From positions 13,805 to 77,804 of the IMG/VR virus record IMGVR_UViG_3300036771_000090: a stretch of 64,000 bases of DNA; one strand, 5' to 3'. The notes below the pieces were generated by a model that had not been told where the DNA came from, made no database searches, and was given only the letters and a program-made list of their open reading frames with translations. Below are positions 1 to 64,000 of the stretch, one piece after another; within the stretch, counting starts at the first letter, position 1, and every line of letters begins with the position of its first letter. The position numbers and the translations under genes are program-made. The DNA is from a virus.

Positions 1-343
1 GCGCGTGCTGGCCGGCCAGGGCCCGGGAGCGTGGCCCGTGTGCGGCCCCCGTGCCGGTCTCCACCGCGGCGGAGCGGCCCCGGAAGCCGCGCCGGCGGTC
101 CGCAGCACCGGGAAGCACCGCAAGGCGGCCGGAGCCCCCGTACCGCGCCGCCACAGCGCGCCGCGGACCGCCTCCTCCGCGCGCTCCACGCCCGGCGGCA
201 CGTACACCGTCAGCGCCGGGGACACGCTGTCCGGCATCGCGGAGCAGCACGGCACCGCCTGGCCGGCGCTCTACGCGGTGAACCGCGCGGCCGTCGCGGA
301 CCCCGACCTGATATTCCCCGGCCAGGTGCTCCGCCTCCCGTAA
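1..343 (+). CDS. Rpf-like transglycosylase with C-terminal LysM domain (5'-truncated)
   Basis: QGPGAWPVC (end of Rpf domain); YTVSAGDTLSGIA...N...DPDLIFPGQVLRLP (LysM). Confidence 0.85.
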   Translation, partial: RVLAGQGPGAWPVCGPRAGLHRGGAAPEAAPAVRSTGKHRKAAGAPVPRRHSAPRTASSARSTPGGTYTVSAGDTLSGIAEQHGTAWPALYAVNRAAVADPDLIFPGQVLRLP

Positions 344-386
344 CCTGGACGGCGCGCCGGTCTACGTGGCAGCCGGTGAGAACGGC

Positions 387-421
387 GAAGGGCCCCCGTC
401 CACCGTGGACGGGGGCCCTTC
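387..421 (+). terminator. Perfect hairpin, probable terminator
   Basis: GAAGGGCCCCCGTCCAC-C-GTGGACGGGGGCCCTTC downstream of the LysM gene. Confidence 0.7.
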
Positions 422-704
422 TGCGCTGTCGTACACCCGTGGAACACCCTACAGCGAAGCCCCCGGTGGCCAGACCAGGGGCTTCCCTACTGTGGAGCCA
501 GCAGCAACCAGGAACCACCGTACAACAGCGCCCCCGCGGGCTGCCGGGTCTTCCGCGGAGGCGCTGCTTCCCGGGGTTGGACCGACCCCGGCGGCCGTGA
601 TCGACCGGGAAGCGAGGAACCCGGGACCATGCGGCCACCGACAGCGTAGCGCGGACAGGTCTCCGCAGTAGCCTTATCCCAGTCCACCGAAAGGAAGACC
701 CCCA

Positions 705-1589
705 GTGCCGTACGAGACGTTCCACGAACACACCCACCGCTACACCCCGACGGACCCCCGGCTGGGCCGTCACGTCCGGCACGACAGCCGCAGCGAGCGG
801 TACGCGGTCGGTGTGCTGCCCAAGCGCGCCGTGAAGAAGGTCCGCTGGACGCGCCGCATCCCGATCCTGAACCAGGGCAACCTGGGGAGCTGCACCTTCA
901 ACGCCTTCACCGGCCTCCGCGGTACCGACAACGCGGCCGGTCCGGGGGTCACCTCCATCACCGTCGCCCCGGCGGCTGCGGCCAAGAGCCAGGGCTTCTT
1001 CACCGCCGGGGACCACGTGCTGGATGAGGACTTCGCGGTGGCCGGCTACAGCCTGGAGACCCGGCTGGACAGCTACCCGGGCCAGTACCCGCCCACCGAC
1101 ACCGGCAGTGACGCGCTGGGAGCCATGGCGGCCGGCCAGGCACTGGGCCTGGTGGGTGTCTACCAGCACGCGTTCAGCTACGCCGCGGCCGTCTCCGCGG
1201 TCCAGTCCGGCGGTCTGCTGTGGGGCACGCTCTGGCTCAACTCGATGTTCGACGTGGACAAGAAGGGATACATCAGCGTCATCACGTCGTCCGGGGAAGC
1301 CGGCGGACACGAACTGGTCCTGTCCGGCTACGACCCGGAGAACGACGAATGGACCATGGACAACTCCTGGGACTCCGACTGGGGGCAGGACGGCAGCGCC
1401 AAGATCAAGGGCGTCCAACTGACGTGGCTGCTCTCCCGGGACGGGGACATCACGCTGCCCACCTGGACGACGTCCGTCCCTCCGCAGCCGGTCCCCGATC
1501 CGCCCGTCCCGCCGGTCAGTCCCGCCGTCACGGACGACCAGCTCTGGTCCACCGTCCAGGCGTGGCACGACGGCAAGCAGGCGGCATGA
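705..1589 (+). CDS. Papain-like (C1A-type) cysteine peptidase
   Basis: NQGNLGSCT (Gln/Cys), GGHEL (His), DNSWDSDWGQDG (Asn) motifs. Confidence 0.85.
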   Translation: MPYETFHEHTHRYTPTDPRLGRHVRHDSRSERYAVGVLPKRAVKKVRWTRRIPILNQGNLGSCTFNAFTGLRGTDNAAGPGVTSITVAPAAAAKSQGFFTAGDHVLDEDFAVAGYSLETRLDSYPGQYPPTDTGSDALGAMAAGQALGLVGVYQHAFSYAAAVSAVQSGGLLWGTLWLNSMFDVDKKGYISVITSSGEAGGHELVLSGYDPENDEWTMDNSWDSDWGQDGSAKIKGVQLTWLLSRDGDITLPTWTTSVPPQPVPDPPVPPVSPAVTDDQLWSTVQAWHDGKQAA

Positions 1590-1819
1590 TCAGGAAGAAG
1601 GGTGGTCTGCCGTTCCCCTTCTCGTTCCTGGTGGGCGGTGAGCCGGTGTCCGGCGGTCCCGTCCCGGACGCGCGCAGCGTCACCATCAGCGGGGAAGGGC
1701 TCCAGATCAGCGGATACGGCAAGGACGACGTCCTGGCGATCCTGGTCGTGCTGAAGGACCAGGCCGGCGACGCCTTCCACAGCGTTCCGGACGCGCCCCG
1801 GGAAGGCGGCTACGCGTGA
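1586..1819 (+). CDS. Hypothetical protein
   Basis: ATGA overlap with the upstream gene and GTGA overlap with the downstream gene. Confidence 0.6.
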   Translation: MIRKKGGLPFPFSFLVGGEPVSGGPVPDARSVTISGEGLQISGYGKDDVLAILVVLKDQAGDAFHSVPDAPREGGYA

Positions 1820-2121
1820 ACAGGCACCCGGTGGCCCTGAACGCCTCCGTCCACTACGTCAGCCACGGCACGCCGGTCCAGACCGACGGTAAGCAGGCGT
1901 TCGCATCGGTCTGCCGTGCCGCGGACGTGACGGAGTGCAGCCCGCACGACTGGTTCCGCGTCGGCCTGTGCGTGAAGAACCCCACCGGGTTCTTCTTCCA
2001 CCCGCTGGCCGCCGGAGGATCGGCCCAGGCACCCCAGGACGATGCCACCGGAGGTCTGGCCGTTCTGGTCCCCGGAAGCTGGCACTGGCCCGACCACTGC
2101 CCGAACCAGGAGGGGATGTGA
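1816..2121 (+). CDS. Hypothetical phage protein
   Basis: Coupled ORF; VHYVSHGTP...CRAADVTE...VGLCVKNPTGFFF...GSWHWP. Confidence 0.7.
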   Translation: MNRHPVALNASVHYVSHGTPVQTDGKQAFASVCRAADVTECSPHDWFRVGLCVKNPTGFFFHPLAAGGSAQAPQDDATGGLAVLVPGSWHWPDHCPNQEGM

Positions 2122-3161
2122 CCCGGGTACTGCTCACCGGTGCCGCCGGGTTCGTCGGCTCCCACCTGCTCCGCCATATCCTGGCCACCACGGACTGGGA
2201 TGTGGTGGCCCCGCTGACCTTCCGGCACAAAGGACTTCCGCCCCGGGTCTGGGGATCGGTCAAAGGTCACGACCCGGAGCGCGTCAACGTGATGATGCTG
2301 GACCTGACCGGCCCGGTGGACGCGGTGTCCCGGCGGCTGATGGGGGACGTGGACGTCGTCATGAACGTGGCCAGCCTGAGCCATGTGGACGACTCGATCC
2401 GGCGGCCGGTGGCGTTCGTGGAGAACAACGTCAGCCTGATCCTGAACGCGCTGGAGCTGGCGCGTCACCTGCGGCCGAAGCTCTTCCTCCAGATGAGCAC
2501 CGACGAAGTGTACGGAGCGGCCCCGGCCGGCCGGGACGCGGAGGAGTGGTCCGCCATCGAGCCGTCCAATCCGTACAGCGCCAGCAAGGCGGCCCAGGAA
2601 GCGATTGCGTACAGCTACTGGCGCACCTTCGGGGTTCCACTGGTGATCACCAACACCATGAACATCTTCGGGGAGATGCAGGGACCGGAGAAGTTCGTTC
2701 CCAAGATCATGAACAAGCTGCTGGCCGGGGAGTCGGTGCCTGTGCACGCGTCCCCCGACGGAGTACCCGGCAGCCGCTTCTACCTCCACGCGCGCAACCT
2801 GGCCGACGCCTGGGTGTGGCTGGCGCGCCGGTACCTGGACGGCTGGCCGGCGTCGCGCCCGGCCGCCTACACCAGCGGGGACGTCCGGCCCGACCGCTTC
2901 AACATCGTCGGGGAGCTGGAGGTGGACAACGTCCGCATGGTCGGCGCGGTGGCGTCCGCCATCACGTCGTACAACGGCCGGCAGGTGAAGCCGGTCTGGC
3001 ACCTGGAGGACTTCCACTCCAGCCGACCCGGCCATGATCTGCGGTACGCGCTGGACGGCAGCAAACTGGCCGCGGAGGGCTGGTCCGCGCCGCTCGACTT
3101 CACCACGTCCCTGGAGCGGACCGTTCACTGGACGCTCGATCATCCGGAGTGGCTGGAGTGA
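2118..3161 (+). CDS. NAD-dependent sugar dehydratase (dTDP-glucose 4,6-dehydratase/RmlB-like)
   Basis: TGAAGFVGSH, ASLSHVDDSI, STDEVYG, PYSASKA, RPGHDLRYALD; GTG start after an AGGAGG RBS. Confidence 0.9.
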   Translation: MTRVLLTGAAGFVGSHLLRHILATTDWDVVAPLTFRHKGLPPRVWGSVKGHDPERVNVMMLDLTGPVDAVSRRLMGDVDVVMNVASLSHVDDSIRRPVAFVENNVSLILNALELARHLRPKLFLQMSTDEVYGAAPAGRDAEEWSAIEPSNPYSASKAAQEAIAYSYWRTFGVPLVITNTMNIFGEMQGPEKFVPKIMNKLLAGESVPVHASPDGVPGSRFYLHARNLADAWVWLARRYLDGWPASRPAAYTSGDVRPDRFNIVGELEVDNVRMVGAVASAITSYNGRQVKPVWHLEDFHSSRPGHDLRYALDGSKLAAEGWSAPLDFTTSLERTVHWTLDHPEWLE

Positions 3162-3373
3162 GCAGCAACCCGAACAGCGTGTTCGCCCGGCCGGACGTCC
3201 AGGTGGCCGTGATGTCCGGCCGGGCGCTGATGGACGCCCTGGACGTGGTGAACTACCTGGAATCGCTGGCCGTCATCCTGGACCGGGACAGCCACGCGCT
3301 GGCCGCGGAAGTGGTCCGCCAGGACGCGGCCACGCTGAAGGAACGGATGGCCGGGGACTTCCGGCTCCAGTGA
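3158..3373 (+). CDS. Hypothetical protein
   Basis: GTGA-coupled helical ORF before the terminase. Confidence 0.55.
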   Translation: MSSNPNSVFARPDVQVAVMSGRALMDALDVVNYLESLAVILDRDSHALAAEVVRQDAATLKERMAGDFRLQ

Positions 3374-3386
3374 GCAGGGGGCACGG

Positions 3387-4802
3387 ATGACGACGGACGC
3401 ACAGCGCGTGGCCGCCGGAGCGGCGCGGCACCTGGCGCGCGGCATGGCCTCCACGCGCTGGCGTCCACTCCCCCACCAGATTCCGCCGGCGGAGCGGTTC
3501 TACGGCTGGTTGATACTGGCCGGACGCGGCGCCGGCAAGACGGACGCGTGCGCGGAGTACATGGTCCAGCACGTCAAGGGACCGCCGTGTCTGCCCGGTC
3601 CCACTCCGCACTGGATGGCGATCATCGCCCCGACGCTGGGTGACGCGGCCACGTCCTGCTACTCCGGTCCGTCGGGGATACGCGCGCACGACCCTTCCGC
3701 GCAGATGGTCACCGTCAAGGGGGGCACCATCGTGCGCTGGCCCAACGGGTCGGAGGCGAAACTGTTCGGCGCGCACACGGAGGAGGAGACGGACCGGCTC
3801 CGCTCCGGCGGCAACCGGTGCCTGGCCTGGCTGGAGGAGCTGGCCGCCTGGCGTTACCTGGATGACGCCTGGGCACAGATGCGCTTCGGTCTGCGCGTCG
3901 GGCCGCATCCGCACTGGATCGGCTCCACCACTCCGAAGACCCGGCCGCTGATCAAGCGCTTCCACGCCGGGCAGGTGCCGAACGTCGTGGTCACGCGGGG
4001 CTCGATGTACGACAACCCCCACCTGGCCCAGGAAGTCCGCGACGCGCTGGAGGAGGAGTACGCCGGCACCCCGATGGGCCGCCAGGAACTGCTGGGTCTG
4101 CTGATCGAAGAGGATGAGAACGCGCTGTGGACCCATGCCGCCATCAACGCGACCCGGGTCCGGCCGTCGGATCTTCCCGACCTGGGCCGCATCTCGGTGG
4201 GGGTGGACCCGTCCGGCGGCGCCGGGGAGCAGGGCATCATCGTGGCCGGCAAGTCGAAGCTGGCGCTTCCTCCGGTGCGGATGCCGGACCTCCCGGAACT
4301 GGCCGATGCGCCGGCCCAGGTGATGACGCCGCGCCACCGCGGCTTCGTGCTCGATGACCGTACCGTCCACCTGAAGCCGGAAGGCTGGGGGCAGCGCGCG
4401 GTACAGGCGGCCATCGACTGGGAAGCGGATGAGATCTTCGTGGAGGTGAACTACGGCGGGGACATGTGCGTGTCCACGATCGCCTCCGCCATGGAGGCGG
4501 CCGGCGTGGCGATCCCCATCCGCAAGGTGCGCGCCACACGTGGCAAGGCGATCCGCGCGCAGCCGGTCAGCGCACTGAACTACCAGGGTGCGTGGAGCCA
4601 TGCCGGGACCTTCGAAGCGCTGGAGGACCAGATGACGACCTGGTACCCGGAGCTGGACTGGTCCCCCGACCGTCTGGACGGCTCCGTGTGGAACGCGCAC
4701 GGGCTGAAACTGGTCCGTGCGCAGGTCAGGGGCAAGGGCTCTTTTGGTGGTTCAATGGGACAAAAGCAAATGCCGATGCCAGGAAGATCCCACCTGCCAT
4801 GA
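3387..4802 (+). CDS. Terminase large subunit
   Basis: Walker A GRGAGKT, Walker B WLEE, STTPK, nuclease motifs VGVDP and SPDRLD. Confidence 0.93.
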   Translation: MTTDAQRVAAGAARHLARGMASTRWRPLPHQIPPAERFYGWLILAGRGAGKTDACAEYMVQHVKGPPCLPGPTPHWMAIIAPTLGDAATSCYSGPSGIRAHDPSAQMVTVKGGTIVRWPNGSEAKLFGAHTEEETDRLRSGGNRCLAWLEELAAWRYLDDAWAQMRFGLRVGPHPHWIGSTTPKTRPLIKRFHAGQVPNVVVTRGSMYDNPHLAQEVRDALEEEYAGTPMGRQELLGLLIEEDENALWTHAAINATRVRPSDLPDLGRISVGVDPSGGAGEQGIIVAGKSKLALPPVRMPDLPELADAPAQVMTPRHRGFVLDDRTVHLKPEGWGQRAVQAAIDWEADEIFVEVNYGGDMCVSTIASAMEAAGVAIPIRKVRATRGKAIRAQPVSALNYQGAWSHAGTFEALEDQMTTWYPELDWSPDRLDGSVWNAHGLKLVRAQVRGKGSFGGSMGQKQMPMPGRSHLP

Positions 4803-4972
4803 TCGCTATCCCCGTAACCGTCCTGTTAGCCCTGGTCCTGGCCGCGCTGGTCTTCGAGCGTGGCCGCTTCACGGTGATCATTGCCGTACTGTCCGTCGTC
4901 ATCGGCCTTCTGCTGGCCCAGACCGCCGTTGGCCGCTTCATGTCCGACGTGCTCCACACCTTCGGGCTCTGA
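4799..4972 (+). CDS. Small two-TM membrane protein containing a TTA codon
   Basis: MIAIPVTVLLALVLAALV...IIAVLSVVIGLLLAQT; in-frame TTA at 4826-4828. Confidence 0.65.
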   Translation: MIAIPVTVLLALVLAALVFERGRFTVIIAVLSVVIGLLLAQTAVGRFMSDVLHTFGL

Positions 4973-5023
4973 CGCGCGGTATCTTCCTTTTGTGGGACCA
5001 GTCGAACAAAAGGAAGAGGCGTC

Positions 5024-5443
5024 ATGACCACACCCAGAAGGGTGACTGCCGATCCGGCGGCCACCGCCAGCGCAGTCCTGATCTTCGGCCGGGAGCCGGC
5101 GCTGTTCTTCGCCGTGCTCAGCTCCGTACTCGGGACCGTGGTGGCCACCGGAGCCACCGGGCTCACCACCGACCAGGCCGGCACCATCACCGCGGCAGCA
5201 TCCGCCGTGTTCGCCGCGATCACCGCGCTGTTCACCCGGCCGGTGGCGCCGGCCGCGTTCACCGGCGCCTTCGCGGCCGTCGTCACCGTACTGGCCGCGT
5301 TCCACTTCAACCTCTCCCCGGAGCTGGTCGGAGCGGGCAACGGATTCATCACGGCGGTACTGCTGTTCGCCACCCGCGGGCACGTCTCCCCGACCACCGT
5401 CCGGGGCGAAGTCGTCCGCCCGAAGGCACTGCACGGAGCCTGA
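5024..5443 (+). CDS. Four-TM membrane protein, holin-like
   Basis: IFGREPALF N-terminus, hydrophobic helices, RGHVSP C-terminus. Confidence 0.65.
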   Translation: MTTPRRVTADPAATASAVLIFGREPALFFAVLSSVLGTVVATGATGLTTDQAGTITAAASAVFAAITALFTRPVAPAAFTGAFAAVVTVLAAFHFNLSPELVGAGNGFITAVLLFATRGHVSPTTVRGEVVRPKALHGA

Positions 5444-5642
5444 GTGCTCCGGCGTCTGCTGAGCTGGCTGGGTGTCCGGCGGCACCCGGCCAGCGTCCCG
5501 GAGGACATCCGCCGCACTCCCGGTCCTGAACGGCAGGACTGGTACAGCCGGGGATGGCGGATCAGGTGATCATTCGCTGGTACCGGAGATGGGCCCGGCG
5601 CCGTGCTGCGCGCCGGGTCCGCGATCTGAAGAGGAACTGGAC

Positions 5643-6089
5643 ATGATGCCGCTCTGGCTGGCGTACCTGCTCTGTGTTGCCGCGGTCTACCGGCTGACCC
5701 GGCTGGCCGTCAAAGACGACTTCCCGCCCGTGCTGTGGCTGCGCGATCGGCTGGCCGGCGGCTGGCGGCCACTCACCGCGGCGGAGCGCGCGCAGCTCTC
5801 CGCCGATCCGCTCCGCTCCGCGGTGTCCTGGGCCGGGGACGTACAGGACATCGACCACCAGGACGGCAACGGGAAGACCGCCAGCCGGTACGCACGCCGG
5901 ATGGCCTGGGTGCCGGAGTGGCTGGCCGACCTGGTGAGCTGTCCGTGGTGCGCGTCGGGCTGGATCGCACTGGCCGTCACGGCGTACGCCTGGGCCGCGC
6001 TGGACTGGTTCGGCTGGACCCTGGCGCTGCTGTGGTGGATGGCGGTCTGGGCCGGCGCATCCCTGATCGCGTCGAAAAGGTGGGCCTGA
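5643..6089 (+). CDS. DUF1360-like membrane protein
   Basis: AVYRLTRLAVKDDFPP...LVSCPWCASGW motif. Confidence 0.8.
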   Translation: MMPLWLAYLLCVAAVYRLTRLAVKDDFPPVLWLRDRLAGGWRPLTAAERAQLSADPLRSAVSWAGDVQDIDHQDGNGKTASRYARRMAWVPEWLADLVSCPWCASGWIALAVTAYAWAALDWFGWTLALLWWMAVWAGASLIASKRWA

Positions 6090-6457
6090 TGACGTCGTAC
6101 TGGATCTTCCTGGGCATGGTCGCGGGTTCGTCCCTTACCCACCTGAGCTACCGCATGTGGGCCCGCGGCGCGGACGTCTTCCGCTTCCGGACGCTGCTCC
6201 ACGCCACCCGGGCACTGCCCGGAGGAACGGTGCTGTCCATCGGATACCCGTCCGGCGCCCGGGAGGTATTCGTCAAGCCGGGTGGCCAGGACCACATCAG
6301 GCCGGCGGACGCCGGTCTGGGTACGGCGATGGGAACGGTGGCCGGTGAGCTGGTCAACGCGGCCAACCGAGTCACCGAACTGTACGCGCAGCACGAAGGC
6401 CGGGACGTCCCGGCCGCGGACGTGATGAAAGCCCTGAGAGGAAGCGAGGAAGCATGA
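6089..6457 (+). CDS. Hypothetical protein with N-terminal hydrophobic segment
   Basis: TGATG coupling. Confidence 0.55.
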   Translation: MTSYWIFLGMVAGSSLTHLSYRMWARGADVFRFRTLLHATRALPGGTVLSIGYPSGAREVFVKPGGQDHIRPADAGLGTAMGTVAGELVNAANRVTELYAQHEGRDVPAADVMKALRGSEEA

Positions 6458-6717
6458 GCACACCCCAGCAGCCGATCCCCTACGACCCCGGCAACGCTCT
6501 TCTGGGACCGCAGCCGGCGGAGATGACGCTGTCTCTGGTGAACACTCCGGCCGGCCAGCAGATGGCCATGACGATCCGGACGTCCACCACTACGCTGACG
6601 GTCTTCCTGGCGAAGGACTCCGGGGAGCAGTGGCGGGACCAGCTATCCGCCATGCTGGCCCAGATGAACGGCCTGATCCTTCCGCCGTCCGCTGTGAACG
6701 GAGCACACCGTGGCTGA
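6454..6717 (+). CDS. Hypothetical protein
   Basis: Coupled ORF with RBS. Confidence 0.65.
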   Translation: MSTPQQPIPYDPGNALLGPQPAEMTLSLVNTPAGQQMAMTIRTSTTTLTVFLAKDSGEQWRDQLSAMLAQMNGLILPPSAVNGAHRG

Positions 6718-7327
6718 ATGGCGGCTGACCGAAGAGCTGGTTCCGTACGTCTCCACCGCGGAGTTCCACCAGGACCGGGAGCGCGCTCCGCACCTGGAAC
6801 AGGAGTGGCACCGGCCCCGGCTGGAGACGGCCGCTTCCTTCGTCCGGGAGATCGCGGCGAAGTGGCCGCGGGATGAGCGGATGCCGACGGTCTCCGACCT
6901 GGGATGCGGAGACGGGGGTCTGCTGTCGCTGCTGAAGGACTGCCCCGACATCATCGCGGCCTGGGGGTACGACTTCTCCCCCGCCAACGCGGCTGGCTGG
7001 ACGGAGCGCGGCGTCAACGCCCGTGCGCTGGACGTCTTCAGAGCCGACTGGCACCGGGTGCACCCGGGTTCCATCGTCGTCATGACCGAAGTCCTGGAGC
7101 ACATCGCGGAACCGCACAGCGTGCTGACCCGGCTGTCCATGAACAGGCTGACCCGCTACCTGGTGTGCTCCAGCCCGCGCAACGAACGTCCCGGCAACCA
7201 CAGCCCGGAGCACGCCTGGGCCTGGGACATGGACGGGTACGCGGACATGATCAGGGGAGCGGGCTGGAGGATCGAGCGCCACCAGGGCGTCGGCCTGTTC
7301 CAGGTCGTGATGGCCAGTTCTGTCTGA
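6710..7327 (+). CDS. Class I SAM-dependent methyltransferase
   Basis: SDLGCGDGGLL, EVLEHI, HAWAWD. Confidence 0.85.
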   Translation: MAEWRLTEELVPYVSTAEFHQDRERAPHLEQEWHRPRLETAASFVREIAAKWPRDERMPTVSDLGCGDGGLLSLLKDCPDIIAAWGYDFSPANAAGWTERGVNARALDVFRADWHRVHPGSIVVMTEVLEHIAEPHSVLTRLSMNRLTRYLVCSSPRNERPGNHSPEHAWAWDMDGYADMIRGAGWRIERHQGVGLFQVVMASSV

Positions 7328-7347
7328 TCATCGTTCATGATGATCCG

Positions 7348-7656
7348 GTGAACAGACTGTTGTTGATCGTTAAAGCTGCTGCACCCGCGGCCGATCCGGT
7401 CACGAACACACTGATCCAGTACGGCGCCATCGGGGTCATCGCCACGATGGCGCTTGCTGCTGTCCGGGTACTTTTCGGCCGGATGGCTGCCGCGCTGGAC
7501 CGGGAGACAGCACGTGCGGACCGGCTGGAAGAAGAACTGCGGCGGCTGAACGAGACGATCCGCACGGAGTACACCGCTACGATTGCCCGGACCACACAGG
7601 CTGTAGCAGACGCGAATCGAGCGGTAGCCGACATGGCCGCGCGCCGCAGGAGTTGA
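7348..7656 (+). CDS. Membrane-anchored coiled-coil protein (lysis-accessory-like)
   Basis: QYGAIGVIATMAL TM followed by RETARADRLEEELRRLN. Confidence 0.6.
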   Translation: MNRLLLIVKAAAPAADPVTNTLIQYGAIGVIATMALAAVRVLFGRMAAALDRETARADRLEEELRRLNETIRTEYTATIARTTQAVADANRAVADMAARRRS

Positions 7657-7662
7657 TCCCCG

Positions 7663-7836
7663 ATGGCGAATAGTCCGACGGACCGCCTGGTGGCGGAATC
7701 CGAACGGCTGCGCGAATGGCTGTCGAACATGGCCGGGGAACTTCGGACCTTTGCTGACGAACTAGACCATGAAGTACGTGAGCTGCGGGAGGGAGAGCAC
7801 CGTGACGACCCCGGAGAACGACGAACGGCTGAATGA
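7663..7836 (+). CDS. Small helical protein (57 aa)
   Basis: Manually translated MANSPTDRLVAESERLREWL...; fills the gap between genes. Confidence 0.5.
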   Translation: MANSPTDRLVAESERLREWLSNMAGELRTFADELDHEVRELREGEHRDDPGERRTAE

Positions 7837-8245
7837 GCTGATCGACATCGGCGCCCGGCTGCTGGGGGAGATCGAGTCCTTCACCCAGGAAGGCGGCCGG
7901 CAGTTCGTCTCCCTGGCCCAGCGTGCGCGGACCAACCGGCGCATGATCACGGTAATCGGTGTCTCCCTCCTCCTGGACGTCGTTCTGACCGTTGCGACGG
8001 TCTTCGGCTGGGTCGCGGTGTCCCGGAACGAACACCGGATCACCACGCTGACGGAGCGCCTGGACATCGCGCAGACCGTCCAGCGCCAGAAGGCACTCTG
8101 TCCGCTGTACCAGCTCCTCCTGGACTCGAAGTCCGCGGCCGGGCGCGCCGCTGCTCCCGATCCGGCCGCCTACGATCACGCCTTCAAGGTCATCAGCGAC
8201 GGGTACGGCGTGCTGGAGTGCAGCGCCTTCATCAGCGGCCAGTAA
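7802..8245 (+). CDS. Single-TM membrane protein (lysis-accessory-like)
   Basis: RRMITVIGVSLLLDVVLTV TM; LCPLY and terminal Cys. Confidence 0.6.
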   Translation: MTTPENDERLNELIDIGARLLGEIESFTQEGGRQFVSLAQRARTNRRMITVIGVSLLLDVVLTVATVFGWVAVSRNEHRITTLTERLDIAQTVQRQKALCPLYQLLLDSKSAAGRAAAPDPAAYDHAFKVISDGYGVLECSAFISGQ

Positions 8246-8312
8246 CCGGCCATCCAGTTCTCCGGCTTCCGGCCGCTATCATCAGCCGCAGGTGACAGCG
8301 GGAGGCGCGCGC

Positions 8313-10109
8313 ATGGGATGGAACCCTTTCGGCCGGGCCCGGCCTCCGGCTGATCCTCCGCGGGAGCCGGAGGCGCTGACCGCAGCGGCCCAGGTGGTCA
8401 GGAAGCCGGAGTCCCAGTACCTCCAGTACACCCAGAACTGGCAGAACGAAGCCTGGGACTTCTACGATTCGTGCGGCGAAGCCAACTACGGGATCACCTG
8501 GCTGGCCAACATGCTGAGCCAGGTCCGCCTCCGTGCCGCCCGGATGGCCCCGGGTCTGGACGAACCGGAGATCCTGTCCACCGGCATCCCGGCGGAGATC
8601 ATCGGCGCACTGGCCGGCGGTGTGGGCGGACAGTCCCAGATCATGCGCTCCCTGGCCACCCAGCTCTCCGTCCCCGGGGACAGCTACCTGGTGGGTGAAC
8701 AGGCCGGAGTGGCGGAGAACTGGACCGTGCGCAGCGTGGACGAAGTCCGCGTCCAGAACCGCAAGTACCAGGTGGTGGCCGACCGAACTCCGACGATTGA
8801 GTGGCGCGACCTTCCGCCGGATTCGGTGCCGGTGCGGATCTGGCGTCCGCACATGCGCTGGAACTCCGTCGCGGATTCCCCGATGCGCTCCGCGCTGCCG
8901 ATCCTGCGAGAGCTGGAACTGGTCAACCGGCACATCACCGCGCAGTACCTGAGCCGGCTGGCTTCGGCCGGCCTGCTTATCCTCCCGGACGAAGTGGACT
9001 TCCCTGTCCGGGAGGAATTCGCGGAGGCGGAAGACCCCTTCGTGGCGGAGTGGATCGAGATCGGCGCACAGGCCATCGCCAACCCGGGTACGGCGTCCGC
9101 GGTGATCCCGATTCCGATCCGCGTTCCCGGTGAGTACGTGGACAAGATCAAGTTTCTGGACTTCACCCTGAAGATCGATGAAAAGATCATCGAAAAGCGG
9201 GACAGCGCGATCAACCGCCTGGCCACCAAGCTGGACATCCCGACCGAAGTCCTGACCGGCATGGGCAAGGTCAACCACTGGACGGCCTGGCAGCTCGATG
9301 AAGGCAGCCTGAAAACCCACATCGCTCCCCTGGTGGAGACCATCTGCTACTCCCTGACCACGGGGTACTACCAGCCGCGCCTGAAGGCCAGCGGCGTGGA
9401 GGATGCAGAGCGGTACGTGGTCTGGTACGACATGTCCGAACTGGCGCTCCGCCCGGACAACTCCACGAACGCGATGGCCGCGTACGACCGGTTCGAGATC
9501 AGCGGGGAGGCGCTGCGGCGGGAGACCGGCTTCGGGGAGGACGACAAGCCGTCGGACGAAGAGCTGCGCGTCATGGCGCTGAAATCGATCATCCGGGAAG
9601 CTCCGGCGTCCGCCAACGCCCCGGAGGCGGTGGACGCGCTGGTGGGTCAGGACGTCCTGTCCACAGCCACCGCGGAGACCGGCTCCCCGGCGTCCACCGG
9701 GACCGGCGGGGGTACTTCTCCGGGCGACCAGAGCACCGCTGGTCCGGGCGGAGCGGCAGACCCCGGCACACCGGGGACGAAGGACGCGCCGGCCGATACC
9801 CCGCCGGTGCGCGCCGGTGCGTACTCCCTGGTCCAGATGAAGGCGCTGCACGCTGTCCGCTTCAGCGTGACGCGACCGGCCCAGCTCTACCATCCGCCGC
9901 TGTGCGCGACGCACGCGTACTCCTGCCCGTTCACCCATGCCGCGCTGGGCCGGAGACTGCCCAACCTCTCCAGCGGGACGTACGAATGCCGTCTGGACCT
10001 GTTCGGGCAGTTGATCGTCGGGCGCCCGGCGCCAGAGATCGACACGTCCGACTGGATTCCGACCATGGGGACACCTGTGGCCCGGCCGAAGGAGCGCATC
10101 CGTGCCTGA
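8313..10109 (+). CDS. Portal protein
   Basis: WQNEAWDFYD, RIWRPH...ADSP, RLASAGLL, NHWTAWQ; position between terminase and head genes. Confidence 0.9.
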   Translation: MGWNPFGRARPPADPPREPEALTAAAQVVRKPESQYLQYTQNWQNEAWDFYDSCGEANYGITWLANMLSQVRLRAARMAPGLDEPEILSTGIPAEIIGALAGGVGGQSQIMRSLATQLSVPGDSYLVGEQAGVAENWTVRSVDEVRVQNRKYQVVADRTPTIEWRDLPPDSVPVRIWRPHMRWNSVADSPMRSALPILRELELVNRHITAQYLSRLASAGLLILPDEVDFPVREEFAEAEDPFVAEWIEIGAQAIANPGTASAVIPIPIRVPGEYVDKIKFLDFTLKIDEKIIEKRDSAINRLATKLDIPTEVLTGMGKVNHWTAWQLDEGSLKTHIAPLVETICYSLTTGYYQPRLKASGVEDAERYVVWYDMSELALRPDNSTNAMAAYDRFEISGEALRRETGFGEDDKPSDEELRVMALKSIIREAPASANAPEAVDALVGQDVLSTATAETGSPASTGTGGGTSPGDQSTAGPGGAADPGTPGTKDAPADTPPVRAGAYSLVQMKALHAVRFSVTRPAQLYHPPLCATHAYSCPFTHAALGRRLPNLSSGTYECRLDLFGQLIVGRPAPEIDTSDWIPTMGTPVARPKERIRA

Positions 10110-13100
10110 CCACCGGCACTTCGTCCCGGCCGCGGTGACCGCGGACGCCGGCGGGGACCACCTGTCCGGCTGCATGATCGCGCTCATGCCCACGGAGGAC
10201 GACGCGCAGCGCCTGGCCGTCGAAGGCGGGGAAGCGGCTGCCGATCTCCACTGCACCCTGTTCTACGTCGGGCCCGACGCTTCGCAGTGGGACGACCACC
10301 AGCGCGCGGAGCTGGTGGACATCCTGCGCAGCATGGTCCAGGAGTCCCCGTTCGGCAGCGCCAACGTACTGACCGCGAACATCTTCGGCGCCGCGCACTG
10401 GAACGCGGGCAGCGACGCTCCTTCCTGGGTGTGGAACGTCGGGGACCTGCCCGGTGACGATCCGGTGGACGATGACGGGGACGGCCTGGACGACTTCCAC
10501 CGGATGGCGGTCGAAGCGCTGGAGTCGGGACATGAACACCCTGATCCGCCTGTCCAGCACACTCCGTGGGTAGCCCATATCTGTGCCCAGTACACCGATG
10601 ATCCCGCGCTCCTGGAGACCATGGAGCAGCGCCTGGGCCCGGTCACCTTCGACCGGCTCCGGATCAGCTTCGGTGACCAGGACACCGACATCCCGCTGAA
10701 TGTGGACCAGGTGCTCACCGCGGCCGGGCCGCTCCGGCGCAAGCCGAAGGAGTTCGAGCAGACCGCCACGGTGGACTTCGCGCTCATGGACGCCTCCTGG
10801 AAGGCGGCCGTGGACAAGGTGTACGTGGCATGGATGGCCGTGCTCAGTGCCCAGCGCGCGGAGCTGTACCGCCAGATCCAGTCCGCTGTGGACGCCGGGC
10901 GCCTGGGGGATCTGGCCACCATGGACGTGAGCACGGAGCAGGCGGTGACCGTGCTCTCCAGCCACATGGCCGCTTTCGCCAGGACGTGCGGGCTCCAGCA
11001 GCAGCACGAAGCCGACCGCCAGGGCGTACACGTCGAATCGTGGTCCCTGTCCGGTGACGCGGTGACCGCCTCCGCCGTAGGCGACTGGATCAGCCGGATC
11101 GGTTCCTTCGCCCGGGTCACCGCCGGAGCACTGGCGTCCCGGCTGGTGTCCGCGGCGTCCCGGCGCTCCGTCGTGCTGGGCCAGACCGACGAACGCGGCA
11201 GCGAAGTGGCGCGCCAGGTGGATACCGACCTGTCCGACCATCCCCAGAGCTACGTCCGGCAGGAGCTGGCCGCAGCCATGACCGCGGCCCAGAATTACGG
11301 CCGTCTCGCCGTGCTCACCGCGGCGCCGCCCGGCCGCTACTACGCGTCGGAGATGCTGGACAAGCAGACGTGCAAGCCGTGCCGGGAGATCGACGGAACC
11401 CAGTTCACCGGCCTGGACGCCGCGGATGCCGCCTACCCGGCCGGCGGCTATGTCGAATGCGCAGGGGGATCATCTTGCCGTGGCACCCTGGTCACGGTCT
11501 GGGACGAAGGAGAGGTGGCTTCCGCCGCTCCGGAGGGAGGTGCCGCCGTGGCGGCAACCGAAGAACTGGGTGGCAAGCCCACCAAGGGGACGAAGAAGGA
11601 CAAGCGGCTGAAGGAGAACGACACCGCGGCCGTGGACGCGGAGCACTTCGGCCCGGTCAGCGGGCCCGTTTCGGACAAGCCCTGGGACGGAGCGGCGTCC
11701 CGCTTCACGGATGAGCAGTACCAGCGCGCCGCAGCGGCGTGCGATTCCGGGGACAGCACGGTCAAGGAGCGGTGCTTCCTTCCGCACCACGAACCGGACG
11801 GCACCGTCAGCAAGGCCGGCGTCCACGCGGCGGCCCAGCGCGTCAGCTCCCTGTCCGGCCACGATCCCGCGGCCGTGGCGAAGGCGAAGGCGCACCTGCG
11901 CTCCCACTACAGCCAGCTTGGTGAAGACGTCCCGGACTCCCTGAAGGCCACCCTGGGGGACGCGGTGGAGCTGGCCATGGCGCCGGTGGAGTCGGTGGAG
12001 AACTTCGACGTGCCCGCGGAAGGCGCCACCGGGACGACCAGCCCGTGGCGCGGACCGCTGGCGGTGGAGAGCAAGGTCACCGGAGACGGCCGGGAGTTCG
12101 CGGCCGGGTCGCTGACCTGGCGGGACCTGCCGCTCCCGCTGCGCTGGAACAAGGAGGACAGCCACGGCGGGGAGCCGCGCACCGTGGCCGTCAACGTCGG
12201 CCGGATCGACAACATCTGGCGTGAGGGTGACCTGATCATGGGGGAAGGGGTGCTGGACCTGAGCACCCCCGACGGCCAGACCGTCTTCAACAAGATCAGC
12301 GGCCAGTTCCTCCGCGGCGTGTCGGTGGATGCCGATTCCATCAAGGACTCCGACGTCGAAGTCATCATGCCGGAGGGGACCGGGGACGACGCGGACGAAG
12401 ACCCGCTGATGGCCCTGTTCGCCATGCCGGAGAAGGTGATCTACCACGCCGGCCGGATCTCCGCGGCCACCCTGTGCGACATCCCCGCGTTCGCGGAAGC
12501 GTACATCGCGCTCCTGGACCAGGACGGAGCCGTCACCGCCGGCGGCATCCCGGCCGGTGTGAGCGGCCATGTCCTGATCCGCGGTGTCCCCCGCCGCACC
12601 ATCGACGGCCTGGTGGCCGCCGGTCCGCTGGCCACCGACGGCTGGACACCCCCGGCGGAGTGGTTCTCCAACCCGCGCCTGTCCCTGCCCACCGGCATCA
12701 CCGTCACCGACGACGGCCGGGTGTACGGCCACGCGGCCACCTGGGGGAGCTGTCACATCGGGCAGGCGGACGTCTGTGTCCAGCCGCCCCGGGAGGAGAA
12801 CCACCCGTACTACATGACCGGAGAGGTGAAGACCCGGGAAGGCGGCCGGGTCTCCGTCGGCCAGATCACCGTGGGGACCGGCCACGCGCCGCTCAACGCC
12901 GGGGCGGTCCCCGCGACCGAGCACTACGACCACACTGGCCACGCGGTGGCGGACGTCGCGGTGGGCAACGACGATCACGGGATCTGGGTGGCCGGCGCGA
13001 TCCGGCCCGGTGCGGACCCGGAGCTGGTCCACGCGCTCCGCGCCGCCGGCCAGGTCTCCGGGGACTGGCGCCGGATCGGCAGCCAGCTCCGGCTGGTCGG

Positions 13101-13314
13101 CCTCCTGGCCGTCAACGTCCCCGGCTTCCCGGTGCCGAAGATGGCCACCCGGATCACCGCCTCCGGCGCGGAAGGCGCCAACGTCCAGATGGCTCTGGTG
13201 GCCGCCGGCCGGCCGGCCTTCGCCCACGGTCTCAGCGACGAAGAGACCACCCAGGCAGCGTTCCGTATCGTCATGGACGCGCTGTTCCACCGCGTGCACA
13301 GGGGAGGTGAATGA
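10102..13314 (+). CDS. Multidomain head protein: 2H-phosphoesterase + MuF-like + capsid maturation protease
   Basis: HCTL and AHIC 2H motifs; CKPC...CRG MuF-like; TGDGREF, VGRID, GVSVDAD, SGDWR protease-like. Confidence 0.8.
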   Translation: MPDHRHFVPAAVTADAGGDHLSGCMIALMPTEDDAQRLAVEGGEAAADLHCTLFYVGPDASQWDDHQRAELVDILRSMVQESPFGSANVLTANIFGAAHWNAGSDAPSWVWNVGDLPGDDPVDDDGDGLDDFHRMAVEALESGHEHPDPPVQHTPWVAHICAQYTDDPALLETMEQRLGPVTFDRLRISFGDQDTDIPLNVDQVLTAAGPLRRKPKEFEQTATVDFALMDASWKAAVDKVYVAWMAVLSAQRAELYRQIQSAVDAGRLGDLATMDVSTEQAVTVLSSHMAAFARTCGLQQQHEADRQGVHVESWSLSGDAVTASAVGDWISRIGSFARVTAGALASRLVSAASRRSVVLGQTDERGSEVARQVDTDLSDHPQSYVRQELAAAMTAAQNYGRLAVLTAAPPGRYYASEMLDKQTCKPCREIDGTQFTGLDAADAAYPAGGYVECAGGSSCRGTLVTVWDEGEVASAAPEGGAAVAATEELGGKPTKGTKKDKRLKENDTAAVDAEHFGPVSGPVSDKPWDGAASRFTDEQYQRAAAACDSGDSTVKERCFLPHHEPDGTVSKAGVHAAAQRVSSLSGHDPAAVAKAKAHLRSHYSQLGEDVPDSLKATLGDAVELAMAPVESVENFDVPAEGATGTTSPWRGPLAVESKVTGDGREFAAGSLTWRDLPLPLRWNKEDSHGGEPRTVAVNVGRIDNIWREGDLIMGEGVLDLSTPDGQTVFNKISGQFLRGVSVDADSIKDSDVEVIMPEGTGDDADEDPLMALFAMPEKVIYHAGRISAATLCDIPAFAEAYIALLDQDGAVTAGGIPAGVSGHVLIRGVPRRTIDGLVAAGPLATDGWTPPAEWFSNPRLSLPTGITVTDDGRVYGHAATWGSCHIGQADVCVQPPREENHPYYMTGEVKTREGGRVSVGQITVGTGHAPLNAGAVPATEHYDHTGHAVADVAVGNDDHGIWVAGAIRPGADPELVHALRAAGQVSGDWRRIGSQLRLVGLLAVNVPGFPVPKMATRITASGAEGANVQMALVAAGRPAFAHGLSDEETTQAAFRIVMDALFHRVHRGGE

Positions 13315-13428
13315 CCGTGTTCCACCGGTCGCGGTATTCTCAGAACGGTGTCCCGTTCCGCTGTTCCTGGTGGCAGATCGGGGACCGCATCTTCCGGTAC
13401 CGGGAACTCCCTGGGAGGTGAACCCCTG

Positions 13429-13482
13429 ATGTGCGGATGCAACCAGCCCGCTCCCCCGCCCCCGCCGGCCCCCGGCCAGTGA
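13429..13482 (+). CDS. 17-aa micropeptide MCGCNQPAPPPPPAPGQ
   Basis: Strong GGGAGGTGA RBS, followed by a terminator. Confidence 0.55.
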   Translation: MCGCNQPAPPPPPAPGQ

Positions 13483-13486
13483 GACC

Positions 13487-13520
13487 CGGAACCCCCGCCC
13501 CCGCCCGGCGGGGGTTCCGC
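13487..13520. terminator. Bidirectional hairpin between convergent genes
   Basis: CGGAACCCCCGCC...GGCGGGGGTTCCG. Confidence 0.65.
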
Positions 13521-13523
13521 CGT

Positions 13524-13964
13524 TCACGGGGTCCGGTTCAGCAGCTCCTTCAGGTCGTCCATGTCGTTGCTGGCCTTCAGGGAGTCGGTCAGGAAACGGT
13601 CCGAACCGGAGTCGATGTCCCCGGCCACGGTCAGCGCGTCCGTCATCACCCGGTCGTACCCCGTGTCGATGTCCGGGTGGCCGGCCGGCGCCGGGACCAG
13701 CAAGCCGGCTTTCGCGGCGCTGCGCAGCTCCGCTACCTCCGGCCGGCCGTGCAGTACCGCTCCCGACGCGGATGCGTCACCCAGCGATGTGTACGCGGCG
13801 GACAGTGCGTCCACCGGGATGAAGGCTTCGGTGTACCAGCTCTCCAGGGACTGCATGGAGGCGGACGGAGCTGCGGACCGGTCCGGAGTGCTGCCGGAAG
13901 ATCCCCCGCATCCGGCCAGTACGGCGGCCAGCAGAGGAACGGCCAGGAATTGCATGGATCGCAT
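13524..13964 (-). CDS. Lipoprotein (moron in the head module)
   Basis: LLAAVLAGC lipobox; GAAAGGA RBS; antisense to the structural operon. Confidence 0.75.
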   Translation of the reverse strand: MRSMQFLAVPLLAAVLAGCGGSSGSTPDRSAAPSASMQSLESWYTEAFIPVDALSAAYTSLGDASASGAVLHGRPEVAELRSAAKAGLLVPAPAGHPDIDTGYDRVMTDALTVAGDIDSGSDRFLTDSLKASNDMDDLKELLNRTP

Positions 13965-14085
13965 GGACTAATCCTTTCCTTTTACCGGTCCACAATAGTC
14001 TCTGACCTTTGGAAATGCGGTTATCCGGCTGCTACCTTGACGGCAAACATCATCCCGCCTTCGCCTCTCAGCCGGAGGAACTGCC

Positions 14086-15879
14086 GTGCCCGAACAGCTC
14101 GAAACCCACACTCTCTACCCCGCCCCGGCTGATCTGACCACGATCCCCGACGCGGAACTGTCCGAAATGGAGACCGTGTTCACCGCGGAGTTCGACCGCG
14201 TGTACGGCCTCCAGGACTACACCGAAGACCATGTTCAGTACGGCCTGGGACTCCGGGAGAACCTGGACCGGGTCAAGTCGGAGCTGGCCGCGCGTGACGT
14301 CCGCGCCAAGAGTGCGGCGGCTGCGGCCAAGCTGAAGGCGGACCGCCAGATGGCGGAGCTGAAGGGCGCGATCCACGGACCGGCCGAAGGAACCCCGGAG
14401 GCTGCTCAGGTAGCCGTCGTGGACCAGGAGAAGGCCAACGCCCGGCTGGCCGAAGTCGTGGCCGCCGCGGTGACCGAAGGCTTCGTGGGACTGCTCGGTG
14501 GCGAAGCCGGCAAGGAGATCGTGAAGGGCGCGCGTGGCGGGGCCGTCGTGGCGTCGCTCGGTGCCACCGCCCGGCTGGCCCCGAAGCCGCCGGCCGGCGT
14601 CCAGCAGCGGCTGGCCATCACCGCGTCCGGTTCCGGCCAGGAGCTGCCGAACCTGGCGGCGCTGGCCGCGGAGTTCACCCGGATGGCCAACGGCATCCCG
14701 ATCTCCCGGAGCGGCAAGAACGCCCCCCAGCACCCCGTGGCCCGTATCCGGAACGAGTTCGCGCACACCGTGGACGACCGGATGCGCCCGGCGGAGATCG
14801 AAGAGATCTGGCGGGAGATGGTCAACCGCGACAGCTCCGACGCGCTGGTGGCCGGCGGTGGCTGGTGCGCCCCGTCAGAGATCATGTACAACTTCTTCAA
14901 CATCGCGGACATGGACGGAGCGGTGGACCTGCCGACCGTCGGTGTCACCCGTGGTGGCATCCGGTACCCGGTCTCCCCCGCCATCGGGGACGTGTTCTTC
15001 CAGAACGCGGGCAGCAACCCGGCGTCCGGCTTCGGCTCCTTCGCCTTCCCGTTCAGCAACGCCTCCGACCCGTGGCTGTGGACGGAGACGGACGACATCT
15101 CCACCGTCACCGGCTCCGTGAACAAGCCGACCCTGCGCGTTCCCTGTGCCAGCTTCGGGGAGCAGCGGCTGGAGGCGTACGGCCTCACGGTCACCGCGGG
15201 CAACCTGACCGACAGCGCCTGGCCCGAAGCCACCCAGAACTTCATCCGGCTCCTGCGGATGGCCTACGCGCACGCGATCAACGCCCGGCTGCTGTCCCTC
15301 ATGGACACCGCCTCCGGCGGCGCGACGACCATCGGCGCCATCACCACCGACCCCGCCGCACCGCGCATCATGAACGCGGTGGAGCTGGCGGCCGTGGACT
15401 ACCGGGCGAAGTACGCCATGAACACGGACGCGGTGCTGGAAGTCGTCCTGCCGTACTGGGTCAAGAGCGTCATCCGTTCCGACCTGGCGTACAAGACGGG
15501 CATCGACTCCACGGAGCTGCTGGCCGTCATCGACAGCCAGATCAATGCGTTCTTCACCGCGCGCAAGGTCCGCGTCCAGTGGGTCAACGACTACCAGGTG
15601 CGCGGAGCCAACCAGCCCGGCTCCAGCTCCAACCTGACCACCTGGCCGACCACCGTCAACTTCATGGTGTACGCGGCCGGCACCTTCCTCCACGGCACCG
15701 GGCTCCAGCTCGACCTGGGAGTGGTCCGGGACTCCGTGCTCAACGCGGAGAACGACTTCACCGCGGCATGGGCCGAAGAGGCGCACCTGATCGCCATGGT
15801 GGGCCACGCCAGCCGGAAGTACACCGTGGCCTTCCAGGTCAACGGCGCCAGCGGTGGCGGCACCACGGCACGCGTCTGA
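14086..15879 (+). CDS. Major capsid protein with N-terminal scaffold-like extension
   Basis: ALVAGGGWCAPSE, DLPTVGVTRGGI, LDLGVVRDSVLNAENDF motifs of actinophage MCPs. Confidence 0.9.
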   Translation: MPEQLETHTLYPAPADLTTIPDAELSEMETVFTAEFDRVYGLQDYTEDHVQYGLGLRENLDRVKSELAARDVRAKSAAAAAKLKADRQMAELKGAIHGPAEGTPEAAQVAVVDQEKANARLAEVVAAAVTEGFVGLLGGEAGKEIVKGARGGAVVASLGATARLAPKPPAGVQQRLAITASGSGQELPNLAALAAEFTRMANGIPISRSGKNAPQHPVARIRNEFAHTVDDRMRPAEIEEIWREMVNRDSSDALVAGGGWCAPSEIMYNFFNIADMDGAVDLPTVGVTRGGIRYPVSPAIGDVFFQNAGSNPASGFGSFAFPFSNASDPWLWTETDDISTVTGSVNKPTLRVPCASFGEQRLEAYGLTVTAGNLTDSAWPEATQNFIRLLRMAYAHAINARLLSLMDTASGGATTIGAITTDPAAPRIMNAVELAAVDYRAKYAMNTDAVLEVVLPYWVKSVIRSDLAYKTGIDSTELLAVIDSQINAFFTARKVRVQWVNDYQVRGANQPGSSSNLTTWPTTVNFMVYAAGTFLHGTGLQLDLGVVRDSVLNAENDFTAAWAEEAHLIAMVGHASRKYTVAFQVNGASGGGTTARV

Positions 15880-15917
15880 TCCCGTCCGTTCCAGCTCACA
15901 CAGAGAGGCGGTGAACG

Positions 15918-16850
15918 ATGCCCGGTATGCGTCAGATCGTTGACGGTCCCGGCTTCACGCCGCTCCCGTACGGGCTCTGGGACGCGATCCAGCACCCCAC
16001 TCCGACCGATTCGCACTGGCAGAACGGTGTGACCTGGTCGGAGTGGTGCGGTGGCGGTGGCACCGTCTATGACGAATGCATCGCGGTCACCGGTACCGGG
16101 GGCGCTCCGACAGCCCAGGGCTCCATGTCCGGGAACATCACCCAGAACAACCGCGGCGCCACCGCTTTCACGGTGTACGCGGAGTTCGACTGCTCCGCTA
16201 TCGGCAGCGTCGGAGACGCCATGAAGGTGGCCACCGACGCACTGGACCGGGTGGCGCCCTGGCAGGTGGAGACGGCCTTCTGGACGGGCAAGGCCGGCGC
16301 CACCACCAACGGGACGGCCCAGACCACGGTTTTCCCCCACCTGGCCGCGAACACCCAGTACACCGAACCGGGCACTCCCGGAACCACGATCGTGATGCAG
16401 CCGGCCGCCTCCGTCGTGGCCACCGGCACCGGCGACGACGCGGCCGTCACCATGGGCCAGCTTGAAGGCGCCCTGGCCGACTGCTACCACGGCCAGGGGC
16501 TCATCCACGTGGCCTTCGAAGCCCTGGCCACCCTGAAGGCGTTCAAGCTGGTCCGTCACGATCCGGACGACCCGGCCGCGCTCTACAGCCCGGCCGGCCA
16601 TCAGATCGTGGTCGGCTCCGGCTACCCCGGCACCGGCCCCGACGGAGCAGGCGCCCCGGCCGGGACGTCCTGGATCTACGGCACCGGCGCCATGTTCGGG
16701 TACAAGGGGCCCGTCCAGACGCCGCGCCAGCTCTATCAGTCCTTCGACCGTGCGGAGAACACCGTACGGATGATCTCCCAGCAGACCTATCTTCTCGGCT
16801 GGGACTGCTGCCTGTTCGCTGCCCGGCTCAATCTCGGCGTAGCCCAGTGA
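15918..16850 (+). CDS. Minor capsid/decoration protein
   Basis: PYGL, HWQNGV, FTVYA, LEGALA motifs; immediately after MCP. Confidence 0.7.
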   Translation: MPGMRQIVDGPGFTPLPYGLWDAIQHPTPTDSHWQNGVTWSEWCGGGGTVYDECIAVTGTGGAPTAQGSMSGNITQNNRGATAFTVYAEFDCSAIGSVGDAMKVATDALDRVAPWQVETAFWTGKAGATTNGTAQTTVFPHLAANTQYTEPGTPGTTIVMQPAASVVATGTGDDAAVTMGQLEGALADCYHGQGLIHVAFEALATLKAFKLVRHDPDDPAALYSPAGHQIVVGSGYPGTGPDGAGAPAGTSWIYGTGAMFGYKGPVQTPRQLYQSFDRAENTVRMISQQTYLLGWDCCLFAARLNLGVAQ

Positions 16851-16864
16851 GGAGTTGAGAATCC

Positions 16865-17569
16865 ATGGCCACCACATCGAACTGTTTCACTCCGATCAAG
16901 GGCACCACGTACCGCATGGTCAAGCTGGACGCGTGCGGGAACCCCGTGACCGGAACCGGGTCCGTCCAGGTCATCAGCAAGGGGTTCGTCCAGGTCCAGC
17001 AGGAGCCCCAGTACGAAGACGGCACGGAGTTCTTCGAGCGCACCGCGGACGGATCGGTCTGTGTCAACCAGAAGGACGATCCGGTCCTGAAGCGGATGCA
17101 GCTCACGATCGACTTCTGCGAGATCAACGTGACCGGCGCCTCCTGGATGATGAGCGCCCGGGAGCTGGTCGTCACGAACACCGGCTACGGCTTCGCGGTG
17201 GCGGAAGGCGTTCCGTCCAACCGCTTCAGCCTGGAGGTGTGGCAGCAAGTGGCCGGCTCCGGCGCGTGCGACCCGACGGGGGCCCAGCGGTACATCTACC
17301 ACGCGTGGCCGAACTGCGGTGCCGCCAAGATCGGAAACTACACCGTGGAGAACGCGAAGGGCACGCTCCAGATCATGTGCGAGACGCGCGCCGGATCGAG
17401 CACTCCCACGATCGGCTGGAACGACGGCCCGGGATCGGGTACGTCCTGGCTGCCCACCGGCGCCGCGAACGCGGTCGGAGGCGGCACCGGAGCGCTGGAC
17501 CACTGGATGCTGGCGCTCACCACCACCGTTCCGCCCACCGCGGCCTGTTCTCCGGTCTCTCTGACGTGA
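16865..17569 (+). CDS. Major tail tube protein
   Basis: KLDACG, SKGFVQV, ADGSVCV, FSLEVW. Confidence 0.85.
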   Translation: MATTSNCFTPIKGTTYRMVKLDACGNPVTGTGSVQVISKGFVQVQQEPQYEDGTEFFERTADGSVCVNQKDDPVLKRMQLTIDFCEINVTGASWMMSARELVVTNTGYGFAVAEGVPSNRFSLEVWQQVAGSGACDPTGAQRYIYHAWPNCGAAKIGNYTVENAKGTLQIMCETRAGSSTPTIGWNDGPGSGTSWLPTGAANAVGGGTGALDHWMLALTTTVPPTAACSPVSLT

Positions 17570-17874
17570 TCCCCCTCCTGGCCCAGCCGGAGCAGCGGTG
17601 GAGCTGTCCGAACTGCCCCGTGACCGCGGTCACCCGGGGCGAACCGAACCGCTTCCACCGCTGCTCCGGGCTGGCCGGGCTCCTGGTCCAGATGGTCCCG
17701 GCTGGCGTGAAAGCCAAGATCGAAGCGGTGGAACGGGAAGACTGGATCGGCACCGAAGATGTCCAGTACGACGGCAACGGACGGCCGGTCATGGCCACCG
17801 TCACCACCCGGGACGACGGCAACGACGTCACCGTCTACGCACCGACAGCGCACGTAAGGGGGCTCCTCCAGTGA
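17566..17874 (+). CDS. Hypothetical Cys/His protein
   Basis: WSCPNC...RFHRC...RDDGNDVTVYAP; GTGA coupling. Confidence 0.65.
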   Translation: MIPLLAQPEQRWSCPNCPVTAVTRGEPNRFHRCSGLAGLLVQMVPAGVKAKIEAVEREDWIGTEDVQYDGNGRPVMATVTTRDDGNDVTVYAPTAHVRGLLQ

Positions 17875-18350
17875 CGTGGAGCGGCAGCGGCATCTTCAGG
17901 GAGTGGCCCAGCCAGGTCTTCCAGGTCTCCGGCACGTCGTACACCGGCCTGGACAGCGACACGGTGAAAGCCGCGCTCTTCAACAACACCGGCACGCCGG
18001 ACAAGGACGCCGCGGTGGCGTCCACCGGCTACAACACCGGCCAGTGGGTCACGGCCAACGAAGTCACCGGCGCGTCGGAGTGGGTGGCCGCCGGCCGGGC
18101 GCTGGCGTCCAAGACGTTCACTACCCCCAGCTCCGGCGTCTTCATGTTCGACGCCGCGGACCTCACCGGGTCCGCGTCGGTGACCATGTCCGGCATCCAG
18201 GGCTGCCTGGTCTATGACGACACGATCAGCGGCGGCACCGTGGCCAAGCAGGGTGTGAGCTTCAACTACTTCGGTGGTGCCCAGTCGGTCACGTCCGGCA
18301 CGTTCTCCGTGGCCTGGAACGCCAACGGGGTTCTGCGCTTCACGGTCTGA
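17871..18350 (+). CDS. Virion structural protein
   Basis: DSDTVKAALF, NEVTG, FDAAD, SGTFSVAWNANG. Confidence 0.7.
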   Translation: MTWSGSGIFREWPSQVFQVSGTSYTGLDSDTVKAALFNNTGTPDKDAAVASTGYNTGQWVTANEVTGASEWVAAGRALASKTFTTPSSGVFMFDAADLTGSASVTMSGIQGCLVYDDTISGGTVAKQGVSFNYFGGAQSVTSGTFSVAWNANGVLRFTV

Positions 18351-18359
18351 GTCCCGGCC

Positions 18360-19079
18360 GTGGCCATCACGGAGGACACCACCAACCAGCCCGTACCCGT
18401 TCACGCCACCGGGCTCACCGCCACCACAGCATCCTTCACCCCTGCTAACGCAACGTTGCTGGTGGCACTGGTCTCCGTGGACGGGGGAGCCACCGCCACA
18501 TCCACCGTTCTCACGGATTCGGTGGCCGGAACCTGGACACTGCTGAAACGGCAGAACGCGGTCGGTGGCGGGGTCGGCGGCGCGGCGGAGATCTGGTGCC
18601 GCTACCTGGTGACCTCCCCGGGCGCGATGACCGTCACCGATGTCTGGACAGCCAACGGGCAGAACAGCGGGAATCTCACCGTGCGCTGTCTCCTTGGCGC
18701 CAGCTCCACCCAGACCGGTGCGACAGCCGGTACCGGCGCCGGCACGATCGCACCGACCGTGGCCATCACCCCCACCGTGCTCAACTCCTGGGTGTACGGC
18801 GCGATCCTGGACTACCAGTCCGCCGCGTCCCTGACTCCCAACGCCATCACGACCCGGATTGACCAGTTCCAGGACGCTGTCAACGGAGACACCTGGGCCA
18901 ACTGGAAGGCCACAGCCGCCACCACTTCGCTGTCGTCCACCACCTACGGTTTCACCAACGCCAACAGCGCTTTCAACACGGCCGCCGCGGAGATCCTGCC
19001 GCTGGCCGGTGGGGGCGCTGTGGTCCAGCCACCGCCCGTCATCGTCGGCCAGGCCATCGGCCGGGCCTCCACCTGGTGA
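18360..19079 (+). CDS. Thr/Ala-rich beta-rich virion protein
   Basis: ORF track, composition, structural context. Confidence 0.65.
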   Translation: MAITEDTTNQPVPVHATGLTATTASFTPANATLLVALVSVDGGATATSTVLTDSVAGTWTLLKRQNAVGGGVGGAAEIWCRYLVTSPGAMTVTDVWTANGQNSGNLTVRCLLGASSTQTGATAGTGAGTIAPTVAITPTVLNSWVYGAILDYQSAASLTPNAITTRIDQFQDAVNGDTWANWKATAATTSLSSTTYGFTNANSAFNTAAAEILPLAGGGAVVQPPPVIVGQAIGRASTW

Positions 19080-19089
19080 GGTACACCCC

Positions 19090-19353
19090 ATGGCAGATCT
19101 TCCGCAGAACCAGTTCCCCATGAAGTGGATGGACGGACAGAGTGACCGGGTCGCCGTCTTCGCGCTGCTGAAGGTCAACGCCGGAGACACCGTGGACCTG
19201 GCCCAGTTCTTCTCCAACGTCCGCCGGGCCACACTCCTGGGTGTCACCGTGGCCGCCGCGGTGGCCGCCACGGTCAGCGGGACCGTGGTCACCGTTCCGG
19301 CCGGCGCGACCAACGATGCCGCGATCCTCACCGTCTACGGTGTGGCGGTGTGA
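19090..19353 (+). CDS. Small structural protein
   Basis: GAGGT RBS, ATG at 19090. Confidence 0.6.
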   Translation: MADLPQNQFPMKWMDGQSDRVAVFALLKVNAGDTVDLAQFFSNVRRATLLGVTVAAAVAATVSGTVVTVPAGATNDAAILTVYGVAV

Positions 19354-19354
19354 G

Positions 19355-19858
19355 GTGAGCACCCAGTTCACCGCCTTCAACTGCGCGATCGACGCCACCA
19401 CCGGCGTGATGGCCGGGACGTCGTACGCGGCCGGCGCCAAGGTAGCCATCCAACTGGCTCCCGCTTCCGGCAGTTACCTCCGGCTGGTGGAGTGGGGGGT
19501 CAGCTTCAACGGCACCGCGGCCGGCGCCCCGTCGGTATGCACCCTGGCCCAGGCCAGTGCGGCATCCACCATGGGCACCGCGCACAGCACGTCCACGATC
19601 CTGCCGACGGGGGACCTGGCCAAGACGTCCACGCTCCAGATGGGCACGTCCCTGAGCGGATACGGAGCAGCCACCATCACCACCAACACCACCCAGCGCC
19701 AGTTTGCCGGCGCGCAGGTCGGGCCGATGACCCAGTATGAGAAACAGTTCCCTCTCGGCAGGGATTTCGTGGTTCTCAGCGGTTCCTTCCTCCAGCTCCG
19801 GATCAACACGGCGGCCACGCTCACCGCCATTGCGTACGTCGTCTACGAAGAGAACTGA
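19355..19858 (+). CDS. Virion structural protein
   Basis: LRLVEWGVSFNG...YEKQFPLGRD...LQLRI. Confidence 0.65.
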   Translation: MSTQFTAFNCAIDATTGVMAGTSYAAGAKVAIQLAPASGSYLRLVEWGVSFNGTAAGAPSVCTLAQASAASTMGTAHSTSTILPTGDLAKTSTLQMGTSLSGYGAATITTNTTQRQFAGAQVGPMTQYEKQFPLGRDFVVLSGSFLQLRINTAATLTAIAYVVYEEN

Positions 19859-19881
19859 TTCCCGGGAAGCGGTGAGACCGG

Positions 19882-21252
19882 ATGGCGCTGCTGGGACGGA
19901 GCCAGCCCGCACAGGCGTACATCCACGTCCAGGCTCCGCCCCCGGCCGCCCCCGCGGTCACCGCGACGGCCGGAGAACCGGAAGCCGTGGGAACAGCCTT
20001 CGATGCCGTCGTCTCCACCGCGGTCACCGCGACGGCCGGAGAACCGGAAGCCGCTGGTACCGCGTACAGCGTGTCCGCCGGGCTGACCGGATTCTCCGGT
20101 GCCCCGGAAGCTGCTGGAGCAGCCCAGGACGCGCTCTCCGGTGTCCAGCCCGGCGCCGGAGAGCCGGAAGCCGTTGGTACCGCCTACGACGCTGCGGTGA
20201 GCACCAGCGGAACAGCGGTGGCCGGCGCCCCGGAAGCCGCTGGAGCAGCCCAGGACGCGGTCACCGGGCTGGCAGTGACGGCCGGCGCCCCGGAAGCCGC
20301 TGGTATCGCCTACGACGCTGCGGTGAGCGCCAGCGGCACAGCGGTGGCCGGCGCCCCGGAAGCCGCTGGTATCGCCTACGACGCTGCGGTGAGCGCCAGC
20401 GGCACAGCGGTGGCCGGCGCCCCGGAAGCTGCTGGAGCAGCCCAGGACGCCATGGCTGCCGGTGCCGGTACGTCCATCGCGGAACAGTCCGGCGCGGCCG
20501 GTACTGCCTACGACGCTGCGGTGAGCGCCAGCGGCACAGCGGCGGCCGGCGCCCCGGAAGCTGCGGGCACCGCGCTGGACGCGCTCTCCAGTACGGCAGT
20601 CACCGCCGGAGAACCGGAAGCCGCCGGCACTGCTCTGGACGCCGTTGTGGCTGCCGGAGGAACAGGTTCTGCTGGCGCCCCGGAAGCCGCTGGTATCGCC
20701 TACGACGCTGCGGTGAGCGCCAGCGGCACAGCGGCGGCCGGTGCCCCGGAAGCCGCTGGTACCGCGCTGGATGCTGCCGTGTCGTTTTCCGGCACGGCTG
20801 CCGCGGAGAGCCCCACAGCGGACGGAGCTGCCTACGGAGCGGCGGCCGGGAGCACGGTCCAGGCAGACGCCGGGAGCCCCGCAGCGAACGGTACAGCGGC
20901 TCCGGCGGACATCTCGATCACGGTTGCCGCACAGCAGCCGGGCGCCGCCGGGACCGCGCTGGACGCTGCTGTCCTGACAGCTCTTGTGGTGACAGCGGAA
21001 AGTCCCGCAGCCGCCGGGACCGCATACGGTGTCTTCCAGGGCGCCGCACCCACCGACCTGCGCGAGTGCGTCAGCGGTCAGGAGCCCGGCGTCTTCTTCT
21101 ACGGCAGAGAGCCGGCTTACACCCTGTCCGGCACCGCGGCGGCCGGGACGATCTCCGGACGGGAGCCGGTATCGTTCGGAGCAGGCACGGAGCCGATCAA
21201 CAGGGTGTCCGGTGAGGAGGCGGGGTCCGAATGCCGGATGACGGAGAACTGA
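19882..21252 (+). CDS. Ala/Gly/Thr tandem-repeat virion protein
   Basis: About 15 or more AG(A/E)PEAAG(T/I/A)A(Y/L/Q)DA repeats. Confidence 0.75.
   Translation: MALLGRSQPAQAYIHVQAPPPAAPAVTATAGEPEAVGTAFDAVVSTAVTATAGEPEAAGTAYSVSAGLTGFSGAPEAAGAAQDALSGVQPGAGEPEAVGTAYDAAVSTSGTAVAGAPEAAGAAQDAVTGLAVTAGAPEAAGIAYDAAVSASGTAVAGAPEAAGIAYDAAVSASGTAVAGAPEAAGAAQDAMAAGAGTSIAEQSGAAGTAYDAAVSASGTAAAGAPEAAGTALDALSSTAVTAGEPEAAGTALDAVVAAGGTGSAGAPEAAGIAYDAAVSASGTAAAGAPEAAGTALDAAVSFSGTAAAESPTADGAAYGAAAGSTVQADAGSPAANGTAAPADISITVAAQQPGAAGTALDAAVLTALVVTAESPAAAGTAYGVFQGAAPTDLRECVSGQEPGVFFYGREPAYTLSGTAAAGTISGREPVSFGAGTEPINRVSGEEAGSECRMTEN
19950..21030 (+). repeat. Intragenic 60-66 bp tandem repeats
   Basis: GCCGGCGCCCCGGAAGCCGCTGGTATCGCCTACGACGCTGCGGTGAGCGCCAGCGGCACAGCGGTG repeated exactly at 20281 and 20347, variants elsewhere. 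Confidence 0.85.
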
Positions 21253-21572
21253 CGATCGGCCCGTACGTGACCGGAGAGAAGCCGGCGCCGCTCCAGTACC
21301 AGTTCCTGGACTCCAGCGGTGTCCCGATGGATCTCACCGGGTACACCGCGAAGCTGTCCGTACAGGAACGCTTCGGCTCCCCGACGGAGTACAGCGCGGT
21401 CATGGCCGTAGCGGCGTCCGGTGTCGTCTCCTACGCCTGGACCGGGACGGAATGGCCGACACCGGGCCGGTACGCCATCCAGTTCTGGGTGGGCAACGGA
21501 ACCAACCGGTACGCCTCCGTCCGGATGGCCTTCGCTGTCGCCTCCTCCGTCGGCCCCGTCCCGAGTATCTGA
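21231..21572 (+). CDS. BppU-like structural protein
   Basis: DLTGYTAKL...SGVVSYAW...PGRY. Confidence 0.6.
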   Translation: MPDDGELTIGPYVTGEKPAPLQYQFLDSSGVPMDLTGYTAKLSVQERFGSPTEYSAVMAVAASGVVSYAWTGTEWPTPGRYAIQFWVGNGTNRYASVRMAFAVASSVGPVPSI

Positions 21573-21581
21573 GAGGCAGCC

Positions 21582-22388
21582 ATGTCCGCGGACTTCGGAC
21601 CCTGCTCCCCCTGGGAGCCCATCTGGATCTGCGACGTCTCCACGCGCTCCCCGGCGGCCACCGGGTACGCCGCTGAAGCGGCCACCGAAATGCTCTGGGC
21701 CCTGTCCGGACGCCGGTACGGGACATGCACCACGACACTCCGCCCGTGCCGCCGGAACTGTTACGACACCGCCTGGTGGGGAATGTACGGCGCCGGCTGG
21801 GCCAACACCTACACGTCCCCCGGGTACGCCTACTCCGTGGGCCGCTTCGGAACCTGGTTCGATCTGGGGTGCGGCTCCTGCGGCGGGGAGTGCTCCTGCT
21901 CCGTGGTCTCCGAAGCCATCCTGCCCTTCCCGGTGAGCACGGTCATCCGGGTCACGATGGACGGAACCCCGATGGCCACCGGTGCCTACCGGGTGGATGA
22001 CAACCGCCGGCTGGTACGGACCGATGGGGGACATTGGCCCCGCTGCAACGACCTGTCGAAGAACGACGACCAGCCCGGCACCTGGTCCGTCACCGCGTCA
22101 TACGGCGAAGACGTCCCCGTCTCCGGCCGGATGGCCGTCGGAGAGCTGGCGTGCGAGATCCTGAAGGCCATGGACGGGGAGGACTGCCGGCTCCCGGCCG
22201 GGCTGATCTCCCTGGCCCGACAGGGGGTCACCATCTCGCTTCCCCAGCCCGGGGACCTGTGGAAAGACGGCAAGACGGGCCTGTTCCTGTGTGACGCCTT
22301 CATCAGCACGGTGAACCCCGGCAACCTGACCCGGCGCGCCCGGGTGTTCAGCGTGGACCACCGGCCGCCGCGAAGGGCGGGGACATGA
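21582..22388 (+). CDS. Head-to-tail adaptor
   Basis: ATEMLWALSGRRYG.C, WPRCND, LACE, RQGVTI, TGL..CD.F. Confidence 0.8.
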   Translation: MSADFGPCSPWEPIWICDVSTRSPAATGYAAEAATEMLWALSGRRYGTCTTTLRPCRRNCYDTAWWGMYGAGWANTYTSPGYAYSVGRFGTWFDLGCGSCGGECSCSVVSEAILPFPVSTVIRVTMDGTPMATGAYRVDDNRRLVRTDGGHWPRCNDLSKNDDQPGTWSVTASYGEDVPVSGRMAVGELACEILKAMDGEDCRLPAGLISLARQGVTISLPQPGDLWKDGKTGLFLCDAFISTVNPGNLTRRARVFSVDHRPPRRAGT

Positions 22389-22903
22389 TCGTCACCGAAG
22401 ACCGCTGGTTTCAGGTGGCCAGCCGGATCAACGCGGCGGTGTACGCGGCGCTGGACCCGAAGCCCTGCCGCTCCGGTGTGGTGCCCGGTTCGATCGCCTG
22501 GGACGACTGCAACTGTGGGCTGCTGGCCACGACGGTAGGCACGTCCTATCCCAGCGACGAATTCCCGACCGAACAGGTAGGGATCACAGGCAACTGCGAA
22601 GCCGCCTGGGAGGTGGTGGAGATCATTGTCCAGATCGTCCGCTGTGCGCCGGGCCCGACCGGAGCCACCGCTACGCCTCCCACGGTGAAGGCGCTGTCCA
22701 GTTCCGCGTCCCAGGTGGACAAGGACGGGAACCAGATGACCGCGGCCGTGGGCTTGGTCCTGTGCCAGATGAAGGACGCGTTCGACATCTCCGACTTCCT
22801 GGTGACCCGGCGCATCCCCCAGGGCCCCCAGGGTGGTTGCGTAGGATCGGAACAGCACATGCTGATTGCTCTCCCCAGGACGTGGCCATGGCTGAATTCC
22901 TGA
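22385..22903 (+). CDS. Tail terminator-like protein
   Basis: VVPG.IAWDDC.CG, RCAP, GPQGGCVG. Confidence 0.65.
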   Translation: MIVTEDRWFQVASRINAAVYAALDPKPCRSGVVPGSIAWDDCNCGLLATTVGTSYPSDEFPTEQVGITGNCEAAWEVVEIIVQIVRCAPGPTGATATPPTVKALSSSASQVDKDGNQMTAAVGLVLCQMKDAFDISDFLVTRRIPQGPQGGCVGSEQHMLIALPRTWPWLNS

Positions 22904-23256
22904 CCATCAACGCGACGGCCGCGCAGCGGCTGGCCAACCGGTCTTCAGGTCCCCAGGTGGCCCGGAAGACCGCACTGGTTGCCCAGCACGCGCGCATCCT
23001 GGCGCCCGGTTCGATGAAGAACACGATCCGCTCGATCGGCGGGACCGGGCCGGCTCCGATCGGCATCGTGGTCTGCGACCACCCGGCGGCGCTGTTCGTG
23101 CTGAAGGGGACCAACGCGCACGACATCCGCCCCAAGACGAAGGCGGCGCTGGCCTTCATCCCGCGCGGCGGGAAGAACAAGGTCTTCGCCAAGCTGGTCC
23201 ACCACCCGGGCACCAAGGAGAACAACTTCCTGATGAAGGCGCTGCGCTCGATCTGA
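22888..23256 (+). CDS. HK97 gp10-like neck/tail completion protein
   Basis: GT..H.IRP...AL.F...VFAK.V.HPGT..N.FL..AL. Confidence 0.75.
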   Translation: MAEFLTINATAAQRLANRSSGPQVARKTALVAQHARILAPGSMKNTIRSIGGTGPAPIGIVVCDHPAALFVLKGTNAHDIRPKTKAALAFIPRGGKNKVFAKLVHHPGTKENNFLMKALRSI

Positions 23257-23293
23257 CCGGCTCCGGAAAGATCATGGTTTTCCAGCGGCTAGC

Positions 23294-23728
23294 GTGATGG
23301 CCATGCCCACCAAAGACTTCTCCAAGAAGCGCGAACCGATCAGCTTCACGATCGACTCCGACCGTTTCATCTGTGTCACTGCCATCCCCGGGGACACGCT
23401 GGTCACCCTCCTGGCGAAGCTCCAGGGCGCGGACGACGACGACATGGAGCAGGTGGCCAACGGTCTGAAGCAGATCCTGGCGGAGCTGCTGGTGGACTCC
23501 TCTTACGCTCGGTTCGCGGAGCGCTTCGCCAGCAAGGACGACCCGATCGATTTCGTCCAGATGAACGAAATCGTGGAGTGGCTGATGGAGGCGTTCGGGA
23601 TGCGCCCTACGAAGCCATCTTCCGACTCACCCATTGGGCTACCTCCCCAGGAGTCTGGCATGAGCTTGACGGGGACTACGCCCGACGTGGTATCGATCCC
23701 CTCGAACTCCCAGCAGACCGCTTCCTGA
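23294..23728 (+). CDS. Tail assembly chaperone (G)
   Basis: Position before TMP; EWLMEAFGMRPT. Confidence 0.8.
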   Translation: MMAMPTKDFSKKREPISFTIDSDRFICVTAIPGDTLVTLLAKLQGADDDDMEQVANGLKQILAELLVDSSYARFAERFASKDDPIDFVQMNEIVEWLMEAFGMRPTKPSSDSPIGLPPQESGMSLTGTTPDVVSIPSNSQQTAS

Positions 23729-23991
23729 ACCTGATCTATTACGAAATGCTTCAGCGCCTGGACGTCGGGGAGAGCGAAAACCCTGAAGACGTGCGCCGGG
23801 CATTCGACAACGAAATGGGTGTGACCGGCTGGGCCACGCCCGGCCGTACGAAGGTCTTCGAGCGGACCCCCGAAGACGAAGGCGCACCGCTGTGGTGGCA
23901 CGGCGCGGAGGAGGCGTCCCAGAGCTTCCTGGCGTCGTTCGGCATCGTCCTCCAGGACGAAGCACCGGTGGAGGGGAGTCCAGGTGGCTGA
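23605..23991 (+). CDS. Tail assembly chaperone -1 frameshift extension (GT)
   Basis: -1 frame ORF ...GIDPLELPADRFLNLIY... entered near CGCCCTACG (23603-23611). Confidence 0.65.
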   Translation, partial: PYEAIFRLTHWATSPGVWHELDGDYARRGIDPLELPADRFLNLIYYEMLQRLDVGESENPEDVRRAFDNEMGVTGWATPGRTKVFERTPEDEGAPLWWHGAEEASQSFLASFGIVLQDEAPVEGSPGG

Positions 23992-26900
23992 CGAAGTCAT
24001 CGGGCGCGGGCTGATCGAGATCCTTCCCGACTTCAAGAAGTTCGGGAAGGAGCTGGCCAGCTCCATGCGGACGGCCCGGTCCCAGCTCGATGGGTCCGCG
24101 GCCGGCCTCCGTGCATCCGCTGGAACGATCTTCACGTCCATGTCGAAGGTCGGCAAGGGCGTGTCCGTCGTGGGCATCGGGGTGGCTGCCGCGTCGGTGA
24201 AGATGGCCGGCAACTTCCAGGCGGAAACCGCCGTACTCCAGACCGCAGCCGGGGAGACTGCGGCCAATCTGGGCAAGGTGCGCGCCGGCATCCTGAACAT
24301 CAGCAAGGGCACCGGGACCGGCCTCCAGAACCTCACCGACGGCATGTACACCGTGGAGAAGGCCGGGTACCGCGGGGCCCAGGGTCTCCAGGTGCTGAAG
24401 GCCGCTGCCCAGGGCGCCAAGGAGGAGAACGCCAAGCTCTCCGACGTCACCAACGCCATGACGTCCGTGATGGCCAGCTACCACCTGAAGGCCACCGACA
24501 GCACACGTGTCATGAACGCGTTGAAGACCGCTGCCGGTGAAGGCAAGATCACCATGGAGGAGTTCTCCGGCGCGCTGTCCACCGTGCTGCCGATCGCCTC
24601 CGCCAACAAGATCAGTTTTGACCAGGTGGCCGGCGCCGTGGCGACGCTGACCCAGCACGGGACGTCGGCCCGGGAGGCGACGCACGAACTGTCCGCCACC
24701 ATCCGCCAGCTTGCCGCCCCGAACAACGTCGCGGTGAAGGAGATGGCCCGGTTCGGGCTCACCGCGCAGGACGTCTCCCTGAATCTGGGGAAGAAGGGTC
24801 TGACCGGCACCATTGATGAACTGGTCCAGGTCGTCCTGGCCAAGATGGGGCCCAGCGGGAAGGTGCTGCTGTCGTCCTTCAACACGACCAAGCAGGCCGG
24901 CGACGCGCTGAACGCCATGCTCCAGAAGATGCCGAAGTCCCTCCAGGATCTGGCGAAGCAATACCAGTCCGGGAAGATCGCCTCCGACGACTGGAAAATG
25001 GCGATCAAGGGTCTTCCGGTAGACCAGAAGAACCTGATCAACCAGTACGTGACCCTGACCAACAAGAACAAGGGCTTCTCCGACGAACTCCGCAAGGGCG
25101 GCCCGGCCACCAAGACATTCACCGAAGCAATTAAGAAAATGTCCGGTGGCGCCATCGGCCTGAACACCGTGCTCCAGCTCTCCGGGGAGAGCCAGGCCGG
25201 ATTCAACGAACGCGTGAAGAAGGTCGGGGAGTCCTACAACAACGCGTCGAAGGACGTCGAAGGGTGGAAGACCACCCAGGGACTGCTGAACACCCAGATT
25301 GCCCGGATGAAGCAGACCGTCCAGGTTCTCATGATCCAACTGGGCACCAAGCTGATTCCCATCCTGTCCGCCACGATCACCTGGCTGTCGAAGAACCGGG
25401 ATGTGGTCTACGTCCTGGCCGGCGCCATTGCCGGTGTGCTCACCCTGGCAGTGGTCTCCTTCGCGGCCACCACCGTGATCTCTGTGGCCAAGATGACAGC
25501 ATCCTTTGCCAAGCTGGGTGCCTCCGGAGCCATGCTGGGGGTGAACCTGGTCCGCGGCTTTGCCAGTGCGTCCGCTGCCGCGTCCAGCTCCACCGGTCTG
25601 GCCGGCTCCCTGGGGGGCTCGATCCGGAAGGCGCTCTCCCCGTCCACGTACGCCTCCGCCTTCTCCACGCTGCGGCTACGCGGGATGTACGCCGTAGATG
25701 GCCTGAAGAGCGGGTTCCGCTCCGTCGGAACGGCTGCTGCCAGCATGGCCACCACGGTCAAGGGTGCGGCGGTCTCCGCCGGGACGTCGGCCTGGAGCGG
25801 GATCACCTCCGGGGTGAGCGCGGTCGGGACCGCCATGAAGACGTCCGCCATCGCCACCCGGGACTTCGCAAAAGCCCAGTACGAATCCATCGTGGCCAAC
25901 ACGAAGGCGGCCGTGGCCTGGACGATCAGCAAGGCGAAGACGCTTGCCCAGGCCACCGCAACCGCTGTCGCCACCGCAGCGCAATGGCTCTGGAACGTGG
26001 CCATGGACGCCAACCCGATCGCGTTGATCATCATTGGTATCACGGCGCTGATCGGCGTGATTATCCTGATCGCCACGAAGACGACATGGTTCCAGACGAT
26101 TTGGAAGTACACCTGGGGAGCCATAACCACCGCATTCAGTGCAACGGTGAATTTCATAAAGGACCACTGGAAACTCATCATTGCAATCATTCTCGGTCCG
26201 ATCGCGCTTATCACGCTTTATGTGATAGACCACTGGAAGCAGATTTCCAGCGGATTCGCGGCGATCATCTCCTATATCCGGAACCACTGGGTCCTGATCG
26301 TCTCGATCATCACCGGGCCGATCGGCACGGTGACCCTGTATGTGATCAGGCACTGGAACCAGATCATCGACGGGGCGAAGTCGATGATCAGTTCCCTGGC
26401 CGCCTGGTTCCGGGGGCTGCCGAACCGGGTCTCCGGCGCGGTCGGGAAGCTGTCGCGCACGCTCTACAACGCCGGCTCCGATCTGGTGGGCGGGCTGCTC
26501 AGCGGTGCCCGAAGCAAACTGAGCGCCCTGGGGAGCTGGGCCAAGGGAGTCAAGGACTCCGTGGTCGGAGCCATCAAGCACGTGTTCGGGATCAAGTCCC
26601 CGTCCACCGTGATGATGGGGCTTGGCGGTCACATGATGACCGGTCTGCTGAAGGGTCTGCTCCGCGGTAAGGGCGTGCTCAACTCCGTGGTGAAGGGCAT
26701 ATTCCATGGTCCGCTCGATGCCGCTAAGGCACTGGTCAAGAACGGCATCGGAGTGGCCGGCTTCCTGGGGAAGAACGCTGCGAAGCTGACGTCCCAGCTC
26801 TTCGGGGACATCGGCAGTACGCTCTTCGACTCCGGCAGCGGGAACGGGGTCGGTGGCTCCAACCAGACCCTGGGCAAGAAGATCATGCTGGCGATGGGCT

Positions 26901-27403
26901 TCCAGGCACGGGAGTGGAACGCGCTGAACCGGCTGTGGATCGGGGAGTCCGGCTGGCGCACCAACGCGCTCAACGCCAGCTCCGGTGCCTACGGCATCCC
27001 CCAGGCGCTCCCCGCTTCCAAGATGGGCAGCGCCGGATCGGACTGGCGGACCAACCCCGCGACCCAGATCGAATGGGGTCTGAACTACATCCGGTCGCGG
27101 TACGGGACCCCCTCCTTCGCCCTGTCCGCGTGGCTGGACCGGTCCCCGCACTGGTACGACAACGGCGGGATGCTCCCGAAGGGCCTGTCCCTGGTCATGA
27201 ACGGGACCGGAGCGCCGGAGCGCATCCGCAACGCCCGGCAGGAGGCGGCGCTACAACGCGGCGGTTCCGGGGTCGTGATCAACCTGACCGTGGTGAACAA
27301 GGGGGTCATAGGCAGCAAACAGGACGCGCTGAACTTCCTGGTGGAGGCGCTGGACACCCTGGGCCGCCAGAACCGTATCCCGCGCAGTGTGACGGGAGGC
27401 TGA
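23984..27403 (+). CDS. Tape measure protein with C-terminal lytic transglycosylase
   Basis: 1139 aa; AMDANPI and Trp-periodic repeats; ESGW...SGAYGIPQALPASKM...NPATQI.WGL.YI..RYG. Confidence 0.93.
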   Translation: MADEVIGRGLIEILPDFKKFGKELASSMRTARSQLDGSAAGLRASAGTIFTSMSKVGKGVSVVGIGVAAASVKMAGNFQAETAVLQTAAGETAANLGKVRAGILNISKGTGTGLQNLTDGMYTVEKAGYRGAQGLQVLKAAAQGAKEENAKLSDVTNAMTSVMASYHLKATDSTRVMNALKTAAGEGKITMEEFSGALSTVLPIASANKISFDQVAGAVATLTQHGTSAREATHELSATIRQLAAPNNVAVKEMARFGLTAQDVSLNLGKKGLTGTIDELVQVVLAKMGPSGKVLLSSFNTTKQAGDALNAMLQKMPKSLQDLAKQYQSGKIASDDWKMAIKGLPVDQKNLINQYVTLTNKNKGFSDELRKGGPATKTFTEAIKKMSGGAIGLNTVLQLSGESQAGFNERVKKVGESYNNASKDVEGWKTTQGLLNTQIARMKQTVQVLMIQLGTKLIPILSATITWLSKNRDVVYVLAGAIAGVLTLAVVSFAATTVISVAKMTASFAKLGASGAMLGVNLVRGFASASAAASSSTGLAGSLGGSIRKALSPSTYASAFSTLRLRGMYAVDGLKSGFRSVGTAAASMATTVKGAAVSAGTSAWSGITSGVSAVGTAMKTSAIATRDFAKAQYESIVANTKAAVAWTISKAKTLAQATATAVATAAQWLWNVAMDANPIALIIIGITALIGVIILIATKTTWFQTIWKYTWGAITTAFSATVNFIKDHWKLIIAIILGPIALITLYVIDHWKQISSGFAAIISYIRNHWVLIVSIITGPIGTVTLYVIRHWNQIIDGAKSMISSLAAWFRGLPNRVSGAVGKLSRTLYNAGSDLVGGLLSGARSKLSALGSWAKGVKDSVVGAIKHVFGIKSPSTVMMGLGGHMMTGLLKGLLRGKGVLNSVVKGIFHGPLDAAKALVKNGIGVAGFLGKNAAKLTSQLFGDIGSTLFDSGSGNGVGGSNQTLGKKIMLAMGFQAREWNALNRLWIGESGWRTNALNASSGAYGIPQALPASKMGSAGSDWRTNPATQIEWGLNYIRSRYGTPSFALSAWLDRSPHWYDNGGMLPKGLSLVMNGTGAPERIRNARQEAALQRGGSGVVINLTVVNKGVIGSKQDALNFLVEALDTLGRQNRIPRSVTGG

Positions 27404-27406
27404 CCC

Positions 27407-30280
27407 ATGGCCATTGCCTTCGTGGCCGCCGGCACGCCGGTAGGGGTGGACACAGGAGCCTCCGGAACGACGGTCGCCGTACCGACCCCGGCCGGCCTGG
27501 CGGCCAACCAGCTCCTGATCCTGGCGATCGGGACAGACGACAAGATCGGGCCGGCGTCGCTCCCCGCCGGCTGGCGCAAGCTCACCAGCGCCGGCGCGGG
27601 GACCCCGACAAGCAGCCCGTACTACGCCCCGCCGCGCGGTTCCGTGTACTGGAAGATCGCCACCGGCAGTGAAGGCGCATCGGTCAACGTCCTATTCGCG
27701 GGCACCGCCTGGCCGCTGGGCTCTCCGTTCGTGGTGGCCGCCATGCTGGCGTACAGCGGCACCGACCTGAGCAACCCGGTGGAGACCTTCAGCACGGCCG
27801 TCACGGCGCTCACGACACCCGCTCTGGCCCATCCCGTGGTCACAACCGCGGTGGCGAACGACTGGCTCCTGACCTTCCGGTGGGGCTCCTCCAACTTCGA
27901 TCCCATCTCCTACACCGTGACCGGCGGCACCAACGCGGAGCGGATCGACACCACCGACAACCAGCCCGAACTGTCGATGGCACTGTACGACTCCAACGGC
28001 GCCCTGGCGACAGGTGCCCAGACTCAGCGCACGACCACCGCCAGCATCCCCTTGGATTACGGCTCTGTCGGCCTGTCCATCGCCATCCGCCCCCCGACCA
28101 CCAACATGACCACCGTCACCCCGTCCGAAGCGAACGCGATCGGTACGGCCTTCAACGCGGTGGCCACGGGGAAGAACGGCCCCTGGGACACGTGCGCCAC
28201 GATGCCGGGGTACTCCTTCTCCATCGACTGGAACGGGGACGGCAGCCTCACCACACCGGGCGCCGTGCTGGACCCCAACCCCTACATGCGGACCGACATC
28301 TCCGGCTGGACATCGGGGTCGGCTGTGATCTCCTGGTCCACAGACCTGGTCGTGAACGACCAGGGGATGCCGGTGATGAAGATCGTGCCGGACGGGGTCA
28401 GCGTCTCCGGCGGCGCCGGCCAGAGCCCCCGCACACCGGTGGACTCGATCGTCCCCGGGAACACCTACGTCTGTGACGCCTGGGTGTACTCCCCCGGCGG
28501 CTGGGCCGATCTGCGGAGCTGCATCGACTGGTACGACAACACCAACAGCTTCCTGTCCACCGGCCTGGGCTCCGCCACCGTGGTCTCCGCGGGAGTGTGG
28601 ACACACCTGGTCCAGACCCTGGTGGCACCGGACACAGCCTCCCGGGCGGCCGTGCGTGTCCGGCACGGCGGGACGCCTCCCTCCAGCGCGCTGTACTACG
28701 CCTGGGGAATTCTCCTGATCGATCCGTCCGTACCGGGGAACTTCGTCGCACCGGGCCCGAACGAAGACGTCACCGCAGACGTGCTCAGCGGAGGAGTTAC
28801 GGTCTCCTACGGGCGGGACCAGTTCCGCCAGCTCTCCCCTGCCAAGAACGGCACGGCCGGCTTCTCCCTGAACAACGTGAACCGTACCTACAGCCCGGAG
28901 AACACCACGTCTCCGCTGTACGGAGACCTGGACCCCGCGCGGAGTATGCGGGGACAGGTGACCTTCATCGGGAAGACCTACTCCCTGGGCTCGATGCGGA
29001 TCGATGACTACAACGTCCACGCGGACATCGACAACCGGACTGTGGACTTCACCTTCCAGGACGGGATGAAGTCGCTGGACGGGCCCAACCTCTCCACTCC
29101 CGTGCTGTCCTCCCGGCGCACCGGGGACCTGGTCAACTACATCCTGGACCAGGTGGGGTGGACAGCCGGACGCGCGATCGACCCGGGCGCCACGGTCGTC
29201 CCCTGGTGGTGGGTCGAAGGCACGAACGCGCTGTCCGCCATCCAGGATCTGGTGAAGAGCGAAGGGCCGCCGGCCATCGCGTACGTGGCGCTGGACGGGA
29301 CCTTCGTCTTCCGGGACCGGCACCACCGGATTCTGAACGAAGCCTCCCTGGTCTCCCAGGCGAACTTCTCGCAGAACGAGATCGATCCCTGCGAATCCCC
29401 CGCGGTCACCGGCCTGTCCTTCACCGCACCGTTCGAGTACGCACACGGCTGGCGGGACATCGTCAACAGTGTCCAGTTCACCAGCTCCACCCGGCAGCCC
29501 GCTTCGGAGATCTCCCAGGTGTGGCAGTACGGGACGTCGTTCTCCCTGTCCATCGGCCAGTCCATCACCCTGGCCGCTTCGGGTTCCGATCCCTTCGTCA
29601 ACGCCGTCACGCCGGTACAGGGGACGGACTTCACCACGGCCGGGATCGGGACCGTCCAGGTGACCCTGTCGCGGGACAACGGCCAGGCGGTGAACATCAC
29701 CTTCCTGGCCATCGGTGGCTCCGTCACCGTGAACGATCTCCAACTACGGGCCCGGCCCATCCCCGTCGTGGGTACCCAGAACGTCTCCCGTACGGATACG
29801 ACGTCCATCGCCAGCCACGGGGAGCAGACGTACCCCGACACGGCGCCCTGGGCCTCTTCCGGGGACGCTTACGCCATTGCCGGAACCATCCTGCTCTACT
29901 ACGCCAAGAGGCGCCCTACGGTGCAGCTCCGCATCGTGGCCCGGGACCCGGAACACCTGCGGCAGATCCTGGAGCGGCGGATCTCCGACCGTATCCACAT
30001 CGTTTACGGTGAAATGCGGATAGATGATGACTTCTTCATTGAATCTGTGACACATCAGATAGACCGGATGAACAAGGTCAACCAGCCGCCCGTCCACTCC
30101 GTGGTGTACGGCTGTGAGATGGGCCTGGGGGACGTCAACGCCAACCCCTTCCGCTTCGACGTCCGCGGTTCCGGATTCGATCAGGGGGTTTTCGATCCGC
30201 TGGTGGGAGACAATCCGGCCAGCGTCTTCGTGTTCGATGACGTGCGGGGGTCCTTCGACGTCGGGGTGTTCGGAACGTGA
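27407..30280 (+). CDS. Minor tail protein (tip/baseplate hub with carbohydrate-binding-like module)
   Basis: After TMP; YGRD, LNN.NRTYSP, GTFVFRDR, DIVN. Confidence 0.8.
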   Translation: MAIAFVAAGTPVGVDTGASGTTVAVPTPAGLAANQLLILAIGTDDKIGPASLPAGWRKLTSAGAGTPTSSPYYAPPRGSVYWKIATGSEGASVNVLFAGTAWPLGSPFVVAAMLAYSGTDLSNPVETFSTAVTALTTPALAHPVVTTAVANDWLLTFRWGSSNFDPISYTVTGGTNAERIDTTDNQPELSMALYDSNGALATGAQTQRTTTASIPLDYGSVGLSIAIRPPTTNMTTVTPSEANAIGTAFNAVATGKNGPWDTCATMPGYSFSIDWNGDGSLTTPGAVLDPNPYMRTDISGWTSGSAVISWSTDLVVNDQGMPVMKIVPDGVSVSGGAGQSPRTPVDSIVPGNTYVCDAWVYSPGGWADLRSCIDWYDNTNSFLSTGLGSATVVSAGVWTHLVQTLVAPDTASRAAVRVRHGGTPPSSALYYAWGILLIDPSVPGNFVAPGPNEDVTADVLSGGVTVSYGRDQFRQLSPAKNGTAGFSLNNVNRTYSPENTTSPLYGDLDPARSMRGQVTFIGKTYSLGSMRIDDYNVHADIDNRTVDFTFQDGMKSLDGPNLSTPVLSSRRTGDLVNYILDQVGWTAGRAIDPGATVVPWWWVEGTNALSAIQDLVKSEGPPAIAYVALDGTFVFRDRHHRILNEASLVSQANFSQNEIDPCESPAVTGLSFTAPFEYAHGWRDIVNSVQFTSSTRQPASEISQVWQYGTSFSLSIGQSITLAASGSDPFVNAVTPVQGTDFTTAGIGTVQVTLSRDNGQAVNITFLAIGGSVTVNDLQLRARPIPVVGTQNVSRTDTTSIASHGEQTYPDTAPWASSGDAYAIAGTILLYYAKRRPTVQLRIVARDPEHLRQILERRISDRIHIVYGEMRIDDDFFIESVTHQIDRMNKVNQPPVHSVVYGCEMGLGDVNANPFRFDVRGSGFDQGVFDPLVGDNPASVFVFDDVRGSFDVGVFGT

Positions 30281-30287
30281 GGAAGCC

Positions 30288-30647
30288 ATGGAACTGATGA
30301 CCGAGAAGGCGCGCGCCTACGTCTACGGCGGGGACTGGGTGTCCGACTGCCCGCGGCCGGGGTGCAGCAACGTGGAACACCTGATGGAGCCTGTCGTCCC
30401 CCACGGACCCCGGACCCGTCCGAAGAGCTTGTTCATCTGTTCGTACTGCGGCCAGCAGTCGGTCATCGAGTGGCCGTCCCAGGACTTCATGTACGGAGCG
30501 CTGGAGATCCTGATGAAGCGGCCGGTGCCCGGGAACCGGAACTGGTACCCGGCCGGCCACACCAGCGCGGTGCGCTTCGGCATCGAGCACGGGCAGAGCC
30601 TGGACGACCTGCGGCAGGAGAACGAAGCGCACGGGGTGACGCCGTGA
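30288..30647 (+). CDS. Zn-binding hypothetical protein
   Basis: WVSDCPRPGC...CSYC...RPVPGNRNWYP. Confidence 0.7.
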   Translation: MELMTEKARAYVYGGDWVSDCPRPGCSNVEHLMEPVVPHGPRTRPKSLFICSYCGQQSVIEWPSQDFMYGALEILMKRPVPGNRNWYPAGHTSAVRFGIEHGQSLDDLRQENEAHGVTP

Positions 30648-31183
30648 CCTGGTCCGCACCCATGACCGCGGTCAGCGGGAACGTCTTCGCAGCCGCGGAG
30701 TTCAACCAGTACGTACGGGACAACCTGAACGAAACCGCGGTGGCGAAGGCCACCACGGCAGGTCAGTATTTCGTGGCCGTCGGCGCCAACTCCCTTGCCG
30801 CCCGGGTCATCGGCGGCAACTCCGTCCAGACCACCCAGACCACCACGTCCACGTCGTACACCGACCTGGCCACCCCGGGGCCGGCGCTCACCCTGACCAC
30901 CGGCACGCTGGCGATCGTCTTCGTCTCTGCGAAGATCACCAACAACACCAGCAACGCCACCAGTTTCATGTCCTACCAGGTGAGCGGTGCCACCACTGTG
31001 GCGGTCACCACGACCCGGGCCCTGGTGAGCGACGGCATGAACGCCAACAGCAATTTCCGTGCTTCAGCGGCCAGTACCGTGCCGCTCAACGCCGGCGTGA
31101 ACACCTTCACCACCAAGTACGCGGTCGGAGGCGGCACCACCGGCAGCTACGGGGACCGCACGATCATCGTCATCCCCTTCTGA
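30644..31183 (+). CDS. Minor tail / receptor-binding protein 1
   Basis: MTWSAPMTAVSGNVFAAAEFNQYVRDNL N-terminus, beta-rich C-terminus. Confidence 0.75.
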   Translation: MTWSAPMTAVSGNVFAAAEFNQYVRDNLNETAVAKATTAGQYFVAVGANSLAARVIGGNSVQTTQTTTSTSYTDLATPGPALTLTTGTLAIVFVSAKITNNTSNATSFMSYQVSGATTVAVTTTRALVSDGMNANSNFRASAASTVPLNAGVNTFTTKYAVGGGTTGSYGDRTIIVIPF

Positions 31184-31195
31184 GAGGAGGAATCC

Positions 31196-31498
31196 GTGGC
31201 CACCCTGAAGACGTACGGACGCACGCTCTGGGACCTTCAGCAGACCGTGGGGAACCGGATCGGCTTCGACCTGCGCACGGCACCCCTGGAGTTCCGGGCG
31301 CTGATCATCATGGTGGACGCCTCCCTGGCGCTGCTGATCAAGGCGCTGGTGGACAAGGGCGTGTTCAACGACCTGGAGCTGAACGCGGCCGTCCAGGGGG
31401 TCCGGAACACGACCTTCGCCCGGATGGGTCCGCCCCCGCTAGTGGACACCATGGCCACGGACCAGGTGCTCCCCGTACCCGAACCCCTCCAGGACTGA
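31196..31498 (+). CDS. Hypothetical protein
   Basis: GAGGAGG RBS. Confidence 0.65.
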   Translation: MATLKTYGRTLWDLQQTVGNRIGFDLRTAPLEFRALIIMVDASLALLIKALVDKGVFNDLELNAAVQGVRNTTFARMGPPPLVDTMATDQVLPVPEPLQD

Positions 31499-31502
31499 AG
31501 CC

Positions 31503-32045
31503 ATGACGTGGACAGCCCCCATGACCGCAGTCAGCGGATCGGTCTTCACCGCGGCCCAGTTCAACCAGTTCGTGCGGGACAACCTCCTGGAATGCCCGGC
31601 GTCCAACGCCACCACGCCGGGCTCCTTCTTCGTCACCGACGGAACCAACCACGTCGTGGAGCGCATCCCGGCCGTGTCCCGGGTGGATGTCCAGGAGGTG
31701 ATCACCGCCACGTCCTTCGCCGATGCCCCGACCCTTGGGCCGTCGGTCACCGTGACGACCGGGACACACGCGTACATCTTCATCGCTGCGGAGATCGGAA
31801 ACACCACCGCGTCCAGCGCCGGCTGTCTGGTCGGAACGCTGATCTCCGGCGCCACGTCGGAGTCCCCGACACCCCAGTACGCACTCCGGCAGGAGAGCGC
31901 GGCGCAAAGCGAATTCCAGCGCGCGACATATGCCCGGCTCCACACCGGCCTCACTCCGGGCAGCAACAGCTTCCGGTTGCAGTACCAGACCACCGCCGGC
32001 TCCATGAACATCAACTACCGGGAGATCTCTGTTCTCCCGATGTGA
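31503..32045 (+). CDS. Minor tail / receptor-binding protein 2 (paralog of 30644)
   Basis: MTWTAPMTAVSGSVFTAAQFNQFVRDNL. Confidence 0.75.
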   Translation: MTWTAPMTAVSGSVFTAAQFNQFVRDNLLECPASNATTPGSFFVTDGTNHVVERIPAVSRVDVQEVITATSFADAPTLGPSVTVTTGTHAYIFIAAEIGNTTASSAGCLVGTLISGATSESPTPQYALRQESAAQSEFQRATYARLHTGLTPGSNSFRLQYQTTAGSMNINYREISVLPM

Positions 32046-32055
32046 GGGGAAATCC

Positions 32056-32331
32056 GTGCCCAGCTATGAAGACGCACTCCAGTCCGCGTACACCGACGGG
32101 TCCCAGTTGCAGTTCGAACCGGTCGGAGTCTTCCAGGACGCCCCCTGGTACCTCACCGCCACCCCCGGCGGGAACATCGCCTTCCACAGTCTGACGGCAT
32201 CCGATACCGCGTCGGCCATCGCGGAGGCGGAAACCTACCTGGGTGGCCTGAACATGGTCAAAGCAGCCGAATGGAAGAAGAACCTGGACGGAACCGTGAT
32301 CACGTCCGTCTGGTTCTCCCTCCCCTCGTAA
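32056..32331 (+). CDS. Hypothetical protein
   Basis: ORF track with RBS. Confidence 0.6.
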   Translation: MPSYEDALQSAYTDGSQLQFEPVGVFQDAPWYLTATPGGNIAFHSLTASDTASAIAEAETYLGGLNMVKAAEWKKNLDGTVITSVWFSLPS

Positions 32332-32341
32332 GGAGCGCAGC

Positions 32342-33316
32342 ATGACGGTCAGTATCCCGGGCGTGGACTATGCCTGGTCACATCCCGGCGGAGCATCGCT
32401 CCAGGCGGCCGGGAAGAAGTTCGTCTGCCGGTACCTGGGCCAGGACGACACGAAGATCCTGAAGCGCGCGGAAGCCGACGACCTGGCCGCGCACGGGATC
32501 TGGTCGGTGGTGGTCTACGAAGATGCCGCGGACCGGGCACTGGGAGGCAGGGCCGTAGGGATCGGGGACGCGCAGCGCGGCCTTGCCCAGGCGCGTGCGG
32601 CCGGGATGCCGGAAGACCGGCCGATCTTCTTCGCGGTGGACTTCAACGCCACCGAAGCCCAGCAGACCGCGATCAACGCCTACCTGGACGGGGCCGCCTC
32701 CGTCATCGGGAAACAGTGGACCGGCATATACGGCGGATACTGGCCGGTGAAGCGCGCGCTCGATGGCGGACACGCCACCTGGGCCTGGCAGACCGTGGGC
32801 TGGTCCGGTTCCAACCGGGACAGCCGGATGGTCATCCTCCAGCCGGCCACCACCGTGAAAATCAACGGTGTGACCTGCGACAACGACACAGCACTGTCCG
32901 ACGACTTCGGCCAGTGGAAGCCCGGCATCCTCCCGGAGGCAGCAATGGCAGCAGTAGACCTCACCCCCGCTTCGGTGAACGCGGTGGCCGCCGCGGTGAC
33001 GAAGAACCTCCTGGCGTCGCTCCACGACGACCCGACCACCGCGGACAACTCCACCAAGTCGCTCGGCGCGATCTGGTGGGACGACGGCAAGAACTCGTTC
33101 CAGGCCAACACCGCCATCACCAAGGTGGCCGTATCGGTGGCCGCGCTCCAGACCGCGGTCAGCAAGCTGGGAACCGGCGTGCCGGCGGACTTCGTCACGT
33201 CCGTTCTGGCCAAGCTCGATGCGCTCCAGGCGGCCGTCACCGATCCGTCGGGACTGCTGGACCAGATCCGCACGGAGCTGGAGTCCTACCAGATCACCAT
33301 CACGAAGGAGAGCTGA
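32342..33316 (+). CDS. Endolysin, DUF1906/GH25-like glycoside hydrolase
   Basis: GVDYAW, FVCRYL, PIFFAVDFN, GIYGGY, WQTVGWS. Confidence 0.85.
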   Translation: MTVSIPGVDYAWSHPGGASLQAAGKKFVCRYLGQDDTKILKRAEADDLAAHGIWSVVVYEDAADRALGGRAVGIGDAQRGLAQARAAGMPEDRPIFFAVDFNATEAQQTAINAYLDGAASVIGKQWTGIYGGYWPVKRALDGGHATWAWQTVGWSGSNRDSRMVILQPATTVKINGVTCDNDTALSDDFGQWKPGILPEAAMAAVDLTPASVNAVAAAVTKNLLASLHDDPTTADNSTKSLGAIWWDDGKNSFQANTAITKVAVSVAALQTAVSKLGTGVPADFVTSVLAKLDALQAAVTDPSGLLDQIRTELESYQITITKES

Positions 33317-33318
33317 CC

Positions 33319-33606
33319 GTGTCGCTGGCCGCGCAGGTACAGGGCTGGGTGGAAGAGGCGCTGGAGGACTTCCGCGCCGCGATCAGGAAGACCGTGGAGA
33401 GGCTGACCGGGCTGGACGAACGGATCACCAAGCTGGAGGAGTACGTCCAGGCCATCGAGCAGAGCGACGGCATCCCCGCGGACCCCAGGCCGCGTGCGGT
33501 CAGCGCTCCGGCACGCGGTAGCGCGGCGCGCAAGACGACCGCCACCGCGAAGTCCACGACGGCCCAGGCGGGAACCGCGGAAGCCCGGGGGCAGGCCAGC
33601 CCGTAA
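33319..33606 (+). CDS. Coiled-coil protein downstream of endolysin
   Basis: LDERITKLEE. Confidence 0.6.
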   Translation: MSLAAQVQGWVEEALEDFRAAIRKTVERLTGLDERITKLEEYVQAIEQSDGIPADPRPRAVSAPARGSAARKTTATAKSTTAQAGTAEARGQASP

Positions 33607-33644
33607 GATCCCCCGGAAGACAGGAACGGCAGGAAGAAGGAAAA

Positions 33645-34727
33645 GTGCGAGTTACGGTCTTTCCCGCTGATGTGTACGGGTGTGGGTATTTCCGCCTGAT
33701 CTGGGCTACGGGACTGCTGAAGGAGGCAGGCCACGACATCCGGATGTACCGCCCCCAGGACCGGCGGCTGGAAGTCCACGTGGACTCCGACGGGGAGACG
33801 GTACGGGACGTCAGCCTGGACACCGATGTGGTGGTCCTCCAGCGGATCACCCACAGCTTCATGGCCCAGGCCATCCCGATCCTCCGTGCGAAGGGGGTTG
33901 CGGTGGTGATGGACGTGGACGACGACCTGTCGTCCATCCATCCCGCGAACCCCTCGTACGCCGCGATGCACCCCCGCAACGAACGGCGTGTCGATCCCGG
34001 CGCCGTCCAGCCCCGGCGGCACTCCTGGCGGCACCTGAACGCGGCGTGCCGGGACTCCACGCTGGTGACCGTCTCCACACCGGGACTGCTGGACGTCTAC
34101 GCCCGGCACGGCCGCGGACGGGTGATCTACAACCACTTGCCGGAACCGTACTTCACCACGGAGCACACCGATTCCGACGTCATCGGCTGGCCGGCTGCAC
34201 TGGTCTCCCACCCGGACGACCCGTCAGCCGTAGGAGGCGCTGTGGCGCGCCTGGTGACCGACGGAGCGGCCTTCCAGGTGATGGGGGACCCCACCGGCTG
34301 CGGGACGGCCTTCGGGCTCTCTGCCGACCCTCCAGGGGCCCGGAACATCACAACCCACCAGTGGCCGTCGAAGGTGGCGGAACTGGGAATCGGGATCGCC
34401 CCGCTGGCGGACACCCGGTTCAACGCGTGCAAGTCGTGGCTGAAGCCGCTGGAAATGTCGGCCCTGGGTGTCCCCTGGGTGGCGTCCCCGCGGCCGGAGT
34501 ACGTCCGGCTGCACACACGGGGAGCGGGCATCCTGGCGGACACTCCGCGGCGCTGGTACCGCGATCTGGACCGGCTGCGGCGCTCCCCGCAGATGCGCGC
34601 GGAACTGGCCGGGCGCGGCCGGGAAGTGGCGGAGACCCTACGGCTGCGCGACAACGCCTGGCGCTGGATGGAGTGCTGGGAGGAGGCGTACCGCATCCAG
34701 CGCGCCGGCTCCGGGGTGGCCGCGTAG
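33645..34727 (+). CDS. Glycosyltransferase (GT-B/GT4-like)
   Basis: ADVYGCGYFR, DVDDDL, VTVSTP, IGIAPL.DTRFNACKSWLKPLEMSALGVP. Confidence 0.88.
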   Translation: MRVTVFPADVYGCGYFRLIWATGLLKEAGHDIRMYRPQDRRLEVHVDSDGETVRDVSLDTDVVVLQRITHSFMAQAIPILRAKGVAVVMDVDDDLSSIHPANPSYAAMHPRNERRVDPGAVQPRRHSWRHLNAACRDSTLVTVSTPGLLDVYARHGRGRVIYNHLPEPYFTTEHTDSDVIGWPAALVSHPDDPSAVGGAVARLVTDGAAFQVMGDPTGCGTAFGLSADPPGARNITTHQWPSKVAELGIGIAPLADTRFNACKSWLKPLEMSALGVPWVASPRPEYVRLHTRGAGILADTPRRWYRDLDRLRRSPQMRAELAGRGREVAETLRLRDNAWRWMECWEEAYRIQRAGSGVAA

Positions 34728-34904
34728 GTCCGCCACCTGGCCCCTGAGTTCAGCAACGCGGCCCTGGAGTGCAGTGATCTGCATGTCCAGGGCCGCTTTG
34801 GTCTCCAGTCGCAGGGAGGCGTCCCCGGAGACCTGGTGTCTTTTCGCTTCGAGCAGCGCGGCCAGGTTCTCCGCGTGGTCGTCCAGCTTTTCCGGGGTCA
34901 TCAT
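34638..34904 (-). CDS. Hypothetical coiled-coil protein
   Basis: ATGA-coupled to the whiB-like gene; MMTPEKLDDHAENL. Confidence 0.5.
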   Translation of the reverse strand: MMTPEKLDDHAENLAALLEAKRHQVSGDASLRLETKAALDMQITALQGRVAELRGQVADLRGHPGAGALDAVRLLPALHPAPGVVAQP

Positions 34905-35281
34905 GACGCCACCGCTTCTTCCCTGCCCGAAGGCCGTTCGTCCGCGGCCCATGATGCTCCGCAGAACAGACAGATCTCGCTCCGGTCCACCGCGCGCACG
35001 CTGCGGCCCAGGCACAGCGGGCACTTGGCCCGGCTCCGGTTCTTGCTCAGGGCCCGGCGCTCCGCGGTACTGGTGCCGCCCCAGTAGCCGGACTCCCCGA
35101 CGGCCATCGCGGTGTCCAGGCATTCCTGGCGGACCGGGCACGTGTTGCAGTAGGCACGCCGCACGAAGTCCAGGGAGCGGCTGTCCTCCGTCAGCGGGAA
35201 GAACCGGTCATCGTTGAGCCCCCGGCACGCCGCGTCCCGGTACCAGTCCTGCGGAGTCCCGCCGTAGAAGACTCTGGTCAT
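34901..35281 (-). CDS. WhiB-family transcription factor with C-terminal Zn ribbon
   Basis: WYRDAAC...FFP...CNTCPVRQEC...GYWGG; extra CPLC...CLFC. Confidence 0.9.
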   Translation of the reverse strand: MTRVFYGGTPQDWYRDAACRGLNDDRFFPLTEDSRSLDFVRRAYCNTCPVRQECLDTAMAVGESGYWGGTSTAERRALSKNRSRAKCPLCLGRSVRAVDRSEICLFCGASWAADERPSGREEAVAS

Positions 35282-35396
35282 GTGGCTTTCCTCGCTCCGT
35301 CTTAACCCAAACTGTGCGCTTCCGTACGAAGAACGCAAAGGGCCCGTGCCGGAGGACTTCCGGCCGGGCCCGTGCGCGGGGTTCCGCTCCTGCCCG

Positions 35397-36302
35397 CTAG
35401 CCGCGGAAGCCCAGGTACCGGGAGACCTCCGGCCACCGGGTAGCCACGGCTTCGAGCTGGCGCTGTTCGTCCTCCATCCGGCTGGTGGACTCCATCCACC
35501 GGTCCAGGTCCCGGATCTCCCCCAGATGGTCGTCCACCAGGTCCCGCAGGACGGTCGGGTTCAGTGCGTCCAGCTCCCAGGAGCTGGGCCCGTACCGCTC
35601 GATGTAGGCGCGCGCCCGGCCGTCGGAGAGCTTGGCCGGGTTCGGGGGCGGGTTGTACTGGCTGACCTGGTCCATGGTCAGCGCGATCCGGCGGACGTCG
35701 GTCTCCGCCCCGAACAGCGCCAGCCGGTCCGCGATGTCCCGGCTCATGTCCACGCCGGAGGGGTCGTGGTCCCCCAGGTGGAGGATCACCGTGTTCTGGC
35801 CGTTCTCCTCATAGCGCTTCAGCCGCTCCGCGGCGCGCCACATCTCCGACTGGCTGGTGTAGCCCCGGCAGGAGAAGTAATCGACGTCGTACGTACGGGC
35901 CGGGGTGCCGATGACCCCGACCAGCGCGTCCTTCTCGATCCAGACTTCCACGCGGGTGTCCTGGTCGGCCCACCGGTCGGTCCGGTAGCTCCAGCGGGTG
36001 GAGTTGATGATGGACTGGGGGTTGGTCCAGTGGGACAGGCCCATCAGGTTCCGGGTCCGGTCGATCAGGTGGTTCCAGTCGATCAGGCCGGCCAGCCGCG
36101 CGTCATTGACGATCGATCCCAGCCGGTCGTACTCCGTGTCCTTGTTGGGGATCAGGTTCCGGGAGACGAACTGGTAATAGAGCTGGCGCAAGGTCAGATC
36201 CATCCCCTGGTCCGCGTACTCCCGGCAGATCTGCTCCGCCTGCTCGATCACCTCCAGGCTGGAGCCCCGGAACTTCTTCGGCACGTAAACGATCTTCGGC
36301 AT
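35397..36302 (-). CDS. Toprim-domain protein (Topo VI-A/DUF2399-like)
   Basis: LTLRQLYYQFV, EVWIEKDAL, RGYTS, GDHDPSG, ELDAL. Confidence 0.85.
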   Translation of the reverse strand: MPKIVYVPKKFRGSSLEVIEQAEQICREYADQGMDLTLRQLYYQFVSRNLIPNKDTEYDRLGSIVNDARLAGLIDWNHLIDRTRNLMGLSHWTNPQSIINSTRWSYRTDRWADQDTRVEVWIEKDALVGVIGTPARTYDVDYFSCRGYTSQSEMWRAAERLKRYEENGQNTVILHLGDHDPSGVDMSRDIADRLALFGAETDVRRIALTMDQVSQYNPPPNPAKLSDGRARAYIERYGPSSWELDALNPTVLRDLVDDHLGEIRDLDRWMESTSRMEDEQRQLEAVATRWPEVSRYLGFRG

Positions 36303-36332
36303 GTCTTCACCTCTTCCTGGTTCCTGTGGTGC

Positions 36333-36461
36333 TCAGGGATTCAGCGGCTTGCCGCACGTGGAGCAGTACGAAGATCCGGACGTGTTCGAAGCCCCGCAGG
36401 AGGAGCAGTACACCGGGCCCGGCGTGGACATCAGCCGGACCAGCACGGCGATCAGCTTCAC
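36333..36461 (-). CDS. 42-aa zinc-ribbon protein
   Basis: Manual translation: YCSSCGASNTSGSSYCSTCGKPL. Confidence 0.7.
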   Translation of the reverse strand: MKLIAVLVRLMSTPGPVYCSSCGASNTSGSSYCSTCGKPLNP

Positions 36462-36507
36462 GGCCCATCCCTCTCTTCCTGGTTCCTGGTGGTACGACTT
36501 CCGCCGG

Positions 36508-36855
36508 TCAGTTGCCCGTCGGGGACGGGGTGACCGGAACCGGGACCGCCTTCGTCCCGGTGCACATCCCGGCCGGCGCGCTGAAGACCTTCACGTCCGC
36601 GGCCACTCCGTCATGGGTGGTGGAGGTGAAGGCCATGCCGGGGAAGCCGTACAGGCACTTCGCGCAGACGTTGGAAAATTCGTCCGGCATGTTGGTGCAG
36701 AAGGCCGGGCTGTCGTCCCCGGACCGGGCGGCCACCGGCGCGTCTCCCTTGCCGCGCTTGTCGTTGCGGCTGTCGCACGCGGCGCCGGTGACGACCAGGG
36801 ACACCACCAGGGCAACGGCGGCCAGTACACGCCGGACGCGCTTGCTGATCTTCAC
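36508..36855 (-). CDS. Lipoprotein
   Basis: VVSLVVTGAAC lipobox; NMPDEFSNV. Confidence 0.7.
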   Translation of the reverse strand: MKISKRVRRVLAAVALVVSLVVTGAACDSRNDKRGKGDAPVAARSGDDSPAFCTNMPDEFSNVCAKCLYGFPGMAFTSTTHDGVAADVKVFSAPAGMCTGTKAVPVPVTPSPTGN

Positions 36856-36890
36856 GGATTCCTCGCTTCCAGTGCCGGGACTTCCGGCGG

Positions 36891-36964
36891 TGCGCCCGGC
36901 AGGACTCGAACCTGCGGCCCCCATATCCGTAGTACGGTGCTCTGTCCACCTGAGCTACGGGCGC
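36891..36964 (-). tRNA. tRNA-Arg(ACG)
   Basis: GCGCCCG/CGGGCGC acceptor, GCTC/GAGC D-stem, CT-ACG-GA loop, TTCGAGT T-loop; CCA not encoded. Confidence 0.9.
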
Positions 36965-37002
36965 TTGCGCGGGATTTACGGCTCCCGGCGGCCGTGGAGC
37001 GG

Positions 37003-37278
37003 TCAGTCCGCGGCGGGGGTGTTGCGCAGCTCCTCCAGGTCCGGGGCGGCCGGGCCGTCCCCGTAGGTGAAGTACGTGCCGATGACCTTCAGCTTCCGTT
37101 CGGTGGTGGTCAGGTTGCCGTCACCGCTGACGGAGGTGACGCTGACCGTCCCGTCTTCCAGGTCCCCCAGGTGGGCCGCCAGCCCGGCCGCGATGTCCGC
37201 CCGGCTGGGGAGCGCGACCCGGGCGCCGGCCTCCACGTCCACCGTGATGTTCAGCCGTGCGATCTTCCGTTTTGCCAT
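37003..37278 (-). CDS. Hypothetical protein
   Basis: ORF with RBS between the two tRNAs. Confidence 0.6.
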   Translation of the reverse strand: MAKRKIARLNITVDVEAGARVALPSRADIAAGLAAHLGDLEDGTVSVTSVSGDGNLTTTERKLKVIGTYFTYGDGPAAPDLEELRNTPAAD

Positions 37279-37370
37279 GATTCCTCACTTCGTGGGTTCC
37301 GGCCCGGCCAGTGACCCCCGCGTGGCCGGGGTGGTTCTCCGCGCGCTCACCGTGCACGGTGTGGGGGTCG

Positions 37371-37446
37371 TGGTGCGCCCGACAGGATTCGAACCTGTGA
37401 CCTGCTGGGTTTCACTCAGCCGCTCTTCCAACTGGGCTACGGGCGC
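37371..37446 (-). tRNA. tRNA-Phe(GAA), atypical anticodon arm
   Basis: Full cloverleaf with encoded CCA; loop GT-GAA-AC; A31-C39 mismatch. Confidence 0.82.
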
Positions 37447-37524
37447 CCTATTCAGTTTTGTCCGATCGGCCTAAGTAAATCAGCCTCCGGTTCTGCCCGG
37501 AAGCAGGGGTACGTCACGGAACGG

Positions 37525-37845
37525 TCACGCCTGGCGGGTGATGGCCCAGCGGCTGTGATCGAGCGCGACCATCCGTACCTCCCGGCCGGTGACGACATCC
37601 TGGCAGGTGAGGTTCCAGACGTCGTACGGCTTTCCGTCGCGGATCGCGGTCCCGGCGGTACGGTCCTGGACGGACAGGCGCCGCTTGCACTCCACGTCCT
37701 TCTGGCCAGCGCGGCGCGTCTCCATGTAGACCTGGACGAAGACGTCCCCGGCGCGGAGCTGGCGCGTGTAGACCACCATCAGCACTTCCGGCGCGGTCTC
37801 CCCGGTCTCCACGGCAGCCTCTCCGATCGTGGCGGTGTCGGTCAT
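37525..37845 (-). CDS. Hypothetical SH3-like protein
   Basis: TRQLRAGDVF; purine-rich start motif. Confidence 0.65.
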   Translation of the reverse strand: MTDTATIGEAAVETGETAPEVLMVVYTRQLRAGDVFVQVYMETRRAGQKDVECKRRLSVQDRTAGTAIRDGKPYDVWNLTCQDVVTGREVRMVALDHSRWAITRQA

Positions 37846-38198
37846 GGTCCCTCTTCCTTGTTCCTGTCAGAACGGCGCTGCTCCAGGCGGCGCGCGTTGT
37901 GTGCCTTCAGGCACTTGGGGTCGGTCTGCTCCAGGCGGCGCCGGTGGCGCTGGTACGCCCGGTCGGTACCGCAGTCCGGGTACCGGCCCAGGATGCCGTC
38001 CAGGATGGCGATCCGCACGGCATCCGTCATATTCCGGGCACCCAGTTTGCGGATGACGCTGGCGCCCTGGTTCTTCACGGTCTGGACGTGGACCCCGCGC
38101 CGGGTGGCAACGGAGCCGTACGTCAGACCGTTGGCCAGGAGGAACAGAACCTGGGTCTCAGCGGCCGTGAGCAGGACTCCGGTCCTGGGGCGCCCCAT
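37842..38198 (-). CDS. LuxR-type HTH protein with Cys/His tail
   Basis: LTAAETQVL.LLANG...TVKN...KLGARN; CGT..AYQRH. Confidence 0.8.
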   Translation of the reverse strand: MGRPRTGVLLTAAETQVLFLLANGLTYGSVATRRGVHVQTVKNQGASVIRKLGARNMTDAVRIAILDGILGRYPDCGTDRAYQRHRRRLEQTDPKCLKAHNARRLEQRRSDRNKEEGP

Positions 38199-38515
38199 CA
38201 GAGCCGGAAGCGGCTACAGCGGGCGCACAGCGGCTCCCGGCGGCTGATGTGCCGCAGCCGTGCTTCGTCTGTGCCGCAGTCCCGGTACTGGCCGATGATC
38301 CCGCGCGACATGGCCACGTGGACGGCCTGGGCCATGTTGTGGACCTCCAGCCGGGCCCGGATGCGGCGGCCCGACTGCTCCGCCGCGTTCCGGGTGATCC
38401 CGGCGCCGTGCGCCACGGCCGGCCAGACCTTCCCCTGGGAGATGAGCCAGAGACAGATCCATTCCTGCCGGGTCAGCGGCGTGCCGGGCTTGGTCGGCCA
38501 GTGCCTGGTGGGCAT
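38198..38515 (-). CDS. LuxR-type HTH protein (tandem paralog)
   Basis: LTRQE...RLEVHNMAQAV; CGT...RH...CARC. Confidence 0.75.
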   Translation of the reverse strand: MPTRHWPTKPGTPLTRQEWICLWLISQGKVWPAVAHGAGITRNAAEQSGRRIRARLEVHNMAQAVHVAMSRGIIGQYRDCGTDEARLRHISRREPLCARCSRFRL

Positions 38516-38537
38516 GGCTTCCTCCTTCCTGTTCCAG

Positions 38538-38582
38538 CACCCCCGGCAGGATTCGAACCTGCGGTGTCCGCCGTACGGGGGT
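38538..38582 (-). ncRNA. Armless tRNA-like minihelix (acceptor stem + T-arm only)
   Basis: ACCCCCG-TA-CGGCGGACACC-GCAGG TTCGAAT CCTGC-CGGGGGT-G. Confidence 0.6.
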
Positions 38583-38616
38583 CCCCGGGATCACGGCTCC
38601 CGGCTGCCGTCGTGCG

Positions 38617-39063
38617 TCAGTCCTCCACGACCACCGGAAGCGGGGCCGGCCTGTCGTCGCTCTTGCGGTACCAGGCCAGACCCCCGTCTTCCGGCCGCTT
38701 CTCGAAGGGGTCCATGTCGTCCGCGATGACCAGGGCGTTCCGGTGGACACCGGGCATCCGGGAGAGGAGATACCGCACCCGCAGTGCCTCCGCCTGGGCA
38801 TGGACGATCAGGTCCGGGGCCCACTCGATGAACCGGGCCAGGATCTCCAGCTCCGATTCGTCCCCGTCCCAGGCGGCCGAATCATGCTGCTCCCCGACCG
38901 TGTCGGCCAGAAGGTCGTTGACCTTGTCGGCCAGCTCCCGGTACGCGGCGTCGTCGCTGGCGGCCAGGATCTCTCCGGCGACGTCCGCCATGATCCGTTC
39001 GGCCTCCGCCTTGCTGCGGCGGGTGTTGGTGATCAGGGCCGTGACCAGTCCGCGCTGGGTCAT
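38617..39063 (-). CDS. Hypothetical protein
   Basis: MTQRGLVTALIT... Confidence 0.6.
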   Translation of the reverse strand: MTQRGLVTALITNTRRSKAEAERIMADVAGEILAASDDAAYRELADKVNDLLADTVGEQHDSAAWDGDESELEILARFIEWAPDLIVHAQAEALRVRYLLSRMPGVHRNALVIADDMDPFEKRPEDGGLAWYRKSDDRPAPLPVVVED

Positions 39064-39348
39064 CGCGTCACCGCCAGACCGGTAATGAAGATCATCACTG
39101 GTTCCTCTCTTCCCTGGTTCGGAGCTGGGTGCCTGACAGGGGGTCACGTACGGGACGCGCCCCCGACCGGCGGACAGTTCACGATGCAGTCGGTCCCCGG
39201 AACCTGCGGGTGGACACCGTCCGGGCGGTACCCGGCGGACGGCGGTCGGGCCCGGGAAGGTTGTCCCCGGGACGCTTGGAGTACGGGCCTTCGTTGCCCA
39301 CCGGGACCTCATGTCCCCGGGCGGTGGGCCGCTGCCACCAGCGCGACA

Positions 39349-39555
39349 TCAGTTCAGCCGGGCCATGACGCGCTGGTCCTCCAGGGACCAGTTGGACAGG
39401 GTGGCCAGCGGTTCTCCCAGGGAGCACAGGTCTTCGATCTCCTGGGTGCCGCCGCTGGCCGCGTCCATCACGGTGAAGCACTGGCCGCACTCCGTCATGT
39501 GGCCGGCCCAGTTCCGGTACGCCTCCGCGTACGGCAGGGTGGGCACCAGGTTCAT
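39349..39555 (-). CDS. Small Cys/His protein (true start possibly 39580, offset by a G7 tract)
   Basis: WAGHMTECGQC...LCSLG. Confidence 0.55.
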   Translation of the reverse strand: MNLVPTLPYAEAYRNWAGHMTECGQCFTVMDAASGGTQEIEDLCSLGEPLATLSNWSLEDQRVMARLN

Positions 39556-39609
39556 CGGGGGGGATGTGCAGACCGGACATAGGGTTCCTTCTTCCTGGTG
39601 GTGCGGGGA

Positions 39610-40002
39610 TCAGAGCAGGTTCCCCCACTTGTCGGTCGGGGGCACCATCACCGGAACCTGGCGCGGACCGTCCGCCAGGAAGCCGCACTGCGCGTCGGCG
39701 GTCACTTCCGCCAGGAACTCCGCCACCCGGGCAACCGGGATCTTGCTGGACGACGGAGCCACCCAGGGCGCGTTCTGCCGTTCGGCCCAGTACACCGGGC
39801 GCTCCGTGGCCGCGATGTTCAGGAACCGGTACCGCGGATACACCTTGCCCGGCCACCAGTCGGACGGGGTGTTCTCCGGGGTGAGAGCTATCAGGGTGAA
39901 CGGCGGGCGGAACCGGCCGCGTCCCGTCTGGCTCCAGCCGGCATCCTTCAGCGCACGGACGACGTCCTGGAGCTTCTCCCGCGGTGTCTGCCTGGGTGCC
40001 AT
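39610..40002 (-). CDS. Hypothetical protein (cassette 1)
   Basis: Preceded by the repeated promoter/leader. Confidence 0.7.
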   Translation of the reverse strand: MAPRQTPREKLQDVVRALKDAGWSQTGRGRFRPPFTLIALTPENTPSDWWPGKVYPRYRFLNIAATERPVYWAERQNAPWVAPSSSKIPVARVAEFLAEVTADAQCGFLADGPRQVPVMVPPTDKWGNLL

Positions 40003-40110
40003 CGGTTCCTCTTCCTGGATTCCTGTTCTGCTGCTGGTTCTATCCTCTCGCAGGTCAGGATGTATGTCAAGTTATGTCCAACGCTTTGACCTGCGAGAAT
40101 GAAGATTCTT
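40003..40110 (-). promoter_or_regulatory. Repeated promoter/leader copy 1
   Basis: TTGACA (40070-40065)-17-GAGGAT; CAGCAGAACAGGAATCCAGGAAGAGG leader. Confidence 0.75.
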
Positions 40111-40114
40111 TACG

Positions 40115-40840
40115 CTACTTCTCCCCGCGGAGGTTCCGGCGGATCTCCGCCTGGCGTTCGTCGGATACCGATCCGGTGACCCCGCCCGGCGTCATGCCCA
40201 GCCCGGTACCGGTGGCCATGAAGCTGCCGGAGCTGGAGTACCCGCGGGGGTCTCCTCCGTTCCGTACGCGCTCCTGGTGCTCCGCCCGGCACTGCTCCAC
40301 CCAGGCTGCCTCCTCCACGCGGACATGGCCGCCGGACCCCAGCGCGTCCAGGAGGATGCGGGAGGCGATACGGAACAGCCGGCCGCGCGGACCCCCGTCC
40401 GCACTGCCGCTGGAAGCGGCGTACATCCGCTCCCGGCACAGGGAGCAGTGACAGCCGTCGGTCTGCTCCGCGTACGGCGCGAAGTCCTCCCGGCCGGGCG
40501 CCGGGGAGTCCCAGATCAGGTACCGGATGTCGCGCCGGACCATGACGTGGTGGCCGTCCCAGACGCGCATGGCCTCCGGTGTGCCCAGGTACCGGATCTG
40601 CCCGAAACTGGACAGCGTCCGGTCTTCGAAGCGCACCGCCCGGGACACCTGGCGGCGCGTCACCGGAGCGGCGAACCCCTCCGTCTCCCGGACGCTGCCG
40701 GACATGGCCACGAACCAGCCGGCCCCGTGGTTCGGCTCCATGAAGATCGAACCGATCTCCAGATCGGGGAACAGCGTCATGTTCCACTGGTCCCGGGCGA
40801 AGCCTTCCACCGGGACCAGGATGTGGTCCGGGGTCGTCAT
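40115..40840 (-). CDS. Hypothetical protein
   Basis: Coupled to the WYL gene; CHCSLC. Confidence 0.6.
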   Translation of the reverse strand: MTTPDHILVPVEGFARDQWNMTLFPDLEIGSIFMEPNHGAGWFVAMSGSVRETEGFAAPVTRRQVSRAVRFEDRTLSSFGQIRYLGTPEAMRVWDGHHVMVRRDIRYLIWDSPAPGREDFAPYAEQTDGCHCSLCRERMYAASSGSADGGPRGRLFRIASRILLDALGSGGHVRVEEAAWVEQCRAEHQERVRNGGDPRGYSSSGSFMATGTGLGMTPGGVTGSVSDERQAEIRRNLRGEK

Positions 40841-41295
40841 CGCGCACCGGCCCACAGGGGCGCCTGGTGCAGCGGGCGGACAGCGGCCACGCGGACCGGA
40901 CGCGGCCAGGAGCCGTGCGCCACGGTGAGCGGGGTCGGGCGGTCCGCCTTCGCCAGCTCCGCGGCACGCCGGGTCTCCGCCGCGGTGGGGACGTTGGAAC
41001 GGGGCTTCGACGCCGGCACCGGGTAGCGGTGACGGGACTTGCTGCCGTGCACGGTGTAGGACACGATCCGGTCCAGCCGGAAGGTACGCGGCTCCGCGGT
41101 CGGGCGGTCGGCCGTCGGCCGGTCCATCGCACGGAAGTAACGGTCCCCGTCCTGGTTCTTCGTGATCATCCAGGGCTCCACCACCCGGCGCGTCACGGAC
41201 CCGTTGGCACGGGTGTAGATGATGGTCACGGGGCGCCGGAGCTTCATGGCCCGGACGATGTTCCGGAAGAGCTTGTCCTGGTCGGTGGCCTGCAT
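40837..41295 (-). CDS. Stand-alone WYL-domain protein
   Basis: PVTIIYTRANGSVTRRVVEP...YFRAMDR...RTFRLDRI. Confidence 0.85.
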   Translation of the reverse strand: MQATDQDKLFRNIVRAMKLRRPVTIIYTRANGSVTRRVVEPWMITKNQDGDRYFRAMDRPTADRPTAEPRTFRLDRIVSYTVHGSKSRHRYPVPASKPRSNVPTAAETRRAAELAKADRPTPLTVAHGSWPRPVRVAAVRPLHQAPLWAGAR

Positions 41296-41377
41296 CGGGT
41301 CCTTCTTTCCTGGTTCCTGTGCTGCTGTGGTTCCATCATCCCGCGTGTACTGATCTATGTCAAGTGATGACACAGAT
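41296..41377 (-). promoter_or_regulatory. Repeated promoter/leader copy 2
   Basis: TTGACA (41363-41358)-17-GATGAT. Confidence 0.75.
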
Positions 41378-41385
41378 CGAATGAG

Positions 41386-41468
41386 ACAGGGCGACAGGAA
41401 TCGAACCTGACACCGGCTCCCACTCCTCCCCGCAGGGAGAAGGCTGGTCACCCTCCCACGATGCCCTG
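41386..41468 (-). pseudogene. Degenerate tRNA-like element
   Basis: CAGGGC/GCCCTG acceptor-like stem and CAGG TTCGATT CCTG T-arm; no proper D or anticodon arm. Confidence 0.4.
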
Positions 41469-41515
41469 ACCCAGGATGCCTCCCGGGCTTCCAGCTCCAG
41501 CGCGTCCGCCGTGCG

Positions 41516-41586
41516 TACTCCCGACCGGTCATGATCCGGTACCTCCAGCTTGAGAGGCTGGTGGGCATCCTTTACCCCACGGGAGC
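41516..41586 (-). tRNA. tRNA-Glu(CTC) with non-canonical T-loop
   Basis: GCTCCCG TG GGGT AAAGGAT GCCC A CCAGC CT-CTC-AA GCTGG AGGT ACCGG ATCATGA CCGGT CGGGAGT A. Confidence 0.78.
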
Positions 41587-41625
41587 GGGTTGGACGGGAT
41601 TACGGCTCCCGCCGGGCCGTCGTAC

Positions 41626-41832
41626 TCAGACGCTCTTCGTGGACGCGCGGCGCTCCGCGGTCTCCGCGATCTGCCGGGCCAGCGGACTGCCGGAGACGAT
41701 CCCCACCAGGCCGGTGAACATCCCGGTGCCGGGGTCCGTGGTGACCTGGAGACCGGCGCCGGAGGCGAAGGTCCGTGCGGCGAAGGCCGCGTACTGGTCC
41801 AGCGTGCTCTCCTGGTACGGGAATACCGCCAT
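41626..41832 (-). CDS. Small hypothetical protein (cassette 3)
   Basis: MAVFPYQESTL after the repeated leader. Confidence 0.65.
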   Translation of the reverse strand: MAVFPYQESTLDQYAAFAARTFASGAGLQVTTDPGTGMFTGLVGIVSGSPLARQIAETAERRASTKSV

Positions 41833-41952
41833 GCTGTCCTCTTCCTGGGTTCCTGTGCTGCTGTGGGTTCTATCGTCCCGCATCCAGTCGTCTATGTCAA
41901 ACTATGTTCATCGCTCTGACCTGCGGTGGAGAAACCCGTTCATGATTCTTTG
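41833..41952 (-). promoter_or_regulatory. Repeated promoter/leader copy 3
   Basis: TTGACA (41900-41895)-17-GACGAT; upstream TGACCTGCG...TTCATGATTCTTT. Confidence 0.75.
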
Positions 41953-42155
41953 GCGAAATGGACTTCCACCGGGCGCGCGTCGTTGAGCGCGGTGGCGATG
42001 GCCTGGGCCACGGAGATGTCCGTGTACCGGGCCACGATGTCCTCCACGGTGCGCGCCGGAACACCCGGCCGGCGGATGACGGACCTGCGGACCACCACAG
42101 CGTCCTTCAGACGCTGGCGCGTCTCGTACTTCACGGTCATCTTGTGTGCGGGCAT
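41940..42155 (-). CDS. Hypothetical protein
   Basis: CAGGAATCCAGGAAGG start motif. Confidence 0.55.
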   Translation of the reverse strand: MPAHKMTVKYETRQRLKDAVVVRRSVIRRPGVPARTVEDIVARYTDISVAQAIATALNDARPVEVHFAKES

Positions 42156-42197
42156 GTGGGGGCTGCCCTTCCCTTCCTGGATTCCTGGTACAGACGT

Positions 42198-42234
42198 CAG
42201 CCCCCGGCGGCCGGGAGACGGCCGCCGGGGGCTG
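42198..42234 (-). terminator. GC hairpin terminator
   Basis: CAGCCCCCGGCGGCCG-GGAGA-CGGCCGCCGGGGGCTG. Confidence 0.6.
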
Positions 42235-42245
42235 CTGGGCTGCTC

Positions 42246-42410
42246 TCAGCCCTGTTGTCCGGTGCTGATGTACTCCGCCGCGATGGACAGGTTCTCCTCC
42301 ACGAAGCGCGTGTGCTGCTCCGGACGGCATTCGGTCCGGTCGCATTCAATCGCCTCACGGATCACTTCCGCAACGAACTTGCCCGTGTCGGCCACGGTGG
42401 TCCTGATCAC
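42246..42410 (-). CDS. Small hypothetical protein
   Basis: GTG start overlapping the upstream stop; IECDRTEC. Confidence 0.45.
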   Translation of the reverse strand: MIRTTVADTGKFVAEVIREAIECDRTECRPEQHTRFVEENLSIAAEYISTGQQG

Positions 42411-42607
42411 ATCGTCCTCCTGTCCGGCAGACTGCTCACGAAGGCGGCTTTCGTCCGCCACGCGGCCCCGCACTGTGTGCAGCGGACCAGGGAGTACGGG
42501 GACCAGGTCCGCCGGTTTCCGCTGAAGGCGCTGTAATGCGCGTTCCTGATCACGACCACCCAGAAGTCCCGGTGGCCGCGGTCCCGGCACGCCAGTCCGT
42601 CGCTCAC
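42407..42607 (-). CDS. Small Zn-binding phage protein
   Basis: RNAHYSAFSG...SPYS.VRC..CGAAWRTKA. Confidence 0.7.
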   Translation of the reverse strand: MSDGLACRDRGHRDFWVVVIRNAHYSAFSGNRRTWSPYSLVRCTQCGAAWRTKAAFVSSLPDRRTM

Positions 42608-42963
42608 CGCCGGGCCGTCCGTTCCGTCCGGCAGCCGCACCCGGTCTGGGAGCAGGTGTCCATCTCTTCGGTGTCGGGCCCGTGATCCGGGTGGCCGCAG
42701 AACCGGCAGGTCTCCAGCCGGTCGTACACCCGGTCAGCCATGATCATGTCCAGCACGGCTTTCCAGGCGTCCGCCTCCTTCTGCCACTGCCGGGTCAGCC
42801 GGCCCAGCGCGGCAGCGCGGGCTTCGGTGGGAACCGCGGCGCTCCACCGGAACCGGTACGCCTCCGTCTTCCTGACCGCCTCCGCGTAGGAGAACCGGAT
42901 CTGGGCCTCCACGTTCGCGGTGACCCGGGGGCCGGCGGCCGGACGGCTGTGCGGGGTGGTCAT
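42604..42963 (-). CDS. Hypothetical protein with C-terminal Cys/His motif
   Basis: CRFCGH..H...CSQTGCGC. Confidence 0.6.
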   Translation of the reverse strand: MTTPHSRPAAGPRVTANVEAQIRFSYAEAVRKTEAYRFRWSAAVPTEARAAALGRLTRQWQKEADAWKAVLDMIMADRVYDRLETCRFCGHPDHGPDTEEMDTCSQTGCGCRTERTARR

Positions 42964-43928
42964 GAGACAGCCTCCAGGCCGCAGGAACCAGCAGTGATCC
43001 CGGTAGCTGCGGTGATGAGCGACCGGGCGAACAGGGGGGGTACGACATTGCCGGCAAGGGTGTACCGCTGTCCCGCGTTGCCATGGATGACCAGATCCCG
43101 CCTGAGTCCGTTAAGAGCGGCGGCTTCGGCGACGGTAGGGCGCAAGTGCGGGAGACTGCGCTCTTTCCACCGGTCGGTTCCCATCGCTTTGCGCATGGCC
43201 TGGCGGGACCCGTTGCCGAATGGCTCCGCGCCGCCGGTACTTGTTCCGCCGCTGGTAACGGTGGGTGCGGGGCGCTGGGTGTAGCCCCAGCCGATGATGT
43301 CGGCCATGGCGACCAGCGGGGGCTGGCCGGTCCCGCCGTGGGTGGGTTCGGGCAGGATGACCCCGTGCATCCGGGATGCCAGGAGAACGGCGCGGGGCCG
43401 GTGCGATCCGAGTCCGAACCGGGCCGCGTCAAGAACTCCGGTGGTCACGGAGTAACCGTGGTTCCGGAGGATGCCGGCGTAGTGCTCCCACACGGAAAGC
43501 ACGCTGGGCACCTGTTCCATGGCGATCCACTCGGGTTCGAGATCATGTATCCACCGCATGGGTTCAGCGGTGAGAATGCTCCGGGAGTCAAGGCACCGGG
43601 CCCCGTGCTGTGCACGGGTGTCGTGGCCGCTGGCCAGGTCGTCAATCGCTGAGCAGATGTGCGGAAGGTCGTGGCGGCCTTTCCCGCTGCCCATCCTGGA
43701 GAACGGGGGGCACGGCGGGGACCAGATACCGCCCCAGGTACGGCCACGGAACGGCGCGGTGGGGTACTGGCTCACGTCACAGCGGATGGTCGGATGCCCG
43801 GCGCCGGCCCGGGTGCGGCAAGCGCTCTCACTGAGTTCCAGCCCGGTATCAGACAGGCCAAGCCCGCGGAGGGCTTCGGACCAGCCGATGCCCGCGAAGC
43901 CGTGGACGATACGGCCGGCGGCCGTCAC
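42960..43928 (-). CDS. C5 DNA cytosine methyltransferase
   Basis: FAGIG (I), SPPCPPFS (IV), EQV (VI), HRPR (VIII), AGNVV (X); GTG at 43928 coupled to the upstream stop. Confidence 0.88.
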   Translation of the reverse strand: MTAAGRIVHGFAGIGWSEALRGLGLSDTGLELSESACRTRAGAGHPTIRCDVSQYPTAPFRGRTWGGIWSPPCPPFSRMGSGKGRHDLPHICSAIDDLASGHDTRAQHGARCLDSRSILTAEPMRWIHDLEPEWIAMEQVPSVLSVWEHYAGILRNHGYSVTTGVLDAARFGLGSHRPRAVLLASRMHGVILPEPTHGGTGQPPLVAMADIIGWGYTQRPAPTVTSGGTSTGGAEPFGNGSRQAMRKAMGTDRWKERSLPHLRPTVAEAAALNGLRRDLVIHGNAGQRYTLAGNVVPPLFARSLITAATGITAGSCGLEAVS

Positions 43929-45085
43929 CGGCCCGGCTCCGCCCACTGGGCACCGATACCGGCCAGCCAGGCGGTGACCAGCTCCTCCGCCATCCGCTGC
44001 GCGGTCAGTGCGTCGTTGTGGCCTCTCAGGTGTTCCGGGACGTAGACCGGGAGAACAGTGCTCACCACGTAGTTCGGATCGGTCCGCCGGGACTTCCAGC
44101 TCAGGGAGACCAGTTCGACACCGTTGGAGCGGCCCCGGTACCCGGACCCTTCGGTCCTCCTCCAGACGATCGGGGTCCCCGGGTACGCCTCCTCCAGCGC
44201 GTCGGCCAGGAACTGGCGGCGCCCCAGACGCTGCTCCTCCACGGTCCGGATCACGCGGATCTTCACCGCGTCGCGGTACACGGCGGAGTACGACGTTCCG
44301 GGCCGCCCGTCGCCCGGAAGCCGGTAGCTGACCGAGTCGTCCGTGATCTGCTCGATCCAGCCGGTGGCCTTCGAGCCGGACAGTTTCCAGGACAGCTCCA
44401 CTTCGTCCCCCTCCTGGACAGCCTGGGCCGCCCGGGGCGCCGGGTTGCTCTCGCTGCACCGGGTGTGGCCCAGGTCGTAGCAGTCGTGGAAGGGGAGCCG
44501 GTCCGCGTCCGTCTTGAAGTCCGCGATGAAGGCCGTACCGTCCGCCAGCGTTCCGGCCAGGTCGGGCTGGTACTCCGTCAGCGGGTACGTCCAGGAGGCG
44601 CTGAAGACGTCTCCGCAGATCTTCACCACGTCGTCCCCGGTCTTCCAGGCGTGACCGGGCTGGACCTTCCAGACCTCCGGGGCACCGTTCACCTGGACGG
44701 TGATCTTGTTGGCTCCCCGGACACCGGTGACGCTGCCGCGCGGAGTGGACGGGGTGGTCCCGAAGAAGTGCTGCGACAACAGATACGCCTCCGCCGTGGC
44801 GGAGATCTCTTCGTGGCTGGCCGCCAGGCGCTCCACTTCCTCCAGCGCCTCCGCCGGGGTCAGCCGGCCAACGGCGTCCGCCGGACGCTCGGTGCCGGCC
44901 GCAGCCCAGCCGGCCGCGGTGAGGTAGTGGCCCATCTCGCCGTCGTGCCGGCCGTACTCCACCAGCCCGCGGTCCATCAGCGCCACCCTGGTTCCGGTCC
45001 TTCCGGAGTTCAGGTACTGCCATCCGCGGTTCCGCGCGAACGCGTCCAGCATGTTCATCATCACGGGGGAGAGCTTCCTGGCCAT
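43925..45085 (-). CDS. Paralog A: shared wHTH-like N-module + variable domains
   Basis: LSPVM...ALMDRGL...LTAAGW...RPADAVGRLTPAEAL. Confidence 0.75.
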   Translation of the reverse strand: MARKLSPVMMNMLDAFARNRGWQYLNSGRTGTRVALMDRGLVEYGRHDGEMGHYLTAAGWAAAGTERPADAVGRLTPAEALEEVERLAASHEEISATAEAYLLSQHFFGTTPSTPRGSVTGVRGANKITVQVNGAPEVWKVQPGHAWKTGDDVVKICGDVFSASWTYPLTEYQPDLAGTLADGTAFIADFKTDADRLPFHDCYDLGHTRCSESNPAPRAAQAVQEGDEVELSWKLSGSKATGWIEQITDDSVSYRLPGDGRPGTSYSAVYRDAVKIRVIRTVEEQRLGRRQFLADALEEAYPGTPIVWRRTEGSGYRGRSNGVELVSLSWKSRRTDPNYVVSTVLPVYVPEHLRGHNDALTAQRMAEELVTAWLAGIGAQWAEPGR

Positions 45086-45199
45086 CAGTTCCTTCTTCCT
45101 GTTCCGCCGGTGGTGGGGACCGGCCGCCGTGCGACCCCGGTACGTGGTGTCCCCGGTCGATGCTCCCGGCATCTCGTTGGCGTCCGGTCCCCGTCCCGG

Positions 45200-45300
45200 T
45201 CTCCCGGGCACAGCTCTATCTTCCCGTACTCCAGTGTCTATGTCAAATGATGTCCAACGCTGTGAGCTGCGACAATGAAACCAGTTCATGATTCTTTGAC
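45200..45300 (-). promoter_or_regulatory. Repeated promoter copy 4
   Basis: TTGACA (45246-45241)-17-GAAGAT. Confidence 0.75.
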
Positions 45301-45306
45301 ACAGGG

Positions 45307-45335
45307 AAGCCCCCGGACGGCTGTCCGGGGGCTTC
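45307..45335 (-). terminator. Cassette terminator
   Basis: GAAGCCCCCGGAC-GGCT-GTCCGGGGGCTTC. Confidence 0.7.
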
Positions 45336-45353
45336 AGGGGCGGTACGGCTGGG

Positions 45354-46475
45354 CTACTCCTCCAGCGCGTCGTCCAGTACGCGCCGCAGCGCGCGCAGGT
45401 CGTCCAGCGTCAGCCCCGGGCAGCCGGGCGTCCGGCCGATGATGATCCGGCTGCCGCTTTCCTGGTCCAGGCTCTCCAGCACGGCGTGGAAGTTGTCCAC
45501 GACGTCCGGGACGTGCTCCGGGACGGTCTCCGGGACGGTCTCCTTCTCCTCCACCGGCAGCGCGGTTCCGGACAGGTCGGTCTTCACCGCTCCGGCGTAC
45601 GTCCGGTACCCCTGGCTCTTCAGGTGGTCGAAGTGCTCCTGATGACCGGCGCACAGGAGCGACACCTTCCCGTCGGACCACACCACCCGGACCACCGCCG
45701 GGGCTCCGCAGCCGGTCCCGTTGCCGCTGGTGGTCTCCGGCACCTGGCCGGCCGTGCAGCGGGGGTTCTCCTTCACGCACACCATGTCCCCGTGGCCGGC
45801 CTGGAGCATGGCGTCCCGGGTGGCCCAGGCCGTCCCGCACTCGCACTCCACGGATTCGTCCGCCTGCTCCGGCTCCAGGTCGTCCACGAACTGCCGCGTG
45901 TCACTGCTCCAGGGGATGGTGTCGGTCGGGTCCATGTGGACCGTGACGTACGTGCGTCCGTGGTTCGGGTGACCCGGATTGTCCACCACGCCACGGTTCT
46001 CCTGCCGCACCGTTCCCGTCCGGCCGCGGTAGCCGGTGTTCGCGTCCAGACGGATCTGGACCCGGGTCCCCATCGGCCACGATTCGTCCAGGGCCGGGAC
46101 GTCCATCACCGTGACGCGCGCCTTCGGGTCCCAGTGCATACCATCCCCGGGGCGGATTCCCCGGCAGCCGGGGAATCCCCAGCCGTTCAGCCGCTCCGCG
46201 TACTCCAGCGCTTCGGCCGGCGTCATCCTGCCGTCGTCCGCCGGACGCCCGGTCCCGGACAGCTCCTGGACCAGGGTCCAGCCGGCGGGGGTGAGGACCG
46301 GGAACAGCCAGGCGTCCCCGTCCTTGTCGGTCACGTTGTGCTGGTAGGTGATCAGACCCCGGTTGATCAACGCGTCTTCCGTGCGGTTGTTGCAGTAGGC
46401 CACGGTCCCCTGGTACCCGTTCTCCGCGGCGTGCCGGAGTTCTGCTTCCATCTTCGGGGAGATGCGAACGGCCAT
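45354..46475 (-). CDS. Paralog B: shared N-module + SH3-like and Cys-rich domains
   Basis: ISPKM...ALINRGL...LTPAGW...RPADDGRMTPAEAL. Confidence 0.75.
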   Translation of the reverse strand: MAVRISPKMEAELRHAAENGYQGTVAYCNNRTEDALINRGLITYQHNVTDKDGDAWLFPVLTPAGWTLVQELSGTGRPADDGRMTPAEALEYAERLNGWGFPGCRGIRPGDGMHWDPKARVTVMDVPALDESWPMGTRVQIRLDANTGYRGRTGTVRQENRGVVDNPGHPNHGRTYVTVHMDPTDTIPWSSDTRQFVDDLEPEQADESVECECGTAWATRDAMLQAGHGDMVCVKENPRCTAGQVPETTSGNGTGCGAPAVVRVVWSDGKVSLLCAGHQEHFDHLKSQGYRTYAGAVKTDLSGTALPVEEKETVPETVPEHVPDVVDNFHAVLESLDQESGSRIIIGRTPGCPGLTLDDLRALRRVLDDALEE

Positions 46476-46560
46476 CGGGTCCTTCTTTCCTGGGTTCCTG
46501 TCGTGCTGTTGGTTCCATCTTCCCGCACCTGCTTGTCTATGTCAAGTCATGTCATAGACC
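46476..46560 (-). promoter_or_regulatory. Repeated promoter/leader copy 5
   Basis: TCTATGTCAAGTCATGTCATAGA; TTGACA-17-GAAGAT. Confidence 0.8.
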
Positions 46561-46579
46561 ATTTGCACAGGATGCAAAC

Positions 46580-46610
46580 GGCCCCCGGGAGGGTTGTCCT
46601 CCCGGGGGCC
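46580..46610 (-). terminator. Cassette terminator
   Basis: GGCCCCCGGGAGG-GTTGT-CCTCCCGGGGGCC. Confidence 0.7.
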
Positions 46611-46627
46611 GCCGTGCTCCGGCCGGG

Positions 46628-47515
46628 TCAGCTCTTCCAGGGGCCCATGACGGCCACCATCTCCCCCTTCTCCAGGGTCCGGACGTTCCCGTCCGCGCGG
46701 GTGATGACCACCAGCTCCGGCGTGACCTCCCTGCCGTCGCGCCAGACGCTGTACTCCGCGGTCTTCAGCTCCACGGATGCGATCGTCCAGGCGGCTTCGA
46801 ATCCGGGGCGGACGGCCCAGTACCGGTACCCGGGCTTGAAGTCCTCCGCGGCCAGCTCCGTGATCGCGGGCTTCTCCGCGGCCGGCTCCATGTCCTCCAG
46901 CCGGACGTACACGATGGTCTGGTGGTCGTCTTCCCGGACCGCGTGCAGACCGTTGCGCCAGTAGGACACGTACCGGGCGGTGAAGGCCGGCTGGGGAACC
47001 CAGGTCCGGTTCCAGGTGTCGAAGTGCGACTGCCGGACGATGACCTGGTCGTCCCTGGTGTAGGTGCGCTCTCCCGCTGCCGGGTACGCCTCCGCCAGCG
47101 CCTCCTCCACGGTCAGCCGGTCAGCGTCTTCCGCAGCACCCGGGTACAGGGTGCGAGCGTCCAGGATCGCGTCAAGTTCGGAGTAGCTGTACCCCGTCAT
47201 GCCGTCCCGCCAGGCCGCGTCCGCCAGCGCCTCCTCCACGGTCAGCCGGCCGGTGTCCGCCGGACGGTCCACGCCGTGCTCTGCCAGCCACGACCAGCCC
47301 GCCATGGTGATGACCAGGATGTGGCTGGCACCGTACGTCGGCTTCGGGTGGTCGGTCAGCTCCAGCAGACCACGGGAGACCAGCGCCTTCGCGGTGGTGT
47401 TCCGGCCGTTGAAGACGACCCGGTCACTGCCGTACTTCGCCTGGGTGGCGGCCACGTTGGTCAGGTACTGCCCCATGGTCTGGCTGAGCTTCGGGGACTT
47501 GGCGGTGACGATCAT
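46628..47515 (-). CDS. Paralog C: shared N-module + two SH3-like domains
   Basis: KLSQTM...ALVSRGL...ITMAGW...RPADTGRLTVEEAL (linker duplicated). Confidence 0.75.
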   Translation of the reverse strand: MIVTAKSPKLSQTMGQYLTNVAATQAKYGSDRVVFNGRNTTAKALVSRGLLELTDHPKPTYGASHILVITMAGWSWLAEHGVDRPADTGRLTVEEALADAAWRDGMTGYSYSELDAILDARTLYPGAAEDADRLTVEEALAEAYPAAGERTYTRDDQVIVRQSHFDTWNRTWVPQPAFTARYVSYWRNGLHAVREDDHQTIVYVRLEDMEPAAEKPAITELAAEDFKPGYRYWAVRPGFEAAWTIASVELKTAEYSVWRDGREVTPELVVITRADGNVRTLEKGEMVAVMGPWKS

Positions 47516-47599
47516 CGGGTCCTTCTTTCCTGGGTTCCTGTGCTGCTGTGACTCCATAGTTCCGCGAATCCTGGTCTATGTCAAGTCATGTCATAGATT
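47516..47599 (-). promoter_or_regulatory. Repeated promoter/leader copy 6
   Basis: TTGACA (47584-47579)-17-AACTAT. Confidence 0.8.
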
Positions 47600-47610
47600 A
47601 TTTCCCAGGA

Positions 47611-47654
47611 CACAGGCCGGCCCGGGAGGACAGTTCCTCCCGGGCCGGCCTGTG
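47611..47654 (-). terminator. Cassette terminator
   Basis: CACAGGCCGGCCCGGGAGGA-CAGT-TCCTCCCGGGCCGGCCTGTG. Confidence 0.7.
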
Positions 47655-47658
47655 CTGG

Positions 47659-48333
47659 TCAGACCGCTTCCACCGATATGGTCTCCAGCTCCGGGATAGA
47701 TCCCAGTTCGGGACGCACCGCAAGCAGCTTCCGCGCGATGCGGCGGACCGCGGGGAAGGACGGGACGGGCGGGTTTGCGTGCAGACCGGACAGCGTGCTG
47801 AACACGTAGGTGTACGCCTCATAGTCATCCTGGGTGACGCGTCCGGTGTGGTACTGGTCCTCCAGACTGCCCAGCGTCAGCCTGCTCATACGCAGGACAT
47901 CGCAGTCTTCGCAGCGCAATTCAAGGTGCCGGTTGCCGCTTCCGGTGTAAGCGATGTCGCACATGATCCGGTCTGACGCGTTGTGCATACGACAGTCCGT
48001 CACGGTACGGGCGGTCCGGTCTTCCACGCTGTCCAGCGCCTCTTCCACGGTCAGCCGACCGGCGTCCGCCGGGCGGTCCATGCCGTATGCGGCCTTCAGG
48101 AAGGCCCAGCCGTCCAGCGTGACGGTCCAGAGCAGCGTGGTGTCGTGGACCCGGTACTCACCCAACGCACCCAGTTCCGCGTTCGTGGACCAGCGGATCA
48201 TCCCGCGGCGCTCCAGCGCCAGGAGCGTCCGCTTCTCCGGCTCCAGGTGCGCCCGGTAGGCTCCGCGGCCCAGGTAGACCAGCGCCTCCTCCATGGTCTG
48301 GCTGAGCTTCAGGGACTTGGCGGTGGCGGTCAT
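47659..48333 (-). CDS. Paralog D: shared N-module + Cys-containing domain
   Basis: KLSQTM...ALERRGM...VTLDGW...RPADAGRLTVEEAL. Confidence 0.75.
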   Translation of the reverse strand: MTATAKSLKLSQTMEEALVYLGRGAYRAHLEPEKRTLLALERRGMIRWSTNAELGALGEYRVHDTTLLWTVTLDGWAFLKAAYGMDRPADAGRLTVEEALDSVEDRTARTVTDCRMHNASDRIMCDIAYTGSGNRHLELRCEDCDVLRMSRLTLGSLEDQYHTGRVTQDDYEAYTYVFSTLSGLHANPPVPSFPAVRRIARKLLAVRPELGSIPELETISVEAV

Positions 48334-48417
48334 CGGGTCCTTCTTTCCTGGGTTCCTGTGCTGCTGTGACTCCATAGTCCCGTGAATCCTGGTCTACGTC
48401 AAGTCATGTCATAGATT
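48334..48417 (-). promoter_or_regulatory. Repeated promoter/leader copy 7
   Basis: TTGACG (48402-48397)-17-GACTAT. Confidence 0.8.
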
Positions 48418-48435
48418 CTTTCCGGGACACGGCGA

Positions 48436-48463
48436 AGCCCCGGGGGACCGGGCCCCCGGGGCT
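48436..48463 (-). terminator. Terminator of the tra/spd operon
   Basis: AGCCCCGGGGG-ACCGGG-CCCCCGGGGCT. Confidence 0.6.
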
Positions 48464-48477
48464 GCCTGTACCACGTC

Positions 48478-48891
48478 TCACCTGCGGCGCTTCCCCTTGC
48501 CCTTCGGCTCCTCCAGGGTCTCCCGGAGTGACTTGATCGCGGCAGCGCTTCCGATCATCAGCACGGCCACCGCTCCGACGGCCGCAGCCGCCGCGATGAC
48601 CAGCGCCACCACGGAACCCAGGACAGCGATCAGGACCGGCGCCAGGATGACCGCGATCACGGCCAGACCGCCGGTGATGACCAGTCCGCCGAGAAGGACG
48701 AAGAAGTACGGGACGTACCGGTCCAGGACGTTCTGACCGGGATTCTGGTTCACCGGCGCCGTGTCGATCACCGGCGCCGCGTAGTGGTGGTGGATGTGGA
48801 TGACCTGGTCTCCTCCGGGGATCTGGCCCGTCTCCCCTGCCGAAGGCAGGTAGGTGGTCCGGTGGACCACCGCCTTGCGCTGCTCTTCCAT
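48478..48891 (-). CDS. Spd-like membrane protein (SpdD-type architecture)
   Basis: IHIHHHY motif, long hydrophobic C-terminus, basic tail; in the traB operon. Confidence 0.6.
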   Translation of the reverse strand: MEEQRKAVVHRTTYLPSAGETGQIPGGDQVIHIHHHYAAPVIDTAPVNQNPGQNVLDRYVPYFFVLLGGLVITGGLAVIAVILAPVLIAVLGSVVALVIAAAAAVGAVAVLMIGSAAAIKSLRETLEEPKGKGKRRR

Positions 48892-48897
48892 GCTTCC

Positions 48898-48999
48898 TCA
48901 CATCCAGTGCGACACGGCCCAGACCGCTGCCAGGAACAGCAGAACGATCACGGCCAGGGTGCGGTTGGCACGCCACCGGGCCGACCGCCTGTGACTCAC
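48898..48999 (-). CDS. 33-aa single-TM peptide
   Basis: Manual translation MSHRRSARWRANRTLAVIVLLFLAAVWAVSHWM; GTGA coupling. Confidence 0.55.
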   Translation of the reverse strand: MSHRRSARWRANRTLAVIVLLFLAAVWAVSHWM

Positions 49000-49199
49000 G
49001 GGCGGGCCCGGCGCCGGACCACGGCGTACAGCGGCGCGGTGATGATGGCGTCCGCCACGACGATGAACACGATGGCCAGGAAGGTGGCCGCCACCGGACT
49101 GTTGACCTTGTCGCCCGGCAGCAGCGAAGCCACCATGGCGATCAGCAGCAGCACGGCCGCCGCGTGGACGAAGTAGATTATTTCCTTGATCGCTCGCAT
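48996..49199 (-). CDS. Small two-TM Spd-like protein
   Basis: 67 aa, two hydrophobic helices, GAAGGAAG RBS. Confidence 0.6.
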   Translation of the reverse strand: MRAIKEIIYFVHAAAVLLLIAMVASLLPGDKVNSPVAATFLAIVFIVVADAIITAPLYAVVRRRARP

Positions 49200-49221
49200 G
49201 ATCGTTTTCTTCCTTCTCGGG

Positions 49222-49372
49222 TGTCTGACGCGGGTTGTGACGGATCGGGAGAGTGTCTTAGGTCGGAGCCGGTGTCAGCGGTCTGACAGGCGTTTCTGAC
49301 AGCCTTCTGACAAGGGCTGACACCGGCTCTGACATGCGGTTCTGACAGGTACTGACACCGGCTCTGACAGGG
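49222..49372. repeat. clt: clt-like locus (TraB recognition repeats)
   Basis: Eight direct CTGACA at 49283, 49296, 49307, 49317, 49329, 49342, 49352, 49364 plus an inverted copy at 49273, immediately downstream of traB. Confidence 0.8.
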
Positions 49373-49375
49373 TCT

Positions 49376-51424
49376 TCAGTTGGCCCGGTGGCCGTTTCTG
49401 ATACGGGGGCGGACGACGTACGGGGGCTTGCCGTTGCTGGTCTCCAGGCGGCCGGCTTCGGTGAGGCGCTTCAGCTCCGCGTACACCCACTGCCGGGTCC
49501 GGCCGGTGATGCCCGGAAGCTCCGACAGTGCTTCGAAGGTGATTTCCGCGGCGCCGCCTGCCTCCAGTTCATCGATCTTGGCTTCCAGGGCCGCGCGTGC
49601 GTCCGCGGTGGACATCCGGCCGCCCGCGGGCTCCGGACGGAGGCTGAAGGACCCGGCAAATCCGGGGTCCGGGATGGGTTCGGTCACGTCGATCAGGGCT
49701 CCGTCTTCGTCGGGGACCGCGGTCAGGTCCAGCGCCTGCTCCCGGTCGTTGTCGGTTTCGCCGTACCAGTTCACCGGGTCTTCGTCCGGTGCCGGGACGT
49801 CCAGGGGGACCGGGGGCAGACCGGCGGTCAGCTTCGAGTCCGGCACCTGGATGCCGGCCCCCAGGCACATGGCCGTTCCGGGGTCCAGAACGGCCCAGAA
49901 GGGCCGGCTGGCGTCCAGTTCGGCACGCTTCTGGGTCCTGGTCAGCCGCAGTGCACGGCCTTCCACCGCCCACAGCGTCCGGTCGGTCCCGATCGACTCC
50001 GCGTAGTGCTTGCCGGGGAAGTCGGCACCCCACTTGGTGGGGTCTGCTCCGGCTTCCCGGGTGGTCGCGGACAGGGTGAACTTGGCGTCGTAGTCCTCCC
50101 GGCAGCCGAAGGCGAGTGCGTTGGCGAACAGACCGCGGGTCCGGCGGTCGATGTTCTGGTTGTGGGCGGTCTGCATGGACGCGAAGATGGCGAAGCCGAC
50201 CGACCGGGCCGTCCTGACAGCGGTGTCAAAGTCGTCGTCACTGCTGCTCAGGACGGTTGCCGCCTCTTCGATGTCGATCATCACGAAGGGGATTCCGTGC
50301 AGCGTCCAGCATTCGGGTTCCCACTGCCCGTAGCCCACCGTTCCGTCGGAGCGCGGCAGCGTTCCCAGCCGCTCCGCCCGGTACCGGATGGCGTCCGGCA
50401 GGTTCTTGATCAGGCGCATGACCTGGGCCGGTCCCTTGGCCGCAATGGACAGCGTGTCCGCGATCTCCCCAAAACTCTGTTCGAACTTGTCGGGGTCCCC
50501 GACCACCGCGCAGAAGTCGATCCGGCTGCGGCCGTCGATGATGATCGTCTTCACACCTTCGGTCTTGCCGGAGTTCGGCACGCCTGTGACCAGCGTGTGT
50601 CCCGAAGGACGGCCGCTTTCGTCGTCGCCTCCCATCCAGATGGCCATGTCCGATCCGTCCCGCCGGCCGCCGTAGACCAGCGGTCCCGCGGCCACCGACT
50701 GGCCCGGCCGGGAAGGGCCGTTCCAGAGCATGACCGCGTTCGCGTCCTCCTCCGGCTCGAAGGCCAGGGTGACCTGGTCACCACGGCCCCTGACACCTGT
50801 CACGGTCACTTCGTTGGGGTCCATACCGACCGCGGAGGCGATGTGCGCACGGGCCGCGGTGACGTCTTCCACGGTGCTGTCACCCGGTTTGAGCTGGACT
50901 TTTGCCTCCACCCGGTTGCCTGACTCCTTGACCTTCTTCGTCCGGGCACCGGCCAGCGCTGACACCCGCTGGAACAGCGGGTCCTTGTGGCCTTCGGCCT
51001 TGTCGGTGTCGTGGTGCGCGGACATCGCACCGTGCCGGAGGTTCCACGCCAGGGACAGAACGACCGTGCCGAAGGCCCAGACCTTCACCATCTCCGGGTT
51101 GAGCGGATCGGTGGCGCTGGCCAGCGTGAACCAGCCGGTCACGGCGCCGGTGAAGACCGTGGCGAGAGCCCTGGTCAGTTCGTGGCGCCGGGCCCAGGTG
51201 GCACGGACATAAAGGGTCAGACCGACCGATCCGGCGCCCATCAGCGCCACCATCGAGCCGTCCCCCTGGACTGCGATGTGGGTCACCAGCGCCGCCGGCA
51301 TCGCGGCGGCGCTGATGGACCACGGGACCATGTGCGGAAGCAGCCGGGAACCGGCCAGCTCTCCGACACCCAGACGCTTCGTTCGTACCGGTGACGTGCT
51401 CTTTCCCTTGCCGCTGCCGCTCAT
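49376..51424 (-). CDS. traB: Conjugative DNA translocase TraB (FtsK/SpoIIIE family)
   Basis: N-terminal TMs, Walker A GVPNSGKT, Walker B MIDIEEA, ARSVG, WGA.FPG, C-terminal wHTH GRTRQWVYAELKRL.EAG. Confidence 0.9.
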   Translation of the reverse strand: MSGSGKGKSTSPVRTKRLGVGELAGSRLLPHMVPWSISAAAMPAALVTHIAVQGDGSMVALMGAGSVGLTLYVRATWARRHELTRALATVFTGAVTGWFTLASATDPLNPEMVKVWAFGTVVLSLAWNLRHGAMSAHHDTDKAEGHKDPLFQRVSALAGARTKKVKESGNRVEAKVQLKPGDSTVEDVTAARAHIASAVGMDPNEVTVTGVRGRGDQVTLAFEPEEDANAVMLWNGPSRPGQSVAAGPLVYGGRRDGSDMAIWMGGDDESGRPSGHTLVTGVPNSGKTEGVKTIIIDGRSRIDFCAVVGDPDKFEQSFGEIADTLSIAAKGPAQVMRLIKNLPDAIRYRAERLGTLPRSDGTVGYGQWEPECWTLHGIPFVMIDIEEAATVLSSSDDDFDTAVRTARSVGFAIFASMQTAHNQNIDRRTRGLFANALAFGCREDYDAKFTLSATTREAGADPTKWGADFPGKHYAESIGTDRTLWAVEGRALRLTRTQKRAELDASRPFWAVLDPGTAMCLGAGIQVPDSKLTAGLPPVPLDVPAPDEDPVNWYGETDNDREQALDLTAVPDEDGALIDVTEPIPDPGFAGSFSLRPEPAGGRMSTADARAALEAKIDELEAGGAAEITFEALSELPGITGRTRQWVYAELKRLTEAGRLETSNGKPPYVVRPRIRNGHRAN

Positions 51425-51437
51425 GGCCCTACCTCCT

Positions 51438-52001
51438 TCAGGTCCGGATACCGAAGTGCTTGGTCTTCTTGCGGGGGACGCCGGCCAGTTGGTCCCCGAA
51501 CGCCTCTTCGAAGGTCTTCCAGACCCCCACGAACGCCACCGCGGCGTCCGCGGAGGCTTCCCCGGCCTTGTTCAGCCTCTTGGTCACGCGCCGCATCTTG
51601 AACACGGCCCCCAGGGACCTCACACCACGGTCCATGTCCCGGGCGCCGGCGGTCAGTTCGCCGCTCTGGAGATGGATCTCCACGGCAAGCCGGTGGAACA
51701 GTGCCCGGCCGGTCTCGCACAGCGCGTACAGGTCGTTCTGGTCTCCCAGCTCCTGGTCCACGAAGGTCCGGATCAGGGTGGCCAGATCCTTCTTCGCGCT
51801 GCTCCCCGCACCTGTCTGGCCACCGTTTCCGCTGGCAACGGGCATTCCGTCCATCCGAAGACCCCTCTCCCTTGCGTCCTGTTCGTTGGCCGGGCGGGTG
51901 CCGCGGGTGCTGTTCTCCCCCGGCTGCACCGGGGGCCGGGCCGGAGCCGGGCGCGCCGGGCGTGCCTGGGCAGGTCCCGGCAGGTTCCAGTCGTCGCTCA
52001 C
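51438..52001 (-). CDS. TraA-like plasmid transfer accessory protein
   Basis: Low-complexity N-terminus and helical C-terminus (...FEEAF...) directly upstream of traB; GTG with AGGAG RBS (alternative start 51854). Confidence 0.65.
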   Translation of the reverse strand: MSDDWNLPGPAQARPARPAPARPPVQPGENSTRGTRPANEQDARERGLRMDGMPVASGNGGQTGAGSSAKKDLATLIRTFVDQELGDQNDLYALCETGRALFHRLAVEIHLQSGELTAGARDMDRGVRSLGAVFKMRRVTKRLNKAGEASADAAVAFVGVWKTFEEAFGDQLAGVPRKKTKHFGIRT

Positions 52002-52017
52002 GGGCTGATCACTCCTC

Positions 52018-53079
52018 TCACGCACTCTGGTCCAGCGCGCGCCGGGCGCGCCGGATGCTGGTGTTGATCGTGTTGTCCTTCGTGTCCTGGCCGAACTTCT
52101 CCCGGACCAGAGCCTTGATCGTTGTGTTGTCCGTGTCCTCACCGCGGACCAGGATGTCCTGGATGAAGGAGGACACGGAGCCGTCCGCGGTCCGGCGGAC
52201 GGAAGGCAGGGGGACAGCGGCCGGGACAGCCAGGGACATGTCCCCGTCGGTGTCCTCCGGCTCCGGGCCGTCCATGTAGGGGTCGTGGACCGGAGTGGGG
52301 ACAATGTCCCCGTCGTGTCCCCGGGTCCGGTCCATCACCGTTGCGGTGTCCTGGGACACCCGGATGGTGTCCCGTCCGGCCGGCAGGACATCCGCGGTGT
52401 CCTTCAGGGCGTGTCCCGGGGACAGGAACGCCGTGTCCCATGACGGGACAAGCTCCGTGTCCAGGGTGTCCCCCGTGTCCTTGCTGTCCGGCAGGACAGC
52501 CGAAGTGTCCTTCAGGACACCGGCCGGGACACGGGACACGCTGTCCCCGGACGGGACAGCTCCCAGGACACCGGCGACACGGGACAGGGCGCGTGCGCCG
52601 GCCGGGGACGCGGCCAGGTGGAGCAGGTGTCCGAAGACCAGGGCCGGGATGCAGCTCACCACGACGGTCAGTGTCTGCTTGTACGTCCAGATGTCACCCG
52701 GCTGCCAGCCGCTGCCGTACAGGTGCGCGATGGGCTGTGCGGCCATCGCCAGCACGATGGAGACGATGGCGCCGCCTACGGCGGTCTTCTTGCCCGGGGC
52801 GCCCTTGCCGCGCTTGGTGGCCACCACGGCGGCTACACCGGCGTACATGGTCAGTACGGCCGGCATCCCCCAGGAGAGTTCCTTGTTCCAGCCGGCCAGG
52901 TGCGCCAGGTAGTGCTCACCGGGGGCACACATGATCAGTACGATCACAGCCACCGCGGGGCGGACCACGTTCTGGATGCCGTTAACCCAGGCCAGCTCTT
53001 CGTCCTTGTCCTTCACCCGGGAGCCGGGGACAGGGACAACCGTGGCCGTGTCCTTCGGGGACTTCTTCCACAGCTTCAT
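52018..53079 (-). CDS. SpdB-like membrane protein with repeat linker and putative C-terminal DNA-binding domain
   Basis: Four TMs (CAPGEHYLA.LAGW...VSCIPALVFGHLLHLAA), DT/VP-rich linker, helical C-terminus ...NTINTSIRRAR. Confidence 0.75.
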   Translation of the reverse strand: MKLWKKSPKDTATVVPVPGSRVKDKDEELAWVNGIQNVVRPAVAVIVLIMCAPGEHYLAHLAGWNKELSWGMPAVLTMYAGVAAVVATKRGKGAPGKKTAVGGAIVSIVLAMAAQPIAHLYGSGWQPGDIWTYKQTLTVVVSCIPALVFGHLLHLAASPAGARALSRVAGVLGAVPSGDSVSRVPAGVLKDTSAVLPDSKDTGDTLDTELVPSWDTAFLSPGHALKDTADVLPAGRDTIRVSQDTATVMDRTRGHDGDIVPTPVHDPYMDGPEPEDTDGDMSLAVPAAVPLPSVRRTADGSVSSFIQDILVRGEDTDNTTIKALVREKFGQDTKDNTINTSIRRARRALDQSA

Positions 53080-53099
53080 CGTGTCCTCCTCCGTCGGGA

Positions 53100-53155
53100 C
53101 AGGAATTAATTTAGTTGTCCCATTGAAAGGGACAGCGCCCGGACTGTCAAGGACA
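53100..53155 (-). promoter_or_regulatory. Promoter of the spd/tra operon embedded in GGACA boxes
   Basis: TTGACA (53151-53146)-17-TTCAAT with TGTCC boxes on both sides and in the spacer. Confidence 0.65.
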
Positions 53156-53193
53156 GATCCGGGCGCCGGAGGACAGGACACGGGACAGGGACA

Positions 53194-53532
53194 CTACGGA
53201 TGTCCCTGGGGGACATAGCGACGGGGACACTGTCCTGTCCACCGGCGTCCGTCGAAGAAGGACACCCAGTGTCCTCTGTCCCCGGTGTCCTGTCCTTCTG
53301 CGGTGAGCAGGACACCGCTGTCCCCCAGGACATCCGGGCTGTCCTGGGGGACAGCAGACAGGCAGGACATGGAGGCTGTCGCCTGGAGCAGCGCGCGGGA
53401 CAGTCCCCGGAACGCCTCCGTAAGGGAGAACATCGTCTCCGTTGCGCGGGCCCGGCGCTCCGGGGCGGTGAGCGCCAGTTCCTCCGCGATCCGGGACAGC
53501 TCCGCCAGCGGGGACGGGGACACGGCGGTCAC
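53194..53532 (-). CDS. Hypothetical protein (3' half runs through the GGACA array)
   Basis: GTGA-coupled start. Confidence 0.45.
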   Translation of the reverse strand: MTAVSPSPLAELSRIAEELALTAPERRARATETMFSLTEAFRGLSRALLQATASMSCLSAVPQDSPDVLGDSGVLLTAEGQDTGDRGHWVSFFDGRRWTGQCPRRYVPQGHP

Positions 53533-53756
53533 CGGTCCAGCTCCTTCACGGTGTCCTGCGGCAGAGCCGGAGACAGACGGTCCGATACGTCCACGGTCAG
53601 TTCCGCGGAGCGCAGCGTCCCACCGAAGGACGTGCTGACGCTGAAGCACTCCAGCCCCGTGGCGCCGGCCCGGCGCGCCTCCGCGCACAGGGACTCCATC
53701 CGCTCCAGCGTCAGCCCGCTCTTGTCCGTCTCACCGATCTTGACTGTAGCCGCCAT
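53529..53756 (-). CDS. Hypothetical protein
   Basis: Coupled ORF. Confidence 0.6.
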   Translation of the reverse strand: MAATVKIGETDKSGLTLERMESLCAEARRAGATGLECFSVSTSFGGTLRSAELTVDVSDRLSPALPQDTVKELDR

Positions 53757-53983
53757 CAGGGGGTGCCTCCCTCATTCCAGATGATCTCCGAGTAGAGCAG
53801 GTACGTCAGCGGAACGTCGTCCACGTCCGGCTGGCACCTGTGGATCAGGTTCTCCATGTCCTGGTCCGAATCGAGCGGCCGGCCGATCTGGAGGACACCG
53901 GAGATGCCCGCGGGCAGTCCGCCGGCCGATCCGGTCGCGTGGTAGACGTAGCCGTACAGGCCGTTCACCCCCGGTTCACCCAT
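53756..53983 (-). CDS. Hypothetical protein
   Basis: Coupled ORF. Confidence 0.55.
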   Translation of the reverse strand: MGEPGVNGLYGYVYHATGSAGGLPAGISGVLQIGRPLDSDQDMENLIHRCQPDVDDVPLTYLLYSEIIWNEGGTP

Positions 53984-54102
53984 TCCACATACGGATCGAC
54001 GGCCCAGCCGGGCCCGCGGCCGGTGGCCATCCAGACCACTACCTCCACCAGGACCAGCACGGTGAAAACCGGGATCGCCGTCAGACGCTTCAGGATGCCC
54101 AT
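53965..54102 (-). CDS. Small single-TM protein
   Basis: MGILKRLTAIPVFTVLVLVEVVVWMATG. Confidence 0.5.
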   Translation of the reverse strand: MGILKRLTAIPVFTVLVLVEVVVWMATGRGPGWAVDPYVEWVNRG

Positions 54103-54104
54103 GG

Positions 54105-54770
54105 TCACCGCCCCCGGTCCGCGCGGCCGGCGGTGGACGTGGCGGGATGCGCGTTCCAGCGCCACGTCCTGCGGTCCAGGTGTTCGAACTTCGCGCCGGC
54201 GTCCAGCAGCCTGATCAGATAGTCTTCGTCCTCCCCGCGGTACCGGCCGTCTTCGAGCCGGTGACCTTCCCGGAAGCCTCCGATCTCCCGGACCAGTCCG
54301 GTACGCACCAGGTGCGTCATCGGGATGAAACTCCCCTGGCGCCGCAGGTGCGCTTCCTGCTCCGGGCCGAAGCGCAGCCCCCAGGGATAGGTGAGCTGAC
54401 CCTGGAAGGTGACTGCGGTGGGGTCGGCGCCGCCGGCCATCACCGGGACGGGGTACACCAGATCCACGTCCGGGTTCATCTCCAGGACGCGCATACAGAC
54501 CCGGATGTGGTGCGGCAGGAATTCGTCGTCGTCGTCCAGCCACGCCACCACGTCTGTCTCCACACGCGCCACGGCCCGGCTGCGCGCCTGTGCGGCACCG
54601 GTGCGGGTGGTGTCCCGCTCCACCACCACCTGGTCCGGGAACCGGGTCTGGGCACGCACCGACGCCATGGCGCGCTCGAAGAGCGCTTCGCGGCCGGGGA
54701 TTGTCGGGATCACCACGGCCACGGTCAGGTGACGGGAGTTGCGCCCGGCGCGGCGCTTCGCCTCACCCAT
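54105..54770 (-). CDS. Glycosyltransferase family 2
   Basis: VVIPT, WLDDDDE, GEDED. Confidence 0.9.
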   Translation of the reverse strand: MGEAKRRAGRNSRHLTVAVVIPTIPGREALFERAMASVRAQTRFPDQVVVERDTTRTGAAQARSRAVARVETDVVAWLDDDDEFLPHHIRVCMRVLEMNPDVDLVYPVPVMAGGADPTAVTFQGQLTYPWGLRFGPEQEAHLRRQGSFIPMTHLVRTGLVREIGGFREGHRLEDGRYRGEDEDYLIRLLDAGAKFEHLDRRTWRWNAHPATSTAGRADRGR

Positions 54771-55656
54771 CGGTGTCCTCCTTCGGGAAGCAGCGCGCGA
54801 TGCCTTCTTCCAGCGTCACGCGCGGTGTGTACACGGTCTGGAGCAGTTCAGGGTCTCCGACGCGGTACGCGACGCCCGACGGCTTGCCGGGATCGGGGAG
54901 GATCTGGTCCGGGGTGTAGCCGGCCGCCGCGCAGACCAGCTCCGCCAGACGCGTGAAGGACGTCGGGATGCCGGTGGCGATGTTGACCGGGATCTCCGCG
55001 TCCGCTCCGGCCAGCGCCAGGGTGGCGGCCACGATGTCATCGACGTGGACGAAGTCCCGGACACAGTCCCCGCACCACAGGCCGAAGGGGTCTTCCCGGC
55101 GCCGGGCCCGCTCGATGAACGCCCGGAAGGGGTACGTGTCGTCCTGGTCCTCTCCGTAACCGGAGAACGGCCGGACCACGGTGACCGGAACGCCGGCGTC
55201 CCGGAGCCGGTCGGCCATCTGCTCCCCGACCACCTTGGACAGGCCGTACAACTGGTCGGGCTCCGCGCCGTTCATCATGTGCTCTGTGAGGCTGTAGCGG
55301 TGGGCCGCGTCCTGGAGCCAGACCGGGTACGCCGCGGAGCTGGAGAAGTAGACCACCCGGCCGGGACGGGCGGCTGCGGCCCAGTGGAACATCTCCGCGT
55401 CCAGGGCGAAGTTGACCGAAGTGGCCAGCGGACTGCCGTCGATCGTCTCCCGGCCGCCGATGACGGCCGCCGCGTGGACGACCAGGTCGTACCGGCCGGG
55501 CACCCGGGCTCCGATGTTCCGGGTGAAGTACGCCCGGCAGTCCTGGGAGCTGGTCCGTTTGGTGTCCAGGCCGGTGACGTCGTACCCGCGTGCCTCCAGC
55601 TCCGTGCGGAAATGGCGGCCCAGGAAGCCCAGGTCCCCCGTGATCAGCGCTCTCAC
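54763..55656 (-). CDS. NAD-dependent epimerase/dehydratase
   Basis: TGDLGFLG, HAAA, SSSAAY, YGLSK, RPFSGYG, RDFVHVDD. Confidence 0.9.
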   Translation of the reverse strand: MRALITGDLGFLGRHFRTELEARGYDVTGLDTKRTSSQDCRAYFTRNIGARVPGRYDLVVHAAAVIGGRETIDGSPLATSVNFALDAEMFHWAAAARPGRVVYFSSSAAYPVWLQDAAHRYSLTEHMMNGAEPDQLYGLSKVVGEQMADRLRDAGVPVTVVRPFSGYGEDQDDTYPFRAFIERARRREDPFGLWCGDCVRDFVHVDDIVAATLALAGADAEIPVNIATGIPTSFTRLAELVCAAAGYTPDQILPDPGKPSGVAYRVGDPELLQTVYTPRVTLEEGIARCFPKEDTDG

Positions 55657-55976
55657 TTCTCCTCCAGGTGCAGAATGTGGACCAGGTGGTAATGGCCGCG
55701 GTAGCCGGCCCGGGTCCAGAAGGTCCGGCCGCAGCCGTCTTCCGGACAGACCTTCTTCAGGGACGTGCCCTGGAGCCGGTACGCCGGGATGAGCACCGGC
55801 CGGCCGCGCAGTTCCTGTTCGGCCCGGATGTGGTCCAGCGCGTAGTGGCCGCGGTAGCCGGCCCGGGTGAACCAGCCCCGGCCGCAGTCGCAAGTCACCA
55901 GGAAGACACCGTGGAACGGCTCCGGCACGGCCGGGGACCAGCCGCCCCGGGTGTTGGTCTGCCCGGTGCTGCTCAC
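55653..55976 (-). CDS. Tandem C2H2 zinc-finger protein
   Basis: CDCGRGWFTRAGYRGHYALDH and CPEDGCGRTFWTRAGYRGHYHLVH. Confidence 0.75.
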   Translation of the reverse strand: MSSTGQTNTRGGWSPAVPEPFHGVFLVTCDCGRGWFTRAGYRGHYALDHIRAEQELRGRPVLIPAYRLQGTSLKKVCPEDGCGRTFWTRAGYRGHYHLVHILHLEEK

Positions 55977-56125
55977 CGCACGGTCCTTCCGCAGTCGGGG
56001 CAGACCGCGGAGGCGAACTGCGGCCCTGGAGCATGGCCCCATACAGGGCAGATAAACGCCTGATATACGCGGCGCCGGACCGGCCGGTACTGGCGCGACG
56101 GACGCACCCCGCGCCGGCTCTTCAC
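55973..56125 (-). CDS. Small basic Cys/His protein
   Basis: ICPVWGH...CPDCG. Confidence 0.5.
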   Translation of the reverse strand: MKSRRGVRPSRQYRPVRRRVYQAFICPVWGHAPGPQFASAVCPDCGRTVR

Positions 56126-56730
56126 CAGTTGCTCCCGGAGCCGGACGTGTTGCCGCCGTGCCAGCGCCACTCCCAGGTCCGGCCGGAGTGGTGGACGAAC
56201 TTCGCGCCGGCATCCAGCAGCTTGATCCACATCCCCCAGTCCTCACAGGGGTTGGCGGGGTCTCCGCGGTGCTCGAAGCCGCCGGCCCGGTGCAGCAGCT
56301 CCGTACGGGCCAGGACGGTGATCGGGATGTAGTTCTGGCGCTCCCGGATCACCTCCTCCCGGAACGGCTGGCCTTCGTACTCCGGGAAGGGATCGAATCC
56401 GCGGGGGACGTCGAACCAGGGGTACACCACGTCCGCGCCGGTGCTCTGTGCCGTGTCCAGGAGCGCGCGCAGATGGCCCGGGTACCAGACGTCGTCGGAG
56501 TCCAGGAAGGCCGTCCAGCGCGTGTTCACCACTTCCAGGGCTCGGTTGCGGGTGACGGCCGCTCCTTCGTGGAGCACGTCCACCGCCACGGAGAGCGCGG
56601 CTGCGGGCTGGGTCTGCTTCGACACGCTGGCCACGGCCTGGCCCAGCATCCCGTTCAGGAGGTTCGGGTGGTGGGCCGGGATCACGGCGGTGACGCCGGG
56701 CCGGTAGAAGTTGGTCTCTCGCTGGGTCAT
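56122..56730 (-). CDS. Glycosyltransferase family 2
   Basis: AVIPAH, FLDSDD, CEDW. Confidence 0.9.
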   Translation of the reverse strand: MTQRETNFYRPGVTAVIPAHHPNLLNGMLGQAVASVSKQTQPAAALSVAVDVLHEGAAVTRNRALEVVNTRWTAFLDSDDVWYPGHLRALLDTAQSTGADVVYPWFDVPRGFDPFPEYEGQPFREEVIRERQNYIPITVLARTELLHRAGGFEHRGDPANPCEDWGMWIKLLDAGAKFVHHSGRTWEWRWHGGNTSGSGSNW

Positions 56731-57401
56731 CGGTGCGCCATCCACATCTGGAAGCGGTAGGGGGAGCCGGCGAACTGCGGGGTGAACACGGTGTGGTCGT
56801 AGACCTTCCACCCGGCGGTGTGGAGCATCCGGGAGATGTCCAGACAGTCCCATCCCCAGTAGTGCTCCGGGTTCATCGCGGGATCGGTTTCCCCGTCCGG
56901 TGTGGTGATCAGGATGTTCCGGGACTTGGTGCGGACCGCGGCCAGGAAGGTGTCCGGGTCGTCCAGGTGCTCCAGCGTTTCGGAGCACACGAACAGGTCC
57001 ACGTCCCGCATCGCCTCCAGGGTCTGCTCCACGGGCCCTTCGTGGAGTTCGATCCGTGACGCCAGATGGAAGACGGTGTTCGGCATCTCCACCCCGGAAC
57101 GGACCTGGGAGCCGCGGGTGATCGAGTCGGAGAGCTTCAGGTCCCCCAGCACGACGGTCCAGTACCGCTTCAGGTCACTGGACAGGATTTTCTCCACGAT
57201 GGCCGCGTCACCGCACGACAGGTCGGCTACGGAACCGGCCATCACCAGACCGCTGTCCAGGTGCTTGCGGACGAAGTCCGCCGTGGCGGCAACGCGCTCG
57301 ATGTGGTCAGGCCACTGGGTGTGCTGGTAGCCGTCCGGGTAGCGGCCGGCGTAGAACTCCCGCGCGTCGGGGTATGCCTCCCGGAGCCGGACGCGCGTCA
57401 C
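56727..57401 (-). CDS. Class I SAM-dependent methyltransferase
   Basis: ADLSCGDA, SETLEHLDDP, EHYWGW. Confidence 0.85.
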   Translation of the reverse strand: MTRVRLREAYPDAREFYAGRYPDGYQHTQWPDHIERVAATADFVRKHLDSGLVMAGSVADLSCGDAAIVEKILSSDLKRYWTVVLGDLKLSDSITRGSQVRSGVEMPNTVFHLASRIELHEGPVEQTLEAMRDVDLFVCSETLEHLDDPDTFLAAVRTKSRNILITTPDGETDPAMNPEHYWGWDCLDISRMLHTAGWKVYDHTVFTPQFAGSPYRFQMWMAHR

Positions 57402-58090
57402 CGGCCGTACTCCGCGTTCACGCGCGACAGGGCCGCACTCAGACCGCCTTCGGCCGCGTCCCGGTAGGCCAGCCAGGCTCCGCGGTCCGCGGAGTCCACT
57501 TCCGGGGCGTTGGCCTCCCGGTACGTCTGGTCCATGCCCGCTTTGCCGTTGGCCGGGTGGATGTGCTCGATGACGACGTCCGGCAGGTAGACCAGGCCGT
57601 CCAGGCGCTCCCCCAGCTCCTTCCAGAAGTTGTCCAGGTACAGGTGGATCATCCCGGGCGGCACCATGTAGCCCAGCGCCCGGACGATCCGGGACTGAAG
57701 GAAGACCGCTGTGGGGAGGTTGGGCCCCTGGAGCAGGTCGTTCCCGTAGACCACCCGGGGCTGGAGGCTGTCCAGCATGGTCAGGACGGCCGCGTCCCAG
57801 CCGACAGTCCGGGGGAGGTGGTCGTCCCCCATGAAGCCCAGCGCGTCGTACTGGTGCGCGTTGACCGCGGCCATGTCGTTCAGGGTGGGCCCCAGGCGCT
57901 TGCGGTGGACGATGGCCAGTTGCGGCAGGTCCAGCCGGACGTATTCCATGCACTTGGGGTCGTCGTCGTCCACGACGTACAGGAAGTCCACTTCCGGCCC
58001 CATCACCGACATGGCGGAACGTGCCTCCTCCAGCCGGGCCACGTTCTCCGGCCGGCCGCGGGACGGCACGATCACCAGCATTCTGATCAT
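57398..58090 (-). CDS. Glycosyltransferase (GT-A fold)
   Basis: VPSRGRP, VDDDDP, GFMGDDH, HLYLDN, IEHIH. Confidence 0.85.
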   Translation of the reverse strand: MIRMLVIVPSRGRPENVARLEEARSAMSVMGPEVDFLYVVDDDDPKCMEYVRLDLPQLAIVHRKRLGPTLNDMAAVNAHQYDALGFMGDDHLPRTVGWDAAVLTMLDSLQPRVVYGNDLLQGPNLPTAVFLQSRIVRALGYMVPPGMIHLYLDNFWKELGERLDGLVYLPDVVIEHIHPANGKAGMDQTYREANAPEVDSADRGAWLAYRDAAEGGLSAALSRVNAEYGR

Positions 58091-58443
58091 TCCCCGGTTC
58101 CTTTCTCCATCGGTTCACGGGTCTCCGCCTTCGCGCGGAGTGGCTGGATTCGGGTCATGGTCCGGGTAGTGGCGGAACCGGAGAACGCGGCCACGGCCGC
58201 CTCCAGCTCCGCCATCCGGGTGACTATGGAATGGAGCGTGTTCACCGTGGCCACCGCGGTCAGCGGCTGGCCAGTGATCACGGCAATCTCCGCCAGCTTC
58301 AGCGCGGTGTCCTGGTCGTAGGGGTAGCCGTCCACAGTCCAGACCCGTCCGGAGTCGGCCGGGTCGAAGTCGGCTCCAGAATCGGAGTACGCACCGGTGG
58401 TGAGAGCGCGGATCACGTCCGCGTGCGCCGGTCTGCCGGTCAC
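58087..58443 (-). CDS. Hypothetical protein
   Basis: GTGA coupling. Confidence 0.55.
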   Translation of the reverse strand: MTGRPAHADVIRALTTGAYSDSGADFDPADSGRVWTVDGYPYDQDTALKLAEIAVITGQPLTAVATVNTLHSIVTRMAELEAAVAAFSGSATTRTMTRIQPLRAKAETREPMEKGTGE

Positions 58444-58694
58444 GGGCACGGCTCCTCCGTCCTGGCAGTCCACACGCTGGTCCCGGTCTCGCTGTCCAGG
58501 CAGCGCTTCACCTCTCCGCTGCCGGCCAGCCGGGACAGTGCCAGGTACGTCAGCGACGGGGACAGGCCCAGTGCCTCCGCGATCTGGTTCCTGCTCTTGG
58601 CTCCGTTCTCCTCCAGGTAGGTGAAGATCGTCGCGTCTCGCTTGATGTTGACCTCCGGCCGGGGTCGTCCGCGCCGGGCGGCTTCTTCAGCCAT
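58440..58694 (-). CDS. Winged-helix DNA-binding protein with AT-hook-like RGRPR
   Basis: RRGRPRP...SRNQIAEALGL...YLALSRL. Confidence 0.8.
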   Translation of the reverse strand: MAEEAARRGRPRPEVNIKRDATIFTYLEENGAKSRNQIAEALGLSPSLTYLALSRLAGSGEVKRCLDSETGTSVWTARTEEPCP

Positions 58695-58710
58695 CAGGGG
58701 CTCCTTTGCT

Positions 58711-58727
58711 TTAGTCGAATCGACTAA
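58711..58727. promoter_or_regulatory. Perfect palindromic operator
   Basis: TTAGTCGA-A-TCGACTAA between a TACAGT -10 and the RBS of the wHTH gene. Confidence 0.65.
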
Positions 58728-58734
58728 CTGTAGC

Positions 58735-59289
58735 TCACCGGGCGTTTCCGGACTGCTGCGCGGAGTACAGCGCGTACAGGTCGGCCGGAGTGACGTCCCC
58801 TTCCCACCGGCCGTCATCGAACAGGCGCCAGCCGCCTTCCAGCGCGGCGTGGTCCGCCAACTGTGAACAGATCATGTGGTTCCCGTCGCGGATGTACTTG
58901 CGCAGGTGCGGGGCAGGGATGTGGAAGCGGTGGAGCGCTATGGCCAGGTAGTCCAGCGCGCTGTACGGGACTCCGCGCAGACGTCCGGCTGCGATGGCCA
59001 CCGCGTTCCGCTTGTCGTCCGGGCAGCGCAGGTACACCGCTCCCAGGCCGTCGTACCGGGACAGCGGGGAGAGCAGCGCGCCGCCGGGCATGGCTTCGAT
59101 GATCGCCTGTCCGTCGTTCCAGTCCTCCGTGGACGGTTCGACCACGACGAAGGCGTGTTCGAAGTCGGAGAAGCCGTCACCGTTGAGCCACTGGCCGAAG
59201 CGGATCAGGCGTCCGACGGTTCCGGGCATCTTCACCAGCCCGATGTCCCCGGGCCGGGGTTCGTACGTCTCGGTGGGTCCGAGTATCAT
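58735..59289 (-). CDS. Permuted papain-like (NlpC/P60, YiiX-type) enzyme
   Basis: PGDI, EHAFV, IIEA, PYS, ICSQL (His precedes Cys). Confidence 0.8.
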   Translation of the reverse strand: MILGPTETYEPRPGDIGLVKMPGTVGRLIRFGQWLNGDGFSDFEHAFVVVEPSTEDWNDGQAIIEAMPGGALLSPLSRYDGLGAVYLRCPDDKRNAVAIAAGRLRGVPYSALDYLAIALHRFHIPAPHLRKYIRDGNHMICSQLADHAALEGGWRLFDDGRWEGDVTPADLYALYSAQQSGNAR

Positions 59290-59407
59290 GATCTCCTCTT
59301 TCGGGGCAGGAAACTGGACGGCCCCCGGTGGTGAGGGTGGGAGGACACCTCACGACCGGGGGCCGCTTGTCGCAGATGGAGCAGGTACCGCGGTGGTACG
59401 GGACGGG

Positions 59408-59497
59408 CTACCCCCGGCCGCCCGGGGGCGGTGTCTTCGGGATGTCGGGCTCTGTGGTGCACCCGCCTTTGCGGCAGTTGGGAACCGAACAGCTCAT
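59408..59497 (-). CDS. Possible 29-aa Cys/Pro peptide
   Basis: MSCSVPNCRKGGCTTEPDIPKTPPPGGRG; AGGGGG RBS; TTGCGC...TATAGT upstream. Confidence 0.35.
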   Translation of the reverse strand: MSCSVPNCRKGGCTTEPDIPKTPPPGGRG

Positions 59498-59572
59498 AGG
59501 ACCCCCTGGTGGGACTTCCGGGATTTCCTTTTACTGGTTCGACTATATTGGCTGTACGGCCGGGCGCAAGAC

Positions 59573-60037
59573 TCAGGACCGTTCGGTGTCCACACCGGGA
59601 TCATCCAGGAACTGCTCCAGCGCGGTGCCGATGCCGTTGTCCTGCTCCCCGGCCTGCTCCAGCATCTCCTGGACCGGCTTGGACAGGAACCGGCCGCGTC
59701 CGGCGCCGGGGCTGGAGAGCATGAACACCGCCTCCATGGCGTCCCGTGCCTCCCGCAGCTTGGTCCGGTCGGTCTCCCCGGGCATGTTGGACATGCCGGA
59801 GGTGAGCACGGAGTACCGGGACCCGGCTGTGGCGAACACGGCCGTCTCGAACCACCGGCACGCCGTGCACGGCCGGCCGTCGGTGAACCGGCCCGTGTGG
59901 CTGTGGACCTCCTGGCGCGTGCTGGCGAACCCCAGCAGCCGGCCGGCGAAGTCCGCCGTGCCGGTGCTGCTCAGGGGGATGACCCAGCTTCCTTCGGTCC
60001 CGACGTCTTCCGGTTCCGGATGCCCGTGTACGGCCAT
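59573..60037 (-). CDS. Hypothetical protein
   Basis: CTACRW; strong RBS. Confidence 0.7.
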   Translation of the reverse strand: MAVHGHPEPEDVGTEGSWVIPLSSTGTADFAGRLLGFASTRQEVHSHTGRFTDGRPCTACRWFETAVFATAGSRYSVLTSGMSNMPGETDRTKLREARDAMEAVFMLSSPGAGRGRFLSKPVQEMLEQAGEQDNGIGTALEQFLDDPGVDTERS

Positions 60038-60093
60038 GGTGTGTCCTCCTCTTCCTCGTTCCTTGCTGCCCAGTGAAGCACGGACGGAGCCGG

Positions 60094-60336
60094 TCAGCCC
60101 CCGGTGGCCGGGGGCTGCGGCTCCTGGTCCGACGGCTCCCCGGGGAAGTCCTCCCCCATGAAGTCGTTGGCCTGTTCGTCGCGCTGAGCCAGGAGCCAGG
60201 CGTCCAGGGCCCAGCGCAGCGGGACGGAGGCTTCGGTCTGGTAGTGGGTTGCCGCGCGTTCGTACGCGGCCTTCATCTCCGGAGTCACGGCCAGAGAGAT
60301 GTGGGCGGTGTACCGTCGTGTTCCTTTAGCTGCCAT
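60094..60336 (-). CDS. Ribbon-helix-helix-like regulator
   Basis: ISLAVTPEMKAAY...SVPLRWAL. Confidence 0.6.
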   Translation of the reverse strand: MAAKGTRRYTAHISLAVTPEMKAAYERAATHYQTEASVPLRWALDAWLLAQRDEQANDFMGEDFPGEPSDQEPQPPATGG

Positions 60337-60387
60337 GACTTAAACGGTACGCTGTCTGTACCATAAGATGCAAGCCTAGGGGACACG

Positions 60388-60975
60388 ATGACACAGATCA
60401 AAATCGGATCGGCGGACCTGTCGATCACCTGTACCGGCTTCGCGCGGACCGACGGGACCACGGGTCTGATCAAGACGAAGACGGGTGACGGGGACCGGCG
60501 GCTGGTCATCATCCGGAACGCGCTGCTGGCGGAGATCTCCGACGCGGACGTGGTAGTCATCGAAGACGCCCCCACGGGCCTGAAGGGCAACGCGGCGAAG
60601 GCGATCCTCCATCTCCAGGGAGCGGTCCGGGCGGAGCTGCTGTCCCGCGGCATCCCGTACGTGGAGATCGCCCCGTCCACCCTGAAGAAGTACGCCACCG
60701 GCAACGGGAGCGCCACCAAGTCCGACATGGCCATGGCCGCGTACAAGCGGGCCGGGATGGAGTTCGAGAAGGACCGGACCGGGGACCAGGCTGACGCGTG
60801 GTGGCTGCGCTGTGCGGGGCTGGACCGGTACTCCGCGGACGGCGGCCTGTCCTTCGTACTGCCCGCGGACCAGCGCGCCGCGCTGGGGAAGGCACAGTGG
60901 CCGGAGCCGGTGCGGTACTGCCCGGTGTGCGCGGGCTTCTCCCCGGTGCTCCACCGCAACTGTGTCCTGCGCTGA
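60388..60975 (+). CDS. RuvC-like Holliday junction resolvase
   Basis: DLSITCTG, VVIED, PSTLKKYATGNGSATK, DQADA. Confidence 0.88.
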   Translation: MTQIKIGSADLSITCTGFARTDGTTGLIKTKTGDGDRRLVIIRNALLAEISDADVVVIEDAPTGLKGNAAKAILHLQGAVRAELLSRGIPYVEIAPSTLKKYATGNGSATKSDMAMAAYKRAGMEFEKDRTGDQADAWWLRCAGLDRYSADGGLSFVLPADQRAALGKAQWPEPVRYCPVCAGFSPVLHRNCVLR

Positions 60976-60991
60976 CCGGTCCGCGGACAGC

Positions 60992-61027
60992 GGAAAGCCC
61001 CGCTCCGGGGGGAGGAGCGGGGCTTCC
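60992..61027. terminator. Bidirectional terminator
   Basis: AAGCCCCGCTCC...GGAGCGGGGCTT between convergent genes. Confidence 0.6.
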
Positions 61028-61081
61028 TTGTGGCGCCGGGCGGAAGGGCGGTTCGGGGAGTCCCGCCGGGCGCCGGTCCGG

Positions 61082-61714
61082 TCAGGCCCAGGGGTCGTCC
61101 GCCGGCGCCGCTCCGACGGCCGCCGGGGTCTGGTCCTGCGCGGTGCCGGCGGCTTCGTCGGAGAAGTCGTCCAGGACACCCTTGGCCGCATCGGCGTTCT
61201 GGTCCGCCGGGGTCCACTTCGCGGTGTGGGTGTGGGCCCGGTAGCCCTTCGGGGTCTTCCGGTCGGGACCGCGGGTGATCTCCACCAGCGCCCCGACTTC
61301 GAGCACGGCCGCGGAGCCGTCCAGGTTCTTCGCCTTCGCCAGCGCCTGGGACAGCGCCTTCTGGACGCTGCTCTTGGCGTAGATGGTCCGTACGCCGTCG
61401 TCGTCCGGCAGGGGGACTTCCACGTACGCGTTGGACTCCCACTTGTGTCCGATGACCGGGCCCTGGATCTCCAGGAGGAGCTGGCGCGCCTCACGCGGCT
61501 TCGGGGTCGGCTTCAGGTCCGACTCCTTCACCAGTGCCTTGCCCTGCCAGTACAGCGCCTCCCCGGAGTCGTTGTCCGTCTGGGTCCGCATGGACCAGCC
61601 GGTGACCGTGCCGCGGACGGTGTACCCGTCCCTGGGCCACTGGGCCGGGGTCGTTCCGCCGGAGAGGAATCCCCGGGCTTCCTTGTCTTCGTCGTCGCCG
61701 AACGGGTCGCTCAT
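61082..61714 (-). CDS. Phage ssDNA-binding protein-like
   Basis: FLSGG...G.TV.G.V...QTD...DDG.RTIYAK; acidic tail ending DDPWA. Confidence 0.7.
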   Translation of the reverse strand: MSDPFGDDEDKEARGFLSGGTTPAQWPRDGYTVRGTVTGWSMRTQTDNDSGEALYWQGKALVKESDLKPTPKPREARQLLLEIQGPVIGHKWESNAYVEVPLPDDDGVRTIYAKSSVQKALSQALAKAKNLDGSAAVLEVGALVEITRGPDRKTPKGYRAHTHTAKWTPADQNADAAKGVLDDFSDEAAGTAQDQTPAAVGAAPADDPWA

Positions 61715-61765
61715 GATCTGTTCCTCCGGTACGCCTTTTTCGCCTTTTCACCGTTGATGATGCCT

Positions 61766-61867
61766 GGCGGGTTACCACGTCTCCCGCCCCTGGGGGTCGC
61801 TGATCGCTGCGGCTGCCGGTTGTCTCCCCGGTGCCGTCCACGGCGGTTGTCTCTCCACCGCCCCCAG
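61766..61867 (-). ncRNA. Multi-hairpin structured RNA with GGAGAC-type loops
   Basis: Three hairpins with loops GGAGAGACA, GGAGACAA, AGACGTGGTAA. Confidence 0.35.
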
Positions 61868-61874
61868 CCCTTAC

Positions 61875-61962
61875 GTGTGCGGACCGGATTCGAACCGGTG
61901 ACCTCCCGTGCGCCCCCGAAAGGGTTCCGGATAGGGTGCTCTATCCCCTGAGCTACCGCACG
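61875..61962 (-). ncRNA. tRNA-like RNA with expanded anticodon domain
   Basis: Canonical D-arm (GCTC AGGGGATA GAGC) and T-arm (ACCGG TTCGAAT CCGGT); 32-nt anticodon domain with a UUCG hairpin. Confidence 0.65.
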
Positions 61963-62222
61963 CCACGTTTAACGCCCGCCGGCCTTCCGGAGGGACCAGG
62001 CGGACCTGGTGTCGCGGAAGTCTTCTCCGCCGGGAACCGGACCCGGCAGCCACCGTACCGAAAGGCCGGCGGGGGTCGTCCTGGTACGGCGGAAGTTCTG
62101 GACGGGACCTGGGGGTCCGTCCATAGCACGATGGTTGTTTCCCCAGGTCCCGACGATCGCCGTACCCTTCCGGGTGCGGCTTCTGCTGTGCAGCCTACCC
62201 GATTTAGTTAATTCGGTCCAGC

Positions 62223-64000
62223 CTAGAACGGAGGTTCCGCCAGTGCCTCCTTCCCGATGGCGATCAATGCCGCCAGCCGGGTCTCCGGCATCCCGGCCGC
62301 ACGCGCGGCGGCCACCGCGGCGCGCGCCTGCTCCGTGGTCGTGAGCGCCCGGAACCGCTGCTCCCAGGTGGGTTCCGCGGCCGGAGCCGGGGGCGCCTGG
62401 CGGACCGCTGCGGCGGTGGCCAGGCGGTGCTTGGCGTTCTCATAGAAGCCGTTGATCTTCTCCCGGGGCATCCCGGACGCCTGGGCCTGGCGGCACTGGT
62501 CCAGGAGTTCGTCCATCGTGGCCGCAGCGTCGAACCGGGCCTTCCAGGTGGGTGCCGGGCGTTCCTGCGGCGGCACTGCGGCCGGGCGGGGAGCAGGCGC
62601 CGCCGCGGGGGCGGGACGCTGCGGCCGGCGGCCGGGCTCCGCCATCGCGCTGTTGAACTGCCGGTTGAGTGCCAGCCGGATGTACTTGTTCAGGACGTCT
62701 TCAGGCATCCCGGCCGCACGCGCGGAACGGACCAGCTCCCGCAGGTCGTCCTTGGTCATCATGACGTCGAACCGGTCCTTCCACACCGGCTTCCCGGTCC
62801 CCTGCGCGACCGTGGAGCCGGCCGCCTTCGCGGTGGCCGCCAGGTTCTGCATCCCGGCGGCTGCCTCCTGCGACGTCGTACCGCCGTAGTGGCGGTCACC
62901 GGGCCGGATCGTCCGGGCCGGCGCTCCGGACTCCGCCGCGGTGGCCGGGTCCTGCGGCTCCGGCTCCCCGCAGTCGTCCACCGTGCAGAACGATCCGCTG
63001 TTGCCGTTGCCGTCGTCCGCGTACTCGAAACGATGGACGTGCCGGGGCACCCGCGCACCGGTGGCCGTCGCCAGATCCTCCCGCTGCTCCGGGCTCAGCC
63101 GGTCCAGGACGGTGCCGGCGCCGGTGACCGACGGGTGGCCGGTGGTGAGCTGGGCCGCGGTGGGACGGTCGTAGCCGGCGCCGGTCAGTGCCTTGTCCAC
63201 GATCGCTCCCACGGCCGCTCCGGTGAACGATGCCGGGCTGACCACGGTGGCGAAGTTCTTGACCTTCTGCCGGGTCTGGATCTGCTTGCAGAGCTGCGCG
63301 CCTTCCCAGCCGGCCTCCAGGTCCACCGCGTGCACCGTGCACGTGTGCTCCCCGTACGGAGCGTGCATGACCAGGCCGACGTCTTCGCGTACGGCGGGGA
63401 CCACCCAGTCCGTGCCGTCCAGCGCGCTCTGACCGGGGCGCCGCCAGGTCCAGGTGATCCCCTTGCCGGGGACCCGGACCGGGGTGGCCAGGCCGTGCGT
63501 GTTGATGCCGCGTGCGTACAGCGCCACCTGGATGGCGATCTCCGGCCAGGCGTACGACAGGTCCGCACCGGTCTTCACGTCCCCGACCACCCAGTCCCCC
63601 GCGTGCAGCTCCACCAGCTTGCCGCTGGGCAGCGTGACCGAGAAGTCCCGGGTGATCAGGTAAACCCGGTCGAAGGTGCCGGCCACACCCAGCTCCATCA
63701 CGACCGTGCCGCGCTCGATCAGGTACGGCACGGACTCCAGGCCGTACTCCGCGGCCTTGCCCAGGTAGGCGCTGACGTCCCCGCGGAACTCCTGGGGAAC
63801 GTCCGCGATGTCCTGGATACCGCCGTCGATCTTCTCCGTGTGACCGTGGAGGATGGTGCCCTTGCGGGCCCGGTCCTTCGCACCGGCGGCCATCTTGGCG
63901 TCTTCCACCACGCCGTTCAGGAAGTCGCGCCGGGTCTTGGCCAGCTCGAAGGGCGCCAGCCCCTCCTGGGCTCCTTCTTCCAGCACGGTGCGGACCTTGC
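62223..64000 (-). CDS. PD-(D/E)XK exonuclease (RecE/Cas4-like) with three C-terminal repeats; 5' end probably beyond the window
   Basis: KGTILH, IE, AGTFDR, GDVKTG, IQVALYA. Confidence 0.85.
   Translation of the reverse strand, partial: KVRTVLEEGAQEGLAPFELAKTRRDFLNGVVEDAKMAAGAKDRARKGTILHGHTEKIDGGIQDIADVPQEFRGDVSAYLGKAAEYGLESVPYLIERGTVVMELGVAGTFDRVYLITRDFSVTLPSGKLVELHAGDWVVGDVKTGADLSYAWPEIAIQVALYARGINTHGLATPVRVPGKGITWTWRRPGQSALDGTDWVVPAVREDVGLVMHAPYGEHTCTVHAVDLEAGWEGAQLCKQIQTRQKVKNFATVVSPASFTGAAVGAIVDKALTGAGYDRPTAAQLTTGHPSVTGAGTVLDRLSPEQREDLATATGARVPRHVHRFEYADDGNGNSGSFCTVDDCGEPEPQDPATAAESGAPARTIRPGDRHYGGTTSQEAAAGMQNLAATAKAAGSTVAQGTGKPVWKDRFDVMMTKDDLRELVRSARAAGMPEDVLNKYIRLALNRQFNSAMAEPGRRPQRPAPAAAPAPRPAAVPPQERPAPTWKARFDAAATMDELLDQCRQAQASGMPREKINGFYENAKHRLATAAAVRQAPPAPAAEPTWEQRFRALTTTEQARAAVAAARAAGMPETRLAALIAIGKEALAEPPF

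Follow-up and report, generated by a model that had tools for sequence, protein, structure and literature searches.

A plasmid-type TraB-clt module, probably for DNA transfer and spreading, in the genome of a tailed soil phage

Analysis of a 64,000-nucleotide stretch of IMG/VR record IMGVR_UViG_3300036771_000090 (the window) revealed a single co-oriented unit on the minus strand at positions 48436-53155, in which all parts named in a previous sequence-only reading are present, in the order promoter-like site, gene for a membrane protein with four transmembrane spans (4-TM), traA, traB, repeat array, three small membrane genes and hairpin (Table 1). The intact, plasmid-type operon claimed in that reading is therefore found as described, and it lies in the complete genome of a tailed phage. 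What the analyses described below establish is that the parts have the stated identity and are intact, that the repeat array is present, and that the module is conserved and old. We consider it probable that this stretch is a working plasmid-type TraB-clt transfer/spreading module, which is ancestral and vertically inherited in a family of tailed phages and phage-plasmids of 60-98 kb that belong to Streptomyces-like actinomycetes. As far as can be judged from its sequence, the phage has long inherited, within its own genome, the one-protein TraB pump, docking repeats and membrane helper genes by which Streptomyces plasmids transfer dsDNA from hypha to hypha. Large soil phages of an old lineage in which such a plasmid DNA pump is kept together with its docking site and membrane partners blur the line between phages and conjugative elements.

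Parts of the module and the genome around it

The genome is that of a 78-kb tailed phage from soil, and the IMG/VR record is rated 100% complete by CheckV and has terminal repeats. Terminase, portal, capsid, tape measure and lysin genes on the same contig bear out the apparently complete virion gene set that had been reported for it, and replication is represented by a gene for a 1539-aa primase-helicase-PolA fusion. The genes adjoining the module encode glycosyltransferases and phage paralogues. In a search of sequencing runs, module DNA was detected in three soil metagenomes, the source sample possibly among them, and no match was obtained in isolates or RNA runs. INPHARED phages gave no match, either to the DNA of positions 46-56 kb or, by tblastn, to TraB, although close records may lie outside this search.

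Table 1. Features of the transfer module (positions within the window)
Feature	Positions	Strand	Basis or remark
Upstream block of about 33 RGGACA(C/G)(C/G) boxes, both orientations	53011..53556		enriched over rest of window
Promoter-like site, TTGACA-17 nt-TTCAAT	53122..53150	-	ahead of module; read by eye
Gene in SpdB slot, 353 aa, four hydrophobic spans (residues ~32-158)	52018..53079	-	hydropathy
Second block of about 37 RGGACA boxes, through 3' half of membrane gene	52078..52636		four frame/orientation classes
traA-like gene, 187 aa if the start is GTG at 52001	51438..52001	-	start read behind GAGAGGAG
traB, predicted FtsK-type membrane dsDNA translocase with C-terminal winged helix	49376..51424	-	profile, motifs, model
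clt-like array, 8 direct TGTCAG(A) and 1 inverted CTGACACC	49271..49369	-	read by eye
Gene for small membrane protein of 67 aa with two hydrophobic spans	48996..49199	-	hydropathy; GC3 0.91
Gene for small membrane protein of 33 aa with one hydrophobic span	48898..48999	-	read from sequence
Small membrane gene, 137 aa, C-terminal half long and hydrophobic	48478..48891	-	hydropathy
GC-rich hairpin without T run, end of unit	48436..48463	-	folding energy

Profile searches with TraB (682 aa) gave a match to the NCBIfam family plasmid_TraB (NF041214) with an E-value of 4.7e-117 and 392 bits, extending over residues 26-673 of the protein and positions 4-634 of the 639-position profile; the score lies below the equivalog cut-off of 800 bits, and the match to Pfam FtsK_SpoIIIE was below threshold. 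Judged by this match, TraB is a clear plasmid_TraB homologue of a divergent subfamily. The motifs GVPNSGKT and IDIEEA are present, and Walker A residues G281, G286 and K287 as well as the Walker B residue E387 are invariant across 33 relatives. In the AlphaFold model (pLDDT 80.8), four long N-terminal helices (residues 20-52, 56-76, 82-104 and 110-133), which were left unflagged by a strict hydropathy cut-off, are followed by an alpha/beta core and a C-terminal winged helix consisting of three helices within residues 606-656 and two strands at 660-671. When the model was compared with the PDB by Foldseek, the best matches were FtsK motor domains with dsDNA (E 9e-13); a sequence search of the PDB with TraB gave no match. 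Profile, motifs, model and Foldseek are thus in agreement with the FtsK-type TraB with membrane spans and C-terminal winged helix that had been read from the letters.

The preceding gene product, described as TraA-like, gave a match to NCBIfam plasmid_TraA (NF041213) with an E-value of 4.2e-10 and 39.9 bits, which is under the cut-off of 80, and 13 nt separate the end of traA from traB, a placement resembling that in pSN22 and the S. canus plasmid. An annotated gap of 14 nt is shared by pSN22, pS1D4-14.2 and the S. canus plasmid; that of pWTY27 is 44 nt. Of 30 related loci, 18 encode a TraA homologue ahead of traB.

At the other end of the unit, hydrophobic spans were found in each of the three small membrane genes that had been proposed. 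The GTG of the 33-aa gene overlaps the stop of the 67-aa gene, and G or C occupies the third position in 29 of the 33 codons of the former; weak homologues of the 137-aa product are encoded after traB in about 16 related loci. Of the promoter and terminator claimed for the operon, a promoter-like site and a hairpin exist, but the former fails the rule of a consensus scan and the latter lacks a T run. The promoter-like site is followed by a ribosome-binding site, GGAGGAGGA, at about 53084-53092, and a folding energy of -34.3 kcal/mol was calculated for a 56-nt stretch with the hairpin (z -2.5).

Two sets of repeats and the gene in the SpdB slot

The repeat locus that had been noticed just after traB was recovered with eight TGTCAG copies and one inverted copy. 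It lies directly after the traB stop codon, with a spacing of 11-13 bp and a higher-order unit of 35 bp, and the array is non-random, six of the seven TGTCAGA sequences of the whole window falling in 49282-49369. Relatives possess arrays at the same place with varied motifs, and in one subclade a change of the array from GTGTCA to TGATCA accompanies a change at the start of the TraB recognition helix from GRxRGW to G(K/F)TPxW. Arrays at the same place are also found in pSN22 (CCGCACA, eight copies), in the S. canus plasmid (CTGACAC, seven copies and one inverted) and in pWTY27 (TGACACC, four copies and an inverted copy). The clt of pWTY27 has been footprinted (PMC3583192), and the phage array shares position and a CTGACA(C) core with it. 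On these grounds we regard the clt-like array as the putative cognate clt of TraB.

By homology to pSVH1, pJV1 and pWTY27, TraB would form hexamers in the membrane, its C-terminal winged helices would bind to the TGTCAG repeats that lie immediately 3' of traB, and the FtsK-type motor would drive the phage replicon, as unprocessed double-stranded DNA, into an adjacent hypha or compartment, with the 4-TM protein, TraA and the three small membrane proteins as likely equivalents of spread proteins. We infer DNA binding and transfer, as well as the stage of the life cycle at which the module would be used. As the phage carries a plasmid-type pump, a docking site and helpers, it may spread without virions, for which pZL12 offers a laboratory precedent, and dual spread, by virion and by conjugation, is plausible. 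Streptomyces forms a compartmented mycelium, and how phages handle its compartments is poorly understood. Transducing phages are reported to be rare, and genes are considered to flow mainly by conjugation (PMC6722414, PMC9513070). If the pump works, phages of this lineage could spread through a colony without lysis and escape receptor-based resistance; chromosomal DNA might also be mobilised, because TraB acts on clt-like chromosomal sites (PMC4170104).

In the protein encoded in the SpdB slot, the four spans are followed by a linker rich in D and T and by a C-terminal domain, conserved and about 55 aa long. No tblastn match to it was obtained in 72,556 plasmids. Homologues are found in phages (mu1/6 gp30, Success gp8, Attoomi, Ponzi), and 425 proteins match at E <= 0.001, many of them with a C-terminal HTH. 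When compared by hhalign with plasmid SpdB2-type proteins, only the C-terminal domain was aligned (56 columns; probability 71%, E 3.8e-5), and alignments of the 4-TM family with single plasmid SpdB sequences were negligible. Neither DUF2637 nor another membrane-domain family was recognised in the protein. A link to DUF2637 suggested by a protein atlas was discarded, since sub-threshold matches were confined to Success gp8 and pSN22 SpdB, with none in the SpdB-slot protein or 28 relatives. Among the relatives, the slot holds either the phage-type 4-TM protein or a plasmid-type SpdB2, never both. The term SpdB-like is based on topology, position and a weakly shared C-terminal domain, and is not established by sequence family.

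About 70 RGGACA boxes are spread over this gene and the region upstream of it, the upstream block spanning an intergenic region of about 450 bp and reaching into the opening codons of the membrane gene. The boxes are enriched 10-11-fold when compared to the rest of the window, and about 20 of 29 related loci have a cluster of the same motif on the upstream side of traB, at a distance of 1.1-2.7 kb. Comparable arrays occupy the 3' half of spdB in conjugative plasmids, with 21 copies of CGCGACA in the S. canus plasmid and 14 copies of CGTGAGC in pSN22. The DnaA-box consensus of Streptomyces is TTGTCCACA; the flanks of the TGTCC core in the phage boxes (S-S-TGTCC-Y) do not fit it, and a reading as DnaA boxes was rejected. 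Similarly, a reading as SpdA/sps sites was dismissed, sps being the palindrome CGTCACGTGACG (PMC4170104). Both the RGGACA arrays and the comparable ones in spdB genes of plasmids are candidates for marking a cis site of intramycelial spreading.

Relatives and history of the module

An alignment-based scan of viral contigs revealed the same module synteny, including the flanking glycosyltransferase, in 30 other viral contigs from different samples, pS1D4-14.2 among them; a scan with a single protein had given none. All 24 of the 24 viral TraBs analysed form a single clade (SH-aLRT 100, stem 0.54) nested among actinomycete TraBs. TraB distances follow terminase distances (Mantel r 0.75), and none of 2000 permutations gave a value as high. 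A TraB-less subclade is nested among TraB-bearing relatives, and a history of one old gain and one loss fits these data. Three complete relatives lack TraB, and the module is therefore dispensable for the phage. When these three genomes were searched for the 4-TM gene, two gave no match, which we count in favour of the transfer and spreading module.

The long residence proposed earlier is thus sustained by synteny, by the TraB clade and by co-divergence of TraB and terminase, although one argument made for it proved weak. A general lack of restriction palindromes had been claimed; seven specific hexamers are indeed wholly absent, but a general depletion was not confirmed. Avoidance of these palindromes does not prove residence, because the transfer regions of pSN22 and of the S. 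canus plasmid are likewise poor in the seven sites.

As the module is self-contained between promoter-like site and hairpin, one might envisage that a small, independent element (AICE or plasmid) has recently entered the phage genome, or that the contig is a phage-plasmid assembly chimera. Pfam searches of the whole genome revealed no integrase and no tyrosine or serine recombinase, a Rep-type neighbour of the module was not found, and no att-like repeats bracket the module or traB, a lone exact 15-mer pair being at chance level and inside genes. Since these searches gave no integrase, recombinase, ParA, ParB, GntR/TraR or att repeats, the module is not a nested AICE. The synteny across samples and the monophyletic TraB clade that co-diverges with terminase also speak against insertion or chimerism, which we consider highly improbable.

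The closest named relative is pS1D4-14.2 (NZ_CP041606.1), a 98.8-kb plasmid of the cultured Streptomyces sp. S1D4-14, which shares with the phage more than 30 proteins that are 35-70% identical; terminase, portal, capsid, tape measure and the PolA fusion belong to this set. Its traA-traB pair lies at the same place with the same glycosyltransferase alongside, and its TraB is 42% identical to that of the phage. Unlike the phage, this plasmid, which possesses virion genes, encodes ParA, ParB and a tyrosine recombinase (integrase) and has about 20 kb more DNA, and its SpdB slot is filled by a plasmid-type SpdB2 that is 70% identical to the S. canus plasmid protein. In the literature available to us it is not described as a phage-plasmid, and its presence in a cultured strain provides testable material.

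Precedent for the combination of phage and transfer genes had been named in the sequence-only reading and is real: pZL12/phiZL12 is a Streptomyces plasmid-phage (Zhong et al. [quoted passage not shown] Elements of the pZL12 type and the phage alike combine tailed-phage virion genes and a TraB-type transfer locus in a single replicon, and matches to TraB and terminase were obtained in 85-kb plasmids of strains W9 and W75, which, like pSLE1, are relatives of pZL12. The pZL12 group is a different lineage: TraB identity is 29-30% and restricted to residues 30-534, and the terminases are about 37% identical over the C-terminal 190 residues. Also, pZL12 and pSLE1 carry ParA/ParB (PMC4487206), whereas the phage has neither. 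Of the traits of a pZL12-type phage-plasmid, the phage thus displays virion genes and transfer locus but no recognisable maintenance genes.

With the small plasmids pSN22/pJV1, pWTY27 and pSVH1, the TraBs of which are 27-29% identical to that of the phage, it shares the order of the genes, in which traA immediately precedes traB, a clt of direct repeats right after or straddling the traB end, then membrane spd genes, and a second short-motif array in the 3' half of spdB. In contrast to these plasmids, there is no divergent GntR-type traR, the host replicon is a 78-kb phage, and the 4-TM gene, with a membrane domain of another family, is located upstream of traA and not downstream of traB.

Maintenance genes and possible roles

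A check of circularity and of par and rep genes had been proposed; the record has terminal repeats and is rated complete, and no ParA (AAA_31) or ParB (ParB_N) was recognised in the genome. The kil-kor partner TraR, of the GntR family, is reported in all conjugative Streptomyces plasmids (PMC4447253); no PF00392 match was found in the whole phage genome at E <= 1. The phage is devoid of recognisable maintenance genes that a plasmid or prophage donor state is expected to need, and having no recognisable integrase, ParA or ParB, it has no known donor state.

A tentative reading, to which we assign a rather low probability, is that the module serves a movement function with no plasmid or prophage state, TraB, clt and membrane proteins pushing replicating DNA across cross-walls or into touching hyphae before lysis; the comparison with plant-virus movement proteins would be equally tentative. 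In agreement with it, 10 of 20 other near-complete TraB-bearing relatives likewise have neither Phage_integrase nor AAA_31/ParA, and NCBIfam and PHROGs scans of the left-arm genes recognised no repressor or partition function. However, few Pfam families were searched and other maintenance systems could escape, spreading itself may serve plasmid stability (PMC4170104), and a sister branch has ParA and integrase, one member being a plasmid in culture.

A further and improbable reading is segregation or anchoring, in which septal pumping or membrane tethering, and not mating, would keep a par-less episome in mycelium and spores. TraB is a relative of FtsK/SpoIIIE, spd genes and SpdA/sps affect plasmid stability (PMC4170104), and the 4-TM protein with its RGGACA arrays persists in a relative that lost TraB. 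Yet TraB is a transfer protein in every plasmid tested, its loss abolishing transfer (PMC4447253), and an episomal state of the phage is only presumed.

Along with the transfer and spreading module that we favour, a more speculative scheme may be considered, namely that in a phage without lysogeny or partition genes two cis/trans pairs anchor the replicating genome and move it between hyphal compartments without virions. TraB and the TGTCAG array might, with similar reservation, constitute the first pair, and the second could conceivably consist of the membrane-anchored putative DNA-binding protein and the RGGACA boxes over its own gene. If true, the scheme would amount to a bacterial equivalent of the movement proteins of viruses, and the second pair would represent an undescribed tethering or spreading cis site, for which spdB of classical conjugative plasmids has other motifs.

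Involvement of spread proteins in phage biology has been suggested before. SpdB2 of pSVH1 binds dsDNA, forms pores and interacts with TraB (PMC4447253), and SpdB2 homologues on the actinophages phiC31 and VWB were proposed to help phage DNA to spread (Thoma et al. 2015, PMC4447253). As described there, phiC31 and VWB carry an SpdB2-like gene alone, whereas the phage studied here combines a motor, a cis site and an accessory set.

Layout of the module and its TraB protein

Genes of the predicted transfer module were called from GC3, and its parts proved to be co-oriented, as the sequence-only reading had proposed, forming one unit from a promoter-like site to a closing hairpin. The traA product gives a weak match to the plasmid_TraA profile (E 4.2e-10). 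Between the traA stop and traB there are 13 nt, close to the 14 nt annotated in the conjugative Streptomyces plasmids pSN22 and that of S. canus and in pS1D4-14.2, a plasmid of Streptomyces sp. S1D4-14.

Features of the transfer module and short-motif arrays compared (window coordinates unless prefixed by a locus handle, L)
Feature	Position	Strand	Basis
Promoter-like TTGACA-17-TTCAAT	53122-53150	minus	reading; fails rule of promoter scan
Membrane gene in SpdB slot, 353 aa, four hydrophobic spans	52018-53079	minus	hydropathy
traA-like gene	51438-52001	minus	weak plasmid_TraA profile match
traB	49376-51424	minus	plasmid_TraB profile match, motifs, model
Repeat array (clt-like)	49271-49369	minus	motif count and reading
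Three small membrane genes, 67, 33 and 137 aa	48478-49199	minus	hydropathy, reading
GC-rich hairpin, closing the unit	48436-48463	minus	folding
Short-motif arrays at SpdB-slot genes of this genome and others	52078-53556; L079:556-706 and 1409-1718; L006:7933-8529; L005:5797-6253		

TraB contains the motifs GVPNSGKT and IDIEEA, and HMM comparison bore out its assignment, NCBIfam plasmid_TraB being matched over the whole length (E 4.7e-117) with 392 bits against a cut-off of 800. The phage family phrog_24831 was also matched, and the score for Pfam FtsK_SpoIIIE was below threshold. In an AlphaFold model calculated from 33 relatives (pLDDT 80.8), four long helices make up the N-terminal part, followed by an alpha/beta core and, after a disordered linker, a winged helix at the C-terminus; the top fold matches of this model in the PDB are FtsK motor domains with bound dsDNA, followed by the TcpA coupling protein.

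Repeat arrays and the gene in the SpdB slot

TGTCAGA occurs seven times in the 64-kb window, six of these inside the 88 bp immediately 3' of the traB stop. By eye, this clt-like array comprises eight TGTCAG and one inverted copy, CTGACACC, with a 35-bp higher-order unit. At the equivalent position, pSN22 carries eight copies of CCGCACA, the motif of the functionally defined clt of pJV1 (PMC3583192), and the S. canus plasmid seven of CTGACAC plus one inverted copy. In pWTY27, four TGACACC and an inverted copy lie across the traB end, where a footprint of the Tra protein was obtained (PMC3583192), and the CTGACA(C) core is common to this array and that of the phage. Relatives of the phage show TGTCAG, TGTCACG, TGTCGGC, GTTCGG or TGATCA at the equivalent position. 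In one subclade, a switch from GTGTCA to TGATCA is accompanied by a change at the start of the TraB recognition helix, a single event suggesting that array motif and helix may change together.

The 353-aa protein upstream of TraA had no match in PLSDB by tblastn. Conservation of its membrane domain is strong, with 425 proteins matching at E <= 0.001 and the best 120 of them 52-81% identical. The Streptomyces phages mu1/6, Success, Attoomi and Ponzi are among those that encode this domain, which often comes together with a C-terminal HTH. For the SpdB2 homologues of phages phiC31 and VWB, a spreading role has been suggested in print (PMC4447253). In 11 relatives, pS1D4-14.2 among them, the slot is taken by a protein that shares 56-78% identity with the SpdB2-type protein encoded on the S. 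canus plasmid; 13 related loci, like this genome, have the type found here, and no locus has both. When the two families were compared profile to profile, the C-terminal 56 columns alone aligned (probability 71%, E 3.8e-5). The designation SpdB-like thus stands as to the hydrophobic spans and the alternation with the SpdB2 type, but not as to homology beyond those columns. Judged from these sequences, the membrane domain has probably been exchanged at a functionally equivalent slot.

About 70 RGGACA(C/G)(C/G) boxes, half in each orientation, occupy the 450 bp upstream of the membrane gene as well as its 3' half and are absent from the part coding for the transmembrane spans. They fall into four frame/orientation classes, which points to selection acting on DNA rather than on the peptide. 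About 20 of 29 related loci have an RGGACA cluster upstream of traB, irrespective of the membrane-domain type, and in classical plasmids analogous arrays occupy the 3' half of spdB (CGTGAGC x14 in pSN22; CGCGACA x21 in the S. canus plasmid, extending beyond the stop codon). In one TraB-less relative, a 4-TM protein bearing the shared C-terminal domain is kept together with dense GGACA arrays, among them a tandem (GGACAG)n run. No RGGACA-type array was found with mu1/6 gp30 or Success gp8, phage homologues whose C-termini differ; the arrays thus track the C-terminal domain of the membrane protein and not TraB. In our working idea, a membrane-tethered protein would bind boxes over its own gene, as an analogue of SpdA, whose sps sites lie within spdA (PMC4170104). 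No published description of short-motif arrays over spdB-slot genes was found in the literature examined. Directly downstream of the module are four tandem paralogous genes (43925-48375, minus strand), each behind a promoter/leader copy of about 150 nt, with copies up to 90% identical to one another. An internal segment of 47-66 nt is shared by all four genes (repeat families D1-D6), and their products are candidate binders of the RGGACA boxes.

Replicon and lifestyle

The window comprises bases 13805-77804 of one 77,804-bp IMG/VR virus record rated 100% complete, whose ends carry an exact 127-bp repeat, taken to be an overlap left by assembly of a molecule that is circular or circularly permuted. 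The virion gene set noted earlier was recovered (terminase, portal, capsid, tape measure, minor tail, lysin), and the genome has its own replication genes, including a DEAD helicase and a 1539-aa primase-helicase-PolA fusion. The latter (L002:6584-11203, plus strand, outside the window) unites DUF3854 (toprim-like), D5_N, a D5-type helicase (DUF5906) and a family A DNA polymerase in one chain and is kept in pS1D4-14.2 (50% identity).

Searches of the whole genome for tyrosine integrase, serine recombinase, AAA_31/ParA, ParB_N and GntR proteins gave no match, and no att-like repeats bracket the module. The alternative of a nested independent AICE is therefore unsupported. Among 21 near-complete TraB-bearing genomes, ParA was found in five, a tyrosine recombinase in nine and neither in 11, including this phage, in counts that cover few families, unrecognised maintenance systems being possible. 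A 301-aa protein (35397-36302, minus strand) matches phrog_6247 'DNA topoisomerase' (E 2e-108) but nothing in Pfam, NCBIfam or, by sequence, the PDB; should it be a topoisomerase of type IB or an enzyme resembling recombinases, it would bear on the statement about integrases. DNA of the module was found only in soil metagenomes.

Age and inheritance of the module

Long residence had been proposed from a genome-wide lack of restriction palindromes. CTCGAG, CTGCAG, GAGCTC, AGGCCT, TCGCGA, CAGCTG and GCATGC are indeed wholly absent from the 77.7-kb genome (about 26 each expected from base composition) and from the module (0 versus about 11 for all seven), but palindromes as a class are not depleted and plasmid transfer regions are likewise poor in these hexamers. 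Relatives avoid other subsets.

Comparison with relatives upholds long residence. Identity to this TraB is 39-69% for about 50 metagenome proteins and then falls, with a gap, to about 28% for plasmid TraBs. The closest named relative, pS1D4-14.2 from a cultured Streptomyces (TraB 42%, terminase 62%), has more than 30 proteins in common with the phage, traA-traB adjoining a family-2 glycosyltransferase in both, and possesses ParA, ParB and a tyrosine recombinase besides. A profile-guided scan yielded 30 IMG/VR contigs (29-98 kb) with this type of TraB, across which the order glycosyltransferase, membrane gene, traA, traB, small membrane genes is kept; an orthologous terminase is present in all 20 TraB-bearing contigs at least 90% complete. 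A tree of the 24 viral TraBs and 57 others from actinomycetes places the viral ones in a single clade (SH-aLRT 100, stem 0.54) nested among chromosomal and plasmid TraBs. Patristic distances of TraB and terminase are correlated (Mantel r 0.75, a value reached in 0 of 2000 permutations); two taxa are discordant.

Because ascertainment via TraB is circular, a second sampling began from the terminase; its new records comprised two with TraB and seven without, three of the latter with terminal repeats (58, 67 and 79 kb). By terminase, all seven group in a single clade within the TraB-bearing phages, which is most simply explained by a single old gain followed by a single loss. From the tree, the distance correlation and the TraB-less clade we therefore conclude that the module is ancient, mostly vertically inherited and dispensable.

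The combination of phage and transfer locus has, as noted earlier, an experimental precedent in pZL12, cited in PMC3583192 and PMC4487206. The present case adds the family-wide history of a predicted transfer module with its one gain and one loss, the absence of TraR and, in half of the family, of maintenance genes, the probable exchange at the SpdB slot, and a second array common to phage and plasmids.

In pWTY27, a 14-kb conjugative plasmid, a gene annotated 'phage major capsid protein' lies two genes downstream of traB and clt (L053:3643-4501, NC_013667.2 10642-12102). The terminase large subunit of six relatives (G003, G011, G016, G020, G025, G027) matches in two pieces 0.6-1.7 kb apart, and the terminase match in pS1D4-14.2 overlies an annotated HNH endonuclease gene (L003:42409-44559). 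Several glycosyltransferases and a sugar epimerase/dehydratase flank module and terminase (54105-58090, 1935-3161, 33645-34727), and the module's best-conserved neighbour is the family-2 glycosyltransferase (54105-54770; relatives 59-76% identical).

Follow-up and report, generated by a model that had tools for sequence, protein, structure and literature searches.

The locus described here raises the question of why a membrane-protein gene of a Streptomyces phage is written through with a single short DNA word, and which protein reads that word. The window, i.e. the whole stretch of viral DNA analyzed (64,000 nt; IMG/VR record IMGVR_UViG_3300036771_000090), had been noted at first inspection to carry about 70 GGACA/TGTCC boxes in ~1.5 kb where base composition predicts about 3. 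The exact count is 70, at positions 52074–53556. Base composition alone does give ~3 boxes in 1.5 kb, and the empirical background, calculated from the 258 boxes in the rest of the 64-kb window (4.1 per kb), gives ~6. The array is enriched ~11-fold over the window background and its total was never reached by whole-window shuffles. It is the sole GGACA cluster in the complete 77,804-bp genome. The layout of the array is as follows.

52074–53556, both strands: the whole array, 70 boxes of the form R-GGACA-(C/G), 35 on each strand
52074–52632: block A, 37 boxes, covering the linker and C-terminal domain codons of the membrane protein
52633–53006: box-free gap covering the membrane-helix codons, a gap also found in homologous loci
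53007–53556: block B, 33 boxes, covering the N-terminal tail codons, the ribosome binding site (RBS), a promoter-like site and most of orf112

The base that precedes the core (position −1) is a purine in 65 of the 70 boxes, compared with 36% of the boxes outside of the array. Spacing between boxes is irregular, 5–24 bp with peaks at 6, 9 and 12, and no fixed dyad was found among the array boxes. The boxes cross coding and non-coding DNA in different frames, as had been proposed: 41 are in the 353-codon membrane-protein gene, nine in the 117-bp intergenic region, 19 in orf112 and one in the next open reading frame. Inside the gene there are four orientation and phase classes, i.e. xxG GAC Axx (20 boxes), xxT GTC Cxx (12), xTG TCC (6) and GGA CAx (3), and the dipeptides encoded by these codons are D-T/S, V-P/L, V/L/M-S and G-H. 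The reported disappearance of boxes over the part that encodes transmembrane segments is complete, with none at 52633–53006.

The number of boxes greatly exceeds what the protein sequences require. When synonymous codons of the membrane-protein gene were shuffled with the protein kept, 19.0 ± 2.2 boxes were obtained compared with the 41 observed, and the maximum in 2000 shuffles was 27. The corresponding values for orf112 are 8.0 ± 1.8 and 19 observed, and shuffles of the intergenic region give 0.27 expected boxes where nine are present. That boxes occur in either orientation, in more than one codon phase and outside of genes, together with the shortfall of the shuffles, shows that selection acts at the DNA level, as the initial annotation had concluded. 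The same properties rule out a peptide repeat or codon bias as the origin of the boxes. Tandem duplication is also ruled out, as TRF yields only scraps in the array.

The gene in which most of the boxes are found has a GC3 of 0.82–0.93 throughout, and its translation has 339 homologues. The protein is divided into three parts.

52018–53079, minus strand: membrane-protein gene, 353 aa, stop codon included
52564–52992, minus strand: membrane domain, residues 30–172, with four long helices and a short one
52180–52563, minus strand: linker, residues 173–300, ~125 residues, disordered (pLDDT <50) and poorly conserved
52021–52179, minus strand: C-terminal three-helix domain, residues 301–353, putatively DNA-binding

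In the AlphaFold2 model the membrane helices span residues 30–61, 66–89, 97–122 and 130–157, which is the four-membrane-helix architecture that characterizes SpdB and SpdB2. PGEH, H119 and GHLLH are invariant in this domain. The K/R-rich N-terminal tail and loop 2 are consistent with an N-in, C-in topology. The linkers cannot be aligned between homologues. A helical domain had been suspected in the C-terminal ~55 aa, and structure prediction gives a confident three-helix domain at this location (pLDDT ~90), with helices at 302–311, 318–329 and 335–352. Reading is proposed to be done by helix 3, KDNTINTSIRRARRAL, which co-varies with the −1 base of the box.

The membrane protein, orf112 and two 75-aa open reading frames were not assigned to any family by searches of Pfam, PHROGs and NCBIfam. 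For the C-terminal domain, Foldseek found nothing in the PDB at E ≤ 0.001 and a profile search against PDB sequences gave no match. The best VIA-align score is Z 6.3, which is within the range of common three-helix arrangements; matches at this level include winged-helix, RecX and BEN domains as well as unrelated three-helix bundles. Neighbours in the ESM Atlas are StbA-like, KfrA_N, HTH_32 and Lsr2-type models (TM ~0.7 over 55 residues), and these are to be taken as leads only. A phmmer search with the 60-residue C-terminal domain against 1.8 billion proteins returned nine matches, mostly full-length members of the family, the remainder being two shorter proteins and one long repetitive protein. 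As these searches gave no significant sequence or fold match, the DNA-binding label derives from three properties only, the position of the domain, its shape and its co-variation with the box. Relatives have MerR/excisionase-type HTH domains at the same C-terminal site, which indicates that this site holds DNA-binding modules. With respect to DUF2637 (Pfam PF10935), the window protein shows no match even at E 10; the homologue gp8 of phage Success has a weak similarity (E 0.015, 15.6 bits, where the cut-off is 22.8).

The surrounding region displays the organization of a plasmid transfer operon.

49273–49372, minus strand: clt-like array of eight direct TGTCAG(A) repeats and one inverted copy, directly after traB
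49376–51424, minus strand: traB-like gene, FtsK-type DNA translocase (NCBIfam plasmid_TraB, E 5e-117; PHROG 24831)
51438–52001, minus strand: traA-like gene (NCBIfam plasmid_TraA, E 3e-10)
53085–53092, minus strand: RBS, GGAGGAGG, flanked by boxes on either side
53104–53115, minus strand: AT-rich leader element, ACTAAATTAATT, of which CTAAAT(T/C)AA is conserved in related loci
53122–53127, minus strand: −10-like TTCAAT, weak, with a box in the 17-nt spacer and another directly downstream
53145–53150, minus strand: −35-like TTGACA, with a box directly upstream, conserved in related loci L005, L006 and L008
53194–53532, minus strand: orf112, GTGA-coupled to the preceding open reading frame, with its 19 boxes in the 3′ two thirds

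The membrane-protein gene is the first gene of the traA-traB operon and is directly upstream of traA, which starts 16 nt past the membrane-gene stop codon and has its own RBS. The gene had been called spdB-like. Its location in a tra/spd region next to traB and its four-helix architecture agree with this name. No homology in its favour was found: among 72,556 plasmid records searched with tblastn there was no match, and a profile made from the family alignment gives a probability of 0.1% with SpdB of pIJ101. The promoter had been described as TTGACA-17-TTCAAT. This sequence occupies minus-strand positions 53150–53122, with boxes in contact with each of its elements; however the −10 is weak, having no A at position 2, and a consensus promoter scan does not call the TTCAAT site. 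Three lineages, namely those of the window, L005 and L006, keep their boxes at the same positions over the −35, the spacer, the −10 and the RBS, a placement that fits autoregulation. A homologue of orf112 is present in L006 only.

The complete genome was found to have no GntR-type TraR/KorA, no integrase, and no ParA or ParB, the two Pfam models searched for the latter being AAA_31 and ParB_N. Thus with these models there is no sign of a partition system consisting of a ParA/ParM NTPase and a ParB/ParR/ParG adaptor.

Related loci bear on the question of which protein reads the boxes. Loci that encode the same C-terminal domain are termed class 1 and ~25 were examined. All have an NGGACA array, with log10 p of −8 to −65 where the null median is −3.7, so that no homologue with this domain was found to lack a motif array. 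The layout is constant, i.e. boxes in the upstream DNA and the N-tail codons, a gap over the membrane part, and boxes again in the linker and domain codons. The gene order membrane gene-traA-traB is also common to class 1. Since the linkers are unalignable and all the loci nevertheless have arrays, the density of boxes is kept while their positions turn over.

The initial annotation had proposed to test whether the words of homologues co-vary with a putative recognition helix. The −1 base does follow helix 3: NT[ILM][NH]T is found with a purine, [DN][ST]x[RSY][KV] with C, and NSVWRS with C or T. In L038 the last letter of the box is shifted towards G. The −1 preference holds in non-coding DNA too. 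This pattern suggests that the membrane protein's own C-terminal domain reads the box. Locus L011 is informative in this respect. Its membrane domain groups with those of MerR-type relatives (support 99/97) but it carries the class-1 C-terminal domain, and CGGACA boxes are found on either side of its membrane-coding part; thus the array follows the C-terminal domain. The co-variation may represent few independent events, the purine type perhaps having arisen once or twice on the membrane-domain tree, and because the DNA that carries the boxes overlaps in part with that encoding the domain, some of the co-inheritance is automatic.

Relatives with other C-terminal domains display other words or none, and here the match of word and domain is not one-to-one. 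CGTCTCA boxes accompany at least two different HTH types in these relatives, and another reader could be involved there. In phage Success, 11 of the 30 genomic CTCTCA words are within 0.8 kb at the homologous gene; no TraB was found in this phage, which shows that arrays can exist without TraB. Arrays are lacking altogether in the class whose tail is "DPRC...STIRG", so that the array is dispensable for the core function of the family. An enrichment of GGTCAC/GGCCAC beside the Attoomi homologue was rejected as an ordinary tandem coding repeat. Blastn and tblastn searches against plasmids, and a search of the phage collection with TraB, gave no match; a scan of genome contigs gave only one locus.

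On balance, the array is probably an operator written into the gene of its own reader and, at the same time, a tether that holds the phage genome at the membrane, the reader being the C-terminal domain of the protein. The boxes would be the cognate sites of the cytoplasmic three-helix domain encoded by the same DNA. As the boxes show no constant dyad spacing, each NGGACA hexamer would be read by a single domain on its own. The protein would be anchored in the membrane by its four helices, with the reading domain held on a flexible linker of ~125 residues. This arrangement would allow many copies to grip the 1.5-kb carpet of ~70 boxes simultaneously and so fix the phage genome to the membrane at one place. 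As the protein accumulates, it would occupy the boxes at the −35, spacer, −10 and RBS and so silence the promoter, and this would set the dose of the co-transcribed traA and traB. Tethering would bring the genome close to the TraB pump, which would start 3 kb from the array, at clt-like repeats of its own, and move DNA between hyphal compartments. It may also keep in place a genome that lacks an integrase and ParAB. Expression of a gene for a membrane protein pulls that gene towards the membrane, and sites within the gene would therefore favour action in cis.

A more far-reaching proposal is that the locus is a self-encoded membrane kinetochore which attaches the genome of this non-integrating phage to the membrane of the hyphae or to their cross-walls, with virion-free passage through TraB and ParAB-free inheritance. 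This is speculative and is regarded as rather doubtful. If true, it would constitute a new DNA-positioning system, present in many Streptomyces phages and elements, in which reading domains can be exchanged and each has a word to match.

The array could be an oversized operator and nothing more, by which the protein or another repressor restrains a potentially lethal traB operon and no tethering occurs. This resembles the kil/kor pairs of Streptomyces plasmids, which restrain lethal functions. The promoter elements and RBS are touched by boxes at conserved positions, the spacing before traA and traB is too short for a further strong promoter, and no GntR-type TraR/KorA is present. However, few sites suffice for a promoter, whereas here and in the related loci 50–100 boxes run more than 1 kb into coding DNA, flank the membrane-coding part and cost protein sequence; in addition, relatives that lack the traB operon have arrays too. 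Regulation without tethering is thus unlikely. It is still less to be expected that the boxes are read by a different protein, i.e. TraB or TraA at a second cis transfer site, or a host factor such as WhiA. TraB is the sole other protein found in every class-1 locus and its clt-like TGTCAG repeats have TGTC in common with the box. The CTGACA/TGTCAGA set after traB, which had been set apart from the GGACA motif at the outset, is real and is indeed a different word; equivalents are present in L005, L007, L008 and L011. The GGACA array, with 70 boxes of 6 bp in both orientations at 0.6–2 kb upstream of traB, does not have the form of a clt/TRS, and its word does not co-vary with the TraB recognition helix. 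The window and L008 have a near-identical TraB helix (GRTRQWVY) and the same TGTCAG repeats, but the −1 base of the array is R in one and C in the other. It follows that TraB is not the reader, and a second clt for TraB is rejected. TraA is absent from L010 and L020. The reported core site of WhiA is GACAC, and GGACAC makes up 31 of the 70 boxes; GACAC is however contained in only 44% of them, and a host factor is not expected to track helix 3 of a phage protein, as the −1 base does. A sponge for host WhiA is thus unlikely.

A replication origin is quite improbable. In such an origin the boxes would be iterons on which the membrane protein, or some other initiator, assembles, and the DNA would unwind at the AT-rich element. 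There is one cluster per genome, the AT-rich element inside the array is conserved, and the cumulative GC skew has a minimum near 54 kb, which is a weak signal; phage skew mostly tracks transcription. The AT-rich element is however only ~12 bp, the membrane protein has no similarity to any initiator family, and 70 irregularly spaced 6-bp boxes differ from known iteron sets. Equal numbers of GGACA and TGTCC might also pair in the mRNA to give a large set of hairpins by which its translation or stability is controlled, and the block A mRNA (52070–52640, minus strand) does fold at z = −6.2 relative to shuffles. Homologous arrays are biased in orientation (23:5 in L010, 50:22 in L011, 48:28 in L007), which shows that pairing is not the conserved property, and boxes extend upstream of the promoter-like site. 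Rfam gave no family above threshold, only sub-threshold hairpin-like miRNA matches. A function at the RNA or single-strand level is accordingly given very little probability. D, T, V, P and S are abundant in the linker, and the array could in principle be a functionless by-product of a D-T and V-P rich peptide or of local mutation bias. The orientations, phases and non-coding copies of the boxes and the synonymous shuffles argue against this, and so does the conservation of box density in ~25 loci whose linkers cannot be aligned; the probability is close to negligible. The tether and self-encoded operator remains the preferred reading. The locus also illustrates the extent to which selection at the DNA level reshapes disordered regions of proteins.

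Several known systems share some of these properties. Centromere-type arrays, such as the omega heptads of pSM19035, the ParG tetramer boxes of TP228, ParR/parC of R1 and StbA/stbDR of R388, consist of short boxes that overlap the promoter of their own operon and serve both autoregulation and DNA positioning. Their proteins are soluble, the ~7–12 boxes are in non-coding DNA, and most require a ParA/ParM motor. The phage array is similar in that many short boxes cover its own promoter, in either orientation as in some of these systems, but here the candidate reader would itself be the membrane anchor, the array runs through coding DNA and there is no ParA match. The nearest predicted structures include StbA-like and KfrA-like models, although the scores prove nothing. 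DNA is anchored to the membrane or the pole by p16.7 of phi29, by Bacillus RacA/ram with DivIVA, and by Noc/NBS. p16.7 binds DNA without sequence preference, and RacA and Noc are peripheral anchors with sites scattered over hundreds of kb. As predicted for the phage protein, a DNA-binding domain is joined to a membrane or pole anchor in these cases, but none is known to pack its sites into its own gene. Phage lambda has four 19-bp ori iterons inside gene O, which encodes a soluble replication initiator. The lambda case is comparable in that repeats for a protein are inside its own coding sequence and favour action in cis (binding being predicted here); it differs in the number of repeats, the solubility of the protein and the replication function.

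There is a precedent from Streptomyces itself, and therefore a protein with binding sites within its own gene is not, as the initial annotation had suggested it may be, undescribed. On pIJ101 and further plasmids of Streptomyces, SpdA2 binds sps palindromes inside or just upstream of its own gene (Thoma et al. 2014, PMC4170104). SpdA is small and soluble with an N-terminal DNA-binding region, there are 1–3 copies of a conserved 12-bp palindrome, the sites shape the SpdA sequence (SRDD/E), and the reported effect is on segregational stability (PMC4170104). Both cases have short sites in or near the own gene of a Streptomyces element that shape the protein, although binding is predicted in the present one. 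The phage system differs from SpdA2/sps in having a multi-pass membrane protein, a C-terminal in place of an N-terminal domain as the putative reader, ~70 hexamers in both orientations, and words that are lineage-specific. The sps palindrome CGTCACGTGACG was not found in or near the region with up to two mismatches, nor was any homology to SpdA2 detected.

SpdB2 of pSVH1 is a four-helix integral membrane protein of the tra/spd region. It reportedly binds dsDNA non-specifically, oligomerizes, makes pores and interacts with TraB (Thoma et al. 2015, PMC4447253). Putative SpdB2 homologues occur on some actinophages and might aid the spread of phage DNA (PMC4447253). The phage protein is likewise a four-helix membrane protein in a tra region; SpdB2, however, is reported to bind DNA non-specifically, where specific binding is predicted for the phage protein, and has no described site array, and no sequence relation of the phage family to pIJ101 SpdB or any plasmid record was found. 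TraB is cited as reading element-specific words in clt/TRS repeats by way of a helix of its small C-terminal domain (Vogelmann et al. 2011, cited in PMC3583192). The clt has 4–9 direct repeats of 7–9 bp just after traB (pWTY27 clt, PMC3583192). Here too short repeated words are found beside a membrane-bound DNA-handling protein with a proposed reading helix, but the GGACA array is ~10 times larger, is in both orientations and is independent of the TraB helix. Full-text literature searches (DUF2637, GGACA repeats, membrane-anchored phage DNA binders) found no description of such arrays.

A sequence-specific membrane reader with 50–100 sites in cis would link DNA to the envelope and to the TraB/Spd machinery. 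It would explain how a tailed phage without an integrase and ParAB persists and spreads inside hyphae, and would be a literal case of membrane-attached replicons, an old idea.

The putative reading domain is ~55 residues long and expected to be soluble, and the word is 6 bp. Natural variants are one base and a few helix residues apart. Phage Success, which is cultured and grows on S. lividans, has a weaker version of the array.

The box array lies in a run of minus-strand genes, which were called from the GC3 frame plot together with their translations. In order along the run the features are:

two 75-codon open reading frames, minus strand, first in the run (GC3 plot, translation)
53194-53532, minus strand, orf112 (GC3 plot, translation)
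117 bp, intergenic region between orf112 and the 353-codon gene
52018-53079, minus strand, 353-codon membrane-protein gene (GC3 plot, translation)
51438-52001, minus strand, traA-like gene (NCBIfam plasmid_TraA, E = 3e-10)
49376-51424, minus strand, traB-like gene for an FtsK-type translocase (plasmid_TraB, E = 5e-117)
49273-49372, directly after traB, clt-like set of eight direct TGTCAG(A) repeats and one inverted copy
small membrane open reading frames, last in the run, beyond the clt-like repeats

The traA-like gene has its own RBS and starts 16 nt past the stop codon of the 353-codon gene, thus the membrane gene, traA and traB look like one operon. The TGTCAG(A) repeats resemble classical clt sequences, e.g. 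the four TGACACC repeats that follow the translocase gene of pWTY27 (PMC3583192). Clt-like direct repeats after traB are also found in the homologous loci L005, L007, L008 (7522-7643) and L011. The clt-like word goes with the TraB recognition helix, i.e. GRTRQWVY with TGTCAG(A) and GVSRGWMY with TGTCACGG.

The array is real and strongly non-random. Exactly 70 GGACA/TGTCC pentamers, 35 per strand, are present at 52074-53556. The remaining 62.5 kb of the window has 258 (4.1 per kb), thus the enrichment is about 11-fold, and the observed total was reached by none of the dinucleotide-preserving shuffles of the window. The source record is a complete virus of 77,804 bp with direct terminal repeats, and this is the only such cluster in its genome. 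The boxes are found in two blocks:

52074-52632, both orientations, block A, 37 boxes
53007-53556, both orientations, block B, 33 boxes

The 374 bp between the blocks have no box. The full word from the aligned boxes is R-GGACA-(C/G), which is different from the clt-like TGTCAG(A); a purine is at -1 in 65 of the 70 array boxes as against 36% of the boxes elsewhere. Distances between neighboring boxes range from 5 to ~24 bp and peak at 6, 9 and 12; spacing analysis found no preferred dyad among the array boxes. A tandem repeat was rejected by repeat analysis. The approximate count, the loss of boxes over the membrane-coding part and the difference from clt, which the initial annotation had read from the sequence alone, are thus borne out.

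The 353-codon gene contains 41 boxes in four orientation/phase combinations (xxG GAC Axx 20, xxT GTC Cxx 12, xTG TCC 6, GGA CAx 3). Permutation of synonymous codons gives an expectation of 19.0±2.2 boxes (maximum 27 of 2000), and permutation of codon order gives 5.4±2.2. Codon choice and amino acid order therefore are both bent towards the box word. For orf112, 19 boxes are observed and 8.0±1.8 are expected with synonymous codons permuted. The 117 bp intergenic region has 9 boxes compared to 0.27 in shuffled sequence; the word is therefore kept in non-coding DNA as well. A peptide repeat or a composition effect as the cause is ruled out by these controls and by the non-coding copies. The earlier proposal that boxes cross coding and non-coding DNA in different frames, with selection acting on the DNA and not on the protein, agrees with these numbers.

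The AlphaFold2 model of the whole membrane protein (16-sequence alignment) predicts the following regions:

residues 1-29, disordered K/R-rich tail
residues 30-172 (52564-52992, minus strand), membrane domain of four long helices and one short helix
residues 173-300, disordered linker, pLDDT below 50
helices at 302-311, 318-329 and 335-352, C-terminal three-helix domain, pLDDT about 90

The C-terminal domain, which had been proposed to be helical, was reproduced with a deeper alignment. The K/R-rich tail and the second loop fit an N-in, C-in topology; the C-terminal domain therefore would face the cytoplasm. Boxes are located in the DNA for the tail, linker and C-terminal domain, and the codons of the conserved membrane helices are free of them. 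Pfam, PHROGs and NCBIfam give no family for the protein, and for the C-terminal domain Foldseek, structural alignment and a PDB profile search found no significant match. Closest in shape are three-helix bundles, winged-helix-like ones among them, at Z values (≤6.3) too low to prove a relation. Invariant residues of the membrane domain are P-G-E-H (53-56), H119 and G-H-L-L-H (150-154). Four histidines and one glutamate thus come to be inside predicted membrane helices, and a metal site or a channel lining is suggested by this.

The membrane domain is common to 339 detectable homologues. Their linkers cannot be aligned and their C-terminal modules are exchangeable, some being MerR/excisionase-type HTH domains. 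About 60 loci were gathered from phage, viral-contig, metagenome and genome collections, and the gene of each, extended by 300 bp upstream, was scanned for its most enriched hexamer relative to 255 kb of pooled flanks. Across 152 control windows taken from these flanks, the best log10 p values have a median of -3.7 and a 5th percentile of -7.5. Those few windows that fall below -7.5 correspond for the most part to other genuine repeat sets, among them clt-like repeats and a tandem coding repeat of phage Attoomi. The latter, a GGTCAC/GGCCAC enrichment at 4255-4718 in gp46, adjacent to the Attoomi homologue, with periods of 12-42, is an ordinary tandem repeat and was rejected as a dispersed box array.

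NGGACA arrays (log10 p -8 to -65) are present at every one of the about 25 loci whose protein shares the C-terminal three-helix domain of the window protein (class 1). Their layout does not vary: 15-45 boxes fall within 300-750 bp upstream of the gene, the tail codons contain boxes too, the membrane-coding part is skipped, and the linker and domain codons have another 20-40, with all phases used. Because the linkers do not align, box density is kept as single positions turn over.

Relatives with other C-terminal modules display other words. Several MerR-type lineages and the genome-borne L033, which has a different HTH, carry CGTCTCA/TGAGACG boxes, 7-15 per own gene in L012-L019, L022, L009 and L033. 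These boxes occupy three phases and bring in rare TCA/TCT codons; one is just past a stop codon. The same word thus accompanies different HTH types. Further relatives have TGAGCA, CGTTGC, CGCGCA or GTCCCA words, and the enriched-hexamer search found no array in the "DPRC...STIRG" class, which includes phage mu1/6. Embedded arrays therefore are widespread in the family, though neither universal nor strictly one word per domain.

Only two proteins, the membrane protein and TraB, are common to all class-1 loci. Loci differ in the base at -1, and this base goes with the type of helix 3 in the C-terminal domain:

NT[ILM][NH]T[SA][IV]RRA, -1 purine (75-90%), window, L005, L006, L007, L036, L039
[DN][ST]x[RSY][KV]A, -1 C (58-82%), twelve loci
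NSVWRS, -1 C/T, L046
DSISRAIRRAF, -1 C with the last box letter shifted towards G, L038

The preference is the same in non-coding upstream boxes. The proposed co-variation of word and recognition helix is thus found in class 1, although both characters are shared by descent and the purine type has possibly only one or two origins on the membrane-domain tree. L008 matches the window in its clt-like repeats (TGTCAG) and almost matches it in the TraB helix (GRTRQWVY), yet the array of the window is purine-type and that of L008 is C-type. L011 has a different TraB helix with TGTCACGG repeats, and on the membrane-domain tree it groups with MerR-type relatives (support 99/97), but it has a class-1 C-terminal domain, with CGGACA boxes before and after the membrane-coding part. 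It is therefore the C-terminal domain that the array follows, and neither the membrane domain nor TraB. In comparison with L016, L018 and L033, L011 pairs a membrane domain of the MerR-type group with a class-1 C-terminal domain, which is evidence of recombination between the two parts of the protein.

Arrays also occur without TraB, since phage Success (NC_073472.1), in which no TraB was found, has 11 of the 30 CTCTCA/TGAGAG words of its 57-kb genome within 0.8 kb at the gp8 homologue. These 11 words (4594-5397) are in gp8 or 34 bp upstream of it. Success is a cultured phage of S. lividans, and its gp8 adjoins an HTH gene and an integrase gene. Another reader of the boxes, i.e. TraB, TraA or a host factor, is quite unlikely. 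The protein's own C-terminal domain is favored by the comparisons as the candidate reader, together with autoregulation; the earlier reading as a whole is supported in part.

The intergenic minus strand reads TGTCC-TTGACA-(17 nt holding TGTCC)-TTCAAT-g-GGACA-ACTAAATTAATT-cc-TGTCC-cgac-GGAGGAGG-ACAcg-ATG, the last GGACA box before the ATG overlapping the 3′ end of the RBS. L005 and L006 share this arrangement down to the box positions, and L008 and L011 have a similar one. The sequence and boxes of the annotated TTGACA-17-TTCAAT promoter are thus present; however, the -10-like hexamer is without the usual A at position 2 and a consensus scan does not call the site, therefore it is a likely, unproven promoter. 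Occupation of the boxes at its elements would block initiation. The usual repressor of traB in plasmids is a GntR-type TraR/KorA, and none was found in the complete genome. Matches to a tyrosine or serine integrase, ParA (AAA_31) or ParB_N were likewise not found in the 77,804 bp.

An AT-rich element, (A/T)CTAAAT(T/C)AA, is located at 53104-53115 between the promoter-like site and the RBS. It is conserved in all class-1 lineages (L005, L006, L007, L008, L011, L040), just before the homologous gene and in surroundings of ~68% GC. Possible roles are a second -10, DNA unwinding and the binding of another factor. Cumulative GC skew has a minimum near 54 kb (~53000-56000), a weak signal with gene orientation unchanged there.

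In the proposed mechanism the C-terminal domain would read single NGGACA hexamers, and many membrane-held copies on long linkers would grip the 1.5-kb carpet and fix the locus to the membrane. The grip would repress the operon promoter and so set the dose of TraA and TraB, and the tether would bring the genome close to the TraB pump; TraB would engage its own clt-like repeats 3 kb away. Sites in the protein's own gene would favor action in cis, because the gene of a membrane protein is near the membrane during expression. This combined reading, an inference, is judged slightly better than an even chance. The pairing of domain and box is rated somewhat higher; membrane tethering with a role in spread or maintenance is rated lower and is a well-motivated hypothesis.

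That the boxes serve as an operator only is unlikely. An iteron origin is improbable; the conserved 12-bp AT-rich element and the skew minimum lend it weak support. An RNA hairpin effect is hardly credible; the fold z of -6.2 speaks for it, but homologous arrays are orientation-biased. Least probable of all is an array with no function.

The nearest precedent is SpdA2 of pIJ101; the 12-bp palindromes (sps) to which it binds are within its own gene, and it has an effect on segregational stability (PMC4170104). SpdA has nothing in common with the window protein, and no sps palindrome is present in or near the array region. In architecture and position the window protein is like SpdB2 of pSVH1. 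SpdB2 is a membrane protein with four helices; it forms pores, interacts with TraB and binds dsDNA regardless of sequence, and a role in the spread of phage DNA was suggested for its putative homologues on actinophages (PMC4447253). Neither profile comparison with pIJ101 SpdB nor tblastn against plasmid records detected any homology of the window protein. Centromere arrays of short boxes (omega, ParG, ParR, StbA) and anchors of DNA at the membrane or pole (phi29 p16.7, RacA, Noc) have a similar way of working, yet they are different. No account of such arrays turned up in full-text literature searches, and the system belongs to none of the known kinds compared.
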